From a virus (lineage: Duplodnaviria; Caudoviricetes): a stretch of DNA of 60,370 bases. Positions within the stretch are counted from its first letter, which is position 1; each line of letters starts with the position of its first letter. The notes below the pieces were generated by a model. That model did not search any database, had not been told where the DNA came from, and worked only from the letters and a program-made list of their open reading frames with translations. The translations under genes and the position numbers were made by a program. Location of the stretch: positions 1-60,370 of IMG/VR virus record IMGVR_UViG_3300036805_000098. The stretch is one strand, 5' to 3'. This document shows, in pieces, positions 1 to 60,370 of the stretch.

Positions 1-322
1 ACGCTCATCAGCACGGCGAGCAGCCATACGGGCATATCAGGTTCTCCAGTTCCTTATGATCTTCTTCAGGTTTCCGTGCTGGTCGTAGACGCCCCGGAAC
101 ATCGGACCCCCGTCCTCGGCCTTCTTGAGGAGGCTGACGGGAGGCCGACGTCGGGGCCAGAGACGACGCTTCACCGGGCGACCCATCCCCGGTGGTACTG
201 ATCGGAGATGTCCTGGTCGCCGTACGTGCGCCGGATGTAGGCGGCGCCATCTTGGATGTTGTCGAGCGGGGTACGCGCCCGGCCGGTGCGCAGCAGCGCC
301 CGGCCGAGGCGCCGGAGCCGGT

Positions 323-685
323 TCACTCGACGAGCTTCCCGGCGGGGGAGACCGAGGCCGGGACCGGCGAGACCACGACCTGCCGCACGAAGAGGCCGAG
401 CAGCGCGGTGACGGCGGAGATCAGCACGGCCTGGTGACCGGCGGTCCAGTCCAGGTTGAACGCGGCGAAGAGCGCGAACAGGGCGTTCATGACGCCGACC
501 ACGAGAGCGATGATCCCGTCATGGACGTGGACGGCGTTCGCCACGGCGAAGACGAACACGACGACGGCGGTGACGATGCCCTGGACGTGGCCACTGACGT
601 CGAAGCCGTACCCGGTCACCACCTGGAACACAGCGGCGACGGTTGCGAGGATCGCAACCTGGTCGCGCCCGAAGATCTTGCCCAT
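323..685 (-). CDS. holin-like membrane protein
   Basis: 120 aa with about four hydrophobic segments; purine-rich RBS (AAAGAGAGG) upstream. Confidence 0.55.
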   Translation of the reverse strand: MGKIFGRDQVAILATVAAVFQVVTGYGFDVSGHVQGIVTAVVVFVFAVANAVHVHDGIIALVVGVMNALFALFAAFNLDWTAGHQAVLISAVTALLGLFVRQVVVSPVPASVSPAGKLVE

Positions 686-754
686 GGGGGTACCTCTCTT
701 TAGCTGAGTTGACCTACGGAAAGAAGGTACCCCCTGCGGGGGCCGAATGCTGTC

Positions 755-2155
755 TCAGCGCCCGGGGGTGATCTTCTGCGACATGGCCGAACCACCCATA
801 GAGCCCTGTCCCCCGGCCATCAGGTGCGCCAGGCGCAGCCCCCAGCCGTTCCACACGGCGGCGTCCAGCCGGTCCGGTGACCAGCCGAGATCTTCGTGCC
901 AGGTGCACATCTGGTCCTCCAGAGCCTCGAAGGTTCCGGCGTGGTGCCAGCGGCCCTGCGCGGTGAGGGCGCTCACGGGTTCGGCACGGATCTTCTTACC
1001 CCGGGTCGCGGTCACGATCTTGATCGGGATGTTGACGCCAGCGGCCTCGGCTGCCGTCCGCAACACGGACACGCACATGGCGCCGCCGTAGTTCGTCTCC
1101 ACGAAGATCTCGTCCGCCTCCCAGTCGACGGCGGCGGCGATGGCCGCCTTTCCCCAGCCATCGGGCGACCGGTGCACCGTGCGGTCGGACAGCACGTAAC
1201 CGTGCTTCTGCGGGCGGGCCGAGGCGGGGATGACGATGCCCTCCTCCTCGGGCATGACGGTGGGCGGGAGGATGAGCTTGGACCGGGCGGCGACGACGAT
1301 GCCCTGCTCACCGGCACCACCGGACGGGTCGACGCCGACGGAGATGCGGCCCAGCTCGGGGAGGTCGGCCTTGAGCACCCGGGCGGCATCGATCGTGCGG
1401 TGCTTCCAGAGGGCGTTCTCGTCCTCGTCCATGAGCTGGCCGAGCAGTTCCTGTCGGCCGAGCTGGGTGCCGCCGTACTCGTCCTCCAGCGCGTCGCGGA
1501 TCTCCTGCGGCAGGTGGGGGTTGTCGTACATGGAGGCGCGGGACACGACCACCCGGGCGATGTCGCCCCGGTCCAGCCGCTTGATCAACTGGCGTGGCTT
1601 GGGGGTGGTGGACCCGATCCAGTGCGGGTGCGGACCGGACCGCAGGCCGAACCGCATCTGCGCCCACGCCATGTCCAGGTAGCGCCAGGCGGCCAGCTCC
1701 TCCAGCCACTGGAGGCACCGGTTACCACCGGACCGGAGACGCTGGGTGTCCTCCTCGGTGTTGGCGCCGAATAGCTTCGCCTCGCTGCCGTTGGGCCAGC
1801 GGATGATCGTGCCACCGATGGTGTTGACCATCTTGGCCGAGGGGTCGTGCGCGCTGATACCCGAGGGGCCGGAGAAGCACGACGTCGCGGCGTCACCGAG
1901 AGTCGGAGCAATGATGCCCATCCAGTGCGGGGTCGGACCCTTGAGGCAGGCCGGGCCCTTGACGTGGTCGGCCATGTACTTGGCGCAGGTGTCGGTCTTA
2001 CCGGCGCCTCGGCCCGCCATCAGCAGCCAGCCGTAGAACGTCCCGGTCGGTGGCGGGATCTGGTGCGGCAGGGGAGCCCAGCGCCCCGCCTGTTCGCCGA
2101 ACAGGCGGAGCTGCTGCGCGGCGAGGCGCGCGATCTCCTGCGCATCGGTGGTCAT
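755..2155 (-). CDS. terL: terminase large subunit
   Basis: Walker A (AGRGAGKT), WLEE Walker B-like motif, STTP motif III, nuclease motifs GVDP and SPDRLDA; start placed at MTTDAQ. Confidence 0.92.
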   Translation of the reverse strand: MTTDAQEIARLAAQQLRLFGEQAGRWAPLPHQIPPPTGTFYGWLLMAGRGAGKTDTCAKYMADHVKGPACLKGPTPHWMGIIAPTLGDAATSCFSGPSGISAHDPSAKMVNTIGGTIIRWPNGSEAKLFGANTEEDTQRLRSGGNRCLQWLEELAAWRYLDMAWAQMRFGLRSGPHPHWIGSTTPKPRQLIKRLDRGDIARVVVSRASMYDNPHLPQEIRDALEDEYGGTQLGRQELLGQLMDEDENALWKHRTIDAARVLKADLPELGRISVGVDPSGGAGEQGIVVAARSKLILPPTVMPEEEGIVIPASARPQKHGYVLSDRTVHRSPDGWGKAAIAAAVDWEADEIFVETNYGGAMCVSVLRTAAEAAGVNIPIKIVTATRGKKIRAEPVSALTAQGRWHHAGTFEALEDQMCTWHEDLGWSPDRLDAAVWNGWGLRLAHLMAGGQGSMGGSAMSQKITPGR

Positions 2156-2159
2156 GGGG

Positions 2160-2372
2160 TCAGTGTGCCGCAGCGTCGATGCACTCGGTGACCCGGAGCT
2201 GGAGAGCGTCCGCCTCGATCGTGATCGCCTCGGCGAAGGCGGGCGCGTCGGCGGCGGTGGCGGCCACGGCAGCCATCGAGCGCAGCAGCGCCAGCACAAA
2301 GTCGGTGCCGAGCACGGGCACCCGGTCGCAGCCGAGGCGCACCGGTGCGGACGCGCAGATCGTCGGAGTCAC
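2160..2372 (-). CDS. hypothetical protein
   Basis: Fits between neighbours with a 4-bp overlap to the upstream ORF. Confidence 0.45.
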   Translation of the reverse strand: MTPTICASAPVRLGCDRVPVLGTDFVLALLRSMAAVAATAADAPAFAEAITIEADALQLRVTECIDAAAH

Positions 2373-2584
2373 TGGAGATCACCGGGCCTTGGGGCGAAGG
2401 TGCCCACCATCGCATCGGCGTTGCTCTGGAGACCGGCGAGGAAGGTCATGAAGTTCTTGACCTCGGTCACGCTGTAGCCGTGGAACTCCATGGCGCCCTC
2501 CCCAACGCCGATCTTGATCATCCGGGTGTCGGTGTAAGGGGCGGTGGGCCCGGCGGTGCCGGTCGGAGCGGTCTTCTCTGTCAT
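2369..2584 (-). CDS. hypothetical protein
   Basis: Strong RBS (GAAAGGAA), high GC3; first gene after the 2.6-2.8 kb element. Confidence 0.7.
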   Translation of the reverse strand: MTEKTAPTGTAGPTAPYTDTRMIKIGVGEGAMEFHGYSVTEVKNFMTFLAGLQSNADAMVGTFAPRPGDLQ

Positions 2585-2654
2585 GATCAGTTCCTTTCAC
2601 TCAACCGGCTTGAGTATACCTATACGCACCGGGAGCGCCAGCGGGAGACTGTAT

Positions 2655-2791
2655 GTTACCCGCTCGTACTGATCATGCGCTGACCAGCCACTATTCCCCG
2701 CAGAACGGGCTGGACCAGTTGTGCCACCAGGTTCGAGTTCGCTCCGGAGACGGCAACCTCCGGACTTTCCTACGGTACGTAATAGTAACTT
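2655..2791 (-). repeat. ~135-bp conserved non-coding element, copy 1 (inverted copy at ~25116-25251)
   Basis: Shared blocks TCATGCGCTGACCAGCCACTATTCCCCGCAGAA and GTTCGCTCCGGAGACGGCAACCTCCGGACTTTCCTAC; flanked by direct repeat GTATACCTATACGC at 2614 and 2816. Confidence 0.9.
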
Positions 2792-2935
2792 CTCCCAAAA
2801 CAACGGATAGTTACCGTATACCTATACGCTGCGCCCGATGACGCCGGAGGGCGTCCGTGGCGCTGTCGATGGCGATAACGATCATCAGCCACACCGACAG
2901 CACCGCCACGGACGCCCACACGAGAGGCCGCACGA

Positions 2936-3814
2936 TCATACGGCGAAGCCCTTACCGGCCGCCCACGACTGCGCGGCGGACCACAGCGCAGCGTCGTCGA
3001 CCGTGGCGGGCGCCGGGGGAGTCGGCGTCGGCGGGGTCGGCGGCACGGGCACGATCGGCGCGAACGAGAACACCGGCAGCGTGACGTCGCCGTCGTCCTT
3101 GAGCAGCAGGGTGAGGTTCTTCCCCGTGATCTTGAACGAGCCATCCAGCGGACCCCACGACTCGTTCCAGGAGTTGTCGCCGGTCCACTCGTCCGTCTCG
3201 GGGTCGTACCCGGTGAGGACCATCTCGTGGCCACCGGCGACGCCCGACTTCGGGTTGACGACGAAGTAGCCCTTCTTGTCGAGATCTTCCATCGAGTTGT
3301 AGAAGGTGGTGCCCCACATCAGGGCACCGGACTGGATGGCCGAGACGGCGGCGGCGTAGCTCATGGCGTGCTGGTACTGCGTGACGAGGCCGAGCGCCTT
3401 CGCTCCGGCCATGGCACCCAGCGCGTCGGAGCCGGTGTCGTCGGGCGGGTACTGGCCGTCGTAGGCGTCGTCCCGGGTCTCGATCGAGTAGAACGCCGTG
3501 CTGAACGTGTCGTCCAGCGCGAGCGACTGCCCCACCGGCAGGAATCCGAGCGTCTTCGCCGTGGTGGGCAGGGTGACCGAGGTCTGCCCCTGCCCGGCCG
3601 CGTTGTCGGTGCCGGTCACACCGGTGAACGACTCTGCGGTGCACTTGCCGAGCTGAAGCTGATCGAGGATCGGGATGCGCCGGGTCCACTGGACCTTCTT
3701 GATGGCGCTCTTGGGCAGGACGCCGACGGCGTAACGGTGCGAGCGGGTGTCGTGGCGCACATGGCGGCCGAGGCGCGGGTCCGTACGGGTGAAGCGACGA
3801 GTGGTGACGGTCAC
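2936..3814 (-). CDS. papain-like (C1) cysteine peptidase
   Basis: QLQLGKC (Gln/Cys), GGHEM (His), NSWNESWG (Asn) catalytic motifs. Confidence 0.8.
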   Translation of the reverse strand: MTVTTRRFTRTDPRLGRHVRHDTRSHRYAVGVLPKSAIKKVQWTRRIPILDQLQLGKCTAESFTGVTGTDNAAGQGQTSVTLPTTAKTLGFLPVGQSLALDDTFSTAFYSIETRDDAYDGQYPPDDTGSDALGAMAGAKALGLVTQYQHAMSYAAAVSAIQSGALMWGTTFYNSMEDLDKKGYFVVNPKSGVAGGHEMVLTGYDPETDEWTGDNSWNESWGPLDGSFKITGKNLTLLLKDDGDVTLPVFSFAPIVPVPPTPPTPTPPAPATVDDAALWSAAQSWAAGKGFAV

Positions 3815-3932
3815 GGGATGTCCCTCTCTGCTGATCCGACTACCGGCAGGGTACGGCCTGACCGATCAAGAGGAGGCAAAGGACGACCCCCACCGGGTGC
3901 GTCGGTGGGGGTCGCGAGGCGAGGCTACCTGA

Positions 3933-4851
<919 letters not shown>

Positions 4852-4855
<4 letters not shown>

Positions 4856-5370
4856 GCGGGCACCTCGTCCGCCCCGGCCTCGGCAATGGCGAGCATGCGC
4901 TGCTGCGCCATGTCGATCGCCCGGACACGGGTCTCGGGCGGCAGGCCGAGGCCGTCGATCACGGCGATCAGCGTCTCCGCGACGATGGTCGACTCCATCT
5001 CGATGCGTGCGGTGAGCTGGACCTGGGTCGGCGGCTCCAGGCCACGGAGCTTGCAGATCTGGGTGATCAGCCGCATGGCGCTGTCGGTGGCCTTGGTGTC
5101 GCCCTTGAGCGCCTTACCCCAGACACCGGCGAGCAGCCGCTCCAGCCGGTCGGACTGGAGGTCGCGCAGCTCCTCCACCGTGGAGTCGAGCTGCTTGCGG
5201 CTGCGCTCCCGGGCCCGCTGGATGTCCACGCTCACGTGGTCCGGCGAGCTGTACCCAAGGTGCTTGAGCTGGTCGAAGATGGCCGAGGGGGTGACCCCGG
5301 CGAGGCGCAGGGCGACCGCCTGCTTGCGGCGCTCTTCGACGTCGAACTGGTGCTTATCGGAAGCTGCCAT
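4852..5370 (-). CDS. probable terminase small subunit (HTH)
   Basis: N-terminal HTH-like RRKQAVALRLAG and helical RLERLL...GD...KLRGLE pattern resembling actinophage TerS; upstream of terL. Confidence 0.6.
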
Positions 5371-5398
5371 GGCTAACGAGTTCCTTTGCGACTAACGA

Positions 5399-6304
5399 TC
5401 ATCCACGGGCAGGGGTTGCACGGTGCAGTTCGTCTTCCGGGGAGCCGCAATCCTGGACCTTCGTCCGGAAGTAGCTGACCACCGAGATACGTTCGGCTCC
5501 GCACTCGCGGCAGTAGTTGTTGGGCTCCCGGCCGCACGCGCAGACCAGCGCGGTGTTGCCGTGGTACTGGTGCGCGTCCATCAGCAGCAGGTCGCCGTGC
5601 GCCAGGTCGACGGCCACCCGGTACTCGGGGAAGACCAGCCGTCCCCCGGTGTACGAGCCCCGGCGCAGGCAGGCGATCGTGCTGAACCCGGCGTCGAGGT
5701 CGCCCTTGTCGGTGTGGACCCCGGTCGGGTACGTGTTGTTGACGGTGACGGTGCTGAACGGCGTGCCCGGCACGACCCACGCCGGGTGCGAGGCGTCGGC
5801 CGCCGACTGCTGCGCGGCGGCACGCTCGGGGACGAACTCACGCTGCTCGCGGGCGACCGCCTGAAGCAGGGGCACGAGCTGTTCCCACTGCGGCAGGTGG
5901 CGGCCGGTCCACGAGGTGAGGCGGCACATGCGCTGCTGCCCGGACGGGTCGACCGCACCGATGAGGGTGGAGGCGACCTTGCGGGAGTAGGTGCGGCCCC
6001 GGTGGCCCCGCTCCTGTGCGGCCTCGGCCCCGTGGGTGGTGACGAAGCGCTTGGTCCCGCTGGCCAGGCCACGGTTGTTGGTCTGGAGAACCTGGAGGGA
6101 GTGCAGGATGTCGTAGACCCCGGGCTTGTCGAACTCCCCCGTCAGCACGCCCGGCAGGTACACGGCGAGCGGCCGGTTGTCGGGCATGCGCACCCGGGCG
6201 GGCCCGGTCAGCAGCAGGTTGTAGTCCTCGTCACCGAGGATCTTGCCGACCTTGGGCAGCAGCTCGGACTCGGGCACCCGGGCCCGCAGGCGAAGATCGA
6301 TCAT
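5399..6304 (-). CDS. TET/JBP-family 2OG-Fe(II) dioxygenase (5-methylpyrimidine oxidase)
   Basis: HTD...HGNT...RISVVSYFR iron and 2-oxoglutarate ligands; start at MIDLRLR. Confidence 0.82.
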   Translation of the reverse strand: MIDLRLRARVPESELLPKVGKILGDEDYNLLLTGPARVRMPDNRPLAVYLPGVLTGEFDKPGVYDILHSLQVLQTNNRGLASGTKRFVTTHGAEAAQERGHRGRTYSRKVASTLIGAVDPSGQQRMCRLTSWTGRHLPQWEQLVPLLQAVAREQREFVPERAAAQQSAADASHPAWVVPGTPFSTVTVNNTYPTGVHTDKGDLDAGFSTIACLRRGSYTGGRLVFPEYRVAVDLAHGDLLLMDAHQYHGNTALVCACGREPNNYCRECGAERISVVSYFRTKVQDCGSPEDELHRATPARG

Positions 6305-6879
6305 CGCAGAACCTCCAGTCCAGGGACATTGTCCCGCAGGATCGAGGCGATCTCCGCCGGAGGCAGGTTGTCCGTGTGCATCCAGGTCAGGTTGGCGTCG
6401 ACCGCCATGCGGTCCATGATGCGCTGCGCCCGGGTCGTCGCACCGCGCACCCAGCTCGGTGCCTGGTGGGAGTCGCGCTCCGCCCGGCGGGCATCGAGCG
6501 TGGTCGGCTGGCCGTCCAGGTGGATCAGGTGCACGGTGTACCCGGCCGCCCGTGCCGCGTGGAGGAAGCCCGCCGTCGCCAGCCGGGCGCCCTCGGCCAG
6601 TACGAGGCGGTGCGGCCGGGTGACGATCCACTCGACAGCCCGGGGCTGGATCGACATGCCGAGAGCATCGGTGCCGCTGAAGGCGTCGCGCCGTCGGCCG
6701 ATCTCCACGGCGACGTCGATGTTGGCGTCGGAGTCCGGGTCCTCGTTCGGCCGGACGAGCACGTCGTGCGGCACGGGGCCGAGGGCGGCGAGCCGGTCGC
6801 AATCGGCGGTGAGCGCCGCCATGACCGAGGACTTGCCGACACCGGGCGGGCCGACCAGGTACACGAGGTGGTACGTCAC
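6301..6879 (-). CDS. P-loop nucleotide kinase associated with DNA base modification
   Basis: GPPGVGKS Walker A, FSGTDAL and EGARL motifs; coupled to the TET/JBP gene. Confidence 0.75.
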   Translation of the reverse strand: MTYHLVYLVGPPGVGKSSVMAALTADCDRLAALGPVPHDVLVRPNEDPDSDANIDVAVEIGRRRDAFSGTDALGMSIQPRAVEWIVTRPHRLVLAEGARLATAGFLHAARAAGYTVHLIHLDGQPTTLDARRAERDSHQAPSWVRGATTRAQRIMDRMAVDANLTWMHTDNLPPAEIASILRDNVPGLEVLR

Positions 6880-7904
6880 AGTGAGTTCTCCATCGCCTTC
6901 TCGGTGGGCTCGCTGCCCACGATCCAGAACAGGGTGGCGCCATCGGACGGACGCCACCAGTAGGGCTGCACGTCATCGAGCCACGTACGGACCTTTCCCT
7001 CGTAGGTCGGGTGGAAGTCGATTCCGTCGGCGCGGTACGGGCGCCGGTCGGCGTACTTGACGTAGCCCGTGGAGTGCAGGTCGTAGTGATCGAGCAGCAC
7101 CGGGCCCGAGCTGCGGGGCGCAGCCGGGCCGTCGTGCGTGCGCCAGGTGAACAGGCTCCGGATGTCGAGCCCCGTCGCCTCCTCGATCACCCGGAGCCGC
7201 TTGTCCAGCCACTCCACCCGGGTCGGCCCGATGCCGACGAGGACCACCCGGCTCAGCGAGGCGGCGCCGTAGCGGGCGATGCCGGTCAGCACCGAGCAGG
7301 CCGAGTTGCCCGAGCCGAACGGCAGCACGAGCGTGCGCACACCTCCCGGGATGTTGAGCGCCTGCTGCGCCCCCACGAGGTGGAACGCGGCGACCGTGTA
7401 GGGCGTGGCATCGGGTGCAGTGGTGATGCCGTAGTGCAGCCGGTAGAAGCCGGTGTAGGGCGCGGTCTCCGCCAGCTCGGAGCACGCACGCTGGAGGGCT
7501 GGGTTGAACCCCACCGGTGTGTAGGCGAACCGCGCTCCGGCCCGCTGAGCGATGCGGACGTTCTCGTGGCGGCGGGCGGTGGACGGCCGGGTCGCACCGA
7601 GCACCACCGTGACCGGGATCTGGTAGTGCCGCCCGACAAGAGCTGCCATGGAGACCTGCGGGGAGTGGACCGAGGCGGCGGTGATGATGCCCCGCCGGTT
7701 GTCGTAGCGCGCCGACTCCACGAGGTGGACGAGCTGGCGCAGCTTGGAGCCGTTGATGCCGCCGTAGCCGAGCGGCGCGAACGTGTCCTCCCGCTTGTAG
7801 AACAGACCGCCCTCTGCCTGATCCACGGGCGTGAGGGTGTCCAGCGCCTGCGCCCACGGCAGGCCGGGAGCAAGCAGCTCGTGGAAGATCGTCCCGGTGC
7901 TCAC
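6876..7904 (-). CDS. PLP-dependent enzyme (ACC deaminase/cysteine desulfhydrase-like fold)
   Basis: TPV...KRED...GINGSKLRQ PLP-lysine motif, PFGSGNS loop, HPTYEGK. Confidence 0.8.
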   Translation of the reverse strand: MSTGTIFHELLAPGLPWAQALDTLTPVDQAEGGLFYKREDTFAPLGYGGINGSKLRQLVHLVESARYDNRRGIITAASVHSPQVSMAALVGRHYQIPVTVVLGATRPSTARRHENVRIAQRAGARFAYTPVGFNPALQRACSELAETAPYTGFYRLHYGITTAPDATPYTVAAFHLVGAQQALNIPGGVRTLVLPFGSGNSACSVLTGIARYGAASLSRVVLVGIGPTRVEWLDKRLRVIEEATGLDIRSLFTWRTHDGPAAPRSSGPVLLDHYDLHSTGYVKYADRRPYRADGIDFHPTYEGKVRTWLDDVQPYWWRPSDGATLFWIVGSEPTEKAMENSL

Positions 7905-9001
7905 AGCACGAGCCTCCTCGCGTCGGCGCGCACGCCGAACACACCATCGGCCACCGCCTGGTCGAAGCCGCTCCACAGCTCGGGGTCCTCGTGGCCGAGG
8001 ACGACGACCTGCCCGGTACGGCGGTAGTGGTTCTGCTTGTCCGGGCAGAGGCCGGGGTCGTACGGCGACGCCTCCAGCCGGAGGTACGGCGGCAGGCTCT
8101 GCGCCCGTGCGTGCCAGAACAGGGAGCCGACCGGGCTGTCCGGCCAGTCGGCCTCGGCCCGCTGGATGCGGTTGTAGAGCATGTCGTTGTACACGCCCGG
8201 GTACCGGCGGTTGGGCTTGTGCCAGGACTTGTACGTGCACAGCGCCGACTCCAGCGTGAAGTACCCGGCGTCCGCGTGACCGTCGCTGCGGTCGGCCGCC
8301 TCGGTGAGCAGGTCGTCGGCGAAGGCGCGCAGCATGCCCAACCGTTCGGGCCGGGGCGCGCTCTTGTCGGCGAGCGCGGTGCGCACGTCGGCGCCCGCCA
8401 CGATCTCCAGTCCGGTGCGGTGGGAGCGGGAGCCGTCCCGGTCCCCGAGCATCAGATCCCCGCAGGGCGCGCCGTACCCGAAGATCCGCAGGTACTCCAG
8501 GTAGCTGAACGCCGACAGGCGGCCGAACCCGTACATGCCTCGGGCCTGCGCCCACACACGGGTCCAGCCACCGGCCTCGGCCCGGCGCCACAGCGAAGCC
8601 TGCGTGCCGTTGGACTGCACGAGCGTGCGATAGGCGCGCACAGCCGTGGGGAACTTCGCCTTCCAGTGGCGGCGGTCGGTGTCGAACGGCAGGCGCGCCC
8701 ACTGCGCGTCGAAGAACCGCAGCATCGGCTCCACGTCCGACGTCGGCCCGCCGGGGCACTGCTCCATCAGCAGCAGCGAGGTGATCGGGTGCTGGGTGTT
8801 GCCGTTGAGGAACGCGAACCAGAGCTTCTGCTCATCGGTCCAGCGGAAGTAGTCCGCCAGCCACGGGAGCAGGTAGTACACCGCGCCTGGGTGGCTGCGG
8901 TGCTCAAGGGCGTGCAGGTAGAACCGGAGGAACACCTCGCGCCGGTACTCGGGCCGTCGCAGGTCCATGTCCGGCGCGAGGGTGAGGGTGGAGGTCGTCA
9001 C
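7901..9001 (-). CDS. aGPT-Pplase2-like amino acid:DNA transferase
   Basis: WFAFLNG, DTDRR, FGRLSAFSYLEYL and ESALCTYK motifs; operon context. Confidence 0.75.
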   Translation of the reverse strand: MTTSTLTLAPDMDLRRPEYRREVFLRFYLHALEHRSHPGAVYYLLPWLADYFRWTDEQKLWFAFLNGNTQHPITSLLLMEQCPGGPTSDVEPMLRFFDAQWARLPFDTDRRHWKAKFPTAVRAYRTLVQSNGTQASLWRRAEAGGWTRVWAQARGMYGFGRLSAFSYLEYLRIFGYGAPCGDLMLGDRDGSRSHRTGLEIVAGADVRTALADKSAPRPERLGMLRAFADDLLTEAADRSDGHADAGYFTLESALCTYKSWHKPNRRYPGVYNDMLYNRIQRAEADWPDSPVGSLFWHARAQSLPPYLRLEASPYDPGLCPDKQNHYRRTGQVVVLGHEDPELWSGFDQAVADGVFGVRADARRLVL

Positions 9002-9150
9002 TCGGTGCCCCGCACGATCGAGGGGTTGTCGGAGTCGGCCGACTCGCGCCGGTCGGCGGGGCGCGCGTGCGGGCAGGTCTCGCTCAGCCAGTGCTCAAGG
9101 CTGTGCACCAGCCCGCACCGGGCGCAGCGGGGCGTCTCGTCTTTCCTCAC
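8998..9150 (-). CDS. small hypothetical protein (CxxC)
   Basis: 50-aa ORF (VRKDETPRCARCG...) overlapping both neighbours by 4 bp. Confidence 0.5.
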   Translation of the reverse strand: MRKDETPRCARCGLVHSLEHWLSETCPHARPADRRESADSDNPSIVRGTE

Positions 9151-9416
9151 TGTGAAGCTCCGACCGTGTGCTGGCGACCGGCCGAGCGGACCTCCCGGAG
9201 AGCGTCCTCACGGAAACGGTCACGCAGGTATCGCACGTCGTACGACCACCCGCACTCGCACGTCGCCCGTGCGGTGCCGCCCTGCTCTCCCTCCACGCCG
9301 AGGCGGGGGAGGTCTTCGCTGTGCGTGGCGTGTTCGACCTCGGCGCCGGTCGCGTGCTGCGCCTTGTCGGCGTCCTTGCCGGGCGCCGTGTCGGGGGTCT
9401 TCTTCGGCTCACTCAT
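9147..9416 (-). CDS. hypothetical protein
   Basis: RBS GGAGG before MSEPKK. Confidence 0.6.
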   Translation of the reverse strand: MSEPKKTPDTAPGKDADKAQHATGAEVEHATHSEDLPRLGVEGEQGGTARATCECGWSYDVRYLRDRFREDALREVRSAGRQHTVGASQ

Positions 9417-10089
9417 CGTCGTCCTCCTTGGGATCTGCGGCGTGCACGCGCAGGGCGTACAGCACCGTCTGCCCGGCGGTGAGGTCGTCGCCGTCACGCT
9501 CCCGGATCTGCGCGATCAGGGCGGCTGCCTCCTGCCGGTCGGCGAGCGACATCACGAGGATGAGTTCGGTGAACTCCCCGCCGTGGCGCGGCTCGTACCC
9601 TTCGACGCGCTCCCGGCGCGCCTGCTCCTCCTCGGGCGACTCCGCGTAGCGGGCGCCGGTCGGCTGCTCGGGCATCTCTGGCACCTGGTTGGTCAGGGCG
9701 AGCAGGTCGTCGAGGTCATCCGGGGTGTAGCCGGTGCCGTCCAGATCGTCGAGCGAGCCGAGCAGCGCCGCCAGCGCGGCGTCGTCGTAGCCACCGGAGT
9801 CCGGCAGCTTGTTGTCCACGAGATTGATCTTTTTCGCGGTGTTGTCGTCGCAGGCGATGATCTCCACGCGCGCCGTCTTGCGGCCGAGCTGCGCCAGGGC
9901 CGCCATCGTGTGGTTCCCGGCGAGCACGACCAGCGCGCCCTCGGTCGACTGCCGGACGATCAGCGAGCGGTACTGCCCATTCTCGGTGATCGACTCAGCG
10001 ATGGCGTCCACGTCACCGCGCCGGGCGTTGCCCGGGAAGGGCGCCAGCTCGCTCAGCGGAACTTCTTTGGTGCTCTTGTACTCGATCAT
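9409..10089 (-). CDS. ParB N-terminal domain protein
   Basis: PGNARRGD...SITENGQY...VLAGNHT...DNK motifs. Confidence 0.85.
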   Translation of the reverse strand: MIEYKSTKEVPLSELAPFPGNARRGDVDAIAESITENGQYRSLIVRQSTEGALVVLAGNHTMAALAQLGRKTARVEIIACDDNTAKKINLVDNKLPDSGGYDDAALAALLGSLDDLDGTGYTPDDLDDLLALTNQVPEMPEQPTGARYAESPEEEQARRERVEGYEPRHGGEFTELILVMSLADRQEAAALIAQIRERDGDDLTAGQTVLYALRVHAADPKEDDDE

Positions 10090-10304
10090 TCGAAGATCTC
10101 TTCCTGCTGGTCGATGATCACTGCGGGGAGCAGCCGGACGGGCCCGTGGACCGAGGCGGCCCACACCCCGCAGCCGGGACACACCGTCCGGTGAATCATC
10201 CCCCCGGTGGGCGAGGTTTCTGCGCCGGGCGCCGCCTGCCTGTCGACTACCTCGGGTACCGCCCGCTCATGAGCGCAGCTCACGACGTGCGATGCTTTGA
10301 TCAT
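10086..10304 (-). CDS. hypothetical protein
   Basis: Coupled ORF with CxxC. Confidence 0.55.
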   Translation of the reverse strand: MIKASHVVSCAHERAVPEVVDRQAAPGAETSPTGGMIHRTVCPGCGVWAASVHGPVRLLPAVIIDQQEEIFE

Positions 10305-10693
10305 TTATCTTTTCCTTCCTCGTATTTGCGGTACAGACCAACGGTGATCAGCGCGTGCCGCACGACGGATGCCGGGGCACCGCTGGCCCTCACGACCGCC
10401 TGCACCGCCCGCTCGAACTCGGAGTCCATCGGCCCCTCCATCAGCCTGCGGCACGCATGGGTCATGATCTCGTTGAACGTCCGCCCCGGCTGGGTGCGCT
10501 CCTCCTTCAGGATCTTCTCGGCCTGGTCCCGGGTGAGACCGGCGATCCGAGCCTGCTCGTAGTAGCAATCGACGTCGGCCGCCCGCCGTGCCAGTTCACC
10601 GAACGCGCTGCCCGACTTCCGCAGGTCCGAGGCGAGGCGGGCGAACCCCGCCGCCACCTCGGCCATCGTGTATCCGGGTGCCTTCATGGTCAT
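10301..10693 (-). CDS. hypothetical protein
   Basis: Coupled ORF, high GC3. Confidence 0.65.
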   Translation of the reverse strand: MTMKAPGYTMAEVAAGFARLASDLRKSGSAFGELARRAADVDCYYEQARIAGLTRDQAEKILKEERTQPGRTFNEIMTHACRRLMEGPMDSEFERAVQAVVRASGAPASVVRHALITVGLYRKYEEGKDK

Positions 10694-10917
10694 TTCTCCC
10701 GCAGTCGTCCGTAGGGGTTACCGGGGCGGCGGTAGGTCTGCTGCCCCGGAGGGTTGCCGATGTGGAAGCCGTCGCAGTGCCAGCAGTCGTAGATCACGAG
10801 CGCCCGGCGGCCCTGCCGGTGCAGGGCCTTCAGCGACTTCTTGGCCTGGCTCTTGGAGCGGTAGTAGCGCTTGGTGGTGCAGGCCACGTCCCGCTTGTCC
10901 GGGCTGAAGTTGATCAC
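10690..10917 (-). CDS. small basic Zn-binding hypothetical protein
   Basis: CTTKRYY...YDCWHCDGFH pattern; GTG overlaps the polymerase stop. Confidence 0.65.
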   Translation of the reverse strand: MINFSPDKRDVACTTKRYYRSKSQAKKSLKALHRQGRRALVIYDCWHCDGFHIGNPPGQQTYRRPGNPYGRLREK

Positions 10918-13900
10918 TTGGCCGACGCCTCCCCCCAGTCCCGGGCCGGACCGGTCGTGTCCGCCAGGATCGGCACGTTCTGCCAGGTCGTGGTGAACGC
11001 CGCCTTGACCACCGTCTTGATCTCCTCGGCCTGCTCCTCCGGGACACTCATCACGATCTCGTCGTGGACGAACGTCCGCAGGTACGGCCAGTACGCCTCG
11101 GGCAGCCGGAGCAGCGCGTCGCAGACCAGGTCCCTCGCACCACCCTGGCCCATGAGCGCCGGGGCCACGGTGTACGCCTGCTTCGGGTCGCACCGCATCA
11201 GCCGACCGAACCCGTTGTCCAGCAGCTCGCCGCGCCCACCCCGCTCGCGCACCTCCTCCCGCCACTCGATCAGCCGGGGGAAGCGCTCCTTCATCCCGTT
11301 GACGAACGCGTAGACGATCTCCGGGTCCGCACCGTCCCGGATCATCGCGTTGGCCCCGAGGCCGTAGTTCCAGCCGTGGCCCCGGGCCTTGGCGTCCTGA
11401 CGGCTGATCCCCAGCAGGTCGGCGATCTCCTGGTGAGCGTCGCGTCCAGGCTCGAAGAGCGCCATGTAGGCCGGGTCCTGGCAGTGACCGGCGATGGCCC
11501 GCATGTCGACCTGGCTCGCGTCGCAGGTGATCAGCACGTGGCCGTCGTCCGGAATGAAGATCGCCCGCTCCACGTGCTTCCCGGCGTGCTTGCCGTAGAC
11601 GGTCATGCCGGGCTTGGTCACGCTGGCCCGGCCCGACGCCTGCCGCATGCTCACCACCGGATGCACCCGGCCGTCGTCGCTCAGGTACGTCTTGGCCGTC
11701 TGGTAGACGGTCCGGGTGGTCGTCACGATCTCCATCAGGCTGAGCAGGTGCGCCAGCTCGGGCGGGCACTTCGGGTGCGAGGCGATCTTCCGCATCTCCT
11801 CGGCCTTGGTCGAGAGGTGGCCCTGCTCGGTACGCGGGGGCCGGGTGACGCCGTGCTCCTGCCAGAGGTTCTTCACCCAGGCGTTGCCCTCGGTCGTCGC
11901 CAGGGGCGACTTGGACGGCTCGAACACCTCGCGCTTGGCGGCGCCCCGGCCCCGCATGACCATCTTGCCGAGCGGGAGGCCCGCCGTATCGTGCAGCTCC
12001 TCCAGGGCAGCCGCCTTGCGCTCCTGGCCCTCGGTGTAGCGCTGCTCAAGCAGCTCCCGGTCCACCTTGAAGCCGTTCAGCGTCATCCGGCCCATCATGG
12101 CGAGGATCTTGTGCTCGCGCCGGGTGTAGTCGTTCTCCGGCAGGACGTTCCGGATGTGCTGCGACGCCTGCACGTCGCCCACCAGGTAGGCGTGGTAGTC
12201 GTGATCGTCCAGGGGGATCTGGTCGTAGCCACCGTGAATCTTCTTCAGCCGGGCGAGGTTGTCGGTCTTGCCGACGACCCCGTACCGCTCCGCCACGTGG
12301 TTCAGGTCGTAATCGTCGATCGAACCGTGGACCCGGCTGCGCGGGGGATGGGCCGCCCGGGACAGCGGGTCCGTGTCGGTGGCCTTGGCACAGAAGGCGC
12401 CCCAGTCCAGCCCGTGGTAGTACGCCAGCGCCAGGCCGTCGAAGCCGAGGATGTTGTGCCCGTAGACGGCATCCGCTTCGTTCAGCTTGGCCACGAGAGC
12501 GCCGATGTCCTTCCCGGTGGCGGTCTCCCCCTTCGCGTTGATCAGGCCACCGATCCGGATGAAGCCGGGCCCGTAGGTGAACAGCTTGTCGGCGTCGGCG
12601 CCCTCCAGGTCGAACCCGATCGGCCCGGCGGTGGCGTCGAACTCCGTGAGCGGGTCGACGGGGGACGGGGCGGGAGCCTGAACGGCCTCGGCCGCCACGG
12701 GGGGAGCCTCGGGCTCGGGTGCACTCACGGTGACGGGGGAGGGCACCTCGGGCACCTCATCCTCGAAGGGGTTGGCCGGAGGTCCGTCGTCGTTGGTTTC
12801 GATCATGCTTTCCTCATTTCCTTGATCGCTCTCAGGGCCGTTCCAAGATCGTGTACCGTCTGTACCGTCTGAATTGTTAACCCCTCGCGTATAGGGAGAG
12901 CTTTCGTTAACAGGTGCTGACGGTACAGGCAGTACATGATCTTGAGCAGTGGGGTTTTCCTGCGGTGACTCCGGAGAGTTACCTGGCGGGTTTCCGGGAT
13001 TTCCGAACGGCGAGTCGTCGATTCCACCCTCGGACGGATCGCCGATGCCATCCTCGTTGGTCTGGAACCGGACCCCGAGCCAGGCGTAGTAGCTGACTCC
13101 CGGATCGCTGTTGGGCCGAGTCGTCGACAGGCCGGGGCGGGACCTGATCCGCTTGCGTTCGACGTTGTTCTGGGTGCACAGATCGTGACCTCCGAACCGC
13201 GCCAGGAAGGTCTTGTCGCCCCACTCGTGGCCACCCTTGTCCCGCAGGAAGGCGTTGAACTTCTCGCGCAGCTCGGGGGAGATCACGTGCCGGTCGTGAT
13301 CGAACACGAGGTAGTCGGAGATGAAGTTGAGGATCGGGTCGCTCTCCATCCGCCATTCCCGCGTGTCGGCCACGATCTGCTCCGGCAGCTCGGGCATGAT
13401 CCGATTCAGCTCGTACCACCGCTGCGCCCCCACCACCATCCACGCGAGTGCCGCCTCGCGGACCCGGGGGTCCTCCTTGCAGCGCTCGCGCAGCGTCGGG
13501 TCACCGAGCCGGTCGTTCGGGCCCAGCACCTCGGCCGCCGTCTTCCGGTACGTGAAGGGGTACTTCACCAGGGCGAGACGGCGCCAGGTGCCGTGGTCGG
13601 TCTCGTCGACCATCGGCTTGTAGTTCGTGTTGACGAACAGCGAGTGCGTCGCCTCGAACACCACCGAGTCCTGCCGGATGCGCCGGGCGGAAATCTGCGG
13701 GGTGCCGGTGAGCTTCTTGAGCCGGTTGGTGTCGAGCCGACGGCTCTCGGGAGTCTCCTCCAGCACCGCGTACCGCACCCCCATGAAGTCCATCATCTCC
13801 GTGGGGTGGTTGTCGCTCGCACCCCCGAGCATCGCCCGGTCGCTGACCACGACGTGGTACCCGTTCTTCTTCTTGCCCGCCGCTCCGGCCAGGGCGTCGG

Positions 13901-15359
13901 CGATGGTCGTCTTGCCGTTGGAGCCACCCCCCCAGTTGATGATCGCGATGTCGTCCGGGGTCATGTAGCCGGTGAGCGCCTGCCCGGCCCGGAGCTGGTA
14001 CCAGTCGGCCACCTCGGGCGGCAGCGCGGTGAGCGCCAGGTCCCAGTCGGGGTGCTGCGCGCCCTTGACGTAGTCCTCTCCGCAGATGCGGGTCATGAGC
14101 TGGTCGGGGTCGTGCGGCTGGAGGGTTCCCGACCGCAGGTCGAGGATGCCGTTGGGACAGTTGAGCAGGTCCGGGTCAGCGTCGAAGTCGTCCGGCTTGC
14201 ACTCCAGCACGCCCCGCGCCAGCCGTACGAGCGACCCGAGGCGCCCGGCCGACAGCACCGACCTCCAGCCATCCATCTGGCTGCGCATGTCGCGGTTCGG
14301 GTCGACGCGCTGCCGGTCGAGCACGGCGTTGAACTGCTCCAGCGTCCACAGCCGGACCGCCTCGGTGACCGCCGCATCCGTCGCGGGCTCCCAGACCTTC
14401 CCGGTCCAGGTCATCCAGCCGAGGCCCGAGGCCCACCGGTACCGGCCATCGAGGTCTTCCGAGCAGACCGTGTCCGCCAGCACCGCATCGCTGAAAGCGG
14501 CATCCTTCGCACCATCGGCGGGCAGCTCCCGGCTGGAGGACGCACCGAGTTCTTCCAGCGTGCCCCCAGCGGCGAAGTAGTCGTCTACCCCCTTGACCGG
14601 CACTCCCCCGACCTCGGCCGGGATGATCAGGTACCAGACCCGCTGGGCGCCCTTGGACTCCAGCCACATGCCGAGGCGGCGCATGGCCATCATCACCGGC
14701 CGCTTGTCCCGGGCGTCGGAGTCGAAGCACACCACGACGTCCCGGCCCTGGATCGGGATGTCCTCCCAGTCGCCGAGCGTGCCCATCTTCGAGCGCCAGT
14801 TGAACACGCCCGTGAGCGTCAGCGCGGCCTTCCCCCGGCTGGCGAGGCAGTCGGCCTTCTTGACCCCCTCGGTGATCCAGAGCGGGTTGCTCGGGTCGCG
14901 GACGGCATCGCTGCACAGCGGAGGTACGTCGAGCCGGTTGGGGGTGCCTGCCTGGCTCGCGTACTTCTCCCGCTTGCCACCGGGCGCTTCCTGCGGAACG
15001 GCGGGCTTCCACTGGTAGCCGATGCGCTCTCCGGTGACCCGGTACATCGGGATCAGCAGCCCCGGGTACGCGCTGTCGTCGCGGTGGGCCCAGCGCGGAA
15101 TCCGGATCTCCTTGAGCCCGGCGCGCTCGTCGTCCGTTCCGGACAGCGTCCGGTACCCCCGGGCGGCGATGTGGTTGCGGTCGACGCAACTGCCGTTCAG
15201 TTCCGCGAGGTGCACCTCCGAGAGGTCGTCGAGGGTGACGGCCGCCGGGGGCGCCTCGGGCTCGCTGACGGCCTGCTCCGCCCCCGCCTCGGTACCGCTC
15301 TGTCCCGGACCGTCCGCCGGGTCGGCTCCGTACAGGAAGTCATTGATCGCATCGCTCAT
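10914..15359 (-). CDS. fused primase (DUF3854/Toprim-like) - D5/SF3 helicase - family A DNA polymerase
   Basis: WITEGVKKAD and CFDSD primase motifs; GGGSNGKTT and DHGTWRRL helicase motifs; FDLE and HNILGFD exonuclease motifs; polymerase motifs DASQVDMR, KARGHGWNYG, VHDE in one ORF. Confidence 0.9.
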   Translation of the reverse strand: MSDAINDFLYGADPADGPGQSGTEAGAEQAVSEPEAPPAAVTLDDLSEVHLAELNGSCVDRNHIAARGYRTLSGTDDERAGLKEIRIPRWAHRDDSAYPGLLIPMYRVTGERIGYQWKPAVPQEAPGGKREKYASQAGTPNRLDVPPLCSDAVRDPSNPLWITEGVKKADCLASRGKAALTLTGVFNWRSKMGTLGDWEDIPIQGRDVVVCFDSDARDKRPVMMAMRRLGMWLESKGAQRVWYLIIPAEVGGVPVKGVDDYFAAGGTLEELGASSSRELPADGAKDAAFSDAVLADTVCSEDLDGRYRWASGLGWMTWTGKVWEPATDAAVTEAVRLWTLEQFNAVLDRQRVDPNRDMRSQMDGWRSVLSAGRLGSLVRLARGVLECKPDDFDADPDLLNCPNGILDLRSGTLQPHDPDQLMTRICGEDYVKGAQHPDWDLALTALPPEVADWYQLRAGQALTGYMTPDDIAIINWGGGSNGKTTIADALAGAAGKKKNGYHVVVSDRAMLGGASDNHPTEMMDFMGVRYAVLEETPESRRLDTNRLKKLTGTPQISARRIRQDSVVFEATHSLFVNTNYKPMVDETDHGTWRRLALVKYPFTYRKTAAEVLGPNDRLGDPTLRERCKEDPRVREAALAWMVVGAQRWYELNRIMPELPEQIVADTREWRMESDPILNFISDYLVFDHDRHVISPELREKFNAFLRDKGGHEWGDKTFLARFGGHDLCTQNNVERKRIRSRPGLSTTRPNSDPGVSYYAWLGVRFQTNEDGIGDPSEGGIDDSPFGNPGNPPGNSPESPQENPTAQDHVLPVPSAPVNESSPYTRGVNNSDGTDGTRSWNGPESDQGNEESMIETNDDGPPANPFEDEVPEVPSPVTVSAPEPEAPPVAAEAVQAPAPSPVDPLTEFDATAGPIGFDLEGADADKLFTYGPGFIRIGGLINAKGETATGKDIGALVAKLNEADAVYGHNILGFDGLALAYYHGLDWGAFCAKATDTDPLSRAAHPPRSRVHGSIDDYDLNHVAERYGVVGKTDNLARLKKIHGGYDQIPLDDHDYHAYLVGDVQASQHIRNVLPENDYTRREHKILAMMGRMTLNGFKVDRELLEQRYTEGQERKAAALEELHDTAGLPLGKMVMRGRGAAKREVFEPSKSPLATTEGNAWVKNLWQEHGVTRPPRTEQGHLSTKAEEMRKIASHPKCPPELAHLLSLMEIVTTTRTVYQTAKTYLSDDGRVHPVVSMRQASGRASVTKPGMTVYGKHAGKHVERAIFIPDDGHVLITCDASQVDMRAIAGHCQDPAYMALFEPGRDAHQEIADLLGISRQDAKARGHGWNYGLGANAMIRDGADPEIVYAFVNGMKERFPRLIEWREEVRERGGRGELLDNGFGRLMRCDPKQAYTVAPALMGQGGARDLVCDALLRLPEAYWPYLRTFVHDEIVMSVPEEQAEEIKTVVKAAFTTTWQNVPILADTTGPARDWGEASAK

Positions 15360-15360
15360 C

Positions 15361-15858
15361 TCAGCCCTGCTCTCCATGCTCGAACCGGGCGCTGCGCGCT
15401 GCGGTCAGTGCGTCGTCGTAGACGGCTCCGAACGTCGATGGTCCCCCACCCTGCGGGTGAACCGTCGCCAGCATCGCCTGCTCCGGGTCGGTCATCACCC
15501 ACTCGGCCTCACCGGTCGTCGGCCGGGTCAGCAGCCATGCCGTTCCGGCTCCGCGCCGCCGGGGGATGTCGCCCGAGAAGATCACCAGGGGCGCCACGTA
15601 GAGGTTGATCTCCGAGGCCACGGTGAACTCCCGGGTGTCGGGCATACCACCCTTCACCTCCACGTAGAAGACCGGCACGTCGTCCCGCCCGGTGTTGATC
15701 CGGAAGTCGGGCAGGTACCGGCCACTGGGCAGGTCGTACCCCTGCGGCTCGAACTCCCACCGGATCTCCATGTGGTCGAAGGCGACCGCCCACCTCGCCT
15801 CCAGGCGGCTGCGGAACCGGCAGCCCGCATACCGTGTCTCGATCGCGTGCACGGCCAT
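15361..15858 (-). CDS. PD-(D/E)XK nuclease-like protein
   Basis: FRSRLEARWA...YLPDF...YVEVKG. Confidence 0.75.
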   Translation of the reverse strand: MAVHAIETRYAGCRFRSRLEARWAVAFDHMEIRWEFEPQGYDLPSGRYLPDFRINTGRDDVPVFYVEVKGGMPDTREFTVASEINLYVAPLVIFSGDIPRRRGAGTAWLLTRPTTGEAEWVMTDPEQAMLATVHPQGGGPSTFGAVYDDALTAARSARFEHGEQG

Positions 15859-15865
15859 GGCGGCC

Positions 15866-16075
15866 TCAGCTCGCGGACCGGGTGGGGACCACCGGAACCG
15901 CTACGACCGGAGTCAGCAGACCGTCCAGTTCCTTGACGCTGATGCGGGTGAAGCCCCGGCCGGGGCCGACCTTGTACCGCGTGAGGTCGCCCTCGCGCAG
16001 CCACCGGTAGATCGTCTGCTGGTTGCGGTGAGCCCGCTCGCAGGCTTCCTTGATCGTGATGTATCCGTCTTCCAT
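15866..16075 (-). CDS. excisionase-like HTH DNA-binding protein
   Basis: ITIKEAC...QTIYRWLREGDL; RBS GGAGG; borders the divergence point. Confidence 0.75.
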   Translation of the reverse strand: MEDGYITIKEACERAHRNQQTIYRWLREGDLTRYKVGPGRGFTRISVKELDGLLTPVVAVPVVPTRSAS

Positions 16076-16171
16076 GGCCGTCCTCCGGCTAAGTGGTGGG
16101 CCTTCACGATAGCGTGTTGCGTAACGGTAAGCTATCGTGGAAGACCCCGAATGAGGAACTGGAGATCGATC

Positions 16172-16636
16172 ATGACCATGGAGCAATGCCCCGGCGAGCG
16201 GGGCGAGACCCACGTCTGCCTGCCGGTCGCCGTCGGCCCCCGCGCCGGTATCCGGTGCCTGCTGTGCAACATCCCGATCGAGCCCGACCCCCGGGTGGGC
16301 TCCCGGCCGTCGATCAACACCGAGGCGACCACCGCTGCGATCAACGCCCGGGGAGCGCGGTGCAACCGCTGCAGGCACTGGACGTTCCGCCCGGCGCGCC
16401 CGGTCGGCTCCGGCATCGCGCAGCTTCCCGCCTTCTGCGCCAACTGCACGGACCTCGGCACCGGGTCGCCCCGGGTCGTCTCCGTTCAGCGCGCCGACAA
16501 CATGCTGGTCCAGGGCCGCACCGATACCCGGGAGGCCCAGCACCTGATCCAGTTCTCGAAGGCGTTCCCGGGCTACTGCTCCGATGGGACCTGCGGGCAC
16601 TGCGGTGCCTGTGAGCTGCGGAAGGAAGGATTCTGA
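16172..16636 (+). CDS. Cys-rich hypothetical protein
   Basis: RBS GGAG, several CxxC motifs. Confidence 0.6.
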   Translation: MTMEQCPGERGETHVCLPVAVGPRAGIRCLLCNIPIEPDPRVGSRPSINTEATTAAINARGARCNRCRHWTFRPARPVGSGIAQLPAFCANCTDLGTGSPRVVSVQRADNMLVQGRTDTREAQHLIQFSKAFPGYCSDGTCGHCGACELRKEGF

Positions 16637-16638
16637 CC

Positions 16639-17112
16639 ATGCCGTCCCAGTGGAAGTCGAAGACCTACGCACCTCCGGGCGTCACGTTCTCCCCCGAGGC
16701 GTTCGCGGACCGGGTCGGCCGGACGACCGACGGCTGCACGATCGTTGCTGCTGTCGTCGCCGAGGACGGCCGCTCGGTGGAACTCACCCTGGAGACGGAC
16801 CGGGAGCCCGTGGCGATGACGTCCGGGGGCGTTCCGGTGTACTCCATCGGCGTTCCGCCCCACCTCGCTTCCAGCGAGGTCCCCGCCCGTGATCCGGCCG
16901 CCACCCTGCTGCTGAAGGGTCTCACTCAGGCGAGTGCGCTGGGCTGGCGGACGATCTCCGTCCAGCGCCTGAAGCGGCTCGCCAATGGCGACGCCACCGC
17001 GCTGCCGAGGCGGGGGGAGCCCTCGGGCCGTATCTGCGTCGACCCGCGTTGCCCGGCCGGGCGCGCCCACTACGGCGCCTGCCCCGGACCGCACCGGAAG
17101 GACCCCTCGTGA
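16639..17112 (+). CDS. hypothetical protein
   Basis: RBS GAAGGA, coupled to helicase. Confidence 0.6.
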   Translation: MPSQWKSKTYAPPGVTFSPEAFADRVGRTTDGCTIVAAVVAEDGRSVELTLETDREPVAMTSGGVPVYSIGVPPHLASSEVPARDPAATLLLKGLTQASALGWRTISVQRLKRLANGDATALPRRGEPSGRICVDPRCPAGRAHYGACPGPHRKDPS

Positions 17113-18776
17113 CCGCCGCGACGCTGCACCTGCGCGACTACCAGACCGACTGCTTCCGGGAGGTCTGGAGCGCGTGGGCCCGGCGCATCCAGCGTCCGGC
17201 CGTCGTCCTGCCGACCGGCTCCGGCAAGACCGTCGTCTTCGCCCACATCGCCCGGGAGTTCGCCGACATCGGCCGGGCCTGCCAGACCCCGCACCGGGTC
17301 GTCATCCTGGTGCACCGCGACGAACTCGCCGACCAGGCCATCGACAAGATCCGCACGGTCGCACCGGACCTGAGCGTCGGCAAGGTCAAGGCGGCCGACA
17401 ACGAGGTGGGCGCCGACGTCCTGGTCTGCTCGGTGCAGACCCTCGTCCGGGAGCGCCGCCTGAACGACCTCCTGGGGTCGCAGTCGTACGCAGGGCAGAT
17501 CGGCCTCGTCATCGTGGACGAGGCGCACCACGCCGCTGCCGCCAGCTACCAGACGATCCTGCGAGGACTGGGCTGCTTCACCGGTCTCGCCAACGACGAC
17601 GTCCACACCGGAACCCGGACCCTCGGGGTCACCGCGACGATGGCCCGGGGAGATGGCGTTGGCCTCGGTGACACCTGGCAGGAGGTCGTCTTCCAGCGCT
17701 CCACGCTCTGGATGATCAGCCGGGGGTACCTGGTCGACGTGCGCGGCAAGGCCGTCGACCTGGAGGGGCTGGACCTGTCGGGCGTCAAGCGCTCCGGTGG
17801 CGACTACCAGGCGAAGGATCTCGGCCGCGCCATGATCGAGGCCCACGGGCCCGAGGTCGTCGCCCGTGCGGTGCAGGTCTACGCTCCCGACCGGCGGCCG
17901 ATCGTCTTCCTCCCGGACGTCGCCAGCGCGCACGCCACCACGGCCGAGCTGGTCAAGGCGGGCATCCCCGCTGCCACGGTCGACGGCACGACCTCCCGTG
18001 AGGACCGGCTGGAGATCTACCGCCGGTACCGCACCGGCGAGCTGCGGGCGATCGTCAACTGCATGGTGCTGACCGAGGGCGCCGATTTCCCGTGGGCGGA
18101 CTGCGTCGTCAACGCCCGGCCGACGACCAACCCGACCCTCTACATCCAGATGGTTGGCCGGGGCCTGCGCCCGTGGCCGGGCAAGACCGACTGCCTGGTG
18201 CTGGACGTGACCGGCGCCGGGGGTCGCCTGTCCACGCTGATCGACCTGGCCCCGGGCGAGGTGAGCAGTTTCCGGGCGGGGGAGTCGCTGGCCGAGGCGG
18301 CCGTGCGCGAGGTGGCCGAGGGCGACGCCACCGTGGAGGCCGAGAACCTGGCCTTCAACCTCAAGCACCGGGAGCTGGACCTGTTCAGCGCGTCGTCGCA
18401 CGCCTGGCTGCGGACGCCTGCTGGGGTCATGTTCATCCCGGTGGCCAACGAGTTCGTCTTCCTCTGGCCGGACGCCGACGGTCACTGGGCGGTCTGCTAC
18501 GCGGCGGGGCGCCGGGGGTGGAACCGGCTGCACCGGGGCCTCCAGCTCGGTACCGCGATGGCCTGGGCGGAGACCGAGGCCGAGGAGCGGATGCCCTTCA
18601 ACGGCACGAAGTCGGCCGACTGGCGGAAGCGCCGGGCCGAGCCCCGGCAGATCGCCATGGCGCGCAGCTACCGGGTCCCGATCGGCGACGACCCCCGCAA
18701 GGGTGCCCTCTCCGACGGCATCAGCATCGCCAAGGCGGCCGACCTGTTCGACGATCACATGAGGAGAGCGAAGTGA
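17109..18776 (+). CDS. SF2 DExH helicase
   Basis: LRDYQ, PTGSGKT, DEAHH, TAT, QMVGRGLR motifs. Confidence 0.92.
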   Translation: MTAATLHLRDYQTDCFREVWSAWARRIQRPAVVLPTGSGKTVVFAHIAREFADIGRACQTPHRVVILVHRDELADQAIDKIRTVAPDLSVGKVKAADNEVGADVLVCSVQTLVRERRLNDLLGSQSYAGQIGLVIVDEAHHAAAASYQTILRGLGCFTGLANDDVHTGTRTLGVTATMARGDGVGLGDTWQEVVFQRSTLWMISRGYLVDVRGKAVDLEGLDLSGVKRSGGDYQAKDLGRAMIEAHGPEVVARAVQVYAPDRRPIVFLPDVASAHATTAELVKAGIPAATVDGTTSREDRLEIYRRYRTGELRAIVNCMVLTEGADFPWADCVVNARPTTNPTLYIQMVGRGLRPWPGKTDCLVLDVTGAGGRLSTLIDLAPGEVSSFRAGESLAEAAVREVAEGDATVEAENLAFNLKHRELDLFSASSHAWLRTPAGVMFIPVANEFVFLWPDADGHWAVCYAAGRRGWNRLHRGLQLGTAMAWAETEAEERMPFNGTKSADWRKRRAEPRQIAMARSYRVPIGDDPRKGALSDGISIAKAADLFDDHMRRAK

Positions 18777-19174
18777 AGAACGGCAAGATCCCCAACCAGG
18801 GGCCCGACGTCCAGGGCCACTGCCCGATGGGCTGCGGGGAGACGCTGTTCCTCGGGTCGGGTGGCTACGTCACCTGCTCGTGGTTCAGTTGCCCCCGGCC
18901 GGATGCGGCGAGCCTGCTGCTGGAACAGACCGAGACCGACCACGTCGTGGAGTTCGCCGACGACGACACATTCACGATCATGCACCCGCTGCGCGAGCGG
19001 CTGGAGGGCGAGCTGATGGCCTGCCCGCTGCACGCGTACCTGGTGGGTCTGGTCGGGCCCCCGGTGGCGGCCGGGCGGTACCATGCCTCGTACCTCGGAT
19101 CGTCCGGACCGGGCGAGCTGGGGCACTGGGAGTTCGAGGAAATCGAGAGCGAGAGCGGAGAAGAACGTGCCTGA
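18773..19174 (+). CDS. Cys/His-rich hypothetical protein
   Basis: CPMGCG...HPLRER...CPLH; coupled to helicase stop. Confidence 0.65.
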   Translation: MKNGKIPNQGPDVQGHCPMGCGETLFLGSGGYVTCSWFSCPRPDAASLLLEQTETDHVVEFADDDTFTIMHPLRERLEGELMACPLHAYLVGLVGPPVAAGRYHASYLGSSGPGELGHWEFEEIESESGEERA

Positions 19175-21191
19175 CCAGACGACCGAGCAGCGGTATTCCT
19201 GCCAGAGCTGCGACCGCAGCGACCTGACCCTCACCCGGAACGGCCGGGTCCGCAGCCACGCGGCCGATGGCCGTCGCGCCGGTCCGACCAACCCGGCCTG
19301 CCCCGGTGGGTCGACGTTCCCGGTGGAGAACACCGAGCACCACACCCACGAGTTCGAGTACGCGGACGGAGACCCGGACTGCGGGTCGTACTGCGCCGAC
19401 GAGGCGTGTGGCATGGCCGAGCCGGAGGACGCGCCGGGCGGCGCCACCTACGACGACCAGCGCCCCACCCACCAGGAGGTCCGGGACGCCGAACTCGTCA
19501 CCCGGGCGCCGGGCGCTCCGGACGACATCCTGTCGGCGGCCGAGCGCGTTCTTGAGCGGGCCCACACCTACGGCATCCGGGGGAACACCAGCCCCAACCC
19601 GCACCGGCCGCCCCTGCCCCGCAACCGGCTGGAAGAGATCGCTGCTCAGACAGGAGACCGGACGTGCCCGCCGACGACATCAGTTCCTTCCTCAACGGAG
19701 ACGACCGAGGGCCCGACTACGGCCCCCCGTTCGATGCCAGCTACCACAGCGAGTGCGCCGAGTGCGGCGACTCGATCGACGAAGGCGACGTCATCCGGGG
19801 CGTCGGGGACGGAGACTTCATCCATGACGGCTGCCTCGAAGACTGGCTCGAAGCCCGCTGACGACGTCGCGGCGTTCCTGAACGGCCCTGCCAGCGGGGG
19901 CGGTGCGGCGGGTGGCGCTCCGGTGTCCAACGCCGTCCCCCGCGACCGCTGGGGTCGCTACCTGCTGCCGCACCCGGAGACGGGCCGTCAGCAGCCGTGG
20001 ACCCGGGCGACGACGCTCGCCAGTTCGGTGGCCGACACGTTCGCCCTGTCGATGTGGAGCCAGCGCATGGTCGCCAAGGGCATGACCCTGCGCCCCGACC
20101 TCTACGCACTCGCCTCGGGCTACGACGTCGCCGCCGACAAGGACGACATGAACGCCGTCTGCGACCAGGCGAAGTCGGCCGCCGGTGACAAGGTTGCCGC
20201 CAACTACGGCACCGCGATGCACGCCTTCACCGCGAAGATCGACCAGGGTGAGAAGCCCAACATCCCGCCGACCATGCAGGCCGACGTGGATGCGTACGTG
20301 GCGGCCCTGGCTGAGATCGGCCTGGAGATCGTCCCGTACATGATCGAGCGCCGCACGGCCATCACCACGCTGAAGGAGGGCGTCGCCGGGACGTTCGACC
20401 GGGTGTACCGGGTGATCCGGGACATCGCCGGAATCCAGGTCCCGTGGTCGAAGACCCTGCTCACGCTGCGGGCCGGGGAGTACGTGATCGGCGACCTCAA
20501 GACCGGCCGGGACCTGTCCTACGGCTGGGGTGAGATCGCCATTCAGGAAGCCCTCTACGCCCACGGCATCAACGAGACCGGCGTCTGGGATGCCGAGAAG
20601 CAGGTCTGGGAGCAGCCCCACACCCTGGAAGACGTGAACGTCCGGCTGACCGTCCGGGAGGACATCGGCGTGGTCGTCCACCTCCCCATCCAGAAGACGC
20701 CCGGCCAGCCCGCCTGCACGGTGTTCGGCGTCAACATCGCCGATGGCTGGGAGGCGACGCAGCTCTGCACGGCCGTCCGCCAGTGGCGCAAGAACAAGCA
20801 GCTCGCCACGGCGATCGAGGTCGTCGACCAGGTGCAGCCGCAGGGCCCGGCACCGGTCGGTTCGGAGCATGACGCTCCGGTGACGGTCGCCGTCCGTGTC
20901 GTCCCGGACGCCCCGAGGCCGGAGAAGCCCGTTCAGGCGTTCAACCGGCCGACGGCGGCCCAACTGGCCGACCACGCATCGGTACGCGGGGAGAAGGCAG
21001 CCTCGCCCGCTCCCGCCCCCCGCAAGCCGACCTGGGAGGAGCGGGCCGCCGTCGTCTCCACCAAGGCCGACGCCTCGGCCCTGTTCAAGGAGATGCGCGG
21101 TCACTACCAGGAGATCGGAGCGACCCGGTTCAACCAGGTCGTCGACAGCATGAAGAAGCGGCTCGCCTCCCTCGTGGAGAACGCTGGCTGA
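19167..21191 (+). CDS. Cas4/RecB-like PD-(D/E)XK exonuclease with long N-terminal extension
   Basis: GTAMH, AGTFDR, IGDLKTG, IQEALYA motifs in the C-terminal two-thirds. Confidence 0.8.
   Translation: MPDQTTEQRYSCQSCDRSDLTLTRNGRVRSHAADGRRAGPTNPACPGGSTFPVENTEHHTHEFEYADGDPDCGSYCADEACGMAEPEDAPGGATYDDQRPTHQEVRDAELVTRAPGAPDDILSAAERVLERAHTYGIRGNTSPNPHRPPLPRNRLEEIAAQTGDRTCPPTTSVPSSTETTEGPTTAPRSMPATTASAPSAATRSTKATSSGASGTETSSMTAASKTGSKPADDVAAFLNGPASGGGAAGGAPVSNAVPRDRWGRYLLPHPETGRQQPWTRATTLASSVADTFALSMWSQRMVAKGMTLRPDLYALASGYDVAADKDDMNAVCDQAKSAAGDKVAANYGTAMHAFTAKIDQGEKPNIPPTMQADVDAYVAALAEIGLEIVPYMIERRTAITTLKEGVAGTFDRVYRVIRDIAGIQVPWSKTLLTLRAGEYVIGDLKTGRDLSYGWGEIAIQEALYAHGINETGVWDAEKQVWEQPHTLEDVNVRLTVREDIGVVVHLPIQKTPGQPACTVFGVNIADGWEATQLCTAVRQWRKNKQLATAIEVVDQVQPQGPAPVGSEHDAPVTVAVRVVPDAPRPEKPVQAFNRPTAAQLADHASVRGEKAASPAPAPRKPTWEERAAVVSTKADASALFKEMRGHYQEIGATRFNQVVDSMKKRLASLVENAG
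19664..19861 (+). CDS. nested out-of-frame small Zn-binding protein
   Basis: AGGAG RBS before GTG; CAEC...HDGC; codons mostly end in G/C in this frame. Confidence 0.55.
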   Translation: MPADDISSFLNGDDRGPDYGPPFDASYHSECAECGDSIDEGDVIRGVGDGDFIHDGCLEDWLEAR

Positions 21192-21269
21192 GTGGCTGTC
21201 GGTGGGGGCCGAAACTGACCCCCGGAAGCGCTAGGTGATTTAGCTAACTCGCCCTACGCTTCATTCAGG

Positions 21270-21660
21270 CGGTGGATCGGCTCCGCGTGGGGGTACCCCC
21301 ACCGCTGGCAGTGGGACCGGGTGCAAGACAGTACGTGAGGGCGTGATCCCTCCCCCGGCCCCCACTGCGCACAGTTCCAAGGATCTTGAGCGGGGTATTC
21401 GGCGCCCATTAACCGTCATGTTCTCCAAGGAGTCACCCACGTGATTGGAATGCAGTACCGAGGGGACGAGCCGCAAGCAAAGACGTGAATTACCCGCACC
21501 ATCCGCACAAAGCGCTGTAGCCCAAGCAGAGGCGGACCCGGATAAGGGTCTCCAGTGCCGGTCCATATCCGGCCAGCGCGCGCAGGTCCGGCAAGAGGTA
21601 CTTCCCAGCCTTGGTCGTTGGGGGTCCGGATGTAGAAAAGCCTCGCAGGTACACCCACAT
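21270..21660 (+). ncRNA. candidate large structured non-coding RNA
   Basis: Nested long-range complementary segments and atypical codon usage between exonuclease and SSB. Confidence 0.45.
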
Positions 21661-21690
21661 GAAGGCAGATCCACAGAAAGGCAGAACGCC

Positions 21691-22254
21691 ATGAGCGACC
21701 CGTTCGGCGTAGACAAGGAAGTCCAGGGGTTCCTCGGGGGCGGTTCCACCGCCGCGAAGTTCCCGACCGTCGGCCACTCGTTCGAGGGCACCGTCCTCGG
21801 CTACCGGATGGCCCAGCGGACCCACATGAAGTCGGGTGAGCCCCTGTTCTGGGAGGGCCGCCAGACCGTCGAGGAGAGCAAGCTCAAGTTCGAGTCGAGC
21901 AAGGGCTCCCCGGCCATGCAGCTCATCATGGAGGTGCAGGGCGAGCCGACCGGTGTCACCTGGGAGACCAACCAGTACATCGAGAAGGCGCTCCCCGACG
22001 ACGACGGCGTCCGCACCCTGTACGTCGTCTCCGGTCTCCAGAAGGCCCTGGCCAAGGCCCTGCGCGACGCCAACGGCGCCCAGGTCGAGAAGGGCGCGTA
22101 CATCAAGGTCACCCGGGGCAAGAGCGTGAAGGCGGGCGACTTCATGGCGTTCACCTACACGGTCGAGTGGACCCCGGCGGCCGACAACTCCAAGGCCGCA
22201 ACCGACTTCGTCGAGAGCGACGGCGGAGAGGGCGCCGATCCGTTCGCGGACTGA
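21691..22254 (+). CDS. probable single-stranded DNA-binding protein
   Basis: RBS GAAAGG, beta-rich body, acidic tail ending DPFAD, next to exonuclease. Confidence 0.65.
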   Translation: MSDPFGVDKEVQGFLGGGSTAAKFPTVGHSFEGTVLGYRMAQRTHMKSGEPLFWEGRQTVEESKLKFESSKGSPAMQLIMEVQGEPTGVTWETNQYIEKALPDDDGVRTLYVVSGLQKALAKALRDANGAQVEKGAYIKVTRGKSVKAGDFMAFTYTVEWTPAADNSKAATDFVESDGGEGADPFAD

Positions 22255-22357
22255 CCCCTGAGACCGGCCGCCGTGCTTGGCCCACGGGCGCGGCGGCCGT
22301 ACCGAGCGAAGCCCCTCACCGAGCCATCCGGTGAGGGGCTTCGTCGTGTCCGGGTCC

Positions 22358-22987
22358 TTACCGCAGCACGCACCCCTTGTGGATGTGGCCCCACCCCTCG
22401 CACGCGGGGCACCCCGGGCTGAGAACGTCCTGAGCCGCCGTCTCCCGGCCTGCGGGCACGAGGGCGGGCGCTGGTGCCACCCACCACTCCACGACGTCCA
22501 GGGCCGCGCGCTGTACAGCGGGAAGGCGGTCCAGAGCGCTCATCCCGTAGTGCACCATCCCGGCCTGCCACAGCCACCAGGCGTCGCATTCGTCGTCGCT
22601 CTCGAACGTGAGGTCCGCGTGCTTGGCCGCGCCCCGGGCCATCGCTGCTTTGTCCGCCCCGCCTCGGCCGGTGGCGAAGAGCTTCAGCGACGACTGCGGG
22701 ATCACCGCGTACGGCACCCCGAGATCCATCAGCTCCACCTTCACCACGCCGTGCACCTGCGCGAGAGAGGTCTGTGCGTTGCCGGGGTAGTGACCGCCCA
22801 TCCCCTCGATCACCGCGAGGCGGGTGTGGTTGGTCCGCACGGCGAGCCGGACGTGGTCGCGGATGCGGGTGAGCCGGGCGTCGCCCTCCTTGGCCTTGCC
22901 GGGGATGCGGAAGGTCGAGCCGTCGGCGAGGCACACCCCCGTTCCGTTGACGCTCAAGTCGAGCCCCATGATCCGCAGATCTTCCAT
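22358..22987 (-). CDS. RuvC-like Holliday junction resolvase
   Basis: IMGLDLS, VIEG, KLFATGRGGADK, DDECDA motifs. Confidence 0.85.
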   Translation of the reverse strand: MEDLRIMGLDLSVNGTGVCLADGSTFRIPGKAKEGDARLTRIRDHVRLAVRTNHTRLAVIEGMGGHYPGNAQTSLAQVHGVVKVELMDLGVPYAVIPQSSLKLFATGRGGADKAAMARGAAKHADLTFESDDECDAWWLWQAGMVHYGMSALDRLPAVQRAALDVVEWWVAPAPALVPAGRETAAQDVLSPGCPACEGWGHIHKGCVLR

Positions 22988-23037
22988 AACGATCCCCTAA
23001 CGTTTGGTGATTTGGGATAACCGGGTATAGTCAAACC

Positions 23038-23235
23038 ATGAGGACTAAAGGTACCGCAGAGTTCACGGACAGCCTGAGCGTCGCGTGCACTCCTGCGATG
23101 AAGACGCAGGTGAAGGATGCGGCGGCGGCACGCGGGGTCAACCCGAGCGTCATCGCCCGGTGGGCCGTCCAGGACTGGCTGGCCGCCCACGAGGAAGTCG
23201 AGACGGCGCAGGCTGGACCGGAGGGCTCGGTCTGA
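23038..23235 (+). CDS. ribbon-helix-helix DNA-binding protein
   Basis: SLSVAC strand followed by two helices (PSVIARWAVQDWL). Confidence 0.6.
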   Translation: MRTKGTAEFTDSLSVACTPAMKTQVKDAAAARGVNPSVIARWAVQDWLAAHEEVETAQAGPEGSV

Positions 23236-24149
23236 TGGCCTCCAAGACCAACGAGAAGTTCCACCCGCTCGCCGAGGCGTTCCCCCTTATCAACGGGGAC
23301 GAGTTCGAGGAGCTGGTGGCCGACATCCACAAGAACGGGCTGCTCCAGCCGGTCATCATGCACGAGGGCAAGATCCTCGATGGCCGGAACCGGTGGCGGG
23401 CCTGCCAGCGCCTCGGCATCCCGCACACCGAGAAGAAGTTCACCGGCGAGGACCCGGCCGCGTACGTCTGGGCGATCAACGCGGTGCGGCGCCAGCTCAC
23501 CGCGAGCCAGAAGGCTCTCGCCGCCACCAAGCTCGTCACCGCCAAGGCGGGCGAGAACCAGCACACCCCCGAGGGCGCGTCCGTGACCCGGGCCGAGGCT
23601 GCCAAGCTCGCCGGTACCTCCAAGCGCACCGTCGACCGCGCCAAGAAGGTCATGGTCGAGGCGATCCCCGAGGTCGTGGCCGCTGTCGAGTCCGGGGAGC
23701 TGTCCGTCACCACGGCGGAGCGCATCTCCGGCCTGTCGGAGCAGGAGCAGATGTCCGTCATGGCGACGACTCCCCCGGCGCAGCTCGCCCGGGTGGTCCC
23801 GGACGGCCGGGTGCACAAGGCCGACCCGGACGCCCTCCCGGCCACGACGACCCTCACCCCGGAGGAAGAAGCGGAGATGAACCAGCAGGTCTCCCTCGGG
23901 CCGGGCCGTGGGTACGTCGGTGCCAAGACCAAGCTCACCCGGCAGCTCGAAGCGTCCTCGGCCGAGGGCGCGAAGCTCCGCACCAAGACGTGGGCCGAGA
24001 ATCGGGAGGTCATCCCGGAACTCGACTCCGAGCAGCTTGACGCGTTCGTGAAGGATCTGCGCGCCGAGGGTCGGGCCATCGCCCAGCTCATCAAGCTGAT
24101 CGGGCTCGCCCGCAACCCCGGGAACACCGAGAAGGATCAGGAGAACTGA
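23235..24149 (+). CDS. ParB-like protein with HTH
   Basis: DIHKNGLLQPV, ILDGRNRWRAC, NAVRRQL, AAKLAGTSKRTV. Confidence 0.8.
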   Translation: MASKTNEKFHPLAEAFPLINGDEFEELVADIHKNGLLQPVIMHEGKILDGRNRWRACQRLGIPHTEKKFTGEDPAAYVWAINAVRRQLTASQKALAATKLVTAKAGENQHTPEGASVTRAEAAKLAGTSKRTVDRAKKVMVEAIPEVVAAVESGELSVTTAERISGLSEQEQMSVMATTPPAQLARVVPDGRVHKADPDALPATTTLTPEEEAEMNQQVSLGPGRGYVGAKTKLTRQLEASSAEGAKLRTKTWAENREVIPELDSEQLDAFVKDLRAEGRAIAQLIKLIGLARNPGNTEKDQEN

Positions 24150-24150
24150 G

Positions 24151-24957
24151 ATGGAACCGAAGTCCACGATCACGAAGGTTCGCGCCGAGGATCTGGAGAT
24201 CGACTCCCGCGTGCAGCGGGCGGCCGACCCGCGCAGGATCAAGCACCTCGCCGACGACTGGAACGACCTCATGGTGGGGGTGCTGACGGTCTCCCACCGG
24301 GACGCCATCCGTGTCGCCAACCACGAGGCCGAGTACGCGGTGCTGGACGGCCAGACCCGGCTGGAGGCGTTCCGGCTGGTGTGCAGCGACGACGGCAACA
24401 CCTCGGCCGAGCTTCAGTGCGAGGTCTACTACGGCCTCACGCTGAAGGAGGAGGCGGAGATCTTCCTCAAGCACAACGACCGGCGCGCCGTGACCCCGCG
24501 CGACCGCTTCCGGCTGGCCGTGACGGCCGGTGAAGAGTGGGCGCTGGACATCCGGGACATCGCCGCCCGGACCGGCTGGTACGTGCTCAGCTCGGAGAAG
24601 GCGCCCGGCAGCCGCCGCCACTTCAGTGCGGTCGGTGCGGCCGAGAAGGTCTACGCCCTGGACGAGGGTCGCAGCCTGCGGAAGACGTTCGACATGATCG
24701 ACTCCGCGTGGCCGGGAGAGAAGTCGGGCGTCTGCTCCGAGACGCTGTTCGGCCTCGGGCTGCTGTTCTACCGGTTCGAAGAGGAGCTGGACAGCCGGAG
24801 CCTCGTCAACCGCCTCGCCAAGATGGGCGTCAACAAGTTCATCGCGGGTGTCACCGACCGGCGCCGCACCAACCCGGGCGTCTCGATCCGCAGCGCGGCG
24901 TCCGACTACGTGATCGACATCTACAACGTCGGCCGCCGGTCCCGCCGGATCGGCTGA
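24151..24957 (+). CDS. ParB/Srx-fold protein (DUF6551-like)
   Basis: IDSRVQR...LDGQTRL...EEAEIF motifs. Confidence 0.65.
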   Translation: MEPKSTITKVRAEDLEIDSRVQRAADPRRIKHLADDWNDLMVGVLTVSHRDAIRVANHEAEYAVLDGQTRLEAFRLVCSDDGNTSAELQCEVYYGLTLKEEAEIFLKHNDRRAVTPRDRFRLAVTAGEEWALDIRDIAARTGWYVLSSEKAPGSRRHFSAVGAAEKVYALDEGRSLRKTFDMIDSAWPGEKSGVCSETLFGLGLLFYRFEEELDSRSLVNRLAKMGVNKFIAGVTDRRRTNPGVSIRSAASDYVIDIYNVGRRSRRIG

Positions 24958-25115
24958 CACAGAGAGTAACCGGAGCGGGTCGGCCGGGACGGGCAGTCGA
25001 CGTCCCGGCCGATCTGTGCGGGGACCCGTAAGTGATCATTTTTCGAGGACCGGCCCGGCGGAACCCATACGGCGATGCGTATAAATCCACAGTAGCTCTG
25101 AGTTAAAAACTCCAA

Positions 25116-25251
25116 AGTTACTATTACGTACGGTAGGAAAGTCCGGAGGTTGCCGTCTCCGGAGCGAACGCGCAGGGGGTGGCCCAGTTGGTCCAGCAAC
25201 TTCTGCGGGGAATAGTGGCTGGTCAGCGCATGATCGGTACGGGGGAGTAAC
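25116..25251 (+). repeat. ~135-bp conserved non-coding element, copy 2
   Basis: Reverse-complement match to 2655-2791. Confidence 0.9.
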
Positions 25252-25305
25252 GACCCGCCCGGAGGGGAGCGTATAGGCATACGTGGTTCACTGGAGCGAG
25301 GAAAC

Positions 25306-25821
25306 GTGATGGGAGAGCAGATCATGGAACGGATCAACCGAAACGAGCAGTACCCGCAGCCGGACGAGGCGGGCGACATCGCGGTGTGGACGCTACCGCT
25401 CGCGTACGGCGAGCTGGAGATCGAGGCACAGTTCCTCGGGGTTGCGTCCAGCCAGCAGGACGGCCACAGCCACCCCGGAGAGATCGTTACCGACAACCGG
25501 AAGTGCGCGCGGTGCCGGTGGTTCGAGCCCCGGATCTTCCGCGAGACCGACGGGGAGCGCCGGTACATCCTGTACACCGTGGGGTGTTCGGACGTGCCCG
25601 GCGAGAAGGATCTCATCCGCTACCGCTACGCCCGGGACGGGTACGAGGCGGTTGCCAACATGAAGACGCCCCACCCCGTCACCGGGGTCCGGGCGATCGT
25701 CGGCGTCACCAAGCGGCTCTTCGAGCAGGCGGCTTCGTTCGACTCCGAGCTGAAGACCGCACTGGAGGCCGACGGCGTGCTTCCGGCCGAGGGCGACACC
25801 CGCACCTGGAGGACGTCGTGA
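25306..25821 (+). CDS. hypothetical protein
   Basis: RBS GAGGA, high GC3. Confidence 0.7.
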   Translation: MMGEQIMERINRNEQYPQPDEAGDIAVWTLPLAYGELEIEAQFLGVASSQQDGHSHPGEIVTDNRKCARCRWFEPRIFRETDGERRYILYTVGCSDVPGEKDLIRYRYARDGYEAVANMKTPHPVTGVRAIVGVTKRLFEQAASFDSELKTALEADGVLPAEGDTRTWRTS

Positions 25822-26036
25822 GCTTCGACGGGCAGCCCGTGGCCGGGCCGGACCAGTTCACCGAGACGTCGATCCTGTACGCGATCATGCGGGAGGACCC
25901 CGAGGCGGCGCAGGGTCTGATCGCTGGGATGACCAAGACCGAGCTGTGTGACTACTACACCCAGCTCTCCACTGCGATCGACATGGTCGTGGGGGAGATG
26001 CGGACCCGGCCGGTGCGTCGGGGCGTGATCGTATGA
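25818..26036 (+). CDS. hypothetical protein
   Basis: GGAGG RBS, GTGA overlap. Confidence 0.6.
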   Translation: MSFDGQPVAGPDQFTETSILYAIMREDPEAAQGLIAGMTKTELCDYYTQLSTAIDMVVGEMRTRPVRRGVIV

Positions 26037-26227
26037 GCGTCCAGCACACCACGAAGCTGACGTGCGAGATGTGCGGCCGGAGCGTCACCTGGCCGAGCTA
26101 CACCAGCGCAACCGGCGCCCGCAGAGCCGCCAAAGAGATGTTCGGCTGGCGGCGCGACAAGCTGGGCAGAGACGTCTGCGGGAAGCATCCGAGGCTCAGC
26201 CCGCAGAAGAAGACCAAGGAGAAGTGA
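26033..26227 (+). CDS. small Zn-finger-like protein
   Basis: CEMC...GW...CGKH. Confidence 0.6.
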   Translation: MSVQHTTKLTCEMCGRSVTWPSYTSATGARRAAKEMFGWRRDKLGRDVCGKHPRLSPQKKTKEK

Positions 26228-26229
26228 TC

Positions 26230-26385
26230 ATGGACACTCGACACAACCCGACCGACACCGAGGACGAGACCAAGACCAAGCGTCCGATGAACGCCTGGGA
26301 GGTCCTGGCGAAGATCTTCGGCGATCTGACGTTCGCCGTCGTCTTCCTGTCCGTCATCGGACTGATCTACCTGCTCCTGAAGTGA
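26230..26385 (+). CDS. small membrane protein
   Basis: AGGAG RBS, C-terminal hydrophobic helix. Confidence 0.6.
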   Translation: MDTRHNPTDTEDETKTKRPMNAWEVLAKIFGDLTFAVVFLSVIGLIYLLLK

Positions 26386-26544
26386 CCCGGGATTGACCCC
26401 CTACGAGGCTTTTCGCCAGGTCGCCAGGGCGGTATAACTAAATCAGCACGATGAAGTCTGTAGCAAGCGGCCCCGTGTCGCGAGGTGTCCTCCCACCCTC
26501 GCAACACGGGGCCGTCCAGTGTTCTCACCCGGAAGGACTCGATC

Positions 26545-27078
26545 ATGTCCAGTCCCGCACCCTACACTCCGCAGGCCGGTGATATTGGCATGGTGACCAT
26601 GCCGGGCGCCGTCGGCAAGGCGATCCGCCTCGGCCAGTGGCTCAATGGCGATGGCTTCGCCAACTACCAGCACGCCTACGTGGTCGTGGGTGCGGTGAAG
26701 TCGCTGCCCGGAGTCCGGATCATCGAGGCGATGCCCGGGGGAGCCCTGCTCTCCCCGCTGTCGCGGTACGACGGCTTCAACCCGGTGTACCTGCGCTGCC
26801 CGGACGAACTGCGGGAGGCCGTGGCCGACTTCGGGATCACCGCCCGAGGTGTGCCGTACAGCTTCCTGGACTACGCGGCGCTGGCCGCGCACCGCTTCCA
26901 TCTGCCGGTTCCGGGCCTGGAGAGCTACATCCGGTCGACCGGCCACGAGATCTGCTCCCAGCTCGCCGACGCCATCGCCGAGACCGGCGGCTGGCACCTG
27001 TTCGACGATGGCCGGTGGCCCGGGTACGTCACACCCCTGGACCTCTACAAGCTCTACCTGGCCCAGCCCTACTCCTGA
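26545..27078 (+). CDS. permuted papain-like (NlpC/P60) amidase
   Basis: AGDIG...HAYVV...IEAMPGG...PYS...ICSQL, His before Cys. Confidence 0.7.
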   Translation: MSSPAPYTPQAGDIGMVTMPGAVGKAIRLGQWLNGDGFANYQHAYVVVGAVKSLPGVRIIEAMPGGALLSPLSRYDGFNPVYLRCPDELREAVADFGITARGVPYSFLDYAALAAHRFHLPVPGLESYIRSTGHEICSQLADAIAETGGWHLFDDGRWPGYVTPLDLYKLYLAQPYS

Positions 27079-27138
27079 GCACGGCCACCACGCGAGCATG
27101 GCTTACGCTTTGCTCGGTCCATCGAAAGGAAAGAACCC

Positions 27139-27393
27139 ATGGAAACCGACGAGAAGCCCCGCCGGGGCCGTCCCCGCCCGGCCGAGTCGATCAACCGGGA
27201 CCACCAGATCCTGACCAGGCTGAAGGAGGCCGGTCCCCGCACCCGCAACCAGCTCGCCGACGACCTTGGCCTGAGCACGTCGCTGGTGTACCTCGCGCTG
27301 TCCCGGCTGCGCGACCGGGGCGTCATCAAGCGCTGCCTGGGGGCCGACGGCGTGAGCGTGTGGAGCGCGGCCGTAGAGGAGCCCTGCGAGTGA
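27139..27393 (+). CDS. winged-HTH DNA-binding protein
   Basis: TRNQLADDLGLSTSLVYLALSRLRDRGVI. Confidence 0.75.
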   Translation: METDEKPRRGRPRPAESINRDHQILTRLKEAGPRTRNQLADDLGLSTSLVYLALSRLRDRGVIKRCLGADGVSVWSAAVEEPCE

Positions 27394-27632
27394 AGCGGCC
27401 GACGTACAGCGAGATCCACGACTTCCTGACCGTCCACTCCGAGTCCTGCACCACGCTGGACAAGGGAGTGGACGGCCGGGAATGGGTGATCGACGGCGAA
27501 CTGGTCCCCGAGGAGGAAGCCCTCAAGCTCGCCGAGGTCTGCCTGATCGCCGACATCCCGCTGAAGAACGCGGGTCTCATCGACGCCTTCCTGAACATCG
27601 CGCGCCGGGTGGCCGACCTGGAGGAGAAGTGA
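27390..27632 (+). CDS. hypothetical protein (paralog of next gene)
   Basis: VKRPT...ARRVADLEE. Confidence 0.6.
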   Translation: MKRPTYSEIHDFLTVHSESCTTLDKGVDGREWVIDGELVPEEEALKLAEVCLIADIPLKNAGLIDAFLNIARRVADLEEK

Positions 27633-27904
27633 AGCGCCCCACTCCGGACCAGATCCTCGTGGCGCTCCGGCCCCTGGCCGTCGGCGGCAGCAACGGCACC
27701 AAGTTCCGCCTCGGGTCGAGCGTCTACGACTGGCCGCAGGCATCCAAGCTCGTGGAGCTGTCGCTGCTGACCGAGACCCGTCCGACCGACTACATCACCA
27801 CCGACCTGGCGTTGGGCATGGCCCGGCGCCTCGCCGACCTGGAGGAGACGATGGCGTCGCTACAGCGCGCTCTCGATCCCAACCAGCGCCGTCGGGGGTG
27901 GTGA
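27629..27904 (+). CDS. hypothetical protein (paralog of previous gene)
   Basis: VKRPT...ARRLADLEE. Confidence 0.6.
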   Translation: MKRPTPDQILVALRPLAVGGSNGTKFRLGSSVYDWPQASKLVELSLLTETRPTDYITTDLALGMARRLADLEETMASLQRALDPNQRRRGW

Positions 27905-28605
27905 TCGTGAAGCCCACGTACGCGGTCGTCCCCTCGGGGGGCAGGGACTGCCTCAACGGCTGCCTGGAGAGCCTGCTGCCGCAGATCGACACCCTGTTCC
28001 TGGTGCGGACGGATGAGTTCGTGTACGAGCCGTTCGGGAGCTTCCTGGACAGCAAGATCTCGTTCATCGACGACATCGAGCAGCCCAAGAACATCTCCCG
28101 CTGGTGGAACCGGGGCATCGCCGCCTCGGCCGCGTACGCCCGTGCGTTCGGCCAGGCGGAGTGGAACGTGCTGATCGTCAACGATGACGTGGTCTCCTGC
28201 CCGCAGCTCGTGCGGGCCCTGGACGTTGGACTGCGCGAGCCGACGCTGAGCGTTCCGCCGGGGGCGCGGCCGGTGCTCGCCTACCCGGACAACTACCCGC
28301 CGTACAGCCGGGCCGAGTTCCACGCGGCGCCCGGACAGGTCCAGCTCTCCACCCGGATCTCCGGCTGGTGTTTCATGCTCCGGGGCGAGACCGAGATCCA
28401 GGCCGACGAGCGGTTCCAGTGGTTCTACGGAGACGACGACCTCGATTGGCGGTGCCGCGAGCAGGGTGGCGCGGTCATGGTGCCGGGCTGCGCGGTCGAA
28501 CACCTCCACCCCAACGAACTCACCCACGCCTCACCCGAGCTGTCCGCCCGCACCCACGTGGACCGTCAGCTCTTCCACTCCAAGTGGGGCACCCTCCCTC
28601 ATTGA
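27901..28605 (+). CDS. GT2-like glycosyltransferase
   Basis: WNRG, LIVNDD, GWCFML, DERFQWFYGDDD. Confidence 0.78.
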   Translation: MIVKPTYAVVPSGGRDCLNGCLESLLPQIDTLFLVRTDEFVYEPFGSFLDSKISFIDDIEQPKNISRWWNRGIAASAAYARAFGQAEWNVLIVNDDVVSCPQLVRALDVGLREPTLSVPPGARPVLAYPDNYPPYSRAEFHAAPGQVQLSTRISGWCFMLRGETEIQADERFQWFYGDDDLDWRCREQGGAVMVPGCAVEHLHPNELTHASPELSARTHVDRQLFHSKWGTLPH

Positions 28606-28625
28606 TCCGGAAAGGATCACTCACC

Positions 28626-29450
28626 ATGCGCATTGCTGTTACCGGCGGGTCGGGCTTCATCGGCCGGGCGACCATCGCCGCCGCCGTCCGCTCCGGCCAC
28701 GTCGCCTGGAGCTTCGACCGGGAGCACGGGGACGACGTACTCGGGTCGCTGGAGCACCTGGACGGCGCCGACGCCGTGATCCACCTCGCGGGCGTCCTCG
28801 GCACGGCCGAGCTGTTTGACGACCCGTACACGGCCGTCAACATCAACGTCACCGGAGCCCTGCACATCCTGGAGTGGTGCCGGGCGCACGGCGCCGCCTA
28901 CGTCGGCATCACCATGCCGCCGGTCTTCCCGAGCATCTACACCGCAACCAAGGTCTGTGCCTCCCGGCTGGCGACCGCCTACCACCACGCCTACGGCCTG
29001 AAGGTCAGCCACGTGCGCGCCTTCAACGCGTACGGGCCCGGTCAGGCTCACGGCCTCGGCCACCCGCAGAAGATCCTGCCGACCTTCGCCCGGTGTGCCT
29101 GGGAGGGGAAGCCGATCCCGATCTGGGGGTCCGGGGAGCAGCTTGTCGACCTGGTGCACGCGGACGACGTCGGCCAGATGCTCGTGGACGCGACGCGGTT
29201 CGGCCGGGACGCGGTGTTCGATGCCGGGACGGGTCACCCGATCACCGTCAACACCCTGGCCAACTTCGTGCTCCGGACCACCGGGTCCGATGCTGGTGTG
29301 CAGCACCTCCCGATGCGCAAGGGCGAGCGGGAGACCGCCATCTCTGCCGAGGGCGACGGCTGGAACCTCCTGAGCTGGAAGCCCGAGCTGAACTGGGACC
29401 GGCTGGCCGCCGCCGTCCGCAGCTACGAGTTCGCGGAGCTTCCGCTGTGA
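28626..29450 (+). CDS. NAD-dependent epimerase/dehydratase
   Basis: VTGGSGFIG, HLAG, YTATK, FNAYGPG. Confidence 0.9.
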   Translation: MRIAVTGGSGFIGRATIAAAVRSGHVAWSFDREHGDDVLGSLEHLDGADAVIHLAGVLGTAELFDDPYTAVNINVTGALHILEWCRAHGAAYVGITMPPVFPSIYTATKVCASRLATAYHHAYGLKVSHVRAFNAYGPGQAHGLGHPQKILPTFARCAWEGKPIPIWGSGEQLVDLVHADDVGQMLVDATRFGRDAVFDAGTGHPITVNTLANFVLRTTGSDAGVQHLPMRKGERETAISAEGDGWNLLSWKPELNWDRLAAAVRSYEFAELPL

Positions 29451-30109
29451 GGGCCGCCGTGATCACCTGCATCACGGATGGGTACGAGCTGCTGAAGCCC
29501 GTGCTCCCGCAGGTCGGCGCCGACGTCGAATGGATCTGCGTGACCGATGGCCGACCCCTCCCGCTGGCGGATGCGGCCGAGGGCTGGACGATGGTCTGCG
29601 AGCCGTCGTTCGCCGGGCTGCACCCTAACCGTGCTGCCAAGCGGCCCAAGCTCGAACCGTGGCGGTACACGGACGCTCCGGCCTCGGTGTGGATCGATGG
29701 AAGCTACCGGGTGACGTCCCCGCACTTCGTGTCCGAGGCCCTGGATCTGGCCCGGCCCATCGCGCAGTTTGTCCACCCCTGGCGGGACTGCTGCCTGGAG
29801 GAGGCCGAGTTCAGCGCCACCCTGGCCAAATACGCGGGCGAGCCCCTGGAACTCCAGGCGAAGACCTACCGGGAGCGCGGCATGCCGCCGCACTGGGGGC
29901 TCTGGGCATCCGGCGTCATCGCCCGGCACCACACCCCCGAGGTCCGGTACTTCGGCGAGAAGTGGCGCGACGAGATCCAGCAGTGGACCTTCCAGGACCA
30001 GGTGAGCGAGCCCTACGCCCTGCGGAAGTCCTTCCTGGTGCCGGACACCCTGCCCGGCGACCACATCACCAACCCGTGGCTCAACTACGAGGGAAGCGCG
30101 AGGCACTGA
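29447..30109 (+). CDS. DUF616-like putative glycosyltransferase
   Basis: ITDGYE, WIDG, HPWRDC, QDQVS motifs. Confidence 0.65.
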   Translation: MRAAVITCITDGYELLKPVLPQVGADVEWICVTDGRPLPLADAAEGWTMVCEPSFAGLHPNRAAKRPKLEPWRYTDAPASVWIDGSYRVTSPHFVSEALDLARPIAQFVHPWRDCCLEEAEFSATLAKYAGEPLELQAKTYRERGMPPHWGLWASGVIARHHTPEVRYFGEKWRDEIQQWTFQDQVSEPYALRKSFLVPDTLPGDHITNPWLNYEGSARH

Positions 30110-30588
30110 TGACCAGCATCGAGATCGGCGGAGGGTCGATCGCCCAGCCGGGCTGGATCAACCTGGATAGCCGCAATGGCCTCGGCCCGTGGCGCCGGGA
30201 GGCGCAGGAGACGCCGTGGCCGACCTCGGACGGGACCGTCGACCACATCCTGGCGAGCCACATCCTGGAGCACGTCCCGGCCGGGCAGGCCCGGATCGAC
30301 ATCTTCAACGAGGCGCACCGGGTGCTGAAGCCAGGGGGCATCTTCGAGGTGAAGCTGCCGCTGATCATCACCGAGAGCGGGCTGCCCACCTGGCACTCGA
30401 TCGCCGACCCCACGCACATCAGTTTCTGGTGCCGGGAGAGTTTCTACTACTTCATGCAGGCGGAGCCCGGCGCGCCCGGTCAGGCCGTGTTCGCCGCGAA
30501 CGCCGACTACGGCATCAAGCTCTGGAGGGAGATCTCCTGGGCGATCAACAGCGGGTTCGAGGGCCACTGGAGGGCAACTCCGGCATGA
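30109..30588 (+). CDS. class I SAM-dependent methyltransferase
   Basis: IEIGGG, SHILEH, HRVLKPGG, DPTH. Confidence 0.8.
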   Translation: MTSIEIGGGSIAQPGWINLDSRNGLGPWRREAQETPWPTSDGTVDHILASHILEHVPAGQARIDIFNEAHRVLKPGGIFEVKLPLIITESGLPTWHSIADPTHISFWCRESFYYFMQAEPGAPGQAVFAANADYGIKLWREISWAINSGFEGHWRATPA

Positions 30589-31304
30589 GCTACGAACGAG
30601 ATCCAGATCTGATGAACGATCTTCAGGACTACATCGAGGGGGACTCCCGGACGGCCGACGCTGCCGCCCGGCGGATCGACGCCCGGGGTGGGGAGGAGAG
30701 CCGCAACGGGGTGACGGTCGTCATGCCGTGCATTCCCCCGCGCTCCGGCGCCGAGCGGCCGGGGACGATGCCCCGGGCGATGCACTCGGTGCTGACCCAG
30801 ACTCGGCCGGTCGATGCGATCAGCATGGCGTTCGACCACCGCCACGAGGGCGCGGCCACCACCCGAAACCGCGCGCTGTCCGGGGTGAAGACCGAGTGGA
30901 TGGCGTTCCTGGACGACGACGACACCCTCAACCCCGACCACATCGAGAAGCTGATGCACCACGCCGAGGCGACCGGCGCCGACCTGGTGTATCCGTGGTT
31001 CGACGTCGTCAACGGGTTCGACCCCTTCCCGCAGTACGCGGGGAAGCCGTTCGACCCCGAGGCGCTGCGGAACGTGCAGAACTACATCCCGGTGACGGTC
31101 CTGGTGCGGACCGGCCTGGTGCGGGGGGTGGGCGGTTTCGAGCCGCGCAACACCTCGGCCGCACCGGGCGCGAGCCCCTGCGAGGAGTGGGGGCTCTGGC
31201 TGAAGCTGCTCGCCGTCGGCGCGAAGTTCTCGCACCTGCCGGAGCGCACCTGGTGCTGGCACTGGCACCCCGGCAACACCTCGGGGAGAGGAGATCAGTG
31301 GTGA
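30585..31304 (+). CDS. GT2 glycosyltransferase
   Basis: AATTRNRAL, AFLDDDD, EEWGLW. Confidence 0.82.
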   Translation: MSYERDPDLMNDLQDYIEGDSRTADAAARRIDARGGEESRNGVTVVMPCIPPRSGAERPGTMPRAMHSVLTQTRPVDAISMAFDHRHEGAATTRNRALSGVKTEWMAFLDDDDTLNPDHIEKLMHHAEATGADLVYPWFDVVNGFDPFPQYAGKPFDPEALRNVQNYIPVTVLVRTGLVRGVGGFEPRNTSAAPGASPCEEWGLWLKLLAVGAKFSHLPERTWCWHWHPGNTSGRGDQW

Positions 31305-31528
31305 AGCGACCTACGGCAAAGAAGGTCCCGGACACCCGGGCCGTCAAGGGTCTGAGGACCACGGTCGAGCCGCACGAGTTCGAGCGGGCGGGGTGGCGCC
31401 GGTGGCTCTGCCGGTACTGCTACGCCCCGAAGAAGCTCCACCCCCGCACCGGATGGGTCCGGCTCCGGCCGCTGAACGATCACACGTACCTGTCGGTGGA
31501 CGCACCGCACTTCGACGAAGGGTGGTGA
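31301..31528 (+). CDS. hypothetical protein
   Basis: Coupled ORF, CRYC. Confidence 0.5.
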   Translation: MKRPTAKKVPDTRAVKGLRTTVEPHEFERAGWRRWLCRYCYAPKKLHPRTGWVRLRPLNDHTYLSVDAPHFDEGW

Positions 31529-31534
31529 GGGGCC

Positions 31535-32197
31535 GTGGGTGAGGCGAAACGGCGCCAGGGACAGCCCCGCAGCCGTCTCACGGTGGCAGCGGTCATACCG
31601 ACAATCCCGGGCCGGGAGAAGCTGCTTGAGAGGGCTCTCGCCTCGGTCCACGCGCAGACCCGGAAGGTCGACCAGGTCGTGGTCGAGCGGGACAGCCTGC
31701 GTACCGGGGCAGCCCAGTCCCGCAACCGGGCGATGCAGCGCGTCACCGCCGACGTGATCGCCTGGCTGGACGACGACGACGAGTGGCTGCCGCACCACGT
31801 CATGGCGTGCATGCGGGTGCTGGAGGCGGACCCCTCGGTCGACCTGGTGTACCCGGTGCCCCGGATGGTCAACGGTCGGGACCCGACAGCGGTCGCCCAT
31901 CAAGGGCGTCTGGTGCTCCCGTGGGGCATCCGGTTCGGCAAGGAGCAGGAGGCCCACCTCCGGCGGAACGGCTCGTTCATCCCGATGACGCACCTGGTGC
32001 GTACCGAGGCGGTCCGCCGGGTCGACGGCTTCCCCGAGGGGTTCGTCCTGCCGGATGGCCGGTACCGGGGCGAGGACGAGGCATACCTCATCCGGCTGCT
32101 GGATGCGGGGGCGCACTTCGAGCACCTGAACAGGAAGACGTGGCGCTGGTACGCGCACCCGGCCACGTCGACCGCCGGGCGGGGCGACCGCCGGTGA
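31535..32197 (+). CDS. GT2 glycosyltransferase
   Basis: VIPTI, SRNRAM, AWLDDDD, GED. Confidence 0.82.
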   Translation: MGEAKRRQGQPRSRLTVAAVIPTIPGREKLLERALASVHAQTRKVDQVVVERDSLRTGAAQSRNRAMQRVTADVIAWLDDDDEWLPHHVMACMRVLEADPSVDLVYPVPRMVNGRDPTAVAHQGRLVLPWGIRFGKEQEAHLRRNGSFIPMTHLVRTEAVRRVDGFPEGFVLPDGRYRGEDEAYLIRLLDAGAHFEHLNRKTWRWYAHPATSTAGRGDRR

Positions 32198-32259
32198 AGA
32201 GCACCGAGGCCGGGCGGGTCTACCACTGGCGATGCGGATACGAGGAAGAGGAGCTGGAC

Positions 32260-32622
32260 ATGGCCGTAGGAAGAGCAGAACTGAAGGTCGACGTCGTACC
32301 CGATCCGGACAGCGTGGCGGCCCTGGCCCGGACGATGTACCAGATGTCCGAGGTGATGGCGGCCGTGGCGGACAGCTTCCGCCGGGCATCCGGGAGCCTG
32401 TCCGCTCTCGCGGCGGACCTGTCCGCCGGACAGACTGGCGACCCCGACTGCGAGACCGGCGACGTCCGGACCTGCACGACGGCGTGTCCGGTACACGGCG
32501 ACATCCCGCCGTCCGCCCCGGCGGGCGACTGTCCGCTCTACCCGGACGGACGGCCCCACAACCCGCACGACTGGTCACCTCGTCCGGGCGACCTTGTCCG
32601 CTGTCCGGGAGTGCCCGGCTGA
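32260..32622 (+). CDS. hypothetical protein
   Basis: GAGGAG RBS. Confidence 0.5.
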   Translation: MAVGRAELKVDVVPDPDSVAALARTMYQMSEVMAAVADSFRRASGSLSALAADLSAGQTGDPDCETGDVRTCTTACPVHGDIPPSAPAGDCPLYPDGRPHNPHDWSPRPGDLVRCPGVPG

Positions 32623-32662
32623 CTGTCCGTCCGCTGTCCGCCCCAACTGTCCGCCCTGTCCG
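32595..32662. repeat. TGTCCG repeat cluster
   Basis: Six TGTCCG copies at 32595, 32602, 32624, 32635, 32648, 32657. Confidence 0.8.
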
Positions 32663-32738
32663 GCTCATCGCTGGACAGGGCGGACTTTTGCATTTACCTT
32701 TGTCGAACCACGTATATCGAGCGGACAGGAAAAGGATC

Positions 32739-32996
32739 ATGGCGAAGCCCACGAGTTACGTCTACCACGCGGAGGGGCTGTGCGGCCCGGACACGATCAG
32801 CGTGGACGGGTTCTGCTGGCCGATGTCCGGAGCGGACACCCTCACCGAGGCGGACATAGCCGGGTGGATCACAACCCACGTGGCCGAGAGGTTGGAACGT
32901 CCGGTGAACGAGATCGTGATCGGCACCCTGTCCTGGACGGACATCGAGCCCCTGGCGGACGAGGCGGACACGACGGACGAGGAGACCGGACAGTGA
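32739..32996 (+). CDS. hypothetical protein
   Basis: AAAGGA RBS; first gene of the transfer module. Confidence 0.6.
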   Translation: MAKPTSYVYHAEGLCGPDTISVDGFCWPMSGADTLTEADIAGWITTHVAERLERPVNEIVIGTLSWTDIEPLADEADTTDEETGQ

Positions 32997-34156
32997 AGCT
33001 TCCCAAGATCTTCAAGCACGCGGCCGAGCCGGACGTCCGCCGGACGACCCGGACCGTGTCCGCCGCCGCGCCCCGGTGGGTCGGCTGGTTCACGGACATC
33101 GGCCGTCCGCTGTCCGCCATCGTCGTCATGGTGCTCTGCGCACCGGGTGAGCGGCACCTCGCGCTACTGGCCGGGTGGGGCCCAACCCTGTCGTGGGGGA
33201 TGGCGGGCCTCCTGGTCATGTACGCGGGCATCGCAGCCGTCGTGGCGACCGTCCGGCCCAAGGGTGCCCCCGGAAAGAAGACGGCCGTCATCGGCGCCAT
33301 TCTGTCCCTTCTCCTGGCCATGGCCGCGCAGCCGGTGAGCCACTACTTCGTGACCGGATGGATGTCGGCCTCCCCGAGGGCGCCGTTCTGGCTCGTGACA
33401 GTCGTGAGCTGCGTGCCGCCGTTCGTCATGGGTCACCTGCTGCACCTTGCGGCCGACCCGGGCGGACAGCCCGAGGCGGACACCCGGACGGCGCGGGAGA
33501 TCTACGAGTCCGGGTTCGTCCGGGCGGACGAGATCACCGACCACGGTCCGGTCCCGCACCCGGACGATGTCCGGCCGGTCCAGGCGGACACGGCGGACGA
33601 GGACCCGGACGACGGGGCGGACATCCCGTGGAGCAACCCGGCTCGCTGGACGGCGGACACGGAGGACGAGGCGGACGACTACCCGGTGGAGGGCGGACAC
33701 GAGATCCTGCCTGCGGGCGTCCTGTCCGAATTCTCGTTCGGCCCGCTGTCCGGGTACGCCTGGGGTGAGCCGCCCCGGCGTCCGGTGCCGACCGAGGCGG
33801 ACAGCGGACAGTCTCTCGTGCGGGACAACGGCGTCACGATGAGCGCCGCCGAGTTCAACAGCCTGCTCCCGCCGCCCGGCGAGACCCGGGAGAGCGCGGA
33901 CGACCTGATCCAGGCTGTCCGGAACCTCGCCGCCTCCACCCCGGACACCGGACGGACAGCGTCCGCCGGACAGCCGGACGCCCCGGCGGACGGACCGGCC
34001 CAGGGCCTGTCCGGCTGGATCAAAGATCTCTGGAACCTCAACCCGGACATGTCGGCCGCCGACGTCCGGACGGCCGTCCGGGACCGCTTCCCGGACATCA
34101 AGACGGACACCGTCCGCAAGGCGGTCAAGCGAGCAGGGGAGGCGATCCAGTCATGA
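32993..34156 (+). CDS. Spd-like (plasmid spread) membrane protein
   Basis: Four N-terminal TM segments, acidic linker, helical C-terminus; directly upstream of traB-like gene. Confidence 0.55.
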   Translation: MKLPKIFKHAAEPDVRRTTRTVSAAAPRWVGWFTDIGRPLSAIVVMVLCAPGERHLALLAGWGPTLSWGMAGLLVMYAGIAAVVATVRPKGAPGKKTAVIGAILSLLLAMAAQPVSHYFVTGWMSASPRAPFWLVTVVSCVPPFVMGHLLHLAADPGGQPEADTRTAREIYESGFVRADEITDHGPVPHPDDVRPVQADTADEDPDDGADIPWSNPARWTADTEDEADDYPVEGGHEILPAGVLSEFSFGPLSGYAWGEPPRRPVPTEADSGQSLVRDNGVTMSAAEFNSLLPPPGETRESADDLIQAVRNLAASTPDTGRTASAGQPDAPADGPAQGLSGWIKDLWNLNPDMSAADVRTAVRDRFPDIKTDTVRKAVKRAGEAIQS

Positions 34157-36084
34157 GCAAGGGCCGGAGCAACACCAACGAGGAGTCGATCAAGATCAAG
34201 CGCACCCATCATCGGCCACTGACCGAGCGGGCGTTCCCGTACGTGCTGCCGTGGGGGCTCGGGTTCATCACCCTGCCCCTGGGGGAGTTCCTGGCCTGGC
34301 AGGCGTCGGGCCCGTTCATGACGATCATCGTCATGCTCTGCGCGGGCCTGCTGACCTGGACGACTTACGTCACCTGGGACCGGCGCCACGAGCACACCCG
34401 CAACGCGGCCACCGTGATCACGGCTGGGTTCTCGGGATGGCTGGTCGCCTGCACCGCGAGCAGCCCGGACAACCGGCCGATGCTGACCACGTGGGTGATC
34501 ATGTGGATCATGCTCTCGCTGATCTGGAACATCCGTCACGCGGGCATCAGCACCGAGAACAAGCACGACCAGCCGTCGGCTCGGGCCGAGTCGGTGTGGG
34601 CCCCGATCCGGGCGCTCAAGAAGTCCCGCACCAAGGACGTCCACACCACCCCGGACGGCGCCGTCCGCATCACCGTGCAGCACCCCGGCGGACAGGCGAC
34701 GACGGACGATGTCCGCGCCGCCCGGAAGAACATCGCCGGACGCCTCGCGGTGGACGAGTCGGCCGTGTCCGTCGGCAACGTCTTCGGCCGGGCGGACCAG
34801 TCGGTGGTCACTGTCCGGCCGGACAACCCCACCGGACACGTCGTCCGCTGGACCGGACCGTCCGCCCCTGGACAGTCCATCGCGGACAAGCCTGTCCGCC
34901 TCGGTGTCCGGGCGGACAGCTCGCCGCTGGCGTTCTGGCTCACGGGCGATGACGACACCTCGCGCCCGGCGCCGCACACGCTCTGGACCGGCATGACCGG
35001 CTCCGGCAAGACCGAGGCGTTCTGCGTCGCGGTGCTGGAGATGCGCAGCCGGATCGACTGCGTGCCGGTGGTCGCCGACCCGGTCAAGTTCATGCTCTCA
35101 TTCGGGGACATTGCGGACGCCTTCGCCATCGCGGCCGACGGCCCGGACCAGACCGCGCAGCTCATCCGGAACCTGCCGGAAACGCTGCGCTACCGGGCCT
35201 GGGTGCTGGGCAAGCTCGGGTACAAGCAGTGGGTTCCCGAGTGCTACACCAAGCACGGCATCCCGGTCGTCCCGGTGCACATCGAAGAGGCCGCGCAGGC
35301 TCTCGGCAGCAACGACGACTTCAAGATGTCGATCCAGACCGCCCGCGCGCTGGGCATGCCGATCTCCGCATCCATGCAGGTCGCGGTGTTCCGGAGCATG
35401 CCGCGTGAGGCCCGAGCCCAGTTCGGCAATTCGATCGCCTTCGGTGTCCGGGAGATGCAGGATGCCCGGTTCGCCCTCACGGACACAACGCTGAACGCGG
35501 GCGCCGACCCCACCAAGTGGGCCAACAACCACCCCGGCCGCTGCTATGCCGAGCTGGTGGGGACGCCCGAGGAGAAGTGGGCCGAGGAGTGCCGGGTCTA
35601 CAAGGTCACGCTTGACGAGAAGCGCGCCACGCTGGAGGCCACCCGGCCGCACTGGGCACAGATCGACCCCGGTACGGCCATGCGGCTGGGGGCCGGGATC
35701 GACCGGCCCGACGCCTCGGTACTGGCCGGGATCGGCAGCTCCAACGCCTACGCCGACCCGGACCCGTTCGAGGAGAACACCGACCCCGTCAAGCTCGGAA
35801 AGACGATCATCGACCTGTCCACCGAGGGCCGTCCGTCCAAGGAGGACGCCCGGGAAATGATCGGTGCCAAGATCGACGAGCTGGAGATGAGGGGTGCGGA
35901 AACGATCTCCATCACGGACTTCAACGACGTGATCCCGCTGCTCGGGCGGCACCGCACGTGGGTGTATCTGGAGCTTGACCGGCAGGCCGGTTCGGGTCGG
36001 CTGGAGAGGCTGCCGGGAGACCGGAGGGAGTACACGATCCGGCCCCGTGGGAGCAACGGCCACCTTGCCCCGGCGGGTGCATGA
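34153..36084 (+). CDS. traB: TraB-like FtsK/SpoIIIE conjugative DNA translocase
   Basis: N-terminal TM segments, GMTGSGKT Walker A, HIEEAA Walker B, ARALGM..SASMQ, C-terminal wHTH-like RHRTWVYLEL. Confidence 0.78.
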   Translation: MSKGRSNTNEESIKIKRTHHRPLTERAFPYVLPWGLGFITLPLGEFLAWQASGPFMTIIVMLCAGLLTWTTYVTWDRRHEHTRNAATVITAGFSGWLVACTASSPDNRPMLTTWVIMWIMLSLIWNIRHAGISTENKHDQPSARAESVWAPIRALKKSRTKDVHTTPDGAVRITVQHPGGQATTDDVRAARKNIAGRLAVDESAVSVGNVFGRADQSVVTVRPDNPTGHVVRWTGPSAPGQSIADKPVRLGVRADSSPLAFWLTGDDDTSRPAPHTLWTGMTGSGKTEAFCVAVLEMRSRIDCVPVVADPVKFMLSFGDIADAFAIAADGPDQTAQLIRNLPETLRYRAWVLGKLGYKQWVPECYTKHGIPVVPVHIEEAAQALGSNDDFKMSIQTARALGMPISASMQVAVFRSMPREARAQFGNSIAFGVREMQDARFALTDTTLNAGADPTKWANNHPGRCYAELVGTPEEKWAEECRVYKVTLDEKRATLEATRPHWAQIDPGTAMRLGAGIDRPDASVLAGIGSSNAYADPDPFEENTDPVKLGKTIIDLSTEGRPSKEDAREMIGAKIDELEMRGAETISITDFNDVIPLLGRHRTWVYLELDRQAGSGRLERLPGDRREYTIRPRGSNGHLAPAGA

Positions 36085-36090
36085 GAGGAG

Positions 36091-36145
36091 CTGTGAGGCC
36101 CCGTGTGAGGACCCTGTGATTGGGGCCGTGTGAGCGGCCCTGACC
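36091..36145. repeat. short TGTGA(G) direct repeats downstream of traB, candidate clt locus
   Basis: CTGTGAGG, GTGTGAGG, CTGTGATT, GTGTGAGC within about 45 bp. Confidence 0.45.
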
Positions 36146-36234
36146 ATAGGTATTCGCGTTCAGTTCACAAGATCGAAAAGGGTCTCCTGTGTCACACGGC
36201 AGAGGGCGCCCGGGAGCGGAGAAGGAGAGCGGAG

Positions 36235-36666
36235 ATGAGCACTGGATTCCCGGCGCCCGAGGGCGACCGGCAGAGGATGGCCGAGCTGGCCGAGTACGTC
36301 CGGGGAGAGATCGTTTCGCGCGGCGGTGATCTTGGCCAGACCAAGATCGAACTTCACTACCACGCGGCCCCGGTGAAGATCGACACGGCGCCGGTCGACG
36401 CCTCGGCCGGAGACGCCGTCCTGGCGAAGTACACGCCGTACTTCATCGTCCTTCTCGGGGGCGTGGTCATCCTCGCGTGCGTAGGCGTGGTGACGGTTCT
36501 CCTGCTGCCCGCCCTGCTCACGATGGTGACCATGATCGCGGTGGTGATGGGCGGCTTCGCCGTGATGTCCATCGCGGTCGCCGCCTCGGTCAAGAGCCTG
36601 AAGCAGTCGGCGAGTGACCGGGACGTGGTCCGGCAGGCGGTGAAGGGTGGCCGTCGGCGCCGCTGA
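36235..36666 (+). CDS. SpdD-like membrane protein
   Basis: Two long TM segments, basic C-terminus, follows traB. Confidence 0.5.
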   Translation: MSTGFPAPEGDRQRMAELAEYVRGEIVSRGGDLGQTKIELHYHAAPVKIDTAPVDASAGDAVLAKYTPYFIVLLGGVVILACVGVVTVLLLPALLTMVTMIAVVMGGFAVMSIAVAASVKSLKQSASDRDVVRQAVKGGRRRR

Positions 36667-36699
36667 AGCCTGGTTTTGTAACGACTAGATAACGGAATC

Positions 36700-36722
36700 G
36701 GCCCCCTCGGGGGCCTTTTTTC
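36700..36722 (+). terminator. rho-independent terminator
   Basis: GGCCCCC-TC-GGGGGCC followed by a T run. Confidence 0.85.
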
Positions 36723-36779
36723 ATGATCAGATTACCTTAACTTTACCAAGTATTTCTATCGCCCCAGGTCAGAGCCCTG

Positions 36780-36830
36780 CCTAAAGTTTGCGATCTTATC
36801 CCATGGGGCGTACCTTTGGGGTAGTTCGAA
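36780..36830 (+). promoter_or_regulatory. variant of the repeated early-like promoter
   Basis: CTAAA...TACCTTTGGGGTAGTTC resembles the TACTTTTGGGGAAGTTC family. Confidence 0.55.
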
Positions 36831-37175
36831 AGCACGGCGGGGCCAAGCGGTAAGGCCCTCGGGAAACCACCGGGAACCCGGTGAGGCCCAAACGGCGCAA
36901 GTCGCCACCGGAGACAGGGCACCGACCCTCCACAAGAAAACGGCAGGCGAGTTCAGCAGCGGAAACGCTGCCTGGGGACGGGCCTTGATCAGCCGAGGAC
37001 ATACGGCACTGACTGATCACTGCGAGCACACATCCAGGCGGGGTAAGCGCGAGGGGCGAACCGACGGCACAGACGACCCAACGGAGCCAACCGGCGGTGC
37101 CCCTAGGCGCCCCTGATGGGACTTAGCCCGGAGGGTCGGGAGCACGACCCGCACGACACAGCACGTAAGTAGACA

Positions 37176-37276
37176 GCCGAAACACCCGGCCGGACGGTTC
37201 GCTCGTACCTCTAAACGATGCATAACCGACCGGGTGTCGGCGGGGATGGCCTCCCCGCCCTGACGAGGCAGGCCAC
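37176..37276 (+). ncRNA. type II hammerhead ribozyme 1 (extended stem III)
   Basis: GCC-GAAA-CACCCGG...CCGGGTG-TC-GGCGGGG-ATGGCCT-CCCCGCC-CTGACGA-GGC-AGGCCA; predicted cleavage after 37238. Confidence 0.9.
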
Positions 37277-37294
37277 ACGGACTTAGGAGCCGAC

Positions 37295-37555
37295 ATGCCG
37301 ACCTACACGATCAAGTACAACGCAGGCACGAACCACATCGAGGGTGTCGCCATCCGCACCGAGAGCACCGGGACCGAGAGCGGCGGCGTTGTCGCCGACT
37401 ACTCGCTGAGCGCCTGCGGGGCACTGACCCGGGGCCGGTTCGCCACGGGCCGGAGCTTCACCGACCTGACCGAGGCGCTGCGGATCGCCCGCCTCGGCCG
37501 CCGCAAGGTGTGCCGCACCTGCGAGAAGGCCGCACTCGCCGAGATCGAGAGCTGA
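37295..37555 (+). CDS. hypothetical protein, ribozyme-flanked
   Basis: AGGAG RBS, CRTC. Confidence 0.75.
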   Translation: MPTYTIKYNAGTNHIEGVAIRTESTGTESGGVVADYSLSACGALTRGRFATGRSFTDLTEALRIARLGRRKVCRTCEKAALAEIES

Positions 37556-37557
37556 GA

Positions 37558-37626
37558 GCCGAAACGGCGCCCTCCGGGGCGCCGTCGGCGGGGGCTGGCC
37601 GCCCCGTCCTGACGATGGCAGGCCAC
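37558..37626 (+). ncRNA. type II hammerhead ribozyme 2
   Basis: Full core GAAA / GTC / CTGACGA(T) with stems I-III; predicted cleavage after 37586. Confidence 0.85.
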
Positions 37627-37645
37627 ACGGACATAGGAGCCGATC

Positions 37646-37864
37646 ATGTCGATGACCCGCAAGCACTTCGTCGCCTTCGCCCAGATCATCGCGGCCGAGG
37701 TCGCCGAGGCGAACGAACTCACCCCGGTCCGCCGGAACGCCGCGCTGCGGACGCTGCGCAGCACCGCTCGGGCGATGGCCCGGGAGTTCGCCTACGACAA
37801 CCGGAACTTCGACCGGGCGCGGTTCATGGACGCGTGCGGACTCGGGGACCCCAACGGCAACTGA
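37646..37864 (+). CDS. hypothetical protein, ribozyme-flanked
   Basis: MTRKHFVAFA...DNRNFDRARFMDAC; AGGAG RBS. Confidence 0.75.
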   Translation: MSMTRKHFVAFAQIIAAEVAEANELTPVRRNAALRTLRSTARAMAREFAYDNRNFDRARFMDACGLGDPNGN

Positions 37865-37870
37865 TCAACA

Positions 37871-37939
37871 GCCGAAACGGCGTCCTCCGGGGCGCCGTCG
37901 GCGGGGGCTGGCCGCCCCGTCCTGACGATGGCAGGCCAC
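37871..37939 (+). ncRNA. type II hammerhead ribozyme 3
   Basis: Same core; predicted cleavage after 37899. Confidence 0.85.
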
Positions 37940-37958
37940 ACGGACATAGGAGCCGATC

Positions 37959-38135
37959 ATGCCGTATGGGACCCTCTGCCCCAAGTGCGGGCACCCGGAG
38001 ACCGACTACAACAACAGCGACCCCGAGCAGTGCGGCGGCTGCCGCAACCGGGCGTTCCGCGCTTCACACGGGGGCGTCGACCGGGTGACCGACTTCCTGT
38101 TCCCGGGACTCAAGAACCTCTATCCGACCGACTGA
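37959..38135 (+). CDS. 58-aa Zn-ribbon-like protein, ribozyme-flanked (absent from the ORF track)
   Basis: MPYGTLCPKCGH...QCGGCRN...PTD stop; AGGAG RBS. Confidence 0.7.
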   Translation: MPYGTLCPKCGHPETDYNNSDPEQCGGCRNRAFRASHGGVDRVTDFLFPGLKNLYPTD

Positions 38136-38200
38136 GCCGAAACGGCGCCCCGGCGCCGTCGGCGGGGGCTGGCCGCCCCGTCCTGATGATGGCAGGCCAC
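38136..38200 (+). ncRNA. type II hammerhead ribozyme 4
   Basis: CTGATGA(T) core, shortened stem III; predicted cleavage after 38160. Confidence 0.85.
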
Positions 38201-38218
38201 ACGGACATAGGAGCCGAC

Positions 38219-38398
38219 ATGATCGTTACCCCCGACATGATCGAAGCGCTGCGGACTCTCCGGCTCGCAAGCCGGACGGGTCTCGGCCTGGACGGTGCGG
38301 CTCGGGAGGCGTTTGACACCTTGGACAACCAGGGAGCATTCGCCGAGATCGACATCACCACCGGATACGAGATCTTCAGCGACGAGGATTTTCAGTGA
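38219..38398 (+). CDS. hypothetical protein
   Basis: AGGAG RBS after ribozyme 4. Confidence 0.65.
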   Translation: MIVTPDMIEALRTLRLASRTGLGLDGAAREAFDTLDNQGAFAEIDITTGYEIFSDEDFQ

Positions 38399-38700
38399 CG
38401 GTACCGACCCTCTACCACGGGACGGCCGAGGCGTTCGCCCCGGGCGACACCGTCGACCCCTCGTACGAGCTGGGAGCGCGGCGCGGCCGGGCGTTCGTCT
38501 ACGCGACGACCGACCCGGACGTTGCCCGCAACTACGCCCGGCACAAGGCGTGGGTCAAGGGGATGTTCGAGGAGGACGTGAGGGCCCGGACGTACGAGGT
38601 ACGGCCGACCGGCCCCGTGGAACCGGACGACACCGTAGACGGCCGTTTCGCCGCCTGGAGGACCCGGCGGCCGATGGAGGTCGTGCGGGAGCTTCCGTAA
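38395..38700 (+). CDS. Arr-like ADP-ribosyltransferase
   Basis: LYHGT...PGD...VYAT...YEVRPTG.VEPD...WRTRRPMEVV resembles the Arr family pattern. Confidence 0.65.
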   Translation: MTVPTLYHGTAEAFAPGDTVDPSYELGARRGRAFVYATTDPDVARNYARHKAWVKGMFEEDVRARTYEVRPTGPVEPDDTVDGRFAAWRTRRPMEVVRELP

Positions 38701-38768
38701 CGATCGGGACTCGATTTAACTAAATCGGTCGTCGGTCTCACCTTCTTCCCCTACTTTTGGGGAAGTTC
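38698..38768 (+). promoter_or_regulatory. repeated promoter/operator copy A
   Basis: TAACGATCGGGACTCGATTTAACTAAATCG...TACTTTTGGGGAAGTTC. Confidence 0.75.
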
Positions 38769-38859
38769 ACCAGGAAGGCGCCGGGACGAGGTCACTACGT
38801 TGACCGACCGGCAACGGGGTCGCAACCGGCGCCTTCCGCCCCGAGTCGAGGAGCACACC

Positions 38860-38985
38860 ATGGGAACGATCTTCGAATCCGCCAAGCGCGCCGTCAACCG
38901 GCTCGCGAAGACCTTCACCTGCCCCCGCTGCGGGGCGCCGCTCACCGCTGCGGGCCACTGCTCGCAGACGTGCGGCGGGATCTGA
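38860..38985 (+). CDS. 41-aa Zn-ribbon protein
   Basis: GAGGAG RBS, CPRC...CSQTC. Confidence 0.65.
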   Translation: MGTIFESAKRAVNRLAKTFTCPRCGAPLTAAGHCSQTCGGI

Positions 38986-38987
38986 GA

Positions 38988-39056
38988 GCCGAAACGGCGC
39001 CCTCCGGGGCGCCGTCGGCGGGGGCTGGCCGCCCCGTCCTGATGATGGCAGGCCAC
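38988..39056 (+). ncRNA. type II hammerhead ribozyme 5
   Basis: Same core; predicted cleavage after 39016. Confidence 0.85.
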
Positions 39057-39105
39057 ATGCAGACGCCGACCGACCGGGGCGGCGCCCAGCAGAAGGAGAA
39101 AGATC

Positions 39106-40251
39106 ATGCAGATCAACCTGCGGAACAGCAACCTCGACGGTCTCGTCAACGAGCTGACCGAGCAGCGCGACCGCAAGCAAGACCTGATCGTCCCCGCGCG
39201 GGACCTCTGGTCCCACGAGGGCCGGGTGTTCGTCCGGGGCGCCGGTGAGCCGGTGCTCACCGCCGACGGCGTCACCACGGGCAACCTGGAGTTCGCCCCG
39301 TCCGACGTCTACGACGAGGGAGCGGCGGCCAAGCTCGGGTTCCCCCGGGCGTACCTCCGCACGCTGCGGTCGTCCGGCCGGTCGGACCTGATCGACCAGA
39401 ACCTCAACGGCCTGCTCCACGGGAACAAGAACCTGGAGGTGCCCGGCGACACCCGGCGCTTCATGCTCCGGACGTTCAAGGGCCAGGACGGCGGGCTGGG
39501 CATGGCCCGCGCGCTGCTGTCCGACTCGTACCGCACCATCGACAACTGGGACGTCCTGATGGCGACCCTGGAGGGCATGCAGGCGGCCGGACTGGACGCG
39601 CACGTCGTGCGGCAGGCCGATCTCACCAACCGCCGGATGTACGTCCAGATCGTCGCCCCCGAGGTCCAGGCGCTCGCGCCCGAGCTGCTGAAGGACTACC
39701 GCTCGCCCTTCTCGGGCAACCGGGGCGCCGACAACCCGACCATGTTCGCCGGGTTCGTGGTCAGCAACAGCGAGACCGGCGGCGGGGCGTTCACGATCAC
39801 GCCGCGCCTGGAGATCCAGATCTGCACCAACGGCATGACGATCACGCAGGACGCCGTGAGCCGTCGGCACCTCGGCTCGAAGCTGGAAGAGGACGGCGTC
39901 GTCCGCTACAGCGACGAGACCCAGGCGAAGAACCTGGAGCTGATCAAGCTCCAGACCCGGGACGCGGTCCGGACCTTCCTGGACGTCGACTACATGAACA
40001 AGGTGATCACCCGGGTCACCGAGAAGGCGGGCCGCCCGGTCAGCCGCCCGGAGGAGATCGTCAAGACGGTCGTCAAGCGCGAGGCGTACACCAAGGAGGA
40101 CGCCGAGGGCATCCTCGCGCACTTCATCAAGGGCTCGGACATGACGCACGGCGGCGTCTTCCAGGCCATCACCAGCTACGCGCAGACCGTCGACAACGCG
40201 GACCGCGCCTACGCCATGGAGGCGGACGCCCTCGCGGCGGCCGGTCTCTGA
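39106..40251 (+). CDS. DUF932/DUF945-like phage protein
   Basis: RALLSDSY, SNSETG, ICTNG, RRHLG motifs. Confidence 0.7.
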   Translation: MQINLRNSNLDGLVNELTEQRDRKQDLIVPARDLWSHEGRVFVRGAGEPVLTADGVTTGNLEFAPSDVYDEGAAAKLGFPRAYLRTLRSSGRSDLIDQNLNGLLHGNKNLEVPGDTRRFMLRTFKGQDGGLGMARALLSDSYRTIDNWDVLMATLEGMQAAGLDAHVVRQADLTNRRMYVQIVAPEVQALAPELLKDYRSPFSGNRGADNPTMFAGFVVSNSETGGGAFTITPRLEIQICTNGMTITQDAVSRRHLGSKLEEDGVVRYSDETQAKNLELIKLQTRDAVRTFLDVDYMNKVITRVTEKAGRPVSRPEEIVKTVVKREAYTKEDAEGILAHFIKGSDMTHGGVFQAITSYAQTVDNADRAYAMEADALAAAGL

Positions 40252-40360
40252 GCACCGACTGATCCACCCGCACGATCTCCCGCCCCGGAGCGCACCGCCG
40301 GGGCGGGGGAGGGACCCTACAGAGTGCAGGCCCGGGGGCACACAGCAACCGGGCCGACCA

Positions 40361-40429
40361 GATCGCGCAGCTTGATGGCCGAGCGCCCCGACGGGGGAGG
40401 TGCGGGTTCGAATCCCGCCGCGATCACCA
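40361..40429 (+). ncRNA. tRNA-like RNA with truncated anticodon arm
   Basis: Acceptor GATCGCG/CGCGATC + ACCA, D arm, T arm GCGGG-TTCGAAT-CCCGC; anticodon arm only CCCC-GACG-GGGG. Confidence 0.75.
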
Positions 40430-40482
40430 CGGTTCCGGCAATCGCCGGGGCCGAGCCCCACCGAAGAGACAGGAACAAGATC

Positions 40483-40662
40483 ATGGCCGACTCCCCCGTC
40501 AAGCTCGTGAAGGTCTTCTTCAGCCTGAACCTCAAGGAGATGAAGGAGGAGTACATGGCGTCCGGCAACCCGGCCAAGACGCTCACCGACGCCGACAAGG
40601 CGGACTTCACCACGGCGCTCACGCCCGACCCGGCGACCGGCGTCCCCAGCTACACGTACTAG
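40483..40662 (+). CDS. hypothetical protein
   Basis: AGGA RBS, high GC3. Confidence 0.65.
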   Translation: MADSPVKLVKVFFSLNLKEMKEEYMASGNPAKTLTDADKADFTTALTPDPATGVPSYTY

Positions 40663-40667
40663 GAGGT

Positions 40668-40725
40668 CCGAGCGCAGCATGGCGGCCGACGCCCCTCGGG
40701 GCGCCGACCGGCCACGGGTGTTCGG
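40668..40725 (+). repeat. intergenic hairpin family 2, copy 1
   Basis: CGCAGCATGGCGGCCGACGCCCCTCGGGGCGCCGACCGGCCACGGG core. Confidence 0.85.
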
Positions 40726-40750
40726 CCCGGGAAAGATCAGAGAAACGATC

Positions 40751-40882
40751 ATGGGAACGAATTTGATCATGGCCGTGGCAACGACGCCCCCGCCGGGCAA
40801 CCCCGGCGAGCAGATGGGCGGTGGCGCGCTGCTCATGATCGTCATCCTGCTCATCATCAGTTCGGTCAAGGGAAAGAAGTGA
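40751..40882 (+). CDS. small membrane peptide
   Basis: Single hydrophobic helix followed by lysines. Confidence 0.55.
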   Translation: MGTNLIMAVATTPPPGNPGEQMGGGALLMIVILLIISSVKGKK

Positions 40883-41039
40883 CCATGAAACAGGCCGAGC
40901 GCTGGTGGTGGTACTGGAAGGCGCGCGAGCGTCAGCACTCCACTCCAGGGCCCCGCTACTGCGCCGAGTGCGGCGCGGCCAACGACCCCAACGCGACGTT
41001 CTGCGGAGCGTGCGGCAAGCGACTGTCAGGAGGCTGACC

Positions 41040-41375
41040 ATGCCTTGGGGCAAGGGTGAAGAGTTCAACTGGACGCGGGACGAGGCTCAGGCCGACATCC
41101 TGCAAGGCCGGTACGGCGAGGAGAACGACGACCGGGTGTGCGAGCTGGCCAACTTCGAGAACGGCTCGCGGAAGTTCTGGGCTGACAAGCTCCGGGCGCT
41201 GGTCGACGCCGACCCGGCCGACCGGCCCCGGTGGGCAGCGGCCATGCGGGAGGCGGCGGCTCTGCTGGACCCGTACGACGAGAAGGGTTCCGCTCAGGGC
41301 TTCGGCAGGACCGAGCCGGTGGGATCGGCCGGACTGCTGTACCTCGGCCCGGAGAGGGGAGGAGAGGGGAGCTGA
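41040..41375 (+). CDS. hypothetical protein
   Basis: AGGAGG RBS. Confidence 0.6.
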   Translation: MPWGKGEEFNWTRDEAQADILQGRYGEENDDRVCELANFENGSRKFWADKLRALVDADPADRPRWAAAMREAAALLDPYDEKGSAQGFGRTEPVGSAGLLYLGPERGGEGS

Positions 41376-41382
41376 GTACCGA

Positions 41383-41440
41383 CTGAACGCAGCATGGCGG
41401 CCGACGCCCCTCGGGGCGCCGACCGGCCACGGGTGTTCAG
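41383..41440 (+). repeat. intergenic hairpin family 2, copy 2
   Basis: Identical core, covarying outer stem CTGAACGC/GTGTTCAG. Confidence 0.85.
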
Positions 41441-41467
41441 CCCGACCACAGAACAGGAGAAACGATC

Positions 41468-42214
41468 ATGAACCGCAGGGCATCCCTCGTGGGAGCCGTC
41501 GCTCTCGCCGCCGGAATCGCCGTGGGCTGTTGCGCCGCACCCGCCTCGGCAGCCGCGTATCCGACTGTCGGCCCGGTCTCCGGGACCGGGTGGAACACGC
41601 AGACCGTCACCATCGACGGGACGGACTACCGGGTCAACGCGCTGCCGCACAACACGGAGTTCTACATCACGTACGGCGACACGGCGAGCATGAACACGCT
41701 CAAGCCTTACGCGCTGGTGTCGGCCCGAGCGCTCAACGCCATCCCGTCCGTCGTGGCGGCGGGTATCCACTTCAACTGCTACAGCACGGTGGAGAAGCTG
41801 ACCGAGCCTGCGGGCGCGGTCTACCCCGAGGCGAGCCCGGCGAAGTTCCACATCAACCTGACCCTCCGCAAGGGCTCGGGTTCGGGGATGTCCTGGACGA
41901 ACACCAGCGTCCTGAACAACCGGTTCGCGTGGGGTGGGGACATCTGGATCGACCCCGAATACTTCAACGTCCCGAACTGGTTCACCACGAACAAGGCGCT
42001 CAACACGGTGATCATCCACAACACCGTGTCCCACGAGATCGGCCACGCGATCGGCCTCAACCACCCGGCAGCCTTCAAGGTGCCCGCCGGGCGCGCGGTG
42101 CCGGTCATGACCCCGGGTCCCTCGGGCGGGTACCAGTCCACGGTCCACCAGGGCCTCTACACCGCGTACGACACCACGGGGATCAACAACCTCGTGGCCA
42201 ACGGCGCGCTCTGA
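41468..42214 (+). CDS. secreted metzincin-type zinc metalloprotease
   Basis: Signal peptide, HEIGHAIGLNH motif, downstream Met-turn (VM). Confidence 0.82.
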   Translation: MNRRASLVGAVALAAGIAVGCCAAPASAAAYPTVGPVSGTGWNTQTVTIDGTDYRVNALPHNTEFYITYGDTASMNTLKPYALVSARALNAIPSVVAAGIHFNCYSTVEKLTEPAGAVYPEASPAKFHINLTLRKGSGSGMSWTNTSVLNNRFAWGGDIWIDPEYFNVPNWFTTNKALNTVIIHNTVSHEIGHAIGLNHPAAFKVPAGRAVPVMTPGPSGGYQSTVHQGLYTAYDTTGINNLVANGAL

Positions 42215-42268
42215 GCGCAGCATGGCGGCCGACGCCCCTCGGGGCGCCGACCGGCCACGGGCGTTCAG
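42211..42268 (+). repeat. intergenic hairpin family 2, copy 3
   Basis: Identical core. Confidence 0.85.
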
Positions 42269-42282
42269 CTCGTCCCGGTCCG

Positions 42283-42353
42283 TAACGATCGGGATACGAT
42301 TTAGCTAATTCGGGCCCTCGGACGGCTCGTCACCCGTACTTTTGGGGGAGTTC
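42283..42353 (+). promoter_or_regulatory. repeated promoter/operator copy B
   Basis: TAACGATCGGGATACGATTTAGCTAATTCG...TACTTTTGGGGGAGTTC. Confidence 0.75.
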
Positions 42354-42387
42354 GAAACCAGCACGACCAGGAGAGCGGAGACAGGAA

Positions 42388-42798
42388 ATGATCAAGATCA
42401 CCAGCCCCGAGCACGCGGCCCGCCGGATGACCTACGCGGCCCGCAACCACTTCCCGGTGACGATCACCTACACCCGGCAGGACGGCACGCAGACCGTCCG
42501 GACGATCGAGGTGTACGAGTTCACCCGCAACAAGGCGGGCGACCGCTACGTCAAGGCGATGGTCAGGGCGAGCAAGCCCGAGGACAACCCGGCGGGCGAG
42601 CTGCGGAGCTTCCGGCTGGACCGGGTGAACTTCATCACGATCCACCGGAGCCACTTCAAGCTCACGGTCCCCGAGCCCAAGAGCGTGCAGCGCCCCGTCG
42701 TCCGCCCGGCGGACGAGATCCTGCGGGAGATGGCGGGCGCCGGTCGCACGGTCGGCCAGTACGCCATCCGCATCTCGGGTGGGGAGATCCTGCGATGA
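42388..42798 (+). CDS. WYL-domain protein
   Basis: ITYTRQDG..TVRTIE...RSFRLDRV. Confidence 0.75.
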   Translation: MIKITSPEHAARRMTYAARNHFPVTITYTRQDGTQTVRTIEVYEFTRNKAGDRYVKAMVRASKPEDNPAGELRSFRLDRVNFITIHRSHFKLTVPEPKSVQRPVVRPADEILREMAGAGRTVGQYAIRISGGEILR

Positions 42799-42952
42799 CC
42801 CTTCCTACCCCCACCAAGAAGCGCCCGGCGACCAAGCGTCGCCGGGCCTCGGCCCGCCCGACGGCGGCGCAGTTCTACGCCGTCCTCGTCTACCGGCTGA
42901 GCCTCGCCATCCTGGCGACGATTGTCATCCTCCACGTGAAAGGAAGCTGAGC

Positions 42953-43291
42953 ATGGAGTGGCCCAAGATCAAACCGTTCACCTTGAACGGCTGGAAGATC
43001 GTCCCGTGCGACGACTTCGGGCACGTCCCCGACGGAGGTGGGTTCTACCTCGCGTACGACGTCGTGAGCGGAGCCGAGCGCTACCACCACGAGGGGCTGG
43101 AGAGCGCCGTCGCCGCCGCTCAGATCGTCCCCCGGGAGCTGCCGGACCCGATCACCCCCGACCTGTCGGCCAAGCTCTACGCGTGCCTCTCCGAGGCGTG
43201 GGACGGGGGCGGCATCCAGGGCTCGGTCGACTACACCTTGCAGAACCTGGAACAGGTCGTCCGCGAGGCGATCGAAGAGGCCCGGCCGTGA
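42953..43291 (+). CDS. hypothetical protein
   Basis: AAAGGAAG RBS. Confidence 0.6.
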   Translation: MEWPKIKPFTLNGWKIVPCDDFGHVPDGGGFYLAYDVVSGAERYHHEGLESAVAAAQIVPRELPDPITPDLSAKLYACLSEAWDGGGIQGSVDYTLQNLEQVVREAIEEARP

Positions 43292-43524
43292 ACGCCCGAG
43301 GCATCCGCTCCGACTTGCTGCGCGCCGTCGTCAAGGCGGCCGTCAAGCAGAAGTTCACCTTGGACTGGGAGGGCAACCACCCGGCGCTCATCTGCCCGAC
43401 GTGCGGCCACCGCGAGGTGATCACCGCGACGGGTAAGCAGGCGCACCACGAGTCCCGTAACAAGATCTGCCGCTTGCGGCGCCACGGCTTCACCTGGAAG
43501 GGAATCGGAGGACAGCATGCGTAA
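43288..43524 (+). CDS. HicA-like small basic protein
   Basis: GNHPALIC...LRRHGF; weak resemblance only. Confidence 0.4.
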   Translation: MNARGIRSDLLRAVVKAAVKQKFTLDWEGNHPALICPTCGHREVITATGKQAHHESRNKICRLRRHGFTWKGIGGQHA

Positions 43525-44020
43525 CGGCGTGAGCCCCTACCGGCTGATGTCGGAGAACGGTCTCGACCTCGTCAAACTCGGCCCGAGGTACGGCCGTCCC
43601 CTGGACGACACGACCCTGCTCGGGATTGAGCACCGCACCCTCGGGGCGTACGTCGGCGTCCTGCTGGAACGGGGTGAGTTCCACGCGCTGGCCGAGTGGC
43701 TGGCGGCCGACGACGGCGGCGCCGACCCGGCCACGCTGCCGCCGTTCGAGCGGCCGATGGGTGAGGGCGGCGCCCCGCTCTACGTCCGCCGGGTCGACGT
43801 CACCCCCTCGCAGTTCCGGGTGATCGACCTCCAGACCGCGCTCATGATCACCCGGCGCCCCGGCTTCCGGGCGAAGTTCTCGGCCTGGTGGCTGGGCTCC
43901 GGCCGGTCGCGGGGAGCGGAGCTGAACGACATCTCCGTGAACCTGTTCACCGACTGGGTGACCGACGTCGACACCCACGGGTGGGCTGGATGGAGGTCGG
44001 GCCGTGCCGAAGAAGCGTAG
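43517..44020 (+). CDS. hypothetical protein
   Basis: GGAGG RBS. Confidence 0.6.
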   Translation: MRNGVSPYRLMSENGLDLVKLGPRYGRPLDDTTLLGIEHRTLGAYVGVLLERGEFHALAEWLAADDGGADPATLPPFERPMGEGGAPLYVRRVDVTPSQFRVIDLQTALMITRRPGFRAKFSAWWLGSGRSRGAELNDISVNLFTDWVTDVDTHGWAGWRSGRAEEA

Positions 44021-44258
44021 GGACTACCTGAGCAACCTCCGGCGCAAGACCCACACCGGGTGCACCTGGTGCGGGGCCGAGGTCGACCCCCCGGTCACCA
44101 CCGCCTCGTACTGCTCGGACGCCTGCGTACAGGCGGACCACGAGGGGATCGAGGACGAGCCGCCGGTGATCCCCCTCGCCTACAAGGACGAGGTGTACGC
44201 CTCGTGGGTGTGGGCGGGCCGACCGGCGGGAGGGCCCCGGTACCCGAAACGGGGATGA
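44004..44258 (+). CDS. Zn-finger-like hypothetical protein
   Basis: CTWC...YCSDAC. Confidence 0.6.
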   Translation: MPKKRRDYLSNLRRKTHTGCTWCGAEVDPPVTTASYCSDACVQADHEGIEDEPPVIPLAYKDEVYASWVWAGRPAGGPRYPKRG

Positions 44259-44329
44259 TAACGATCGGGACTCGATTTAGCTAAATCGAGTCTCGATCGT
44301 CCTCGTTTCACGTACTTTTGGGGAAGTTC
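44259..44329 (+). promoter_or_regulatory. repeated promoter/operator copy C
   Basis: 40-bp near-perfect palindrome centred on GATTTAGCTAAATC, then TACTTTTGGGGAAGTTC. Confidence 0.75.
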
Positions 44330-44359
44330 AACAACCGCCCACGGACCTAGGAGCCGATC

Positions 44360-44614
44360 ATGAACAGCATCGACAGCATCGCCACCCTCGCCGCTCAGAT
44401 CATCTGCCTCTCCCCCGAGGCCGTCGCCGAGGCGACGATGCTCCGGGGCGTCTACGCCAACGCGTCGACCAACGACGGCCGGTGCCGGGTGGCCGAGGTC
44501 GCCCGCAACCTGGCGGCGGTCCGGGCCAACTCGGACGAGGAGGGCTTCACGGCCGAGGCGTACATGGACATCGTCCTGCGGGACCTGCGCACCGCGCGGG
44601 GCGACTACCGCTGA
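44360..44614 (+). CDS. hypothetical protein
   Basis: Leader ACACGGACCTAGGAGCCGATCATG closely matches the ribozyme-cassette leaders. Confidence 0.7.
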   Translation: MNSIDSIATLAAQIICLSPEAVAEATMLRGVYANASTNDGRCRVAEVARNLAAVRANSDEEGFTAEAYMDIVLRDLRTARGDYR

Positions 44615-44618
44615 TCGA

Positions 44619-44682
44619 GCCGAAACGGCGCTCCGGCGCCGTCGGCGGGGAATGGCCGCCCCGTCCTGATGATGGCAGGCCG
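44619..44682 (+). ncRNA. type II hammerhead ribozyme 6
   Basis: GCC-GAAA-CGGCGC-TCCG-GCGCCG-TC-GGCGGGG-AATGGCCG-CCCCGTC-CTGATGA-T-GGC; predicted cleavage after 44643. Confidence 0.85.
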
Positions 44683-44701
44683 ACAGATCAGGAGAATGAT
44701 C

Positions 44702-45028
44702 ATGGACGTTCTGGTTCCCCGTCAGTTGATCGAGGACACGCTGGACAGCATCGGCCTGGACCCGGAGAGCGACCTGCGGGCCGACTACGGCGGCCGGAAC
44801 ATGTACGGCGCGACCTGCCTCGGCATCGTGTGCTCGCTGGCCGAGTATGGCGCCTTCCTCGTGGAGCTGTCGCACGCCTACTCCGAGAACGAGGACATGG
44901 AGTCCGACTTCGCGCAGGACTTCGCCCAGCGGGCCCGCTCGGACAGCATGGGCCGAGGCGAGATCTTCTACTTCCCGGGCGTCAAGCTCGAAGCCGAGGA
45001 CGACGACTCGGCCGACGTGGAAGACTGA
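44702..45028 (+). CDS. acidic hypothetical protein
   Basis: YGGRNMYGATCLGI...DSMG...YFPG; AGGAG RBS. Confidence 0.7.
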   Translation: MDVLVPRQLIEDTLDSIGLDPESDLRADYGGRNMYGATCLGIVCSLAEYGAFLVELSHAYSENEDMESDFAQDFAQRARSDSMGRGEIFYFPGVKLEAEDDDSADVED

Positions 45029-45108
45029 GCCTCATACGGCGTCGCAGGGCGGGCCCGCCTTCAGCCACAGCGCACCACCCACCGGAAGCGACCTCTCCGG
45101 TGGTCCCC

Positions 45109-45179
45109 GCTCCCATGGGGTAATGGATGCCCGGCGGCTTCTCAAGCCGCAGATGCCGGATCGTGACCGGCTGGGAGCA
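45109..45179 (+). tRNA. tRNA-Glu(CUC)-like with atypical T loop
   Basis: Complete cloverleaf, anticodon loop TT-CTC-AA, T loop ATCGTGA. Confidence 0.7.
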
Positions 45180-45297
45180 CGGCGGGTGACCGAGGGAACC
45201 CTTACCCCTCGGCAGGAGAGGCCAACTCCGGTGGTGAACGCTTCGCGAGAAGCCCCGGAGAAAGATCTCCTGAGTCGTAGTAGCGGCCCCCGCGCTT

Positions 45298-45370
45298 AGG
45301 TCCGTAGTCCAACTGGAAGGGCGCCCGCCTCCAAAGCGGGACGATGTCGGTTCGAGCCCGGCCGGACCTG
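45298..45370 (+). tRNA. tRNA-Trp(CCA)
   Basis: Cloverleaf, CT-CCA-AA, GGTTCGAGCCC. Confidence 0.88.
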
Positions 45371-45412
45371 CTCAAAGATCACCCAGCAAGATCAGGAACG
45401 CGAGACAGGAGA

Positions 45413-46054
45413 ATGACCATGACGTCGACCTTCGACCGAATGACGGTCACCGTCCCCGAGGGCGAGTTGGAGGGGCTGTCCGTCCAGCGCTTCACGTTCG
45501 ACCCGCAGAGCATCGCGGGCGTCCGGGCGAGGATGTCCGGCCGGTCCATCCCGGCGGGTACGTACACCCGGCTGGTGACCCGGGACACGTTCTGGATGAG
45601 CGACACCCCGGCCGAGAAGCGCGACCACGCGGAGGCGGTCTTCCAGATCTCCAACCTCGGGGCGCGCCGGGTGCTGATCAACGGCCTCGGTCTCGGAATG
45701 GTGCTGGCGGCGGCGCTCAGCTTCGACCACGTCGAGCACGTGGATGTCGTCGAGCGGGACGCCCGCGTGATCAAACTCGTGGGCCCGCACTACACCACCG
45801 ACCCCCGGGTGAACATCGTGCACGGCGACGCGTACGAGGTGGCCCGTGGGTGGCCCGCCGGTACCCGGTGGGACGTCGGCTGGTCGGACATCTGGCCGGA
45901 GCTGAACCCCGACGACCTCGCCGACCATGCCCGGCTGAGCCGGAGCTACGGGCGCCGGTGCACCTGGCACGGCTGCTGGGCTCACGACCTGCTGCTCCGG
46001 CGCGCTGCTCAGGAGCGTCGCGAGATCAAGCGCTATGAGGAGTGGATGTCATGA
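45413..46054 (+). CDS. SAM-dependent methyltransferase (spermidine synthase-like fold)
   Basis: WMSDT, VLINGLGLG, VVERD, GDAY, DIW. Confidence 0.75.
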   Translation: MTMTSTFDRMTVTVPEGELEGLSVQRFTFDPQSIAGVRARMSGRSIPAGTYTRLVTRDTFWMSDTPAEKRDHAEAVFQISNLGARRVLINGLGLGMVLAAALSFDHVEHVDVVERDARVIKLVGPHYTTDPRVNIVHGDAYEVARGWPAGTRWDVGWSDIWPELNPDDLADHARLSRSYGRRCTWHGCWAHDLLLRRAAQERREIKRYEEWMS

Positions 46055-46287
46055 ACGACATCGAGGTGGGGATCGTGTACGAGGCGCCGGGCCTGCCGTA
46101 TTCGGCCGACTACCGCACCTGGTCGGATCACGTGGACGGCTGTGCGCACTGCGTACAGGCGATCAAGGACCAGACGTTCAGCTTCGAACCCCGGGACCCG
46201 TCCCGGCTGTGCGACCTCGGCCGGGAGCTGGATTCCAAGCTCGCGGCGTCGATGGTCTTCCAGCGCGAGACGTCCCGGCTCAACTAG
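46051..46287 (+). CDS. hypothetical protein
   Basis: ATGA overlap, GAGGAG RBS. Confidence 0.6.
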   Translation: MNDIEVGIVYEAPGLPYSADYRTWSDHVDGCAHCVQAIKDQTFSFEPRDPSRLCDLGRELDSKLAASMVFQRETSRLN

Positions 46288-46314
46288 CACGACCCCGGCC
46301 CTCGGGCCGGGCCC

Positions 46315-46385
46315 GCTCCCGTGGGGTAACGGATGCCCACTGCGCCTTCACCGCAGAGATACCGGATCATGACCGGTCGGGAGCA
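46315..46385 (+). tRNA. tRNA-Glu(UUC)-like with C33 and atypical T loop
   Basis: Cloverleaf paralogous to 45109-45179; anticodon loop CC-TTC-AC, T loop ATCATGA. Confidence 0.62.
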
Positions 46386-46590
46386 CGTCGGACACCGAGT
46401 CCGTGGAGAGAAGCGATTCCGTGAAGCGAGAGCAAGTCCGCAAGACCCGCAAGGCGTCACAGAACCGCAGCGAGAGCGACGAACAGGACCAGAGCGGCAC
46501 CGTCGACCGGGCCAGGGCCCGTAAGGCCCGCAGAAGGGCGCTCAGGGCTTCCGCTCAAGCGGCAGCCTTCCTGTCCAGGACGGAGGAGAA

Positions 46591-47001
46591 ATGATCGATT
46601 ACCGGAAGGTCTTCCGGGACGCGTTGGTAGGGCGCGGCTACGCGCCGTACCGGGCCGAGATGCTGGTGGCGGAGTTCGCCGACGCGGTCGCCGATGGCGC
46701 CCGGCAGAACAGCGACCACGCCGCCTACCGGAAGCTGGCCGACGCGGTCAGCCTGATGGTCAACGAGGTGAGCGACCCGGACAACTGGGACGGGGACGAC
46801 TCCGAGGTGGGCATCCTGATCCGGTTCGTCCAGTGGGCACCGGACATGATCGCCCACCAGGTGGCCGACAAGATCCGGAGCCAGGCCCTCGGGGGTCAGT
46901 ACGCGGCCGACTTCACCGACCCGTTCGAGAAGAACCGCGCCGGGCAGTGGGTCCGCAAGGCCGACGGCGCCCCGGTGCCGTGGCCGGTGGTGACGTCGTG
47001 A
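46591..47001 (+). CDS. hypothetical protein
   Basis: GGAGGAG RBS. Confidence 0.65.
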   Translation: MIDYRKVFRDALVGRGYAPYRAEMLVAEFADAVADGARQNSDHAAYRKLADAVSLMVNEVSDPDNWDGDDSEVGILIRFVQWAPDMIAHQVADKIRSQALGGQYAADFTDPFEKNRAGQWVRKADGAPVPWPVVTS

Positions 47002-47426
47002 CCGGGGCCAAGCCGGACAGCGTGCTGTTCATGGGAGCCTCGGCCGAGCAGATCGCGACCCTGGCCAACCACCTCCAGTGGTACGCCTCGCCGGGGTGGA
47101 TGCGCCGGAAGGACGACGCCCTACTGGTCGCCGACCTCGTCACCTACCAGGTGGCCGGGTCGACACTCCAGACTCCCGGACAGCAGCGCAAGGCGTACGA
47201 CTACGCCCACGAGCTGCGCCGGGAGCTGTCCCGCCGGAAGCTCATGCCAGTGGCCGACCTGCGCATCCCGCGCTGCTCGGTCTGCAAGCACGGCACGGAG
47301 AAGCTGTTCGCCACGACCGAGGCGACGCACAACATCGTGGACGACGACGACGAGAAGAAGATCTTCCCGCCACTGTGCGTGCGGTGCTGGAGTCGCCTCC
47401 ACGTGGACAGCGACGAGGAGGACTGA
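46998..47426 (+). CDS. hypothetical protein with two CxxC
   Basis: Coupled ORF. Confidence 0.6.
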   Translation: MTGAKPDSVLFMGASAEQIATLANHLQWYASPGWMRRKDDALLVADLVTYQVAGSTLQTPGQQRKAYDYAHELRRELSRRKLMPVADLRIPRCSVCKHGTEKLFATTEATHNIVDDDDEKKIFPPLCVRCWSRLHVDSDEED

Positions 47427-47429
47427 CCC

Positions 47430-48011
47430 ATGGGCACCCCGAACCCGCCCCCGGTGCGGCGCCTGTCCGGCCGTGATCGCGAAGTGCTCTGGTTGATGTC
47501 GCAGGGCATGACGTACTCCACCGTGGGCCGCAGGCTCGGGATGACCGAACCAGGAGCGAAGTCGGCGGCCCGCCGGGCGATGCTGAAGCTCGGGGCGGTC
47601 AACATCGTGCAGGCGGTCGCAGTGGCCCTCCTTGAGGGTGAGATCGGCCGCTGGCAGGGGTGCGGTACCTTCGCCACCTACCAGCGCCACCGCCGCCTGT
47701 ACCAGACCGCCGATCCCGCCTGTCTGGTCGGCAAGGCCGCGCACGACCGGGCGCAGCGCGCCGGGCAGGCGTGGGACTCCGACACCCTGCCGCTCGCGGT
47801 GCGCCGGGACCAGTGGTACGAGCGCGCCGACAGCGGCAAGACGATCCGGATCACGGGAGTGGACCTGGAGGCCATGCGGGTCGACGCGGTCGACGTCTAC
47901 ACCAACCGGCCGACCCGGGTCCTGATCAAGTACCTGCACCAGAGCCGCTACACCAAGACCGGCGTCCGCCGCCGGTACGAGTATGTGCGAGTCCAGGAGA
48001 ACGGAGAATGA
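47430..48011 (+). CDS. LuxR-type HTH protein
   Basis: LSGRDREVLWLMSQGMTYSTVGRRLGM...KLGA. Confidence 0.75.
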   Translation: MGTPNPPPVRRLSGRDREVLWLMSQGMTYSTVGRRLGMTEPGAKSAARRAMLKLGAVNIVQAVAVALLEGEIGRWQGCGTFATYQRHRRLYQTADPACLVGKAAHDRAQRAGQAWDSDTLPLAVRRDQWYERADSGKTIRITGVDLEAMRVDAVDVYTNRPTRVLIKYLHQSRYTKTGVRRRYEYVRVQENGE

Positions 48012-48154
48012 TCATGGGCAAGGGAATTCCGTCACCGCCGAACGGCGGCCCGAGGGACCCCCGCGACCCGGTCGGCCAGAACCCGACCGGCCGCCCCACC
48101 AAGTCCAGCGCGGGCAAGCGGCGCCAGGAAGAGCGCAAGGGCAGGAAGTGAGGT

Positions 48155-48212
48155 CTGAGCACAGCATGGCGGCGGGCGCCCCTCGGGGCGTCGGTCGGCC
48201 ACGGGCGCTCAG
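48155..48212 (+). repeat. intergenic hairpin family 2, copy 4 (divergent)
   Basis: AGCATGGC...GCCCCTCGGGGCG...GCCACGGG with substitutions that keep pairing. Confidence 0.8.
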
Positions 48213-48237
48213 CCCGGAGGGAGAAGGAGAGGGAGCA

Positions 48238-48429
48238 ATGCCGTTCACGTTCCGCAAGTCGTTCAAGATCTTCCCGGGGGTCCGGGTGAACGTCAACAAG
48301 GGGTCCACGTCGATCACGCTCGGGACCCGCAACGTCCACCGCACCTGGTCGACCTCGGGCCGCCGGACGACCTCGGTCAACCTGCCCGGTCCGCTGGGCT
48401 ACCGCAAGACCCGGGGGCGTCGCCGGTGA
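48238..48429 (+). CDS. DUF4236-like small basic protein
   Basis: FRKSFKIFPGVRVNVNK...LPGPLGY. Confidence 0.7.
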   Translation: MPFTFRKSFKIFPGVRVNVNKGSTSITLGTRNVHRTWSTSGRRTTSVNLPGPLGYRKTRGRRR

Positions 48430-48740
48430 GCCGGGGCACGCCACTGCGCTGCTGCGGGCGGTGCGGCGGGAGCTTCCTCGGGGACAACCGGGACGAGATC
48501 TGGTTCTGCCCGTCCTGCACGAAGAAGCTCCCGCCCTTCGACCCGCAGCCGTACTCGGTCGGCGGATCGGAGAACCAGCGCGCCCGGATGAACTGGGCAG
48601 GCTGGAAGCTCCGGGAGGTCGTCGTCCTCGCCCGTGAGGGCGACATGGTGACGGTCCGGCCGTTGGGCAACCCCGACATCGAACCGGTCACCGTGCACGT
48701 GAGCGTTCTGCGCCCGGCGTACATCACGCCCGGCCACTGA
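48426..48740 (+). CDS. hypothetical protein (Zn ribbon)
   Basis: CGRC...FCPSC. Confidence 0.55.
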   Translation: MSRGTPLRCCGRCGGSFLGDNRDEIWFCPSCTKKLPPFDPQPYSVGGSENQRARMNWAGWKLREVVVLAREGDMVTVRPLGNPDIEPVTVHVSVLRPAYITPGH

Positions 48741-48777
48741 AACCCTGAAGCGATCAAGGAAGAAAGAGAGCACGATC

Positions 48778-49056
48778 ATGGGACAGTTCATCATGAAGTC
48801 GCACCAGGTCGCCCGGGGCGACGTCCTCACCGAGTCGGGTCTCACGGTTGCCGCACCCGGCGCCCGCGACACCCGCGAGGTTCGGGTGGACAAGATCGAG
48901 CGTGGCGAGCTGGCCTACGGCCGGATGATCGCGGAGGTGCACTACATCACGGGTACCGACCTCCGCAACGGCCAGACCGTCAAGTGGTGCAAGAGCCCGT
49001 GGCACCGCTGGCTCGTCACCCGAAACCAGGAGGCACCCGTTCTCGTGGGTGTCTGA
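48778..49056 (+). CDS. hypothetical protein
   Basis: Purine-rich leader, high GC3. Confidence 0.6.
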   Translation: MGQFIMKSHQVARGDVLTESGLTVAAPGARDTREVRVDKIERGELAYGRMIAEVHYITGTDLRNGQTVKWCKSPWHRWLVTRNQEAPVLVGV

Positions 49057-49118
49057 GACCGAGTCGTGACCCGGGGCCACCTACCCGATGGCCCCGGGGT
49101 ACGGTTTACTTAATTCGA

Positions 49119-49190
49119 GGGTTCTTAGCTCAGTCGGAAGAGCAGCCGGTTGAAGCCCGGCGCGCACAGGTTCGATCCCTGTAGAGCCCA
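49119..49190 (+). tRNA. tRNA-Phe(GAA)
   Basis: Cloverleaf, TT-GAA-GC, GGTTCGATCCC. Confidence 0.85.
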
Positions 49191-49200
49191 CGCAAGACGA

Positions 49201-49274
49201 TCTCCCGTAGCTCAGTCGGTAAGAGCGGCGCCCTGTTAAGGCGACGGTCGCAGGTTCGAGCCCTGCCGGGAGAG
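49201..49274 (+). tRNA. tRNA-Asn(GTT)
   Basis: Cloverleaf, CT-GTT-AA. Confidence 0.9.
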
Positions 49275-49323
49275 CGCAGTACCCCGCACCACAGAGCCGT
49301 TGCCACCACGAGAATGGAAGATC

Positions 49324-49593
49324 ATGAAGCGAAAGATCCACGCGGTCAACATCACCGTCTACGTCGAGCAGGAGGGCCGCCCGGCCCTGCCGACCCGACA
49401 GGAGATCACCGATGGCCTGATCGCGTCCCTCGCCGGGGACCCGGTCGACGTCCAGTACGGCGCCGACTCGTACGGCGCTCCGCTCACCCAGACGGCGAAG
49501 ATCGTCGGCGTCTACTCCAAGCTCTCCGGCGTCCCGTCCAACCAGAAGGGTCCGGACCTCTCCGAGCTGCGCGCCACCCCGCGCTCCGAGTGA
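49324..49593 (+). CDS. hypothetical protein
   Basis: High-GC3 ORF between tRNAs. Confidence 0.6.
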   Translation: MKRKIHAVNITVYVEQEGRPALPTRQEITDGLIASLAGDPVDVQYGADSYGAPLTQTAKIVGVYSKLSGVPSNQKGPDLSELRATPRSE

Positions 49594-49629
49594 TACCCCC
49601 GGCGCCGTCCCTCGGGGCGGCGCCCTCCC

Positions 49630-49702
49630 GCCCCGGTAGCTCATCAGGTAGAGCGGCTGCCTCGTAAGCAGCAGGCGACAGGTTCAAGTCCTGTCCGGGG
49701 CT
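49630..49702 (+). tRNA. tRNA-Thr(CGT)
   Basis: Cloverleaf, CT-CGT-AA. Confidence 0.9.
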
Positions 49703-49718
49703 CGCAGGACAACAGCAC

Positions 49719-49791
49719 GCGCCCGTAGCTCAGTTGGCAGAGCTGGGGATTCTTAATCCCTGAGTCGCCGGTTCGAGTCCGGCCGGGCGTA
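49719..49791 (+). tRNA. tRNA-Lys(CTT)
   Basis: Cloverleaf, TT-CTT-AA. Confidence 0.9.
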
Positions 49792-49816
49792 CGCCAGAGC
49801 AGACAGGAGAAAGATC

Positions 49817-50146
49817 ATGAAGTTGGTAAGGAACAAGATCCCTCACCTGATGGACAAGGGGGAGCTGCGGGGGAACCGGGACCGCCCCTTCACCTTCAGG
49901 TCGCCGACGGGGCCCCGGGAGCTGGAGGTGCTGCTCCTGCTCAAGCTCGCGGAAGAGGTCGGCGAGGTGCTGTCGGCGCCGACCCGGGCCGAACGGGTCT
50001 CCGAGCTGGGGGACCTGCGCGACGTCATCGACGCGATCGAGGACCGGCTGAATCTCACCGATGTGGAGCGGGCTGCCCGCGACGCCAAGCGGGGCCGCCT
50101 CGGGGGCTTCGCCCTCGGATGGGTCCTGGAGGAGGACGGATCATGA
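49817..50146 (+). CDS. MazG-like NTP pyrophosphohydrolase
   Basis: KLVRNKIP...KLAEEVGE...ELGDL...KRGRLGGF. Confidence 0.8.
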   Translation: MKLVRNKIPHLMDKGELRGNRDRPFTFRSPTGPRELEVLLLLKLAEEVGEVLSAPTRAERVSELGDLRDVIDAIEDRLNLTDVERAARDAKRGRLGGFALGWVLEEDGS

Positions 50147-50514
50147 AGCACGTCGTCAACAACACCGAGGCGGCCGACCGCATCGAGAGCGAGCTGCCGT
50201 TCGTGAACAGCGGGCGCAGCCTGCGGGGCGGACCCTCGGGCCCGTTGATCGAGCTGGGCAAGCTGCCCGAGCAGTACCACGACGCCGTCAAGCACGCGCG
50301 GTACGTCGTGCACAGCTATCGGACGCCGATCGGCTGGGTCGACAACTCCGGCCAGAAGACCATCCCCGACGTCGGGTACAGCCTGTCGACCGGCCAGCAC
50401 CAGTACACGGTGGCCGGGGCGTGGGGCATCGACTTCCGGCCCGCCCGGGGCCGGGAGATCCGCCGGGCGGGCACCGGAACGCGGGCCGGGTACTACGGCG
50501 GGTACGACAACTGA
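50143..50514 (+). CDS. hypothetical protein
   Basis: YVVHSYRTPIGW...YSLSTGQHQ; GGAGG RBS. Confidence 0.65.
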   Translation: MKHVVNNTEAADRIESELPFVNSGRSLRGGPSGPLIELGKLPEQYHDAVKHARYVVHSYRTPIGWVDNSGQKTIPDVGYSLSTGQHQYTVAGAWGIDFRPARGREIRRAGTGTRAGYYGGYDN

Positions 50515-50544
50515 ACAGCGCAACCCGGCCCTCGGGCCGGTCGA

Positions 50545-50624
50545 TCTCCGCTAGCTCAATGTGGCAGAGCACCGCCGGGGCCGCACCCCGGGGGACGACA
50601 CCGGTTCGAACCCGGTGCGGAGAG
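50545..50624 (+). ncRNA. tRNA-like RNA with elongated, non-canonical anticodon arm
   Basis: Acceptor TCTCCGC/GCGGAGA, normal D and T arms; anticodon arm CCGCCGGGG-CCGCA-CCCCGGGG. Confidence 0.7.
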
Positions 50625-50756
50625 CGGGAAGGGGGACAGCATGGATCACGCGATCGGAACGCTGATCGGCTGGTACATCGCAGCGGCGTTCGGCCCCGGC
50701 TGGCTGCTGGTGGAGGGCATCAAGAAGTGGATCAACAAGGACCAGGAGAAGTGACC

Positions 50757-51173
50757 ATGGAACTCACCGACAAGACCCCGGCGCAGCTCGCGCAGCTCGC
50801 CCTCGAAGGGATCGAGCAGGACCAGGAAGCGTTCCGCATGAACACGTGGATCTCGTTCCCCGAGGTCGGCCCGCAGGCGGTCGAATACGGCAGCCCGGAG
50901 TGGTACGCGCAGACGCTCAAGGCAGCCGACAACCCGGCCGAGTGCGGCACGACGCTCTGCGCGGCCGGGTGGATCGTCCACGTGGCCGGGTACGGCATGG
51001 ACACCAACGACAACGTCCTGGACAGGGAGGGCAACGTCGTCGGCTGGACGGGTGACTTCGCCGAGAGGCTGCTGAAGCTCACCCACGACCAGGCGTGGCG
51101 GCTGTTCTACGCGGCCCGCGAGGAAGGCGCCCTGGACATGCTCCGGCGCCTCGCCAGCGGCAAGAAGATCTGA
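50757..51173 (+). CDS. hypothetical protein
   Basis: CGTTLCAAGW motif; AGGAG RBS. Confidence 0.65.
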   Translation: MELTDKTPAQLAQLALEGIEQDQEAFRMNTWISFPEVGPQAVEYGSPEWYAQTLKAADNPAECGTTLCAAGWIVHVAGYGMDTNDNVLDREGNVVGWTGDFAERLLKLTHDQAWRLFYAAREEGALDMLRRLASGKKI

Positions 51174-51274
51174 CCCCTCGGGCCCGGTGGCCGCCATATC
51201 CGGTGGTCGCCGGGCCCTACGCATTTCGTCCCGAAAAGTGCACCATGTGATCAGGAGAGAGAGACGAGGAACCG

Positions 51275-51766
51275 ATGGAAAGCGTATGGACTGCTCTGCG
51301 TACCGACTGGTGGGACCGGGGCGCGTGTGTCGTCGGCAAGGCCAACGCGGACGAGTTCTCCCCCGTGGTCGAGAGCGAAGCCGGGTTGGAGCGCGTCAGC
51401 CAGCGCTGGTGCAACCACTGCCCGGTACGGAGCCAGTGCCTGAACAGCGCGTTGGTGAACAACGACTCGGGGTACCGGGGCGGCACCCACACCGCCCAGC
51501 GCAAGGCCCTGCGCCGGACCCGCAGCCGGGTCAAGTGCCCGCTCTGCAAGGGTGCCAACCTGGTGTATACCGAGGAGCACGAGGTGTGCGTGAACTGCGG
51601 CGCCTCGTGGAAGATCGACAAGAAGCCGGAGCCCCCGGCCGAGGCGGTCGCCGAACTGGTGGCCGCGCCCGAGCCGAGCCGGGGCCACCCGGTGCCCGGC
51701 CGCCTCTCTCCGACGGCCAAGGTCAAGAACGTCCCGCTGACGGAAGAAGCGTCCGCATGCCTATGA
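51275..51766 (+). CDS. WhiB-like transcription factor with Zn ribbon
   Basis: WWDRGAC...CNHCPVRSQC...GYRGG. Confidence 0.72.
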   Translation: MESVWTALRTDWWDRGACVVGKANADEFSPVVESEAGLERVSQRWCNHCPVRSQCLNSALVNNDSGYRGGTHTAQRKALRRTRSRVKCPLCKGANLVYTEEHEVCVNCGASWKIDKKPEPPAEAVAELVAAPEPSRGHPVPGRLSPTAKVKNVPLTEEASACL

Positions 51767-52014
51767 CCGAGGCCGAACTGGCCGACCACGCCGAACGGAT
51801 GCGGGGCCGACTGGAGGAGAAGAGACACCAGATAGCCGGAAACAAGGAGCTGCGCCCGAGGGTACGGGCGCAGCTCCTTTTTCAGATCCAGGCCCTGTCG
51901 AACCGGGTGAACGAGGTGTCCGAGCAGTGCGCGGTGATGCGTGCTCAGGCAGCGCGGCCGGAGGTTCCCTTCTCCCGCGCCGACATCCACGCATCCCAGG
52001 TCTCACCCACGTGA
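51763..52014 (+). CDS. hypothetical coiled-coil protein
   Basis: ATGA overlap with the WhiB-like gene; last rightward ORF. Confidence 0.45.
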   Translation: MTEAELADHAERMRGRLEEKRHQIAGNKELRPRVRAQLLFQIQALSNRVNEVSEQCAVMRAQAARPEVPFSRADIHASQVSPT

Positions 52015-53015
52015 TCCCGCAGGCGTAGCCCCTCCGCCACCTCGCGCCCTCTCCCGGCCACCTCGGCCCGGTAGTCGGCCGAGGTGCGGAGCCGGTCCAG
52101 CTCCCTGTACCAGACCCTCCCCCGCTCAGCGAGCACCCCGGCGCCCCGGGCGTGCAGCCGGGCGTACTCCGCCCGGGGACTCGCCACCCACGGCACCCCG
52201 AGTGCGCTCATCTCCAGCGGCTTGAGCCAGCTCTTGCAGGCGTTGAACCTCGTGTCCGCCAGCGGGGCGATTCCCACCCCGATCGAAGCGACCGCAGCAG
52301 GCCATCCGTGGATGTCGACCCCGGAAAGCCCTGAAGGGTCCTCAGAGAGCCCGAACGCGGCTCCGCAGCCAGTTGGGTCACCCACGACCTGGAAGGCCGC
52401 TCCGTCCTGCACGAGGCGCGCGAGAGCGCCACCTACGGCCGAGGGGTCGTCCGGGTGCGACTGGAGGGCGGCGGGCCACCCGAGCAGGCCGCTGTCCGTG
52501 TGGGCCACATCGAAGTAGCTGTCCGGCAGGTAGTTCGGCAGCACCCGGCACCGGCCGTGCCGCCCGTACCGCTCCGCCAGACCTGGCGTCGAAACGGTCA
52601 CGAGGCTGGCCTCCCGGCACGCGGCGCCGAGGTTCGCCCAACTGTGACGGCCGGGCTCCCGCTGTCCGGGAGCGCGCCGGTACTCGTTGCGCGGGTGCAT
52701 GGCGGCGTAGGCCGGGTTGCTCGGGTGGATGGCGGTGAGGTCGTCGTCGATGTCGACGATCACGGTCACGCCCTGCTCCCGCAGGATGGGCACCGCCTGC
52801 GCCATGTAGGCGTGCGTCACCCGCTGGAAGACGATCACGTCGGAGTCGGTGACGACCCGGCGGACGGTCTCGCGGTCGACGTGGAGTTCGAGCTGCCGGT
52901 CGTGCGGGGCCACGAGGTTGATCTCGTGCCCGGCGCCCTTGAGCAGTTGGCAGGCCCAGATGAGCCGGAAGTACCCGCAGCCGTAGACGTCGGCCGGGTA
53001 GACGGTGATCTTCAT
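51945..53015 (-). CDS. GT-B (GT4-like) glycosyltransferase
   Basis: GCGYFR, VFQR, DIDDD, IAPL..TRFNACKSWLKPLEMSALGVPWVAS. Confidence 0.8.
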   Translation of the reverse strand: MKITVYPADVYGCGYFRLIWACQLLKGAGHEINLVAPHDRQLELHVDRETVRRVVTDSDVIVFQRVTHAYMAQAVPILREQGVTVIVDIDDDLTAIHPSNPAYAAMHPRNEYRRAPGQREPGRHSWANLGAACREASLVTVSTPGLAERYGRHGRCRVLPNYLPDSYFDVAHTDSGLLGWPAALQSHPDDPSAVGGALARLVQDGAAFQVVGDPTGCGAAFGLSEDPSGLSGVDIHGWPAAVASIGVGIAPLADTRFNACKSWLKPLEMSALGVPWVASPRAEYARLHARGAGVLAERGRVWYRELDRLRTSADYRAEVAGRGREVAEGLRLRDHVGETWDAWMSAREKGTSGRAA

Positions 53016-53070
53016 CGAGTCTCCTGAACGTGAGTCGGCCCGCCCTCGATACGAGGACGGGCCCAGTAGA

Positions 53071-53346
53071 TCACTTCGCGGTGGAGCTGGAACCCCGGCC
53101 CGAGGCGGGCGCGGCCTTCGCGACGGCGGCCGGACGGTCGTGGGCCGAGCTGCGGGTGCCCGCCGACGGCTTTGCCTCGGCCTTGGAGGTGGAGCCCCGG
53201 CGGGGCGCCGGGTCCTCCGGGATGTGGTTCGTCTGCTCGAAGCTCTTGACGTACGCCTCCAGCTTGTCGACCCGGTCGAACAGCGGACCGAGGACGGCCT
53301 TGACAGCGTCGTCCACCCACTCGCGCATCTGCGCCTGTACGGACAT
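53071..53346 (-). CDS. hypothetical protein
   Basis: Follows endolysin, GGAG RBS. Confidence 0.6.
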   Translation of the reverse strand: MSVQAQMREWVDDAVKAVLGPLFDRVDKLEAYVKSFEQTNHIPEDPAPRRGSTSKAEAKPSAGTRSSAHDRPAAVAKAAPASGRGSSSTAK

Positions 53347-53348
53347 GA

Positions 53349-54215
53349 TCAGCTCTCCCGGTGCTCGGTCTGCGGCTGCGCGGGCGCCGGGTTCTGCGCC
53401 ACGAGCGCGTCCCGGATCTCCACGAGCAGCGCGGTCTGGTCGCTCAGGGCGGCGTTGGTCTTGCGCGCCTCGTCGAGCTGGTGCGCGATGTAGTACCCGA
53501 CGTGGTACTCCTTGCGACCACTGTCGGTGCTCGGGTCGACGGTGCCGAGGTCACCGATCGGGTTGGTGTCGACGATCTGCGGGGTCACAGTGCCACCTCC
53601 GGGTGACGGGGTCGGCTTGGGAGTCGGGGTCGGTGTAGGGGTCGGCTTGGGTACGGGGATCTTGCTCCGGGACCAGGTGGCGAGAGCGGCGGCCGAGGCG
53701 AAGTTGGCGACGTTGGTGTCCAGGCCACCCACGATCGCGTACTGGTGCATGACCCACGGCGCCTTGATGCCCGGGTGCCCGGCGGCGTTGCTCGGGTCGG
53801 CGATCCAGAGGCCGTTACCGGCCTTGCCCGAGGTGTCGCGGTTGAGCCAGAAGCTCTTGTTGCAGTACAGCAGCGTCTGGTGCTCGGACTTCTTCGCCAT
53901 CACGTACGCCAGCCAGGCGTCCTTGGACGAGCTGGAGACGGCGGTGTCCTCCCAGTCCAGCGCGAGCAGGTCGCCCGCCTGCATCTTCGACTGCTTGATG
54001 AAGTAGTCGGCCTGCGCCGACATCGACCCCGCCCGGACGAAGTGGTAGTGCCCGACGACCATGCCCTTGGCGCGGGCGTGCGCCACCTGCGCGTCGTGCT
54101 TGGGGTTGGTGTAGTTGGTGCTCTCGGTCGCCTTCACCATCACGAAGCTCAGCCCGGTGGTGCTGAAGGTGGTGCTCTGGTACGAGGCGACGTCAACGCC
54201 CTTGGGGTAGGTCAT
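53349..54215 (-). CDS. GH25 lysozyme endolysin
   Basis: GVDVASYQ, KATE, YHF, LDWE, WIA, HQY motifs; Pro/Thr linker. Confidence 0.9.
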   Translation of the reverse strand: MTYPKGVDVASYQSTTFSTTGLSFVMVKATESTNYTNPKHDAQVAHARAKGMVVGHYHFVRAGSMSAQADYFIKQSKMQAGDLLALDWEDTAVSSSSKDAWLAYVMAKKSEHQTLLYCNKSFWLNRDTSGKAGNGLWIADPSNAAGHPGIKAPWVMHQYAIVGGLDTNVANFASAAALATWSRSKIPVPKPTPTPTPTPKPTPSPGGGTVTPQIVDTNPIGDLGTVDPSTDSGRKEYHVGYYIAHQLDEARKTNAALSDQTALLVEIRDALVAQNPAPAQPQTEHRES

Positions 54216-54258
54216 GGTGGCCCTCTCTGCTCCCTCTCACGGCCAGGATACGGCTCGG

Positions 54259-54522
54259 TCAGACCACGTACGCCTGGGCATTGTTGCTGTCGATGAGGTT
54301 CCAGACGGTGAAGCGCTTGTTCCCGTACCCCCAGGCCAGGGAATCCGCCTCGGTCTGCGCAGCGGTGAAGTCCTGCGTGGTGGTCGAAGTGAGAAGGACG
54401 TCGTCGTTCCCCTCCACATGCAGGTTCCAGGCGCTGCCGTTCCACGTCAGGAGGCAGTAGTAGGCGGGCTCGAAGAGGGGGCGGGAGAATTCCGGGATGA
54501 TGTCCTGCAACTGCGCGGGCAT
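54259..54522 (-). CDS. hypothetical protein
   Basis: GAAGGA RBS. Confidence 0.6.
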   Translation of the reverse strand: MPAQLQDIIPEFSRPLFEPAYYCLLTWNGSAWNLHVEGNDDVLLTSTTTQDFTAAQTEADSLAWGYGNKRFTVWNLIDSNNAQAYVV

Positions 54523-54539
54523 GCGAGGTTCCTTCTCGA

Positions 54540-55070
54540 TCAGAACGGGATGACGAACAGGCGCCGGACGCTGAATGTCGCGGTGCCGGAGGTGCTGACG
54601 CGGTACTGCGAGGTGAAGGTGTTGGTCCCGGGGGTGAGGGTGGTCAGGAAGTTGACCGCCCCGGTGCGCTGACCGCCGGTGTTCTGGAGCTGGACGGCCA
54701 GGCTCTCGTCAACCGCGATGGAGCTGGCTCCGGACACCATGTAACCCATCCAGGCTGCGTTTCCAGTGGAGCTGTTCTGGTTGCAGTAGACGCCGACCAA
54801 GGCGTTGGTCCCGGTGTTGACGGTGACGACGGGGCCGATGGTGGCGAGGCTGGTGTAGGCGGTGCTGGAGGTCGGCTCCGACGTCGCCACGTAGTCCGAG
54901 GCCGGGATGCGTTCGGCGATCTGGTTGGTCGCCGTGGTGGCGAAGTGCGAGCCCGGAGTGGTCGCCTTGGCGGCCGGGCACTCGTTCAGGTTGTCCCGGA
55001 TGAAAGTGTTGAACTGCGACGCCGTGAACACCGACCCCGCGATTGCCGTCATTGGCGCTGTCCAGGCCAT
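54540..55070 (-). CDS. minor tail protein
   Basis: MAWTAPMTA...FNTFIRDNL; Ser/Thr-rich; paralog of next gene. Confidence 0.7.
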   Translation of the reverse strand: MAWTAPMTAIAGSVFTASQFNTFIRDNLNECPAAKATTPGSHFATTATNQIAERIPASDYVATSEPTSSTAYTSLATIGPVVTVNTGTNALVGVYCNQNSSTGNAAWMGYMVSGASSIAVDESLAVQLQNTGGQRTGAVNFLTTLTPGTNTFTSQYRVSTSGTATFSVRRLFVIPF

Positions 55071-55080
55071 GACTCGCTCC

Positions 55081-55623
55081 TTACAGGGGGATGATGTTGA
55101 GTTCGCGGTCCCGGAAGGTTCCGGTGGGGCTGGCTCCGACGCGGTACTTCATGGTGAAGGTGTTGGACCCGGCGGTGAGGCCGGTGAAGATGTGCGCGCC
55201 CGTACCCCGGGAGAAGTTGGTGGCCTTGTTGCCATCGAACGAAAGCTCCCAGGCGTTGGAGGCGGCGATGGACGAGGCGCCGGAGACGGTCACCGAGGTC
55301 GCCGTTTCGTTGTTGTCGACGCTGTGCGCCATGCTCGCCGAGAACAGCACGATAGCGATGGTCCCGGTGGTGACGGTGATCTGCGGGCCCACCGTGGCCA
55401 GGTCGGCGAAGCTCGTGCTGGAGGTCGTCTGAGAGGTGGAGATCGAGGCGACGGTGGGCACCCGGGCGGCGAGGGCGTTCGCGCCGGTGGAGACGAAGAT
55501 CTGCGAGGCGGCCGACGCCTTGGCCACGGCGGTCTCGTTGAGGTTGTCCCGGACGTACTGGTTGAACTGAGCCGCCGTAAAAGTCGCCCCGGCGACGGCC
55601 GTCATGGGAGCGGACCAGGCCAT
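55081..55623 (-). CDS. minor tail protein
   Basis: MAWSAPMTA...FNQYVRDNL. Confidence 0.7.
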   Translation of the reverse strand: MAWSAPMTAVAGATFTAAQFNQYVRDNLNETAVAKASAASQIFVSTGANALAARVPTVASISTSQTTSSTSFADLATVGPQITVTTGTIAIVLFSASMAHSVDNNETATSVTVSGASSIAASNAWELSFDGNKATNFSRGTGAHIFTGLTAGSNTFTMKYRVGASPTGTFRDRELNIIPL

Positions 55624-55985
55624 CAGCCAGTCACCACCCCGTGCGCCTCGTTCTCGGCCCGGAGGTCTTCCACGCTCTGCCCGTGCGGGATACGGAAGCG
55701 GGTCGCGACGTCGTGATCCTTCGGGTACCAGTTGCGGGTGGCCGGGATCGGCCGGAGCATCAGCACGTCCATGGCAGCCACCTGGAAGTCCCGGCTGGGC
55801 CATTCGATCGTCGCCTGGATACCGCAGTACGAGCAGGCGAAGAACGCCTTGGGCCGGATGCGCGGGCCGTTGATCTGTAGGGCCTCCCAGAGATATTCGA
55901 CGTTGGCGCAGCCGGGCCGGGGGCAGTCCCCCACCCACTCCCCGCCGTAGATGTACGCCTGAGTCCGAGGCGTTGCGATGGTCAT
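55623..55985 (-). CDS. tail-associated Zn-binding hypothetical protein
   Basis: CPRPGC...CSYC...RNWYP...LRAEN; GAGGA RBS. Confidence 0.6.
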   Translation of the reverse strand: MTIATPRTQAYIYGGEWVGDCPRPGCANVEYLWEALQINGPRIRPKAFFACSYCGIQATIEWPSRDFQVAAMDVLMLRPIPATRNWYPKDHDVATRFRIPHGQSVEDLRAENEAHGVVTG

Positions 55986-55990
55986 GGTCC

Positions 55991-58375
55991 TCACGTCCCG
56001 AACTGGCCGAAGTCGAAGACGCCGTTGGTGGCGTCGTCGAAGATGAACACCGTATTGGGGTTGTCCGAGGCGATCGGGTCGAACACGCCCTGGTCGAACC
56101 CGGCGCCTCGCACGTCGAACCGGAACGGGTTGGCGACCACCCCATGGTCGAGATCCTTCTCGCAGCCGAAGATCACCGCGTGCACCGGAGCGTGGTCGGG
56201 CTGGTTCATCCGGTCGATCTGATGGCTGATCGTCTCGATGAAGAAGTCGTCGTCCGTCCCGGTCTCGCCGTTGGTGATGTGGATGCGGTCGGAGATCTGC
56301 CGCTGGAGGATCTGCGCGAAGTGCTGCGCATCCTCCGCGACCACCCGGAGCTGGACCGTGGGGCTGCGCTCCGCGTAGTGCAGCAGGATCACCGAGGCGA
56401 CAGCGTAGGCGTCCCCAGCGTCCGCCCACGGCACGGTGTCGCTGTAGCCGAACTGCCCGTGCGCGGTGATCGAGGCGGTGTCCTGCTGCATGATCTGCGT
56501 CGTACTGATGACCGGGATGGCCTGCGCCCGGAGCTGGAGCCCGGTGACGATGACCGGCCCACCGACGGCGAGCAGCGAGAGCGTGGCCGTCTGCCCGGAG
56601 GTGCGGTTGAGAACGACCTGGAGCACACCGGTGCCGGAGGTGGTGTAGTCGGTCCCCAGAACGGGCGTCACGGCGTTGATGAACGGGTCCGAGCCGGACG
56701 CCGTGATCTGCATCCCCTGGCCGAGGGCCAGGGAGATGGTGTCCGTGCTGGTCCAGACGGCGGCGAGCCCCGGGGTGGCCGCGCGCTCCTCCACGGCGAA
56801 GCTCACGGAGTTGATGATGTTCTTCGCGCCGTGCTCGTAGGTGAACGGCGCGGTGAAGTGGTAGCCCGTGACGAGGGGCGCCGCGCAGTCGATCTCCTTC
56901 TGCGCGAAGATCACCTGGGCATCCGTCGACTGCGGCCGGAGCAGCCGGTGGTGCCGGTCCCGGAAGACGAATGTCCCGTCCAGAGCGACGTACGCAACCG
57001 AGGGCGGGCCCTCCGACTTGACGAGATCCTGCACAGCGGCGAAGGCGGTCACCCCCTCCACCCACCAGAACGGAACGATGGTCGCGCCGGGGTCGATGTC
57101 CCTCGGGCCCGTCCAGCCCATCTGGTCGAGGATGTAGTTGATCAGGGTGCCGGTGCGCATCGACTCCAGAACCTCGGTCGACAGGGTGAAGCCGTTGAGC
57201 AGGTTCAGCCCGTCCAGGAACGTGAAGTCCACCGTGCGGTTGTCGATGTCGGCGTGGAGGGTGTAGTCGTCGATCCGCGAGAAACCGAGCGCGTACGACT
57301 GCCCCTCGAACGTCACCGACCCGGTCATCTCCCGGGAGGGATCGAGGTTGCCGAACAGCACGGACCCCGACCAGTCCGGGCTGTACTTGCGGGTGGTGTT
57401 GTTGACGGAGAACGAGCTGCTGCCGACCTTGGCCTGGTTGAGCTGGCGGGACTGGTCCCGGCCGTAGCCGATATCCACTCCCCCGCTCAGGATGTCGGCC
57501 GTGACGTCGTCGCCCGGGGTGGTGAACGACCCGTCACCCGCCCAGTCGATAGAGAAGTCATAGACCGGCAGCGCTCCGCACAGGTCCCACGGCAGCGGCA
57601 CCGCTGCTGCCTGCGCGTCCCCGGCGGTGCCAACGGCCGAGGCGACGTCAGCCTGCGCGATGACGTTCGTGGGGACGACCGCCGGTCGCAGGGCGAACGT
57701 CGTCTCGATGCTGCCGTAGGTGCCCGCCCGGCTGGCCGTGGTGGTGCGGGCGGGCTGGAGGCCGGTGGACAGTGCGGTGGCCGAGTCGTAGATCCCGAAC
57801 GCGAGCGCGTTGATCGGGAAGGTCGTCGTGTCGTCGACCCGTTCGGCGTCGGTGCCGACCGAGTTGGTGAAGGACGCGCCCGGCGGATCGGAACTGATGA
57901 AGCGGCCCGTCACCAGCCAGTCGTTGGCCAGGGTCGTGGTGATCTGCGGGTGGGTGATGGCGGCGGCGGTAGCGGAGTTGGCGTGCGTGACCCACTGGCC
58001 GATCGGACCGGTCTGGTCGCAGCCCGAGTACGCCACCATCACCCCGAGCACGTAGGGGCTGCCGGTGGGCCAGGGTGAGGTGTTGAAGGTGAGGGCGTTG
58101 GTGGAGGCGAGCGAGCCGTTGTCGATCTGGTAGGCGACGGCGAGGTGTGGCCGAGCAGCGAAGGGCGTGTTGGTCGAGGTGCCCGCGCTGGCCTGGAACA
58201 GCAGCTTCCAGTTCGCCCCCGGGATGAAGGGGTTGGCGTTGCAGTCCCACATCAGGTACAGGATCAGCAGGTCGCCCGCCGTGTGGCCGGGGGGCAGGGC
58301 GATGCTCTGGGAGCCGCCGGTTGCGCTGACATCAGCCTTGAGGACGGTGCCCGCTGAGCGGAAGGCGATGGCCAC
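55991..58375 (-). CDS. minor tail/baseplate protein
   Basis: 794-aa beta-rich protein directly downstream of tape measure. Confidence 0.75.
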   Translation of the reverse strand: MAIAFRSAGTVLKADVSATGGSQSIALPPGHTAGDLLILYLMWDCNANPFIPGANWKLLFQASAGTSTNTPFAARPHLAVAYQIDNGSLASTNALTFNTSPWPTGSPYVLGVMVAYSGCDQTGPIGQWVTHANSATAAAITHPQITTTLANDWLVTGRFISSDPPGASFTNSVGTDAERVDDTTTFPINALAFGIYDSATALSTGLQPARTTTASRAGTYGSIETTFALRPAVVPTNVIAQADVASAVGTAGDAQAAAVPLPWDLCGALPVYDFSIDWAGDGSFTTPGDDVTADILSGGVDIGYGRDQSRQLNQAKVGSSSFSVNNTTRKYSPDWSGSVLFGNLDPSREMTGSVTFEGQSYALGFSRIDDYTLHADIDNRTVDFTFLDGLNLLNGFTLSTEVLESMRTGTLINYILDQMGWTGPRDIDPGATIVPFWWVEGVTAFAAVQDLVKSEGPPSVAYVALDGTFVFRDRHHRLLRPQSTDAQVIFAQKEIDCAAPLVTGYHFTAPFTYEHGAKNIINSVSFAVEERAATPGLAAVWTSTDTISLALGQGMQITASGSDPFINAVTPVLGTDYTTSGTGVLQVVLNRTSGQTATLSLLAVGGPVIVTGLQLRAQAIPVISTTQIMQQDTASITAHGQFGYSDTVPWADAGDAYAVASVILLHYAERSPTVQLRVVAEDAQHFAQILQRQISDRIHITNGETGTDDDFFIETISHQIDRMNQPDHAPVHAVIFGCEKDLDHGVVANPFRFDVRGAGFDQGVFDPIASDNPNTVFIFDDATNGVFDFGQFGT

Positions 58376-58378
58376 GGA

Positions 58379-60370
58379 TCAGCCCTGCTTCCAGCTCGGG
58401 GGGATGCGCTTCTTTCGGCCAACGGTGTCGAGCGCCTTCACCAGCCAGTCTTCGAGCTGCGCCTGGCTGCCGACCGGGCCCGTGAAGGTGAAGTAGTACG
58501 TGTCCCCGCCCCCGGCGTTCAGCGCGGCCTCCTGCTTGGCGGTACGGATGCGCTCGGGCCTGCCGGTGCCGTTCATCGCCAGGGACAGGCCGGGCGGCAG
58601 CCAGCCCCCCGAGTCGTAGCCCTTCGGGGAGAGGTTGGCGTTGGCCTGTTGGACCTTGGTGATGTTGCCGTACCGGCTGACGATGTAGCGGATGGCGGCG
58701 GCGACGTTCGCCACGGGATCGTAGATCGACCGGTTGCGCAGCGACGACGGGACGTAGTGCTGGAACGTCGACATGATCGTCTGTGCGAGGCCCCGGGAAG
58801 GGTCGCCGTTCTTCGCGTTGATGTCTGTCCGGTTGATCGCCTTCGCGTTCCAGCCCGACTCGCGGCCGATCAGGGTGTTCATGCCGCTGAGCCACTGCGA
58901 CATCGTGCCGGGCGGCGGCACACCCGCAGCAGCCAGAGCGGACCTGATCACCGAGGTGTGCTGCCCGGTGGGGATCTTCCCGCCACCGAACGAATTGCTC
59001 GCGCCCTTGGAGTCGGCCTTGTCGGCGTAGCCGAACAGGGCGTCGACCATGTGCTTGGGGATGTTCCGGACCAGCTTTCCGAACCCGCCCGCCCCCGGGA
59101 TCTTGTTGATCAGCGGATTGACAACCGCCCTCACACCAGCTCGGGCCGAGGCGGCGAGCGTGTCCTTGATCCAGCTCGCCGCGTGCTTGGCCTTGTTCCA
59201 GGCGGCCGAGCCTGCTCCCGCTACGGCGTTCGCCGCCGAGCCGATCCAGCCGAACGGGCCACCGCCCTTGAACCCGGGCGAGTGGGCCCCGCCACCGGCC
59301 GCCGCCCACTTACGCATCTGCATGACCGCACCGTGCCCGCCCGCGCCCTGGACCTCCTTCGCGGTCCAGACGTGCTCGTTGCGGGACAGCCACGACGGCA
59401 CCGAGTCCGAGGTCTCCGTGCCCGCACCGAACACCGGGCCACCCGCACGGAACTTGTACGCGGTCAATTTCGTGGCGCCGAATGCCCCGGCCACCTTGTT
59501 CCAGACGCCGACGATCCCCTTGTCGTAGACGGTGTTCACGACGAACGAGATCGGGCTCTTGGCCAGGGACTCGATGCGCTTGAACCCCTTGCCCGCCCCG
59601 GTCGCGGCGTCGTTGAACGCACCGGAGATCTTGGTCTTCAGCGTGTTGGCCCAGCCGGGAACCGTGTGGGTGAAGAAGGTCTGCATCGGTGTGAGCGTGT
59701 GGGACTTGATCGACGACCACGCGCTGTTGATCCCGCTGGAGATCTCGTGCCAGTGGTCGACGACGTACCGGGTCGCCAGGCCGACCGGGCCGGTGATGAT
59801 CGACAGCAGCAGCGGCCAGTTCTTCCTGATCCAGCTCAGGACGTCGGAGATCCCGGACCGGATCTGCTTCCAGTGGCTGATGATGAAGACCACCGCACCA
59901 CCGACCGGGCCGGTGAGGATCGCCAGGATCAGCATCCAGTGGTCCTTGATGAAGCCCCACACGGCGAAGAACGCGATCTTGATGGCGTCCCACGACGCCT
60001 TCCACGCGGTCTGGAACCAGGTGGTCTTGGTTGCGACGTAGACGATCGCGGCCACGAGGGCGACGCACGCGATCACCACGAGGGTGATCGGGTTCGCGGT
60101 GAGGGCGGCATTCCAGAGCCACTGCGCGGCGGTCACGATGCCGGTGGAGAGAGCGACCGCCTTCTGCCACAGCCACAGTGCGGCCAGTTCGATCCGGGTA
60201 CCGAGGGCGAGGGTCCGGCCGATGGTCAGGGCGGCGTTCCAGACGCCCGTGACGACGGCCGAGGCGAGCGTGTAGACGGCGTAGAGCTTCTGCGCGACAT
60301 ACATGGCCGCCATCACCACGAGCAGCGCGGAGAACGCCAGCACGAGGTCGAGCACGGCCTTCTGGTGCTT
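58379..60370 (-). CDS. tape measure protein with C-terminal lytic transglycosylase domain (5' end truncated by the window)
   Basis: ANPI and periodic Trp repeats; RESG...GLAQ...DPVANVAAAIRY; GYDSGG. Confidence 0.9.
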   Translation of the reverse strand, partial: KHQKAVLDLVLAFSALLVVMAAMYVAQKLYAVYTLASAVVTGVWNAALTIGRTLALGTRIELAALWLWQKAVALSTGIVTAAQWLWNAALTANPITLVVIACVALVAAIVYVATKTTWFQTAWKASWDAIKIAFFAVWGFIKDHWMLILAILTGPVGGAVVFIISHWKQIRSGISDVLSWIRKNWPLLLSIITGPVGLATRYVVDHWHEISSGINSAWSSIKSHTLTPMQTFFTHTVPGWANTLKTKISGAFNDAATGAGKGFKRIESLAKSPISFVVNTVYDKGIVGVWNKVAGAFGATKLTAYKFRAGGPVFGAGTETSDSVPSWLSRNEHVWTAKEVQGAGGHGAVMQMRKWAAAGGGAHSPGFKGGGPFGWIGSAANAVAGAGSAAWNKAKHAASWIKDTLAASARAGVRAVVNPLINKIPGAGGFGKLVRNIPKHMVDALFGYADKADSKGASNSFGGGKIPTGQHTSVIRSALAAAGVPPPGTMSQWLSGMNTLIGRESGWNAKAINRTDINAKNGDPSRGLAQTIMSTFQHYVPSSLRNRSIYDPVANVAAAIRYIVSRYGNITKVQQANANLSPKGYDSGGWLPPGLSLAMNGTGRPERIRTAKQEAALNAGGGDTYYFTFTGPVGSQAQLEDWLVKALDTVGRKKRIPPSWKQG

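Follow-up and report, generated by a model that had tools for sequence, protein, structure and literature searches.

Why a tailed phage should carry what looks like the DNA-transfer unit of a Streptomyces conjugative plasmid is the question raised by a terminator-bracketed operon of four genes at positions 32739-36666 of a 60,370-nucleotide stretch of viral DNA (IMG/VR record IMGVR_UViG_3300036805_000098; hereafter the window), whose products are 85, 387, 643 and 143 residues long, the third being a TraB homologue. Our analysis makes it reasonably probable that the operon is a TraB-type double-stranded DNA transfer module like those of Streptomyces conjugative plasmids, carried here by a siphophage of ~84 kb with a mycelial, high-GC, Streptomyces-like actinomycete as host. 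The window amounts to ~73% of this tailed phage from soil, and the terminase, tail and lysis genes reported in a preliminary description of the sequence are seen in it. In the collinear complete relative G001, the ~20 kb missing from the record hold a portal-protease fusion, major head, adaptor, major tail and tape measure genes, which together with those of the window make up a complete tailed-phage gene set; the replicon is thus of phage type, with capsid, tail, lysis, tRNA and DNA-modification genes. The integrase said to be missing was likewise not found: a search for tyrosine and serine recombinases was empty in the window, whose record is 73% complete, and neither an integrase, a serine recombinase nor ParA was found in G001.

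The transfer unit is delimited on the plus strand by two hairpins. A terminator-like site at 32649-32695, with a 16-bp stem (32649-32685) and a T-rich tail, ends an upstream operon of sugar genes, and with it the tra unit begins. The closing terminator of the preliminary description corresponds to an intrinsic-terminator-like hairpin at 36700-36722 (GGCCCCCTCGGGGGCC with TTTTTT behind it, 36700-36715); the interval 31000-40500 holds 8 terminator-like sites against 3.5 +/- 1.9 in shuffles. Between these boundaries, all on the plus strand, lie gpA (32739-32996; 85 residues, acidic, without a TM segment), gpB (32993-34156; 387 residues, GTG start, four TM helices), the TraB homologue (34153-36084; 643 residues, ATG start) and gpD (36235-36666; 143 residues, its ATG preceded by GGAGAAGGAGAG). 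The stop of gpA overlaps the GTG start of gpB in GTGA, and the stop of gpB overlaps the ATG of traB in ATGA. The coupled gene run originally described therefore stands for the first three genes but not for gpD, which lies 151 nt beyond traB and so is not translationally coupled to it.

By its sequence, the ATPase of the operon is a homologue of TraB rather than a generic FtsK protein. The NCBIfam plasmid_TraB model (NF041214) matches it at E 2.9e-110 (369.7 bits; residues 23-631 on model positions 2-634 of 639), no NCBIfam FtsK model does, and phrog_24831 of PHROGs matches at E 6e-59. In tblastn, 51 plasmid records match (45 from Streptomyces; 20 covering at least 80% of the query), many of them annotated traB, with 26-31% identity to plasmid TraBs; Pfam FtsK_SpoIIIE gave no match at E<=0.01, and a PDB sequence search returned nothing at E<=1. 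A grouping with non-conjugative FtsK ATPases, raised in the preliminary description, did not emerge from these matches, and a quick, unrooted tree unites 26 TraBs of the window's clade (SH-aLRT 100) apart from plasmid TraBs, which argues against a recent capture. The 369.7 bits fall short of the 800-bit equivalog cut-off of NF041214, against 808.7 bits for TraB of pSN22, and this score and the separate deep branch mark the protein as a homologue, not an equivalog.

The predicted architecture agrees with this assignment and with the TM segments, Walker motifs and winged-helix-like tail first proposed for the protein. An AF2 model (pLDDT 80.5) shows, in order, a four-helix membrane anchor (residues 23-50, 54-77, 80-102 and 108-131; pLDDT 76-92), a beta-rich domain, an FtsK-type motor and a C-terminal winged helix at 563-629 (H563-579, H587-597, H601-614, hairpin 617-629), the NF041214 alignment running on to residue 631. 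Foldseek placed the model closest to the FtsK motor (6t8b/2iut/2ius; E ~1e-14, TM 0.60-0.67 on target, ~400 aligned columns), with the conjugative coupling protein TcpA as the next-best fold. Both fold and motifs indicate an FtsK-like translocase domain, with Walker A as GMTGSGKT (280-287) and a Walker B-like VHIEEA (375-380) that has EE in place of DE; G280, G285, K286, E379 and A380 are the same in all 37 TraB sequences.

The new part of this analysis is a dense repeat array, which provides a candidate for the DNA site on which such a pump would act. In Streptomyces plasmids TraB binds clt, a site of direct 8-bp repeats (passages of PMC4447253). In the window, the hexamer CGGACA, core of GCGGACA (rGCGGACAg), recurs on both strands of 32306-34918, from the 3' portion of ORF 32194-32622 through the intergenic gap, gpA and gpB to a point 40% into traB. 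GCGGACA has 26 of its 31 window copies within 32368-34918, a total of 31 that none of 100 shuffles reached, and 54 of 107 CGGACA copies lie in the ~2.6 kb of 32306-34905; the local density is 15-fold. An 8-mer cluster scan placed 8 of 9 clusters within 32368-34007, and clusters of at least five were absent from 10 codon shuffles. A peptide-repeat artefact as the origin of the array is ruled out by the 26 clustered GCGGACA copies themselves, which lie on both strands (16 plus, 10 minus) and in five frame classes, with 3 intergenic. We read the array as a clt-like cis site that probably tags the phage genome for the pump, although its copies run in both orientations, whereas PMC4447253 describes plasmid clt as direct repeats, and its size is several times that of the arrays in our control plasmids.

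Arrays of this kind recur beside traB in related phages and in plasmids. When the 7-mer with the strongest local enrichment is taken from each ~20-kb locus, it adjoins traB in 23 of the 25 loci of related phages (binomial chance ~4e-9, taking 35% as expected), and the words are lineage-specific (CGGACA, GGGACA, AGGACA, CGAAAGC, ATCCGGA, GCTCAGC). The same scan of three control plasmids put the top cluster, each time, inside the membrane-protein gene next to traA-traB: CGTGAGC in pSN22 (14 of 15 copies in the cluster), CGTGAAC in a 14-kb S. anulatus plasmid (10 of 12, within the DUF2637 gene) and CGCATCA in the plasmid-phage-like pCQ4 (9 of 10). Clustered short repeats are thus found on the replicon that encodes TraB. 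Three of the phage loci (L015, L016, L018) combine near-identical TraB winged helices with differing words (CGGGACA vs CGAAAGC), so that the winged helix of TraB may not be the reader of the array. At the loci whose words are not of the GGACA type (L003, L016, L018, L020), the C-terminal domain of a membrane protein is divergent, yet L016 also retains a protein with the canonical C-terminal domain (L016b) without GGACA enrichment, which weakens the co-variation between word and domain.

The membrane proteins flanking traB resemble plasmid Spd proteins in form. AF2 predicts four hydrophobic helices in gpB (H28-59, H69-86, H95-120, H132-154), then an acidic linker that is disordered (175-298) and, with confidence, a domain of three helices at the C terminus (335-386); the place of gpB beside traB is that of the Spd proteins, a likeness of form that does not prove kinship. 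None of its 53 homologues is named. Its C-terminal domain also occurs in proteins with other membrane anchors adjoining traB (hhalign probability 0.2 between its anchor class and another), membrane proteins similar to its TM domain occur in the Streptomyces phages mu1/6, Success, Ponzi and Attoomi, and we regard gpB as a candidate partner of TraB in the membrane or as its candidate DNA tether. No Pfam family and no plasmid tblastn match was found for gpB at E<=0.01, and neither PF10935 nor similarity to plasmid Spd proteins places it in DUF2637/SpdB2; DUF2637 passes its cut-off in 2 of the 16 equivalent membrane proteins tested from relatives (L013, L021), and the nearest Atlas neighbours of gpB are DUF2637 clusters at a score of 0.84-0.85, a weak language-model lead. 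gpD has a basic tail and a 62-residue hydrophobic stretch with room for two TM helices; 7 of 26 clade loci have a tblastn match to it in the corresponding place, and small ORFs with one or two TM segments lie downstream of traB in most related loci. The earlier labels 'Spd-like' and 'SpdD-like' thus hold for position and TM topology, but homology of gpB and gpD to plasmid Spd proteins was not demonstrable with Pfam and NCBIfam or, for gpB, plasmid tblastn. gpA, with no family in Pfam, PHROGs or NCBIfam and no tblastn match in 43 related loci, is specific to the window's lineage.

The clade also shares a second transfer gene with the plasmids. Of 10 clade loci tested, 9 have a TraA homologue (NF041213, E 1e-3 to 5e-13) immediately upstream of traB, a purpose-built profile of 20 clade TraA-like proteins recovers pSN22 TraA at E 6e-17, and the order DUF2637 - traA - traB in clade relatives is that of the S. 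anulatus plasmid. No TraA is detectable in the window or the three nearest loci, where the best candidate is ORF 32194-32622 (E 0.029 among 11 targets).

The module has a patchy distribution. Among the 80 best terminase relatives examined, 25 records are at least 90% complete; TraB is present in 17 of these and absent from 8, so it is dispensable for phages of this type and the module is accessory. gpB co-occurs with TraB, its family being found in 3 of 4 TraB-positive and 0 of 8 TraB-less complete relatives. Tyrosine integrase occurs in 7 of 27 clade records and ParA (AAA_31) in 3 of 27, none of them of the window's lineage, and the relative pS1D4-14.2, which has a Streptomyces host and is deposited as a 98.8-kb plasmid, has both ParA and integrase. 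The partition-type genes of the window are ParB-like domains only, and no GntR-type TraR regulator was seen in it. With neither ParA nor integrase in this lineage, a carrier state would need another inheritance device.

These features suggest a mechanism modelled on the plasmids, in which TraB is the sole protein whose loss abolishes transfer and Spd membrane proteins direct intramycelial spreading (passages of PMC4447253). Plasmid TraBs are further characterised by interhyphal dsDNA transfer, a hexameric pore and peptidoglycan binding. In the phage, TraB would enter the hyphal membrane via its four N-terminal helices and form an FtsK-like ring, and the dense GCGGACA array in and just upstream of the operon would tag the phage genome as a clt-like cis site, bound by the C-terminal winged helix of TraB, the membrane-held three-helix domain of gpB, or both. 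The motor would drive phage dsDNA across a cross-wall or into a touching hypha with the assistance of the small membrane proteins, allowing the phage genome to reach new compartments without virions, either in lytic infection or while carried in a plasmid-like state. With a plasmid-type pump and an array that probably marks its own DNA, the phage may therefore also spread without particles, as one plasmid-phage is known to do; this is a reasonable proposal, which the clt-like array strengthens. We offer only tentatively, and with some doubt, a narrower version for the integrase-less and ParA-less lineages, in which array-tagged, gpB-tethered replicating genomes would be pumped through cross-walls or into touching hyphae during productive infection, the reader being the membrane-tethered three-helix protein and not the TraB winged helix. 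If true, one adsorption event could take many compartments, even neighbours that lack the receptor, and a bacterial virus would have a cell-to-cell, virion-independent route of infection. Virion-free spread as such is less new than first assumed, being preceded by the plasmid-phage pZL12 and by the suggestion of Thoma et al. 2015 that Spd homologues on actinophages might aid the spread of phage DNA (PMC4447253).

The same parts could instead serve segregation, a reading we judge unlikely, in which the membrane-anchored three-helix protein binds the array as a centromere-like site or a membrane tether, and TraB acts like FtsK/SpoIIIE in clearing or pumping phage DNA over closing vegetative or sporulation septa, so that each compartment or spore keeps a genome copy. 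The TraB fold is that of the FtsK motor, but its sequence affinity is to conjugative TraB and not to chromosomal FtsK. The array is bidirectional and very large compared with the direct repeats of clt, and the lineage has neither ParA nor integrase; against this, the TraA and DUF2637 partners stand in the gene order of conjugative plasmids. The differing words beside near-identical winged helices, and the divergent membrane-protein domain at non-GGACA loci, would also fit a tethering site, an argument that the L016 case weakens. Segregation moreover overlaps with the transfer reading, because one plasmid machinery serves both transfer and spreading (PMC4447253, passages).

Two further explanations sever the array or the whole module from DNA movement. 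It is quite improbable that the ATPase and membrane proteins act in host take-over or exclusion, blocking incoming plasmid or phage DNA or exporting or degrading host DNA, with a regulatory or replication-related array unconnected to the pump. Such a role would suit an accessory module, a gpB TM domain that is also found in phages without a TraB match, and the FtsK-like genes of other Streptomyces phages, which passages of PMC11536984 and PMC13587820 tie loosely to replication or development; it sits poorly with an array beside traB in nearly all related loci and likewise placed in three TraB plasmids, and with a TraB architecture kept complete, winged helix included, and a search without PADLOC found no known defence or exclusion family. 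Least credible, and very improbable, is a decaying relic of an ancestral plasmid-phage fusion without present function in the window's lineage. Its undetectable TraA, the lack of a TraR regulator and the TraB-less relatives would be expected of a relic, but the reading frames are intact, Walker A and 47 other columns are invariant across the 37 TraB sequences, and traB is under purifying selection (dN/dS 0.34-0.45 in 6 pairs); the array is maintained at its high local density, and the operon retains its stop/start overlaps and its own terminators.

[quoted passage not shown] In pCQ4, traA-traB lies 3.4 kb upstream of the terminase, and the gene that immediately precedes traA-traB contains a cluster of repeats. 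The lineages differ: the window's TraB is ~30% identical to that of pCQ4/pCQ3 over 79%, its terminase 39% identical over 37%, and pCQ4 TraB groups with ordinary plasmid TraBs whereas the window's clade stands on a long branch of its own. Elements of the pZL12 type have TraA, ParA/ParB (PMC4487206, passage) and a GntR regulator; in the window TraA was not detected, and the window and G001 show no ParA, integrase or GntR. The window array is also ~five times larger.

The tra-clt-spd plasmids pSVH1, pSN22 and pIJ101 (PMC4447253, passages) share with the window an FtsK-like TraB that is anchored in the membrane and ends in a winged helix, clustered copies of a short word beside tra, and small flanking membrane proteins in a translationally coupled operon, and with most clade members also TraA, sometimes a DUF2637 protein, and the plasmid gene order. 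The window differs from them in being a phage replicon without TraR, with a TraB only 26-31% identical, Spd homology that is not demonstrable, and a bidirectional array of ~55 hexamer copies over 2.6 kb. FtsK/SpoIIIE with KOPS/SRS offer a motor of the same fold, a C-terminal winged helix and short DNA guide words, but the sequence affinity of the window ATPase is to TraB, and its words are clustered at one locus whereas KOPS/SRS are spread and polarised along the replicon. SpdB2 homologues are reported from the temperate actinophages phiC31 and VWB (as cited in PMC4447253), which, as far as that passage states, have the membrane protein only; the phage described here has the pump itself and a candidate cis site.

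The window phage belongs to a separate, widespread phage lineage with a deep-branching TraB, in which visible lysogeny genes are absent from many members. Its tra operon (32739-36666, plus strand) is bounded by plus-strand hairpins resembling intrinsic terminators at 32649-32685 and 36700-36715, with gpA and gpB overlapping by GTGA and gpB and traB by ATGA, and the gene run, TraB-like ATPase, flanking membrane proteins and terminator listed in the preliminary description were all recovered within and at the edge of this unit. The 643-aa ATPase matches the NCBIfam model NF041214 (plasmid transfer protein TraB) over its full length (E 2.9e-110, 369.7 bits). The equivalog cut-off of this model is 800 bits, which the window's protein does not reach and pSN22 TraB does (808.7 bits). 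The window's ATPase has no Pfam match to FtsK_SpoIIIE, and its PHROGs match, phrog_24831, is of unknown function. A tblastn search matched 51 plasmid records, 45 of them from Streptomyces, the closest being pS1D4-14.2 at 36% identity, with annotated traB genes at 26-29% over 93% of the query. An AlphaFold2 model built from a 37-sequence alignment (pLDDT 80.5) begins with four helices, continues with a beta-rich domain and the ATPase, and ends in a winged helix. FtsK motor domains lead its Foldseek matches (E ~1e-14; target-based TM 0.60-0.67), followed by the conjugative coupling protein TcpA and by EccC/EssC. Sequence search of the PDB returned no match at E<=1, and neither megablast with the operon nor tblastn with TraB found a match in a phage collection of 50,697 records from which near relatives may be absent. 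At the level of family models the ATPase groups with TraB, as had been proposed, and not with non-conjugative FtsK ATPases. In pS1D4-14.2 a 149-aa ORF 3' of traB (12220-12669 of locus L016) has a C-terminus that aligns with positions 554-631 of the TraB model, where the winged helix lies (E 1.7e-11), and is a free-standing paralogue of TraB's putative DNA-reading domain; no such paralogue was seen in the window.

The breadth of this lineage became apparent from database relatives of TraB. At E<=1e-10, 213 proteins match it, none of them named, and contigs of 75-97 kb encode many of them. A TraB relative is encoded by 42 viral contigs, half of which (21) share the window's terminase too, at identities of 58-84%. 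A quick unrooted tree placed the 26 TraBs of the group on one branch (SH-aLRT 100), apart from those of pSN22, pRL1, an S. anulatus plasmid and the pZL12-like pCQ4, and traB dN/dS was 0.34-0.45 across six pairs. Tyrosine integrases occur in 7 of 27 group records, ParA (AAA_31) in 3 and serine recombinases in none. Both the window, for which the preliminary description had reported no integrase, and its complete collinear relative G001 lack a tyrosine integrase, a serine recombinase and ParA. The pump module is also kept by members without visible means of lysogeny. One clade member, pS1D4-14.2, was deposited as a 98.8-kb plasmid of a cultured Streptomyces and encodes portal, capsid, tape measure, integrase, ParA and a TraB homologue annotated as hypothetical.

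The module is nonetheless accessory to these genomes, and the evidence argues against core-gene status. A survey that started from the terminase found 199 relatives, of which the best 80 were kept: 50 were taken forward and 49 searched (L135 was left out), 16 were already known from the comparison that started from TraB, and 14 small contigs were left out. Among these best 80 of 199, new records with a completeness of 90% or more numbered 11, and TraB was present in only 3 of them; with the addition of 14 complete genomes known before, it was present in 17 of 25 complete terminase relatives and absent from 8. The gpB family was found in three of four TraB-positive complete genomes tested versus none of eight lacking TraB. 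Because the gpB family tracks TraB, and TraB is missing from 8 of 25 complete relatives, the module comes and goes as a unit.

The genes surrounding traB follow a recurrent pattern. The usual clade order is a polytopic membrane protein, a soluble protein of ~160-190 aa, TraB, a two-TM protein of 64-94 aa and a membrane protein of ~130 aa. In 9 of the 10 loci examined, the soluble protein matches NCBIfam plasmid_TraA, each time below the cut-off, and a profile of 20 such proteins matches pSN22 TraA at E 6e-17; the same profile detected no TraA in the window or in its nearest loci (L005, L026 and L027). The ORF at 32194-32622 was considered as a candidate TraA of the window, and its profile match was not significant (E 0.029 among 11 targets); its G001 counterpart aligned with it only at E 0.01. 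Across the clade, the N-terminal anchor of the membrane protein next to traB is of four or more unrelated kinds: DUF2637 scored above its cut-off in 2 of 16 proteins tested, and hhalign of two anchor classes returned a probability of 0.2. The window-type anchor resembles membrane proteins of the Streptomyces phages mu1/6 (48%), Success, Ponzi and Attoomi. The gpB anchor resembles no plasmid protein. Reading the operon as a Streptomyces plasmid-type conjugation module is partly supported: it stands for the TraB homology and the phage context and falls short for the Spd labels. What most of these membrane proteins have in common is one C-terminal domain of ~50 aa, which a profile of 13 window-type proteins detects in 8 of 12 proteins with other anchors (E<1e-4). 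In gpB it follows a disordered acidic linker and is confidently predicted to fold as a bundle of three helices (pLDDT 92-97). A wide VIA-align fold search gave generic helical matches with a best Z of 7.4, and the domain aligned with many three-helix nucleic-acid-binding domains, none of which stood out.

Alongside this membrane-tethered three-helix protein, the lineage carries an unusually large, lineage-specific repeat array. A blind scan of the whole window for locally clustered 8-mers yielded nine clusters, eight of them in 32368-34007, and ten codon shuffles produced no cluster with five copies. The word GCGGACA occurs 31 times in the window, compared with 18.4 +/- 4.3 in shuffles, none of which reached 31, and 26 of its copies fall in 32368-34918; the shorter CGGACA has 54 of its 107 window copies in 32306-34905, with the consensus rGCGGACAg. 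Both strands carry copies, which fall into five frame classes and also occur between genes, and a gap in the array coincides with the conserved TM-coding part of gpB; the array is thus a DNA-level signal placed in tolerant sequence and not a peptide repeat. Across 25 related loci of ~20 kb, the top locally enriched 7-mer falls within the 2-3 kb before traB or just into traB in 23 (chance about 4e-9), the exceptions being L004 and L006. The word itself varies by lineage (CGGACA, GGGACA or AGGACA), with unrelated words in L003, L016/L018 and L020, and the same scan of three TraB plasmids placed the top cluster within the membrane-protein gene beside traA-traB. Thoma et al. 2015 (PMC4447253) describe clt regions as direct 8-bp repeats read by the cognate TraB, and by analogy with that description we read the array as a clt-like candidate cis site. 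A second CGGACA cluster, located beyond the window at about 8400-9800 (minus strand) of G001, was rejected as another cis site: it is explained by a 60-bp tandem repeat within the structural module that encodes an Ala/Thr/Pro-rich protein with LPDTP-type repeats.

Which protein would read the array can be approached through its variation. The array word was compared with TraB's recognition helix: a Gly before the conserved Trp accompanies GGGACA in 10 of 12 loci, and Thr accompanies CGGACA in 4 of 6. This covariation is suggestive only, being confounded by relatedness and contradicted by L016 (pS1D4-14.2) and L018. The winged helices of L015, L016 and L018 are almost identical and their array words differ, and a membrane protein in L016 (copy L016a), L018, L020 and L003 has a divergent C-terminal domain; together these sequence patterns hint that a membrane-tethered domain might read the array, instead of or alongside the winged helix. 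Countering this argument, L016 also retains a copy with the canonical C-terminal domain (L016b).

The layout of the genome provides the context for these elements. The window is an entire IMG/VR virus record (60,370 bp); classed as linear with a CheckV completeness of 73%, it derives from soil metagenome DNA and holds 94 genes by GC3-based calling, scanned against PHROGs and Pfam as sets of 83 and 11. On the minus strand, the left end encodes the terminase large subunit, a holin, a LysM/peptidase pair, a thymidine-hypermodification-like cluster, a ParB-like protein and a primase-helicase-PolA fusion, and the right end the C-terminal part of the tape measure, minor tail proteins, a GH25 endolysin and a glycosyltransferase (51945-53015) adjoining the lysis genes. 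From 16.1 kb rightward run a helicase, an exonuclease, two ParB-like proteins, a sugar-modification cluster and the tra operon, past which follow many small genes, eight tRNAs and WhiB. Judged from G001 (84,514 bp, with a 127-bp terminal repeat), the ~20 kb absent from the window are structural genes only (portal-protease fusion, major head, adaptor, major tail and tape measure).

Several of these loci have features of their own. The cluster at 5399-9001 (minus strand) has Pfam matches to a Tet/JBP oxygenase, P-loop nucleotide kinase 3, a PLP-dependent enzyme and an amino acid:DNA transferase; the phage DNA may be hypermodified, which, if true, would affect whatever protein reads the array. 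The polymerase fusion is a single 1487-aa ORF (10914-15377, minus strand) joining DUF3854/D5_N primase-helicase modules to a family A DNA polymerase. In five relatives (G002, G008, G012, G013 and G024) the terminase large subunit matches as two pieces around an insert, annotated in pS1D4-14.2 as an HNH endonuclease gene, which suggests that a mobile element has inserted into the packaging gene. Immediately 5' of the tra operon, 28626-32197 (plus strand) encodes an NAD-dependent epimerase, a TOD1/MUCI70-like and two family 2 glycosyltransferases and a methyltransferase; the glycosyltransferase at 31535-32197 is found ahead of traB in 23 of 26 clade loci. Downstream, ~460 bp without coding signal (36716-37180), AT-rich at the start and not conserved as DNA in G001, separate the operon terminator from the first of six type II hammerhead ribozyme matches; the RNA fold of this spacer is not significant (z -1.34, with 9 of 100 shuffles folding equally well). 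The hammerhead matches (Rfam RF02276, 42-57 bits versus a gathering score of 37; plus strand, 37175-37277, 37557-37627, 37870-37940, 38135-38201, 38987-39057 and 44618-44684) correspond to a ~95-nt direct repeat family in a repeat search of the window. Each is intergenic and immediately 5' of a small ORF, and five lie within 3 kb 3' of the operon. A 101-aa ORF at 38395-38700 (plus strand) looks by Pfam Arr-ms similarity (rifampin ADP-ribosyltransferase; E 5e-8, 33.5 bits versus a cut-off of 25) like a small ADP-ribosyltransferase. The eight tRNA genes (Glu x2, Trp, Phe, Asn, Thr, Lys and Ala) lie amid small ORFs at 45109-50625 (plus strand), and Rfam adds a tRNA-like match at 40361-40426.

If the module moves phage DNA, the concepts of plaque and burst would need rethinking for mycelial bacteria, and receptor-set limits on host range and estimates of gene flow in soil actinomycetes would also be affected. 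Protein-DNA specificity could readily be tested with the lineage-specific words, and pS1D4-14.2, residing in a cultured Streptomyces strain, provides an experimental entry point to the clade.

Neither this clade nor a clt-like array in any phage turned up in the literature covered, which was incomplete, with many subscription papers outside the search. [quoted passage not shown] Thoma et al. 2015 (PMC4447253) proposed that Spd homologues carried by actinophages could aid the spread of phage DNA. In the pZL12 relative pCQ4, GntR, traA and traB adjoin the terminase. Phages are assumed to travel between cells as particles only, and Streptomyces plasmids travel as naked double-stranded DNA via a single pump; set beside both, the lineage analyzed here forms a separate group, in which soil phages of 76-98 kb, uncultivated and widespread, retain the pump together with its partners and a candidate recognition array of very large size.

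Follow-up and report, generated by a model that had tools for sequence, protein, structure and literature searches.

The window, a 60,370-nt stretch from an uncultured high-GC soil actinophage, contains six hammerhead motifs in the intercistronic spacers of a block of non-structural genes. Their sequences support an identity as genuine type II pseudoknotted hammerheads that are co-oriented with the genes, and the leading explanation for the array is that self-cleavage divides multi-gene transcripts. Judged from sequence comparison, the ribozymes are probably functional and would cleave long phage messages into gene-sized pieces with defined ends.

Identity and structure of the six hammerheads

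A cmscan search of the whole window against Rfam 15 at gathering thresholds returned exactly six matches to RF02276 (Hammerhead_II), all on the plus strand, which is the gene strand, and at the places proposed by an earlier sequence-only reading. They score 42.2-57 bits (gathering cut-off 37 bits) with E-values of 2.8e-5 to 3.8e-9. A laxer search of the window (E<=1) yielded no additional hammerhead on either strand, and RF02276 matches were absent from the control genomes (0/14). In our own parse, the full core (GAAA, A15.1-U16.1, C17, CUGAYGA) is intact in 6/6 copies, in agreement with the complete core and type II topology read earlier, and C17 is present at all six predicted cleavage sites. 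GCC pairs with GGC in stem II, and stems I and III comprise 7-8 and 7-9 bp, respectively. The proposed pseudoknot was also recovered, with the 3' tail GGCCA (GGCCG in copy 6) pairing with UGGCC of loop I, and position N7 varies as described, being C in copies 1-3 and U in copies 4-6.

One detail had to be revised. Stem III pairs in every copy but does not differ between copies in general, as HH2-HH6 share an identical stem apart from loop length and one G-U pair, and HH1 alone has a different one. The extra nucleotide after A9 is a U found in copies 2-6 but not in copy 1. All six copies match the full 66-position RF02276 model above the gathering score with the pseudoknot present; the extra nucleotide between A9 and stem II in HH2-HH6 is an insertion relative to the model, whereas HH1 differs by its 40-nt stem III loop. 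The structure of a pseudoknot-containing hammerhead has been published (Nat Commun 2024, PMC11300833).

When the copies were folded in isolation, the minimum free energy (MFE) structure recovered the hammerhead fold in 0/6 cases, with z-scores of only -0.6 to -2.4. In 5/6 copies, the MFE structure lengthens stem III by GCCGA/UCGGC pairing, and copy 4 adopts another alternative fold. According to these models, the competing GCCGA/UCGGC helix could slow cleavage. For copies 2-6, the hammerhead helices are 4.4-5.5 kcal/mol costlier than the nested MFE fold, and the 5-bp pseudoknot returns roughly -7.5 kcal/mol, approximately offsetting this cost.

Genomic context and other repeated modules

Copies 2-6 start 2, 6, 0, 2, and 4 nt after a TGA stop codon, within the range of 0-6 nt given earlier, and a ribosome-binding site (RBS) follows each copy as predicted, the RBS and ATG lying 18-19 nt past the pseudoknot (49 nt for copy 5). 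The ORFs flanking the hammerheads are all on the plus strand with a GC3 of 0.90-0.98. The features of the region are as follows:

36700..36721, + strand: hairpin resembling a terminator, with 6 G-C pairs and a T-run behind it; it closes the upstream unit, just past the 178-aa ORF 36130-36666
36811..36827, + strand: promoter-like motif TACYTTTGGGGNAGTTC, copy 1 of 4
36830..37174, + strand: long untranslated leader, kept in the relatives L012 and L013 according to genome comparison
37175..37277, + strand: HH1, type II hammerhead, predicted cleavage after C37238 (RF02276, 42.2 bits)
37276..37297, + strand: shared leader, RBS, and ATG module (CACGGACNTAGGAGCCGA...ATG)
37295..37555, + strand: ORF of 86 aa, function not assigned, GC3 0.93, homologues in Streptomyces phages Wentworth, Dryad, Gibson, Rooney, and others
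37557..37627, + strand: HH2, predicted cleavage after C37586 (RF02276, 52.1 bits)
37646..37864, + strand: ORF of 72 aa, no assigned function, GC3 0.95, without homologue in the phage collection
37870..37940, + strand: HH3, predicted cleavage after C37899 (RF02276, 52.5 bits)
37959..38135, + strand: cysteine-rich ORF of 58 aa, no assigned function, GC3 0.90
38135..38201, + strand: HH4, predicted cleavage after C38160 (RF02276, 57.0 bits), stem II beginning immediately past the TGA stop
38219..38700, + strand: overlapping ORF pair, 38219-38398 (59 aa) and 38395-38700 (101 aa)
38698..38772, + strand: D4 repeat copy 1, consisting of a stop codon, CGATCGGGA, an AT-rich palindrome (38708-38727), and a promoter-like motif (38752-38768); probable internal promoter/operator, judging from these elements
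38773..38837, + strand: structured element, a 12-bp outer helix around two small hairpins, before the 41-aa ORF
38860..38985, + strand: ORF of 41 aa with a CxxC...CxxxC pattern, GC3 0.90
38987..39057, + strand: HH5, predicted cleavage after C39016 (RF02276, 54.8 bits)
39106..40251, + strand: ORF of 381 aa, phrog_1362, no assigned function
40668..40732, + strand: long imperfect hairpin module (D3), copy 1 of 3
41383-41447 and 42211-42275, + strand: hairpin module D3, copies 2 and 3
42283..42357, + strand: D4 repeat copy 2, palindrome and promoter-like motif at 42337
44259..44333, + strand: D4 repeat copy 3, perfect palindrome (44269-44292) and promoter-like motif at 44313
44360..44614, + strand: ORF of 84 aa, GC3 0.98, preceded by the shared leader (44340-44357) without hammerhead
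44618..44684, + strand: HH6, predicted cleavage after C44643, pseudoknot UGGCC/GGCCG (RF02276, 56.4 bits)
44702..45028, + strand: ORF of 108 aa, phrog_14658, no assigned function, followed by tRNA genes starting at 45109

Part of the leader upstream of HH1 (approximately 36910-36982) is about 86% identical to unannotated DNA of the Streptomyces phages Rooney and Wentworth, and the sequence of the HH1 stem III loop is also conserved in L013, which lacks hammerheads. The shared leader module occurs five times in the window (0.04 expected), after each of HH1-HH4 and at the hammerhead-free position 44340; between HH2 and HH3, identity reaches 98% over 95 nt that include leader and start codon. The 101-aa ORF matches the Pfam family Arr-ms (PF12120, rifampin ADP-ribosyltransferase family) with 33.5 bits (cut-off 25). 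The 381-aa ORF has orthologues in L012 (72% identity) and L013 (77%), and the 49-nt 5' UTR after HH5 is homologous to the UTR of the L013 orthologue, where a different RNA module takes the place of the hammerhead. The 84-aa ORF is missing between the flanking orthologues in L013, and its homologue in L012 is placed elsewhere, upstream of the 381-aa gene of that genome.

The promoter-like motif has four plus-strand matches in the region, compared to none expected from 100 shuffles, and an upstream palindrome accompanies three of the four. Based on this motif, the transcript carrying HH1-HH4 likely starts near 36811..36827. The D3 hairpins all lie at or just past a stop codon; copies 1 and 2 are followed by an RBS and start codon, and copy 3 by the promoter-like unit at 42283. 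With four promoter-like motifs inside it and other junctions occupied by two different repeated RNA modules, the region is probably not one operon, and the earlier description of a single early operon was too simple. Some cistron boundaries may thus come from transcription starts instead of cleavage. The structured element before the 41-aa ORF folds with an MFE of -43.8 kcal/mol (z -3.55, 0/200 shuffles as good), and its outline resembles the three-way-junction module of the relative G002.

Hammerhead arrays in cultured Streptomyces phages and covariation

Because copies 2-5 are recent, near-identical repeats (76-98% identity over 95 nt, ungapped), the window by itself gives little independent covariation, and the similarity of these copies to one another is weak evidence of function. 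Five cultured Streptomyces phages of the Arquatrovirinae (Marav, Salutena, Alvy, Thestral, and phiScoe1) each carry 10-14 hammerheads, and together they add 58 RF02276 matches, 48 of them above the cut-off and all on the gene strand. The arrays are newly noted here; the hammerheads are unannotated in the five GenBank records, of which only that of Salutena has ribosome-binding sites annotated beneath them, and a literature search found no paper mentioning them. As in the window, the ribozymes are of the same type, intercistronic, just upstream of an RBS, and encoded on the same strand as the small genes of the right arm, and a copy shared by Marav and Salutena is 81-82% identical to HH3 with its leader. 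In contrast to the six copies of the window, these genomes harbor 10-14 each, and their arrays open on the upstream side with two ribozymes placed back to back. The array genes are unrelated to those of the window, the sole tblastn match being marginal (E = 0.009, 40 aa).

Among the 64 matches from the window and the five phages, 62 could be parsed with an intact core, representing 59 distinct sequences. Many pair types occur at stem III positions 3-6 and at stem I positions 1 and 3-5 of these sequences, stem II alternates between GCC/GGC and GGC/GCC, and both pseudoknot partners change jointly (UGGCC/GGCCA, GUGACG/CGUCAU, UGGGCA/UGCCCA, GGGU/ACCC). The mean pseudoknot length is 4.49 bp; when the tails were permuted it was 4.08 +/- 0.10 bp, and a single permutation of 1000 was as high. 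Taken across the window and the five phages, these patterns provide strong evidence for covariation. The extra nucleotide between A9 and stem II, which is seen in 29 of the 62 parsed copies, is common in this phage set.

These data bear on the view that the motifs are relics without activity, or matches that arose by chance in palindromic G+C-rich spacers, and perhaps form hairpins only. This view would fit the MFE preference for other structures and the two degenerate matches among the 64, namely a remnant in Marav that scores 19.7 bits and a copy in phiScoe1 in which U4 is replaced by C. The significance of the six matches, which share one strand and have no counterpart on the other strand or in the controls, the core that is intact in every window copy, and the covariation across 59 distinct relatives make this view very unlikely.

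Patchy distribution and possible exchange of gene cassettes

The distribution of the ribozymes is patchy. The two closest relatives of the phage, both complete genomes, have no hammerhead anywhere in the genome, indicating that the ribozymes are dispensable for this phage type; one of them instead has, at the same junctions, an uncatalogued three-way-junction RNA in seven copies. At the syntenic loci of these relatives, the flanking genes have homologues and the hammerhead-flanked small genes have none. Breaks in synteny are commoner at hammerhead junctions than at hammerhead-free ones among the cultured phages: in comparisons of Marav with the four other phages, synteny was kept at 14/41 hammerhead versus 28/44 hammerhead-free junctions (Fisher p = 0.009; comparisons with a single reference phage that are non-independent, Alvy and Thestral being close kin). 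Ends of homology blocks fall within 25 nt of a hammerhead in 132/231 cases (33.6 expected); the control behind this figure does not distinguish hammerheads from gene junctions as such, and variable stems alone can end BLAST blocks.

The hammerhead and leader units might be kept mainly as recombination joints or as hitch-hikers of mobile cassettes, with 65-95 nt of shared sequence at many junctions promoting the exchange and duplication of accessory genes and cleavage being secondary. The enrichment of synteny breaks and block ends, the absence of the block from the closest relatives, the similarity of copies 2-5 between unrelated genes, and the conservation of the module in Salutenavirus phages (about 80-82% identity) next to array genes without significant protein similarity to those of the window all accord with this idea. 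However, the block-end control has the weaknesses just given, and strong compensatory change in all stems and the pseudoknot around an invariant core shows selection on the RNA fold beyond DNA identity. As the main reason for the array, we consider recombination unlikely; it is compatible with cutting of the mRNA and not a true alternative to it.

Precedents and proposed role in transcript processing

The sequence-only reading regarded the arrangement as undescribed as a phage expression system, but Perreault et al. (2011, PMC3088659) had already reported type II pseudoknotted hammerheads clustered around single genes or short blocks in prophages and proposed that these serve to cut long phage transcripts into mRNAs the length of an operon or a gene. 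The array in the window is thus an example of a known layout and not a new system. Those authors showed in vitro cleavage for three arrays and in vivo cleavage in Escherichia coli for one; a 2019 review repeated the mRNA-processing role and called it unproven. Their arrays resemble the window in ribozyme type, pseudoknot, several same-strand copies, and variable, mostly unassigned genes. Their test cases were triple arrays in Clostridium, Azorhizobium, and Agrobacterium prophages, whereas the window belongs to an uncultured actinophage with six copies, four of them fused to a repeated leader/RBS unit, in a region shared with promoter-like repeats and two other RNA modules. The main text does not contain the word Streptomyces, although the supplementary lists may include such phages. 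Direct evidence that such motifs cleave in cells comes from Desulfovibrio vulgaris, where Olzog et al. (2021, PMC8782182) detected in vivo cleavage of three type II hammerheads near phage-like genes by cyPhyRNA-seq. These are of the same type in a phage-related context, but are dispersed or paired on a bacterial chromosome of a different phylum and do not form a dense array.

In the mechanism that we propose, each ribozyme would fold during plus-strand transcription and cut after its own C17. HH1 would remove a conserved leader of roughly 350-400 nt from the first cistron, HH2-HH4 would free three single-gene segments of 348, 313, and 261 nt, and HH5 and HH6 would each detach a small promoter-proximal ORF from the genes that follow. 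Upstream products would carry a 2',3'-cyclic phosphate at the end of the stem III hairpin, which is rich in G+C; downstream products would begin with a 5'-OH nucleotide that is already paired within the stem I hairpin.

RtcB acts on termini of this kind, 5'-OH and 2',3'-cyclic phosphate. Neighboring ribozymes might excise gene-length RNAs that are then circularized or spliced by the reverse reaction or an RtcB-type ligase, and the stem II common to all six copies means that the ends of each excised 261-348-nt segment could re-form a complete hammerhead. Perreault et al. sought spliced or circular products from such arrays and reported none (PMC3088659), and ligation appears highly improbable.

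The fate of the downstream products matters for a further explanation, that the ribozymes are real but chiefly lower or time expression, with the exposed 5'-OH inviting 5'-to-3' decay, cistrons uncoupled, and distal genes expressed less or more briefly. RNase J is present in actinomycetes. Like the predicted products of the window, the glmS ribozyme of Bacillus subtilis, which is metabolite-dependent and of another class, leaves a 5'-OH on the downstream coding fragment of a bacterial mRNA, and this fragment is degraded because the 5'-OH makes it a substrate of RNase J1, so that cleavage destabilizes the message (Collins et al. 2007, summarized in PMC3328962). This is a counter-example to the assumption that a 5'-OH protects mRNA, and by analogy, stabilization by 5'-OH ends is doubtful where RNase J is present. 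The position of HH5 and HH6 directly after a promoter-proximal small ORF would also be a good site for a valve. Nevertheless, the cleaved 5' end would be paired from nucleotide 1 in stem I, a G+C-rich helix of 7-8 bp, which should impede a 5' exonuclease that requires single strands, and arrays of 10-14 copies before nearly every small gene suit general formatting better than targeted repression, which leaves lowered expression as a rather unlikely main function.

For division of transcripts by self-cleavage, synthetic insulators offer a parallel. RiboJ-type elements place a self-cleaving ribozyme just upstream of the RBS, where it strips variable upstream RNA and makes translation of the next gene context-independent; RiboJ itself was engineered from a plant satellite RNA hammerhead, with no natural array and no pseudoknot. 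A similar effect would be expected of HH1-HH4, the downstream products of which would carry the standard leader, RBS, and ATG. Each cistron would thereby be given defined, context-independent ends, and as a consequence, cassettes may be easily gained, lost, and swapped.

Identity of the hammerheads

The array in the window consists of real, correctly identified hammerheads of a kind that is already known. The covariance search that the sequence-only reading had proposed as a check (Rfam 15, curated thresholds, whole window) returned six matches to Hammerhead_II (RF02276), all on the + strand and all above the gathering threshold, with 42.2–57.0 bits against a cut-off of 37 and each spanning model positions 1–66. 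They lie at the six places that this reading had named, and a hand count of C17, the residue after which each hammerhead is predicted to cleave, agrees with its cleavage positions throughout:

37175-37277, + strand: HH1, predicted C17 at 37238
37557-37627, + strand: HH2, predicted C17 at 37586
37870-37940, + strand: HH3, predicted C17 at 37899
38135-38201, + strand: HH4, predicted C17 at 38160
38987-39057, + strand: HH5, predicted C17 at 39016
44618-44684, + strand: HH6, predicted C17 at 44643

The predicted sites are thus spaced 348, 313, 261, 856, and 5627 nt apart. No further hammerhead was found in a laxer search of both strands of the window (E ≤ 1), and none of 14 control genomes matched the model.

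An independent parse, for which the core was defined as C3 U4 G5 A6 N7 G8 A9, G12 A13 A14, A15.1-U16.1, and H17, found the catalytic core GAAA...U-C and CUGA(C/U)GA intact in all six copies, with one extra U after A9 in copies 2–6. Stem II (GCC/GGC), stem III (7–9 bp), and stem I (7–8 bp) are present in every copy, and stems I and III are loop-closed while stem II is open, which bears out the claim of a full core in type II topology. The pseudoknot between loop I (UGGCC) and the 3′ tail, likewise anticipated, comprises 5 bp in each of the six. Copies 2–6 begin 0–6 nt past a TGA stop codon, as had been observed, and a ribosome-binding site (RBS) and ATG follow 18–19 nt beyond the pseudoknot (49 nt for HH5). 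As the open reading frames (ORFs) adjoining the hammerheads have a GC3 of 0.90–0.98 on the + strand, the ribozymes are in sense orientation. The earlier statement that stem III differs between copies but always pairs stands for the pairing and not for the variety, since copies 2–6 have the same stem III. With this common stem and the near-identity of copies 2–5 as repeats, the window alone yields almost no independent covariation.

Minimum free energy (MFE) folding of the isolated copies returned the hammerhead fold in none of the six cases, which is a point against the evidence for the fold. In the competing structure stem III is extended in five of the six (all but copy 4), and for copies 2–6 the hammerhead helices are 4.4–5.5 kcal/mol less stable than the MFE fold, a deficit that is roughly offset by the pseudoknot energy of about −7.5 kcal/mol.

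Genome context

The record is linear, with 60,370 bases, an estimated completeness of 73% (IMG/VR), and a G+C content of ~68% across the whole window. Matches to PHROG families identify the following phage genes:

10914-15377, minus strand: primase-polymerase
+ strand: helicase, exonuclease, and ParB-like proteins
47430-48011: sigma-factor-like protein; a glycosyltransferase is also encoded
58379-60355, minus strand: tape-measure protein

Only Streptomyces phages were similar to the window among deposited phages, and the three sequencing runs that carry its DNA are all soil-metagenome DNA, with no RNA run among them. Together with the phage genes, this identifies the window as an uncultured soil actinophage. 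The block that holds the hammerheads is on the + strand, consists of small and mostly unknown genes, and has tRNA genes behind it. A megablast search of 36500–45000 against deposited phages gave a single match of 73 bp, to phages Rooney and Wentworth, and neither PHROGs nor Pfam matched the hammerhead-flanked ORFs of 86, 72, 58, 59, 41, and 84 aa. In the segment between HH4 and HH5, a 101-aa ORF (38395-38700) matches the Pfam family Arr-ms (rifampin ADP-ribosyltransferase family; 33.5 bits, cut-off 25) and, from this similarity, may encode a small phage ADP-ribosyltransferase. A Rfam tRNA match of 42.4 bits at 40361-40426, not called by ARAGORN, falls within a high-GC3 ORF (40324-40662).

Conservation in Streptomyces phages

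Searching with a 93-nt query (HH3 plus leader) recovered 16 phage records, which represent 12 distinct Streptomyces phages (three present twice) and one further record with a match of 28 nt; the only annotation beneath these matches is a ribosome-binding site in the two Salutena records. Five whole genomes of the subfamily Arquatrovirinae were then scanned with RF02276:

Marav: 14 matches
Salutena: 12 matches
Alvy: 11 matches
Thestral: 11 matches
phiScoe1: 10 matches

All 58 matches, 48 of them above the cut-off, have the orientation of the small right-arm genes. With the window copies included, the core is intact in 62 of 64 matches; the parse failed for a 19.7-bit remnant in Marav and for a phiScoe1 copy in which C replaces U4. 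The one-nucleotide insert after A9, present in 29 of the 62 parsed copies, is therefore a regular trait of the group.

All three stems show compensatory changes among the 59 distinct copies from the six phages. Stem III position 4 is CG in 22 copies, GC in 16, UA in 16, AU in three, UG in one, and unpaired in one, stem I position 4 is evenly divided between GC and CG (29 each, one unpaired), and stem II flips between GCC/GGC and GGC/GCC. A pseudoknot of at least 4 bp can form in 49 of the 59, with both partners changing together; its mean length of 4.49 bp compares with 4.08 ± 0.10 bp for permuted tails, and one of 1000 permutations reached the observed value. Streptomyces phage Wentworth has three weaker RF02276 matches (21.9–25.7 bits), of which the one inspected has all parts of a hammerhead, its stem II being 4 bp long, and is followed at once by an RBS. 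Taken together, the sequences provide good evidence that the hammerhead fold is under selection.

The upstream end of the Arquatrovirinae arrays has a conserved back-to-back hammerhead pair, 1–2 nt apart, in four phages (record coordinates):

Marav 49555-49689: hammerhead doublet
Alvy 51395-51528: hammerhead doublet
Thestral 50999-51133: hammerhead doublet
phiScoe1 49366-49497: hammerhead doublet

Position 17 of the upstream member is U, not C. Cleavage of both members would release an RNA of ~67 nt. In Marav, a further hammerhead (44159-44222) lies directly upstream of the annotated Ocr-like anti-restriction gene 70 (43730-44143), which echoes the ardA association reported by Perreault et al. 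2011 (PMC3088659).

Other modules of the region

Besides the ribozymes, the region contains several kinds of intercistronic elements:

36700-36721: terminator-like hairpin with T-run, after the upstream gene
36811-36827, 38698-38772, 42283-42357, and 44259-44333, + strand: TACYTTTGGGGNAGTTC units
38773-38837: structured element (12-bp outer helix around two hairpins), before the 41-aa ORF between HH4 and HH5
40668-40732, 41383-41447, and 42211-42275: long imperfect G+C-rich hairpin in three copies, at or just after a stop codon

The 17-nt motif TACYTTTGGGGNAGTTC has four + strand copies (36811, 38752, 42337, and 44313) where none is expected, and it was absent from the other loci examined. Ahead of three of the copies, a stop codon is followed directly by an AT-rich palindrome. 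Motif and palindrome are probably promoter/operator units, perhaps serving the phage's own sigma-like protein (47430-48011). A sigma-70 promoter scan of 36000–46000 returned no sites, so the label "promoter-like" refers to position and repetition. With four such motifs and separate repeat modules at other junctions, the region is more complex than the single operon first envisaged, and the internal motifs suggest several precursor transcripts instead of one. The same-strand genes and the single terminator-like site upstream are compatible with co-transcription of the flanked genes.

A leader/RBS unit, CACGGACNTAGGAGCCGA, follows HH1–HH4 and occurs a fifth time at 44340 without a hammerhead, which indicates that ribozyme and leader are separable modules. 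A possible equivalence of this shared leader with the start-associated sequences of mycobacteriophages was considered and set aside; our literature search found no paper linking "start-associated sequences" with hammerheads. The long hairpin, whose copies are 91–100% identical with one compensatory change at the helix base, is a third kind of intercistronic module, located in the hammerhead-free stretch; after each of its first two copies come an RBS and a start codon.

The untranslated leader at 36830-37175 is conserved in both L012 and L013, the syntenic loci of the two closest relatives, and has no Rfam match; its 73-nt core (36910-36982) is ~86% identical to unannotated DNA of phages Rooney and Wentworth. 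The leader may form a structured RNA or serve regulation. The 40-nt stem III loop of HH1 holds a sequence of ~27 nt (37198-37224) that is conserved in L013 (about 5427-5455), where it is presented on a different hairpin stem.

Relatives without hammerheads

Two complete IMG/VR genomes, of 88 and 85 kb, encode orthologues of the 381-aa protein behind HH5, with identities of 72% and 77%. Hammerhead_II had no matches anywhere in these two genomes, and their 13-kb loci matched only tRNA in Rfam (E ≤ 0.1). The genes flanking the HH1–HH5 block (34153, 36130, and 39106) are syntenic in the relatives, and the syntenic loci lack homologues of the small ribozyme-flanked genes. The 84-aa gene, together with HH6, is missing in L013 between the orthologues of its neighbours.

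The genome that contains L013 (G002) has seven same-strand copies of a ~45-nt RNA within 5.5 kb of the syntenic region (G002 63354-68831; invariant core ...ACGGACGUAGCCCGCGAAGGGC...):

L013 5468-5530, 5898-5960, 7586-7648, 7892-7954, 8697-8759, 9149-9211, and 10917-10979: copies of the three-way-junction element

A gene start follows closely behind every copy, five of the seven copies come immediately after a TAG stop codon, and the element folds as a compact three-way junction. The controls gave no copies on the other strand and none for the reversed pattern. No Rfam family matched at E ≤ 0.1, the exact core was found across IMG/VR only in the G002 contig itself, and the window shows no enrichment of the related short motif GGGGTCGCAAC. 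Two copies occupy the positions of window hammerheads HH1 and HH5: copy 1 directly follows a hairpin whose loop is the stem III loop of HH1, and copy 2 is found upstream of a 5′ UTR clearly homologous to that at HH5. The window's own structured element at 38773-38837 (MFE z −3.55) has short motifs in common with an element that precedes a gene in L012 (about 5290-5335), and it may be related to the G002 module.

A reading to which we give little credence is that the intercistronic RNA modules of these actinophages are interchangeable cassette adaptors, with the module junctions as preferred points for the gain, loss, and swapping of accessory genes. On such a reading, the G002 RNA would be a new self-cleaving ribozyme class or a dedicated processing or protection signal that does the hammerhead's job.

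Gene junctions and synteny

In the Arquatrovirinae arrays, BLAST homology blocks end no more than 25 nt from a hammerhead in 132 of 231 cases, where coverage predicts 33.6, but this control cannot tell hammerheads from gene junctions generally and the result is kept as weak support only. We therefore made a stricter comparison, in which the 24 junctions between Marav's annotated genes were followed in the four other phages. Eleven of these 96 comparisons were dropped because both genes were absent, and the 19.7-bit Marav remnant was counted as hammerhead-free. Synteny was kept in 14 of 41 comparisons across hammerhead junctions versus 28 of 44 across hammerhead-free ones (Fisher p = 0.009, with non-independent comparisons); the phiScoe1 locus is truncated at one end, a bias against the effect. 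The difference fits recombination promoted by the shared ribozyme sequence, and it fits equally a tolerance of ribozyme junctions for insertions, with overlapping, translationally coupled gene pairs travelling together. Co-transfer of genes plus ribozymes from Arquatrovirinae was rejected as a source, as a tblastn search of 21 window proteins against the five arrays gave one marginal hit (E = 0.009).

Proposed function

Most likely, the six hammerheads are active and thereby provide every cistron with defined ends. HH1 would cut the conserved leader of ~350–400 nt off the first cistron, HH2–HH4 would isolate three single genes, and HH5 and HH6 would each act behind the first small ORF after an internal promoter-like unit. 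The upstream cleavage product would carry a cyclic phosphate and have the stem III hairpin at its end, and the downstream product would begin with a 5′-OH in the stem I hairpin, just before a standard RBS. Such an arrangement of hammerhead and RBS would function as a synthetic ribozyme insulator does. It may stabilise the RNA, but the glmS precedent shows that RNase J1 can take a 5′-OH as a decay signal (PMC3328962), although the 5′ end predicted here would be paired throughout.

Aminoglycosides bind a hammerhead in vitro, and a block of Streptomyces phages by these drugs through their hammerheads was also considered. This idea was discarded, as the S. coelicolor phages were all insensitive and lambda was sensitive, and the block came before transcription (Kever et al. 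2022).

Relation to known systems and significance

The sequence-only reading had regarded the arrangement as undescribed, which is wrong because clustered prophage arrays were reported by Perreault et al. 2011 (PMC3088659). That study presents the first natural type II hammerheads with the same pseudoknot, three triple arrays that cleave in vitro, one of them also in vivo in E. coli, and a search for spliced or circular products that found none. Like those arrays, the window has a same-strand hammerhead cluster flanking single genes or short blocks in phage DNA, the phage identity being given by the primase-polymerase, helicase, exonuclease, and tape-measure matches and the IMG/VR virus record. 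Three type II hammerheads near phage-like genes also cleave in vivo (Olzog et al. 2021, PMC8782182), and a 2019 review treats a role in mRNA processing as a suggestion that needs more work (PMC6765202). Our literature search found no paper on hammerheads together with Streptomyces phages, actinophages, Arquatrovirinae, or cluster BD, except for an unrelated citation (Kever et al. 2022), and Perreault et al. 2011 (PMC3088659) do not use the word "Streptomyces" in their main text; their supplementary lists may bear on the point.

Fifteen years after their discovery, proposals for what hammerheads encoded in bacterial and phage genomes do still call for additional work, and the window array leaves that unchanged. 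Annotation of actinophage genomes should mark type II hammerheads. The cultured, plaque-forming Streptomyces phages with 10–14 unannotated hammerheads each constitute a tractable experimental system, and the replacement of a hammerhead by the unrelated structured G002 RNA at one and the same junction amounts to a swap experiment made by nature, which offers a candidate for a new processing element.

Follow-up and report, generated by a model that had tools for sequence, protein, structure and literature searches.

The window analyzed here is the whole 60,370-base stretch of an IMG/VR virus record, which belongs to an uncultivated Streptomyces-type phage, is estimated to be 73% complete, and has a GC content of 68.5%. 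The sequencing runs found to contain this DNA are three soil metagenome runs, with no RNA run among them. Its nearest DNA matches are Streptomyces phages, and its genes include a large terminase, a fused primase-family A polymerase, DNA-hypermodification enzymes, and a GH25 lysin. On the plus strand, an upstream gene block (ORF 36130–36666) is ended by a terminator-like hairpin at 36700–36715, with six pairs, all G-C, and then a T-run. Because this hairpin ends the upstream block, the transcript that bears the ribozymes described below probably starts just 3′ of 36715. A conserved noncoding leader or noncoding RNA (36760–37174, plus strand) lies before the first of six hammerheads, and tRNA genes are present in the same plus-strand block as the hammerheads.

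The approximately 400 nt between the terminator-like hairpin and hammerhead 1 are noncoding, and the leader within them has an invariant core of about 36 nt (36908–36946) that is common to seven IMG/VR stretches and to the Streptomyces phages Wentworth and Rooney. At six of the nine distinct loci with this core, a type II hammerhead lies 190 to 310 nt downstream and is followed by a Shine-Dalgarno motif and a start codon; three of those six hammerheads are not reported by Rfam and carry G at core position 7. One hairpin of the leader shows compensatory changes, and the leader as a whole (36760–37174) matched no Rfam family at E ≤ 1.

Six type II hammerheads on the plus strand

Rfam models at gathering thresholds identified six type II hammerheads (RF02276) in the window, all on the plus strand, with scores of 42.2 to 57.0 bits against a gathering cut-off of 37 bits and E-values from 3.8e-9 to 2.8e-5; RF02276 matched in none of 14 control genomes. 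Hammerhead 1 (37175–37277, 42.2 bits) has a 56-nt helix III and a predicted cut at 37238/37239. It is followed by hammerhead 2 (37557–37627, 52.1 bits, predicted cut 37586/37587), hammerhead 3 (37870–37940, 52.5 bits, predicted cut 37899/37900), and hammerhead 4 (38135–38201, 57.0 bits, predicted cut 38160/38161). Hammerhead 5 (38987–39057, 54.8 bits, predicted cut 39016/39017) precedes a conserved gene for a 381-aa protein (39106–40251), and hammerhead 6 (44618–44684, 56.4 bits, predicted cut 44643/44644) sits between ORF 44360–44614 and ORF 44669–45028. We also used a descriptor of our own, composed of GAA, a closed helix III, U-H, a closed helix I, CUGANGA, and a helix II of at least 2 bp; all six copies are recovered, with cuts immediately before 37239, 37587, 37900, 38161, 39017, and 44644. 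A 36-nt core pattern has three matches in the window, compared with 0.00 expected from 100 shuffles, and a 27-nt leader pattern has four, again compared with 0.00 expected from shuffles.

The catalytic core (CUGA[C/U]GA, GAAAC, and GUC) is intact in all six copies, and in each of them the descriptor scan finds helices I and III closed by loops and helix II open. Helix I is 7 to 8 bp long, helix III 7 to 9 bp, and helix II 3 bp, the strands of the last (GCC and GGC) being identical in every copy. As read from the sequences, loop I can pair with the 3′ tail, UGGCC with GGCCA over 5 bp in hammerheads 1 to 5 and GGCC over 4 bp in hammerhead 6. The predicted stability of the end hairpins ranges from −12.0 to −23.4 kcal/mol for helix III and from −12.1 to −16.0 kcal/mol for helix I, with hammerhead 1 at −23.4 and −16.0 kcal/mol, respectively. 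The six matches are thus type II hammerheads, for which self-cleavage is predicted.

All of these ribozymes are codirectional with the genes, and each occupies a spacer that begins 1 to 6 nt past a stop codon (or overlaps it) and reaches up to the AGGAG of the next gene. The repeat as such spans the whole interval between one gene's stop codon and the next gene's start codon; compared from helix II to the start codon, hammerheads 2 and 3 agree at 88 of 89 positions, and hammerhead 4 agrees with each of them at 83 of 84.

Ribozyme-bounded units and their genes

The original prediction was that consecutive cleavage sites delimit three RNAs of 348, 313, and 261 nt (37239–37586, 37587–37899, and 37900–38160). 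These coordinates are exact, because the descriptor puts the cuts after 37238, 37586, 37899, and 38160, and the accompanying claim of one ribosome-binding site and one complete ORF per unit is borne out for units 1 to 3. Unit 1 carries AGGAG at 37285–37289 and ORF 37295–37555 (86 aa), unit 2 carries AGGAG at 37635–37639 and ORF 37646–37864 (72 aa), and unit 3 carries AGGAG at 37948–37952 and ORF 37959–38135 (58 aa), all on the plus strand, with the single AGGAG 5 to 6 nt before the ATG in each case. The helix I hairpin stands at the 5′ end of each of these units and the helix III hairpin at the 3′ end. It had further been proposed that each unit starts with the 3′ half of one hammerhead and ends with the 5′ half of the next, and that joined ends would restore a complete hammerhead sequence; we confirm the first point, and the second follows as well, because every one of the six copies has GCC and GGC as its helix II strands.

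The third-position GC of the ORFs in units 1, 2, and 3 is 0.93, 0.95, and 0.90, which is coding-like in a window of 68.5% GC. For the unit 1 ORF, a relative with 60% identity lies within the N-terminal part of gp95 of Streptomyces phage Wentworth, and no relative of it was found in viral contigs. Three homologues of 72 to 75 aa, at 44 to 64% identity, were found for the unit 2 ORF. The homologue search with the unit 3 ORF returned only the window's own protein, a 58-aa product with two CxxC pairs, the TGA stop of which overlaps the first base of hammerhead 4. Neither the unit 2 nor the unit 3 ORF has a GenBank phage match, and no Pfam or PHROG family matched any of the three small ORFs. Unit 4 (38161–39016, plus strand) is 856 nt long and contains three ORFs, 38219–38398 (59 aa), 38395–38700 (101 aa), and 38861–38985 (41 aa), the second of which encodes an Arr-ms-like ADP-ribosyltransferase.

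Type II hammerheads in related phages

An IMG/VR pattern scan, with a pattern that favors one hammerhead subfamily, gave at least 146 stretches; flanks were taken for 80 of them, and the cultured Streptomyces phage Salutena and the window were added. With our descriptor, which misses some copies (11 of 12 were recovered in Salutena), so that some apparent neighbors may hide a ribozyme between them, these loci yielded 216 ribozymes among the matches listed, 179 of them distinct, and 92 distinct neighboring pairs. Helix II has at least 2 bp in 215 of the 216 ribozymes parsed among the matches listed, and it covaries between ribozymes (GGC/GCC, GCC/GGC, GAC/GUC, GC/GC, and others), which shows selection on the RNA fold. 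Of the 179 distinct ribozymes among the matches listed, 168 are followed at no more than 70 nt (median 27) by a Shine-Dalgarno motif with a start codon and an ORF of 30 codons or more, compared with 35% of 3000 random positions; an ORF stop lies at most 60 nt upstream (median 7) of 166 of these 179 among the matches listed, compared with 50% at random. Both controls are high because GC-rich DNA has many long open frames. Generally, then, the ribozyme element is the spacer from a stop codon to the next ribosome-binding site.

The end hairpins of the 179 ribozymes among the matches listed have median stabilities of −12.7 kcal/mol for helix III and −13.0 kcal/mol for helix I. Loop I pairs over at least 4 bp with its own tail in 95, and with a random tail in 62, of the 179 among the matches listed. 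Salutena has 12 RF02276 matches in intergenic gaps at 37.9 to 47.4 kb, 11 of them above the cut-off, and the 10 matches with compared neighbors all lie directly before an annotated ribosome-binding site. Four other contigs carry 24, 20, 8, and 6 hammerhead matches, and a strict ribozyme pattern run over genome contigs hit one unrelated Firmicute locus. Taken with the window, the 12 matches of Salutena and the contigs with 20 to 24 ribozymes show such arrays to be common in phages of Streptomyces-like hosts.

Proposed cleavage into linear single-gene mRNAs

The hammerhead array most likely serves to cut one long plus-strand transcript into separate, linear, insulated mRNAs. Cleavage, stabilization, and insulation in vivo are what we infer from the identity and positions of the ribozymes, their intact cores, the gene layout, and the variability of the region. 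Briefly, the transcript of an accessory or early gene block would be cut at the ribozymes, and three of the products would contain one gene each. In the type II geometry, helix I and helix III each fold into a closed hairpin, on opposite sides of the cut. The upstream product would therefore end in the helix III hairpin plus one base and a 2′,3′-cyclic phosphate, and the downstream product would start with a 5′-OH directly in the helix I hairpin, which would pair with the 3′ tail. After this hairpin, every downstream product would have the same leader of about 30 nt with its AGGAG, which may provide each cassette with a uniform 5′ end and a ribosome-binding context independent of the sequence upstream. 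The first ribozyme would also cut off the conserved noncoding leader of about 400 nt, and the tRNA genes of the plus-strand block would give extra processing sites.

A 5′-OH and hairpin ends generally protect RNA against RNase E/J and 3′ exonucleases, and such protection would be expected in Streptomyces. The ends of the products would be poor substrates for 5′-end-dependent RNases and for 3′ exonucleases, and the stability and translation of adjacent genes would be uncoupled. Experimental precedent comes from Perreault et al. (2011; PMC3088659), the available text of which describes three tandem arrays that are cut at every ribozyme in vitro, one of them in vivo, with efficient cleavage during transcription, and proposes processing into single-gene mRNAs. 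A 2019 review (PMC6765202) repeats this proposal and, in the text available, calls the function of hammerheads open. In addition, the synthetic hammerhead insulator RiboJ is described as increasing the expression of the gene behind it (PMC6206723, available text). One observation counts against this reading: the closest relatives have no hammerheads at the equivalent locus, and the conserved genes therefore do not depend on the ribozymes.

The repeats as possible junctions in a variable region

The same comparison bears on a different explanation, in which the ribozyme-plus-leader repeats are mainly recombination junctions for the swap, duplication, or loss of cassettes and cleavage is secondary. 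The block at 36.7 to 39.1 kb fills the gap between genes 36130–36666 and 39106–40251, which are syntenic in two related contigs at 72% and 77% identity in the 381-aa protein (39106–40251). In both relatives (L151 and L152) all the small genes of the block are missing and no hammerhead occurs within 6 kb, which places the array in an accessory region that changes fast. Similarity to L152 breaks off at 37222, within hammerhead 1, and returns at the end of hammerhead 5 (39056); the matches at these boundaries are short (21 to 56 nt). The repeats of about 90 nt are near-identical, at the 88 of 89 and 83 of 84 positions given above, though the genes between them are unrelated. The unit 2 gene has a relative that two hammerheads flank in one contig and that stands without hammerheads in another, and a relative of ORF 44360–44614 adjoins the 381-aa gene in L151.

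On the other side, an intact core would not be needed by repeats alone, whereas in the window none of the six cores and none of the helices is broken, and the helix II covariation across phages shows selection on the RNA fold. A junction role is, moreover, evolutionary in kind and compatible with RNA processing. We find it unlikely that recombination is the main role of the repeats; the hammerhead repeats may double as cassette junctions. Alongside the preferred cleavage of the transcript into linear mRNAs, the near-identical ribozyme-plus-leader repeats would probably also act as portable junctions as accessory genes come and go.

A separate observation concerns L152, the closest relative contig, in which seven copies of a different repeat of about 50 nt occupy the equivalent intergenic places, replacing the hammerheads. 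A three-way junction can be drawn for this repeat. The window has no copy of it, no Rfam family matched it at E ≤ 5, and its exact core was found only in the L152 contig. A looser pattern gave nine stretches from other contigs; all nine look like chance matches and lack the other helices of the L152 element, and we rejected them.

Could the units form circular mRNAs?

The original prediction had gone on to suggest that the phage may make small circular coding RNAs, the ends of the cut units being joined by RtcB or by hammerhead reversal. With a host RtcB or with reversal, such circular mRNAs would resist exonucleases and could be translated from the internal ribosome-binding site. The topology permits circles, with half-ribozymes at both ends of each unit and matching helix II strands, and hammerhead-flanked repeats of plants and animals, the retrozymes, do yield circular RNAs (PMC7761336 and PMC7229834, available text). 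Cleavage followed by ligation was also named as a possible source of spliced or circular products of phage arrays in the available text of PMC3088659. A host enzyme is a possible ligase for the unit ends; rtcB is expressed in at least one Streptomyces isolate according to the accessible part of PMC7181669, and some actinobacteriophages encode RtcB-like ligases. For hammerhead-based circularization in Escherichia coli, with RNAs of 83 to 103 nt, an efficiency of 6.7 to 9.5% is cited in the available text of PMC11592204.

The evidence that weighs against circles is of several kinds. In the available text of PMC3088659, circular or spliced products are stated as not detected in prophage arrays (data not shown, and other arrays than this one), and our literature search found no report of circular RNAs from phage hammerhead arrays beyond this 2011 remark. 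RtcB (PF01139) occurs in none of six hammerhead-rich phage records: it was not found in the window at E ≤ 1, in a record that is 73% complete, or in Salutena and the four contigs with 24, 20, 8, and 6 hammerhead matches. A circle would need a helix II to which the left ribozyme contributes its 3′ strand and the right ribozyme its 5′ strand. Since helices I and III each lie wholly on one side of the cut, only this 3-bp helix II would bridge the ends, across a coding loop of 200 to 290 nt. A folding model puts the probability of the bridging helix at 0.0004 to 0.003 in units 1 to 3, but it also gives approximately 0 for intact ribozymes, and we set this measure aside as saying nothing for or against circles. 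A rebuilt and fully active hammerhead would also cleave the circle again. Furthermore, the units are protein-coding with stop codons and lack the noncoding, highly paired architecture of viroids and retrozymes. Compatible ribozyme halves do flank the units in the window, but what they enclose is three unrelated protein-coding ORFs with stops, not a noncoding replicating or retrotransposing repeat.

The survey addresses the same question from a different side. The window units are compatible because the copies are near-identical, whereas the arrays of other phages mix helix II types: among the matches listed, a single base pair of helix II would be left after rejoining in 14 of 92 pairs and in 8 of 70 units shorter than 1000 nt, compared with 36% when helix II strands are paired at random. 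Salutena has three incompatible units, two of them single-gene, and in the 57-kb contig with 24 ribozymes helix II is only 2 bp throughout the 10 ribozymes (9 pairs) of one locus. Since helix II types are mixed within arrays, rebuilding a hammerhead is not a conserved requirement; selection keeps helix II within a ribozyme, not compatibility between neighbors.

We also considered an endless reading frame in unit 3, which is free of stops around the 261-nt circle and has an AUG in CUGACGAUGG, and rejected it as chance. Its third codon positions coincide with the second positions of the genuine ORF, with a GC of 0.51, a noncoding composition; no Shine-Dalgarno motif precedes the AUG; and by a rough estimate about one in six 87-codon frames would be open at such a GC.

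The anatomy from which the circular-RNA idea was drawn is correct, and circles are topologically allowed, but the reading is unsupported: the step from this anatomy to circular coding RNAs runs against the 2011 nondetection, the lack of a phage RtcB, the 14 incompatible units of 92, and the 3-bp bridge. We consider it highly improbable that a fraction of the units is sealed, by host RtcB or by reversal, into circular mRNAs of 261 to 348 nt that are translated and outlast the linear messages of phage and host. If this were true, engineered ribozyme-assisted circular RNAs would have a natural equivalent in bacteria.

Could cleavage be conditional?

It is also worth asking whether cleavage is conditional, with Mg2+, temperature, or ribosomes stopping 1 to 6 nt upstream setting the timing or ratio of expression. 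The stop codon of the upstream ORF is so close to the ribozyme, or overlaps it, that a terminating ribosome would occlude the 5′ strand of helix II together with part of helix III, and a salt-tuned hammerhead variant in a halovirus is discussed in the available text of PMC3088659. The cores in the window are, however, consensus cores with no weakening substitutions, no ligand-binding or sensor domain is attached to the window ribozymes, and the tandem arrays of 2011 are described as cut efficiently during transcription (PMC3088659, available text). Such regulation strikes us as very unlikely, and cutting into linear single-gene mRNAs is the explanation that we prefer. That the motifs are inactive relics or chance look-alikes is scarcely credible, with six matches at 42 to 57 bits against none in 14 control genomes, all core bases present, and a placement that agrees with the 179 ribozymes among the matches listed.

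Comparison with known systems

In Cluster K mycobacteriophages, a conserved repeat, the start-associated sequence, lies directly upstream of many start codons, as the repeats do here; those sequences are short DNA or RNA motifs without a ribozyme, unlike the repeats of the window. The nearest precedent is found in the prophage arrays of PMC3088659, where, as the available text describes, it is common for several hammerheads to flank one gene or a short block of genes, the identities of which vary. The present array resembles those in being type II, in the pairing of loop I with the 3′ tail, in its clustering, in being codirectional with the genes, and in its phage context (PMC3088659, available text). 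It differs from the arrays described in that text in its host group, a Streptomyces-type phage together with the cultured Salutena and its 12 matches, and in a repeat that includes a fixed leader with a ribosome-binding site, the first ribozyme following a conserved noncoding RNA. The present phage is called lytic, unlike the prophage context of the 2011 arrays. Our literature search found no paper on hammerheads native to Streptomyces phages; the only paper found to pair "hammerhead" with "Streptomyces phage" concerns aminoglycosides.

The single-gene layout of hammerhead arrays has been known since 2011, and the window adds a further example; the array alone would not surprise a specialist. 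Concrete functional predictions come from the stop-to-ribosome-binding-site spacer, the hairpin-capped ends, the mixed helix II types, and the noncoding RNA that would be cut off by the first ribozyme. In Salutena, which is cultured and harmless, processing, mRNA stability, and the circular-RNA idea are directly testable. The role of thousands of phage and bacterial hammerheads is still open according to the available text of PMC6765202, and the window offers a clean example.

Two further systems place the array in context. As in viroids, satellite RNAs, and retrozymes, tandem hammerheads bound a unit, the predicted ends are 5′-OH and 2′,3′-cyclic phosphate, and a unit carries two ribozyme halves; in the available texts on those agents, the hammerheads are type III or I, the RNAs are noncoding and highly paired, and the circles, which tRNA ligase or RtcB closes in the eukaryotic cell, serve replication or retrotransposition (PMC7761336, PMC7229834, and PMC6765202). 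The window has instead type II ribozymes, protein-coding units with unrelated inserts, and a bridging helix of 3 bp, and the agents for which circles from hammerhead repeats are established, in the available text of PMC7761336, are the retrozymes of plants and animals and viroid-like agents rather than phage arrays. The array is also like RiboJ, in which a hammerhead just before the ribosome-binding site strips off the RNA that lies upstream, so that the new 5′ end is a hairpin; RiboJ, as described in the available text of PMC6206723, was engineered from a satellite-RNA ribozyme with an added hairpin, whereas the ribozymes of the window are natural, type II, and repeated between genes.

Sequence context of the hammerhead array

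Positions 36760-37174 of the window (core, 36908-36946) contain a conserved non-coding leader or ncRNA, flanked by a terminator-like hairpin on one side and by hammerhead 1, the first type II hammerhead of the array, on the other. Its invariant core of ~36 nt is common to the window, seven IMG/VR stretches, and the Streptomyces phages Wentworth and Rooney, and a type II hammerhead is located 190-310 nt downstream in six of nine loci. One hairpin of the leader carries compensatory changes; the leader has no match to any Rfam family.

Within the array, a plus-strand gene (38395-38700) encodes a 101-aa protein that matches Pfam Arr-ms, the rifampin ADP-ribosyltransferase family, over nearly its whole length (E 5.1e-8; 33.5 bits vs the cut-off of 25), and the gene starts at a GTG that overlaps the stop codon of the ORF at 38219-38398. 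In the 261-nt RNA between the predicted cuts of hammerheads 3 and 4 (37900-38160), one reading frame runs stop-free around a hypothetical circle, beginning at the AUG within the ribozyme core. We judged this frame to be a coincidence rather than coding because of its composition and the absence of a Shine-Dalgarno motif.

Seven tRNA genes share the plus-strand block with the hammerheads (40361-40426, 45109-45179, 45298-45370, 49119-49190, 49201-49274, 49630-49702, and 49719-49791); the one at 45109 was found in the permissive scan only, yet it scores 53.1 bits. On the minus strand, a P-loop nucleotide kinase 3 (6301-6957; PF18751, 1.7e-36) and an amino acid:DNA transferase (7901-9001; PF18724, 7.8e-14) together suggest hypermodified DNA bases, and a 1487-aa fusion protein (10914-15377) combines DUF3854, D5_N primase-helicase, and family A DNA polymerase domains.

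Comparison with other viral sequences

The closest relative contig, L152, is without hammerheads. At equivalent intergenic places it has seven copies of a ~50-nt repeat unlike the hammerhead (5490-5516, 5920-5946, 7608-7634, 7914-7940, 8719-8745, 9171-9197, and 10939-10965), for which a three-way junction can be drawn, one of its helices showing covariation. The repeat, absent from Rfam and seen in L152 alone among the contigs searched, may function in place of the hammerhead ribozyme.

Three hammerheads with a CUGAGGA core, i.e., G at position 7, satisfy our descriptor (GAA, closed helices I and III, U-H, CUGANGA, and helix II of at least 2 bp): one in Wentworth (L153, about 8000-8070) and the others in the loci L157 and L161. 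Rfam reported none of the three, either at gathering or at E ≤ 0.1. G001, a 57-kb viral contig containing locus L049, has 24 RF02276 (type II hammerhead) matches on the minus strand within 7.6 kb (9932-17520), spaced mostly 220-450 nt apart; helix II is only 2 bp in the 10 hammerheads parsed at L049, and a second contig has 20 RF02276 matches.
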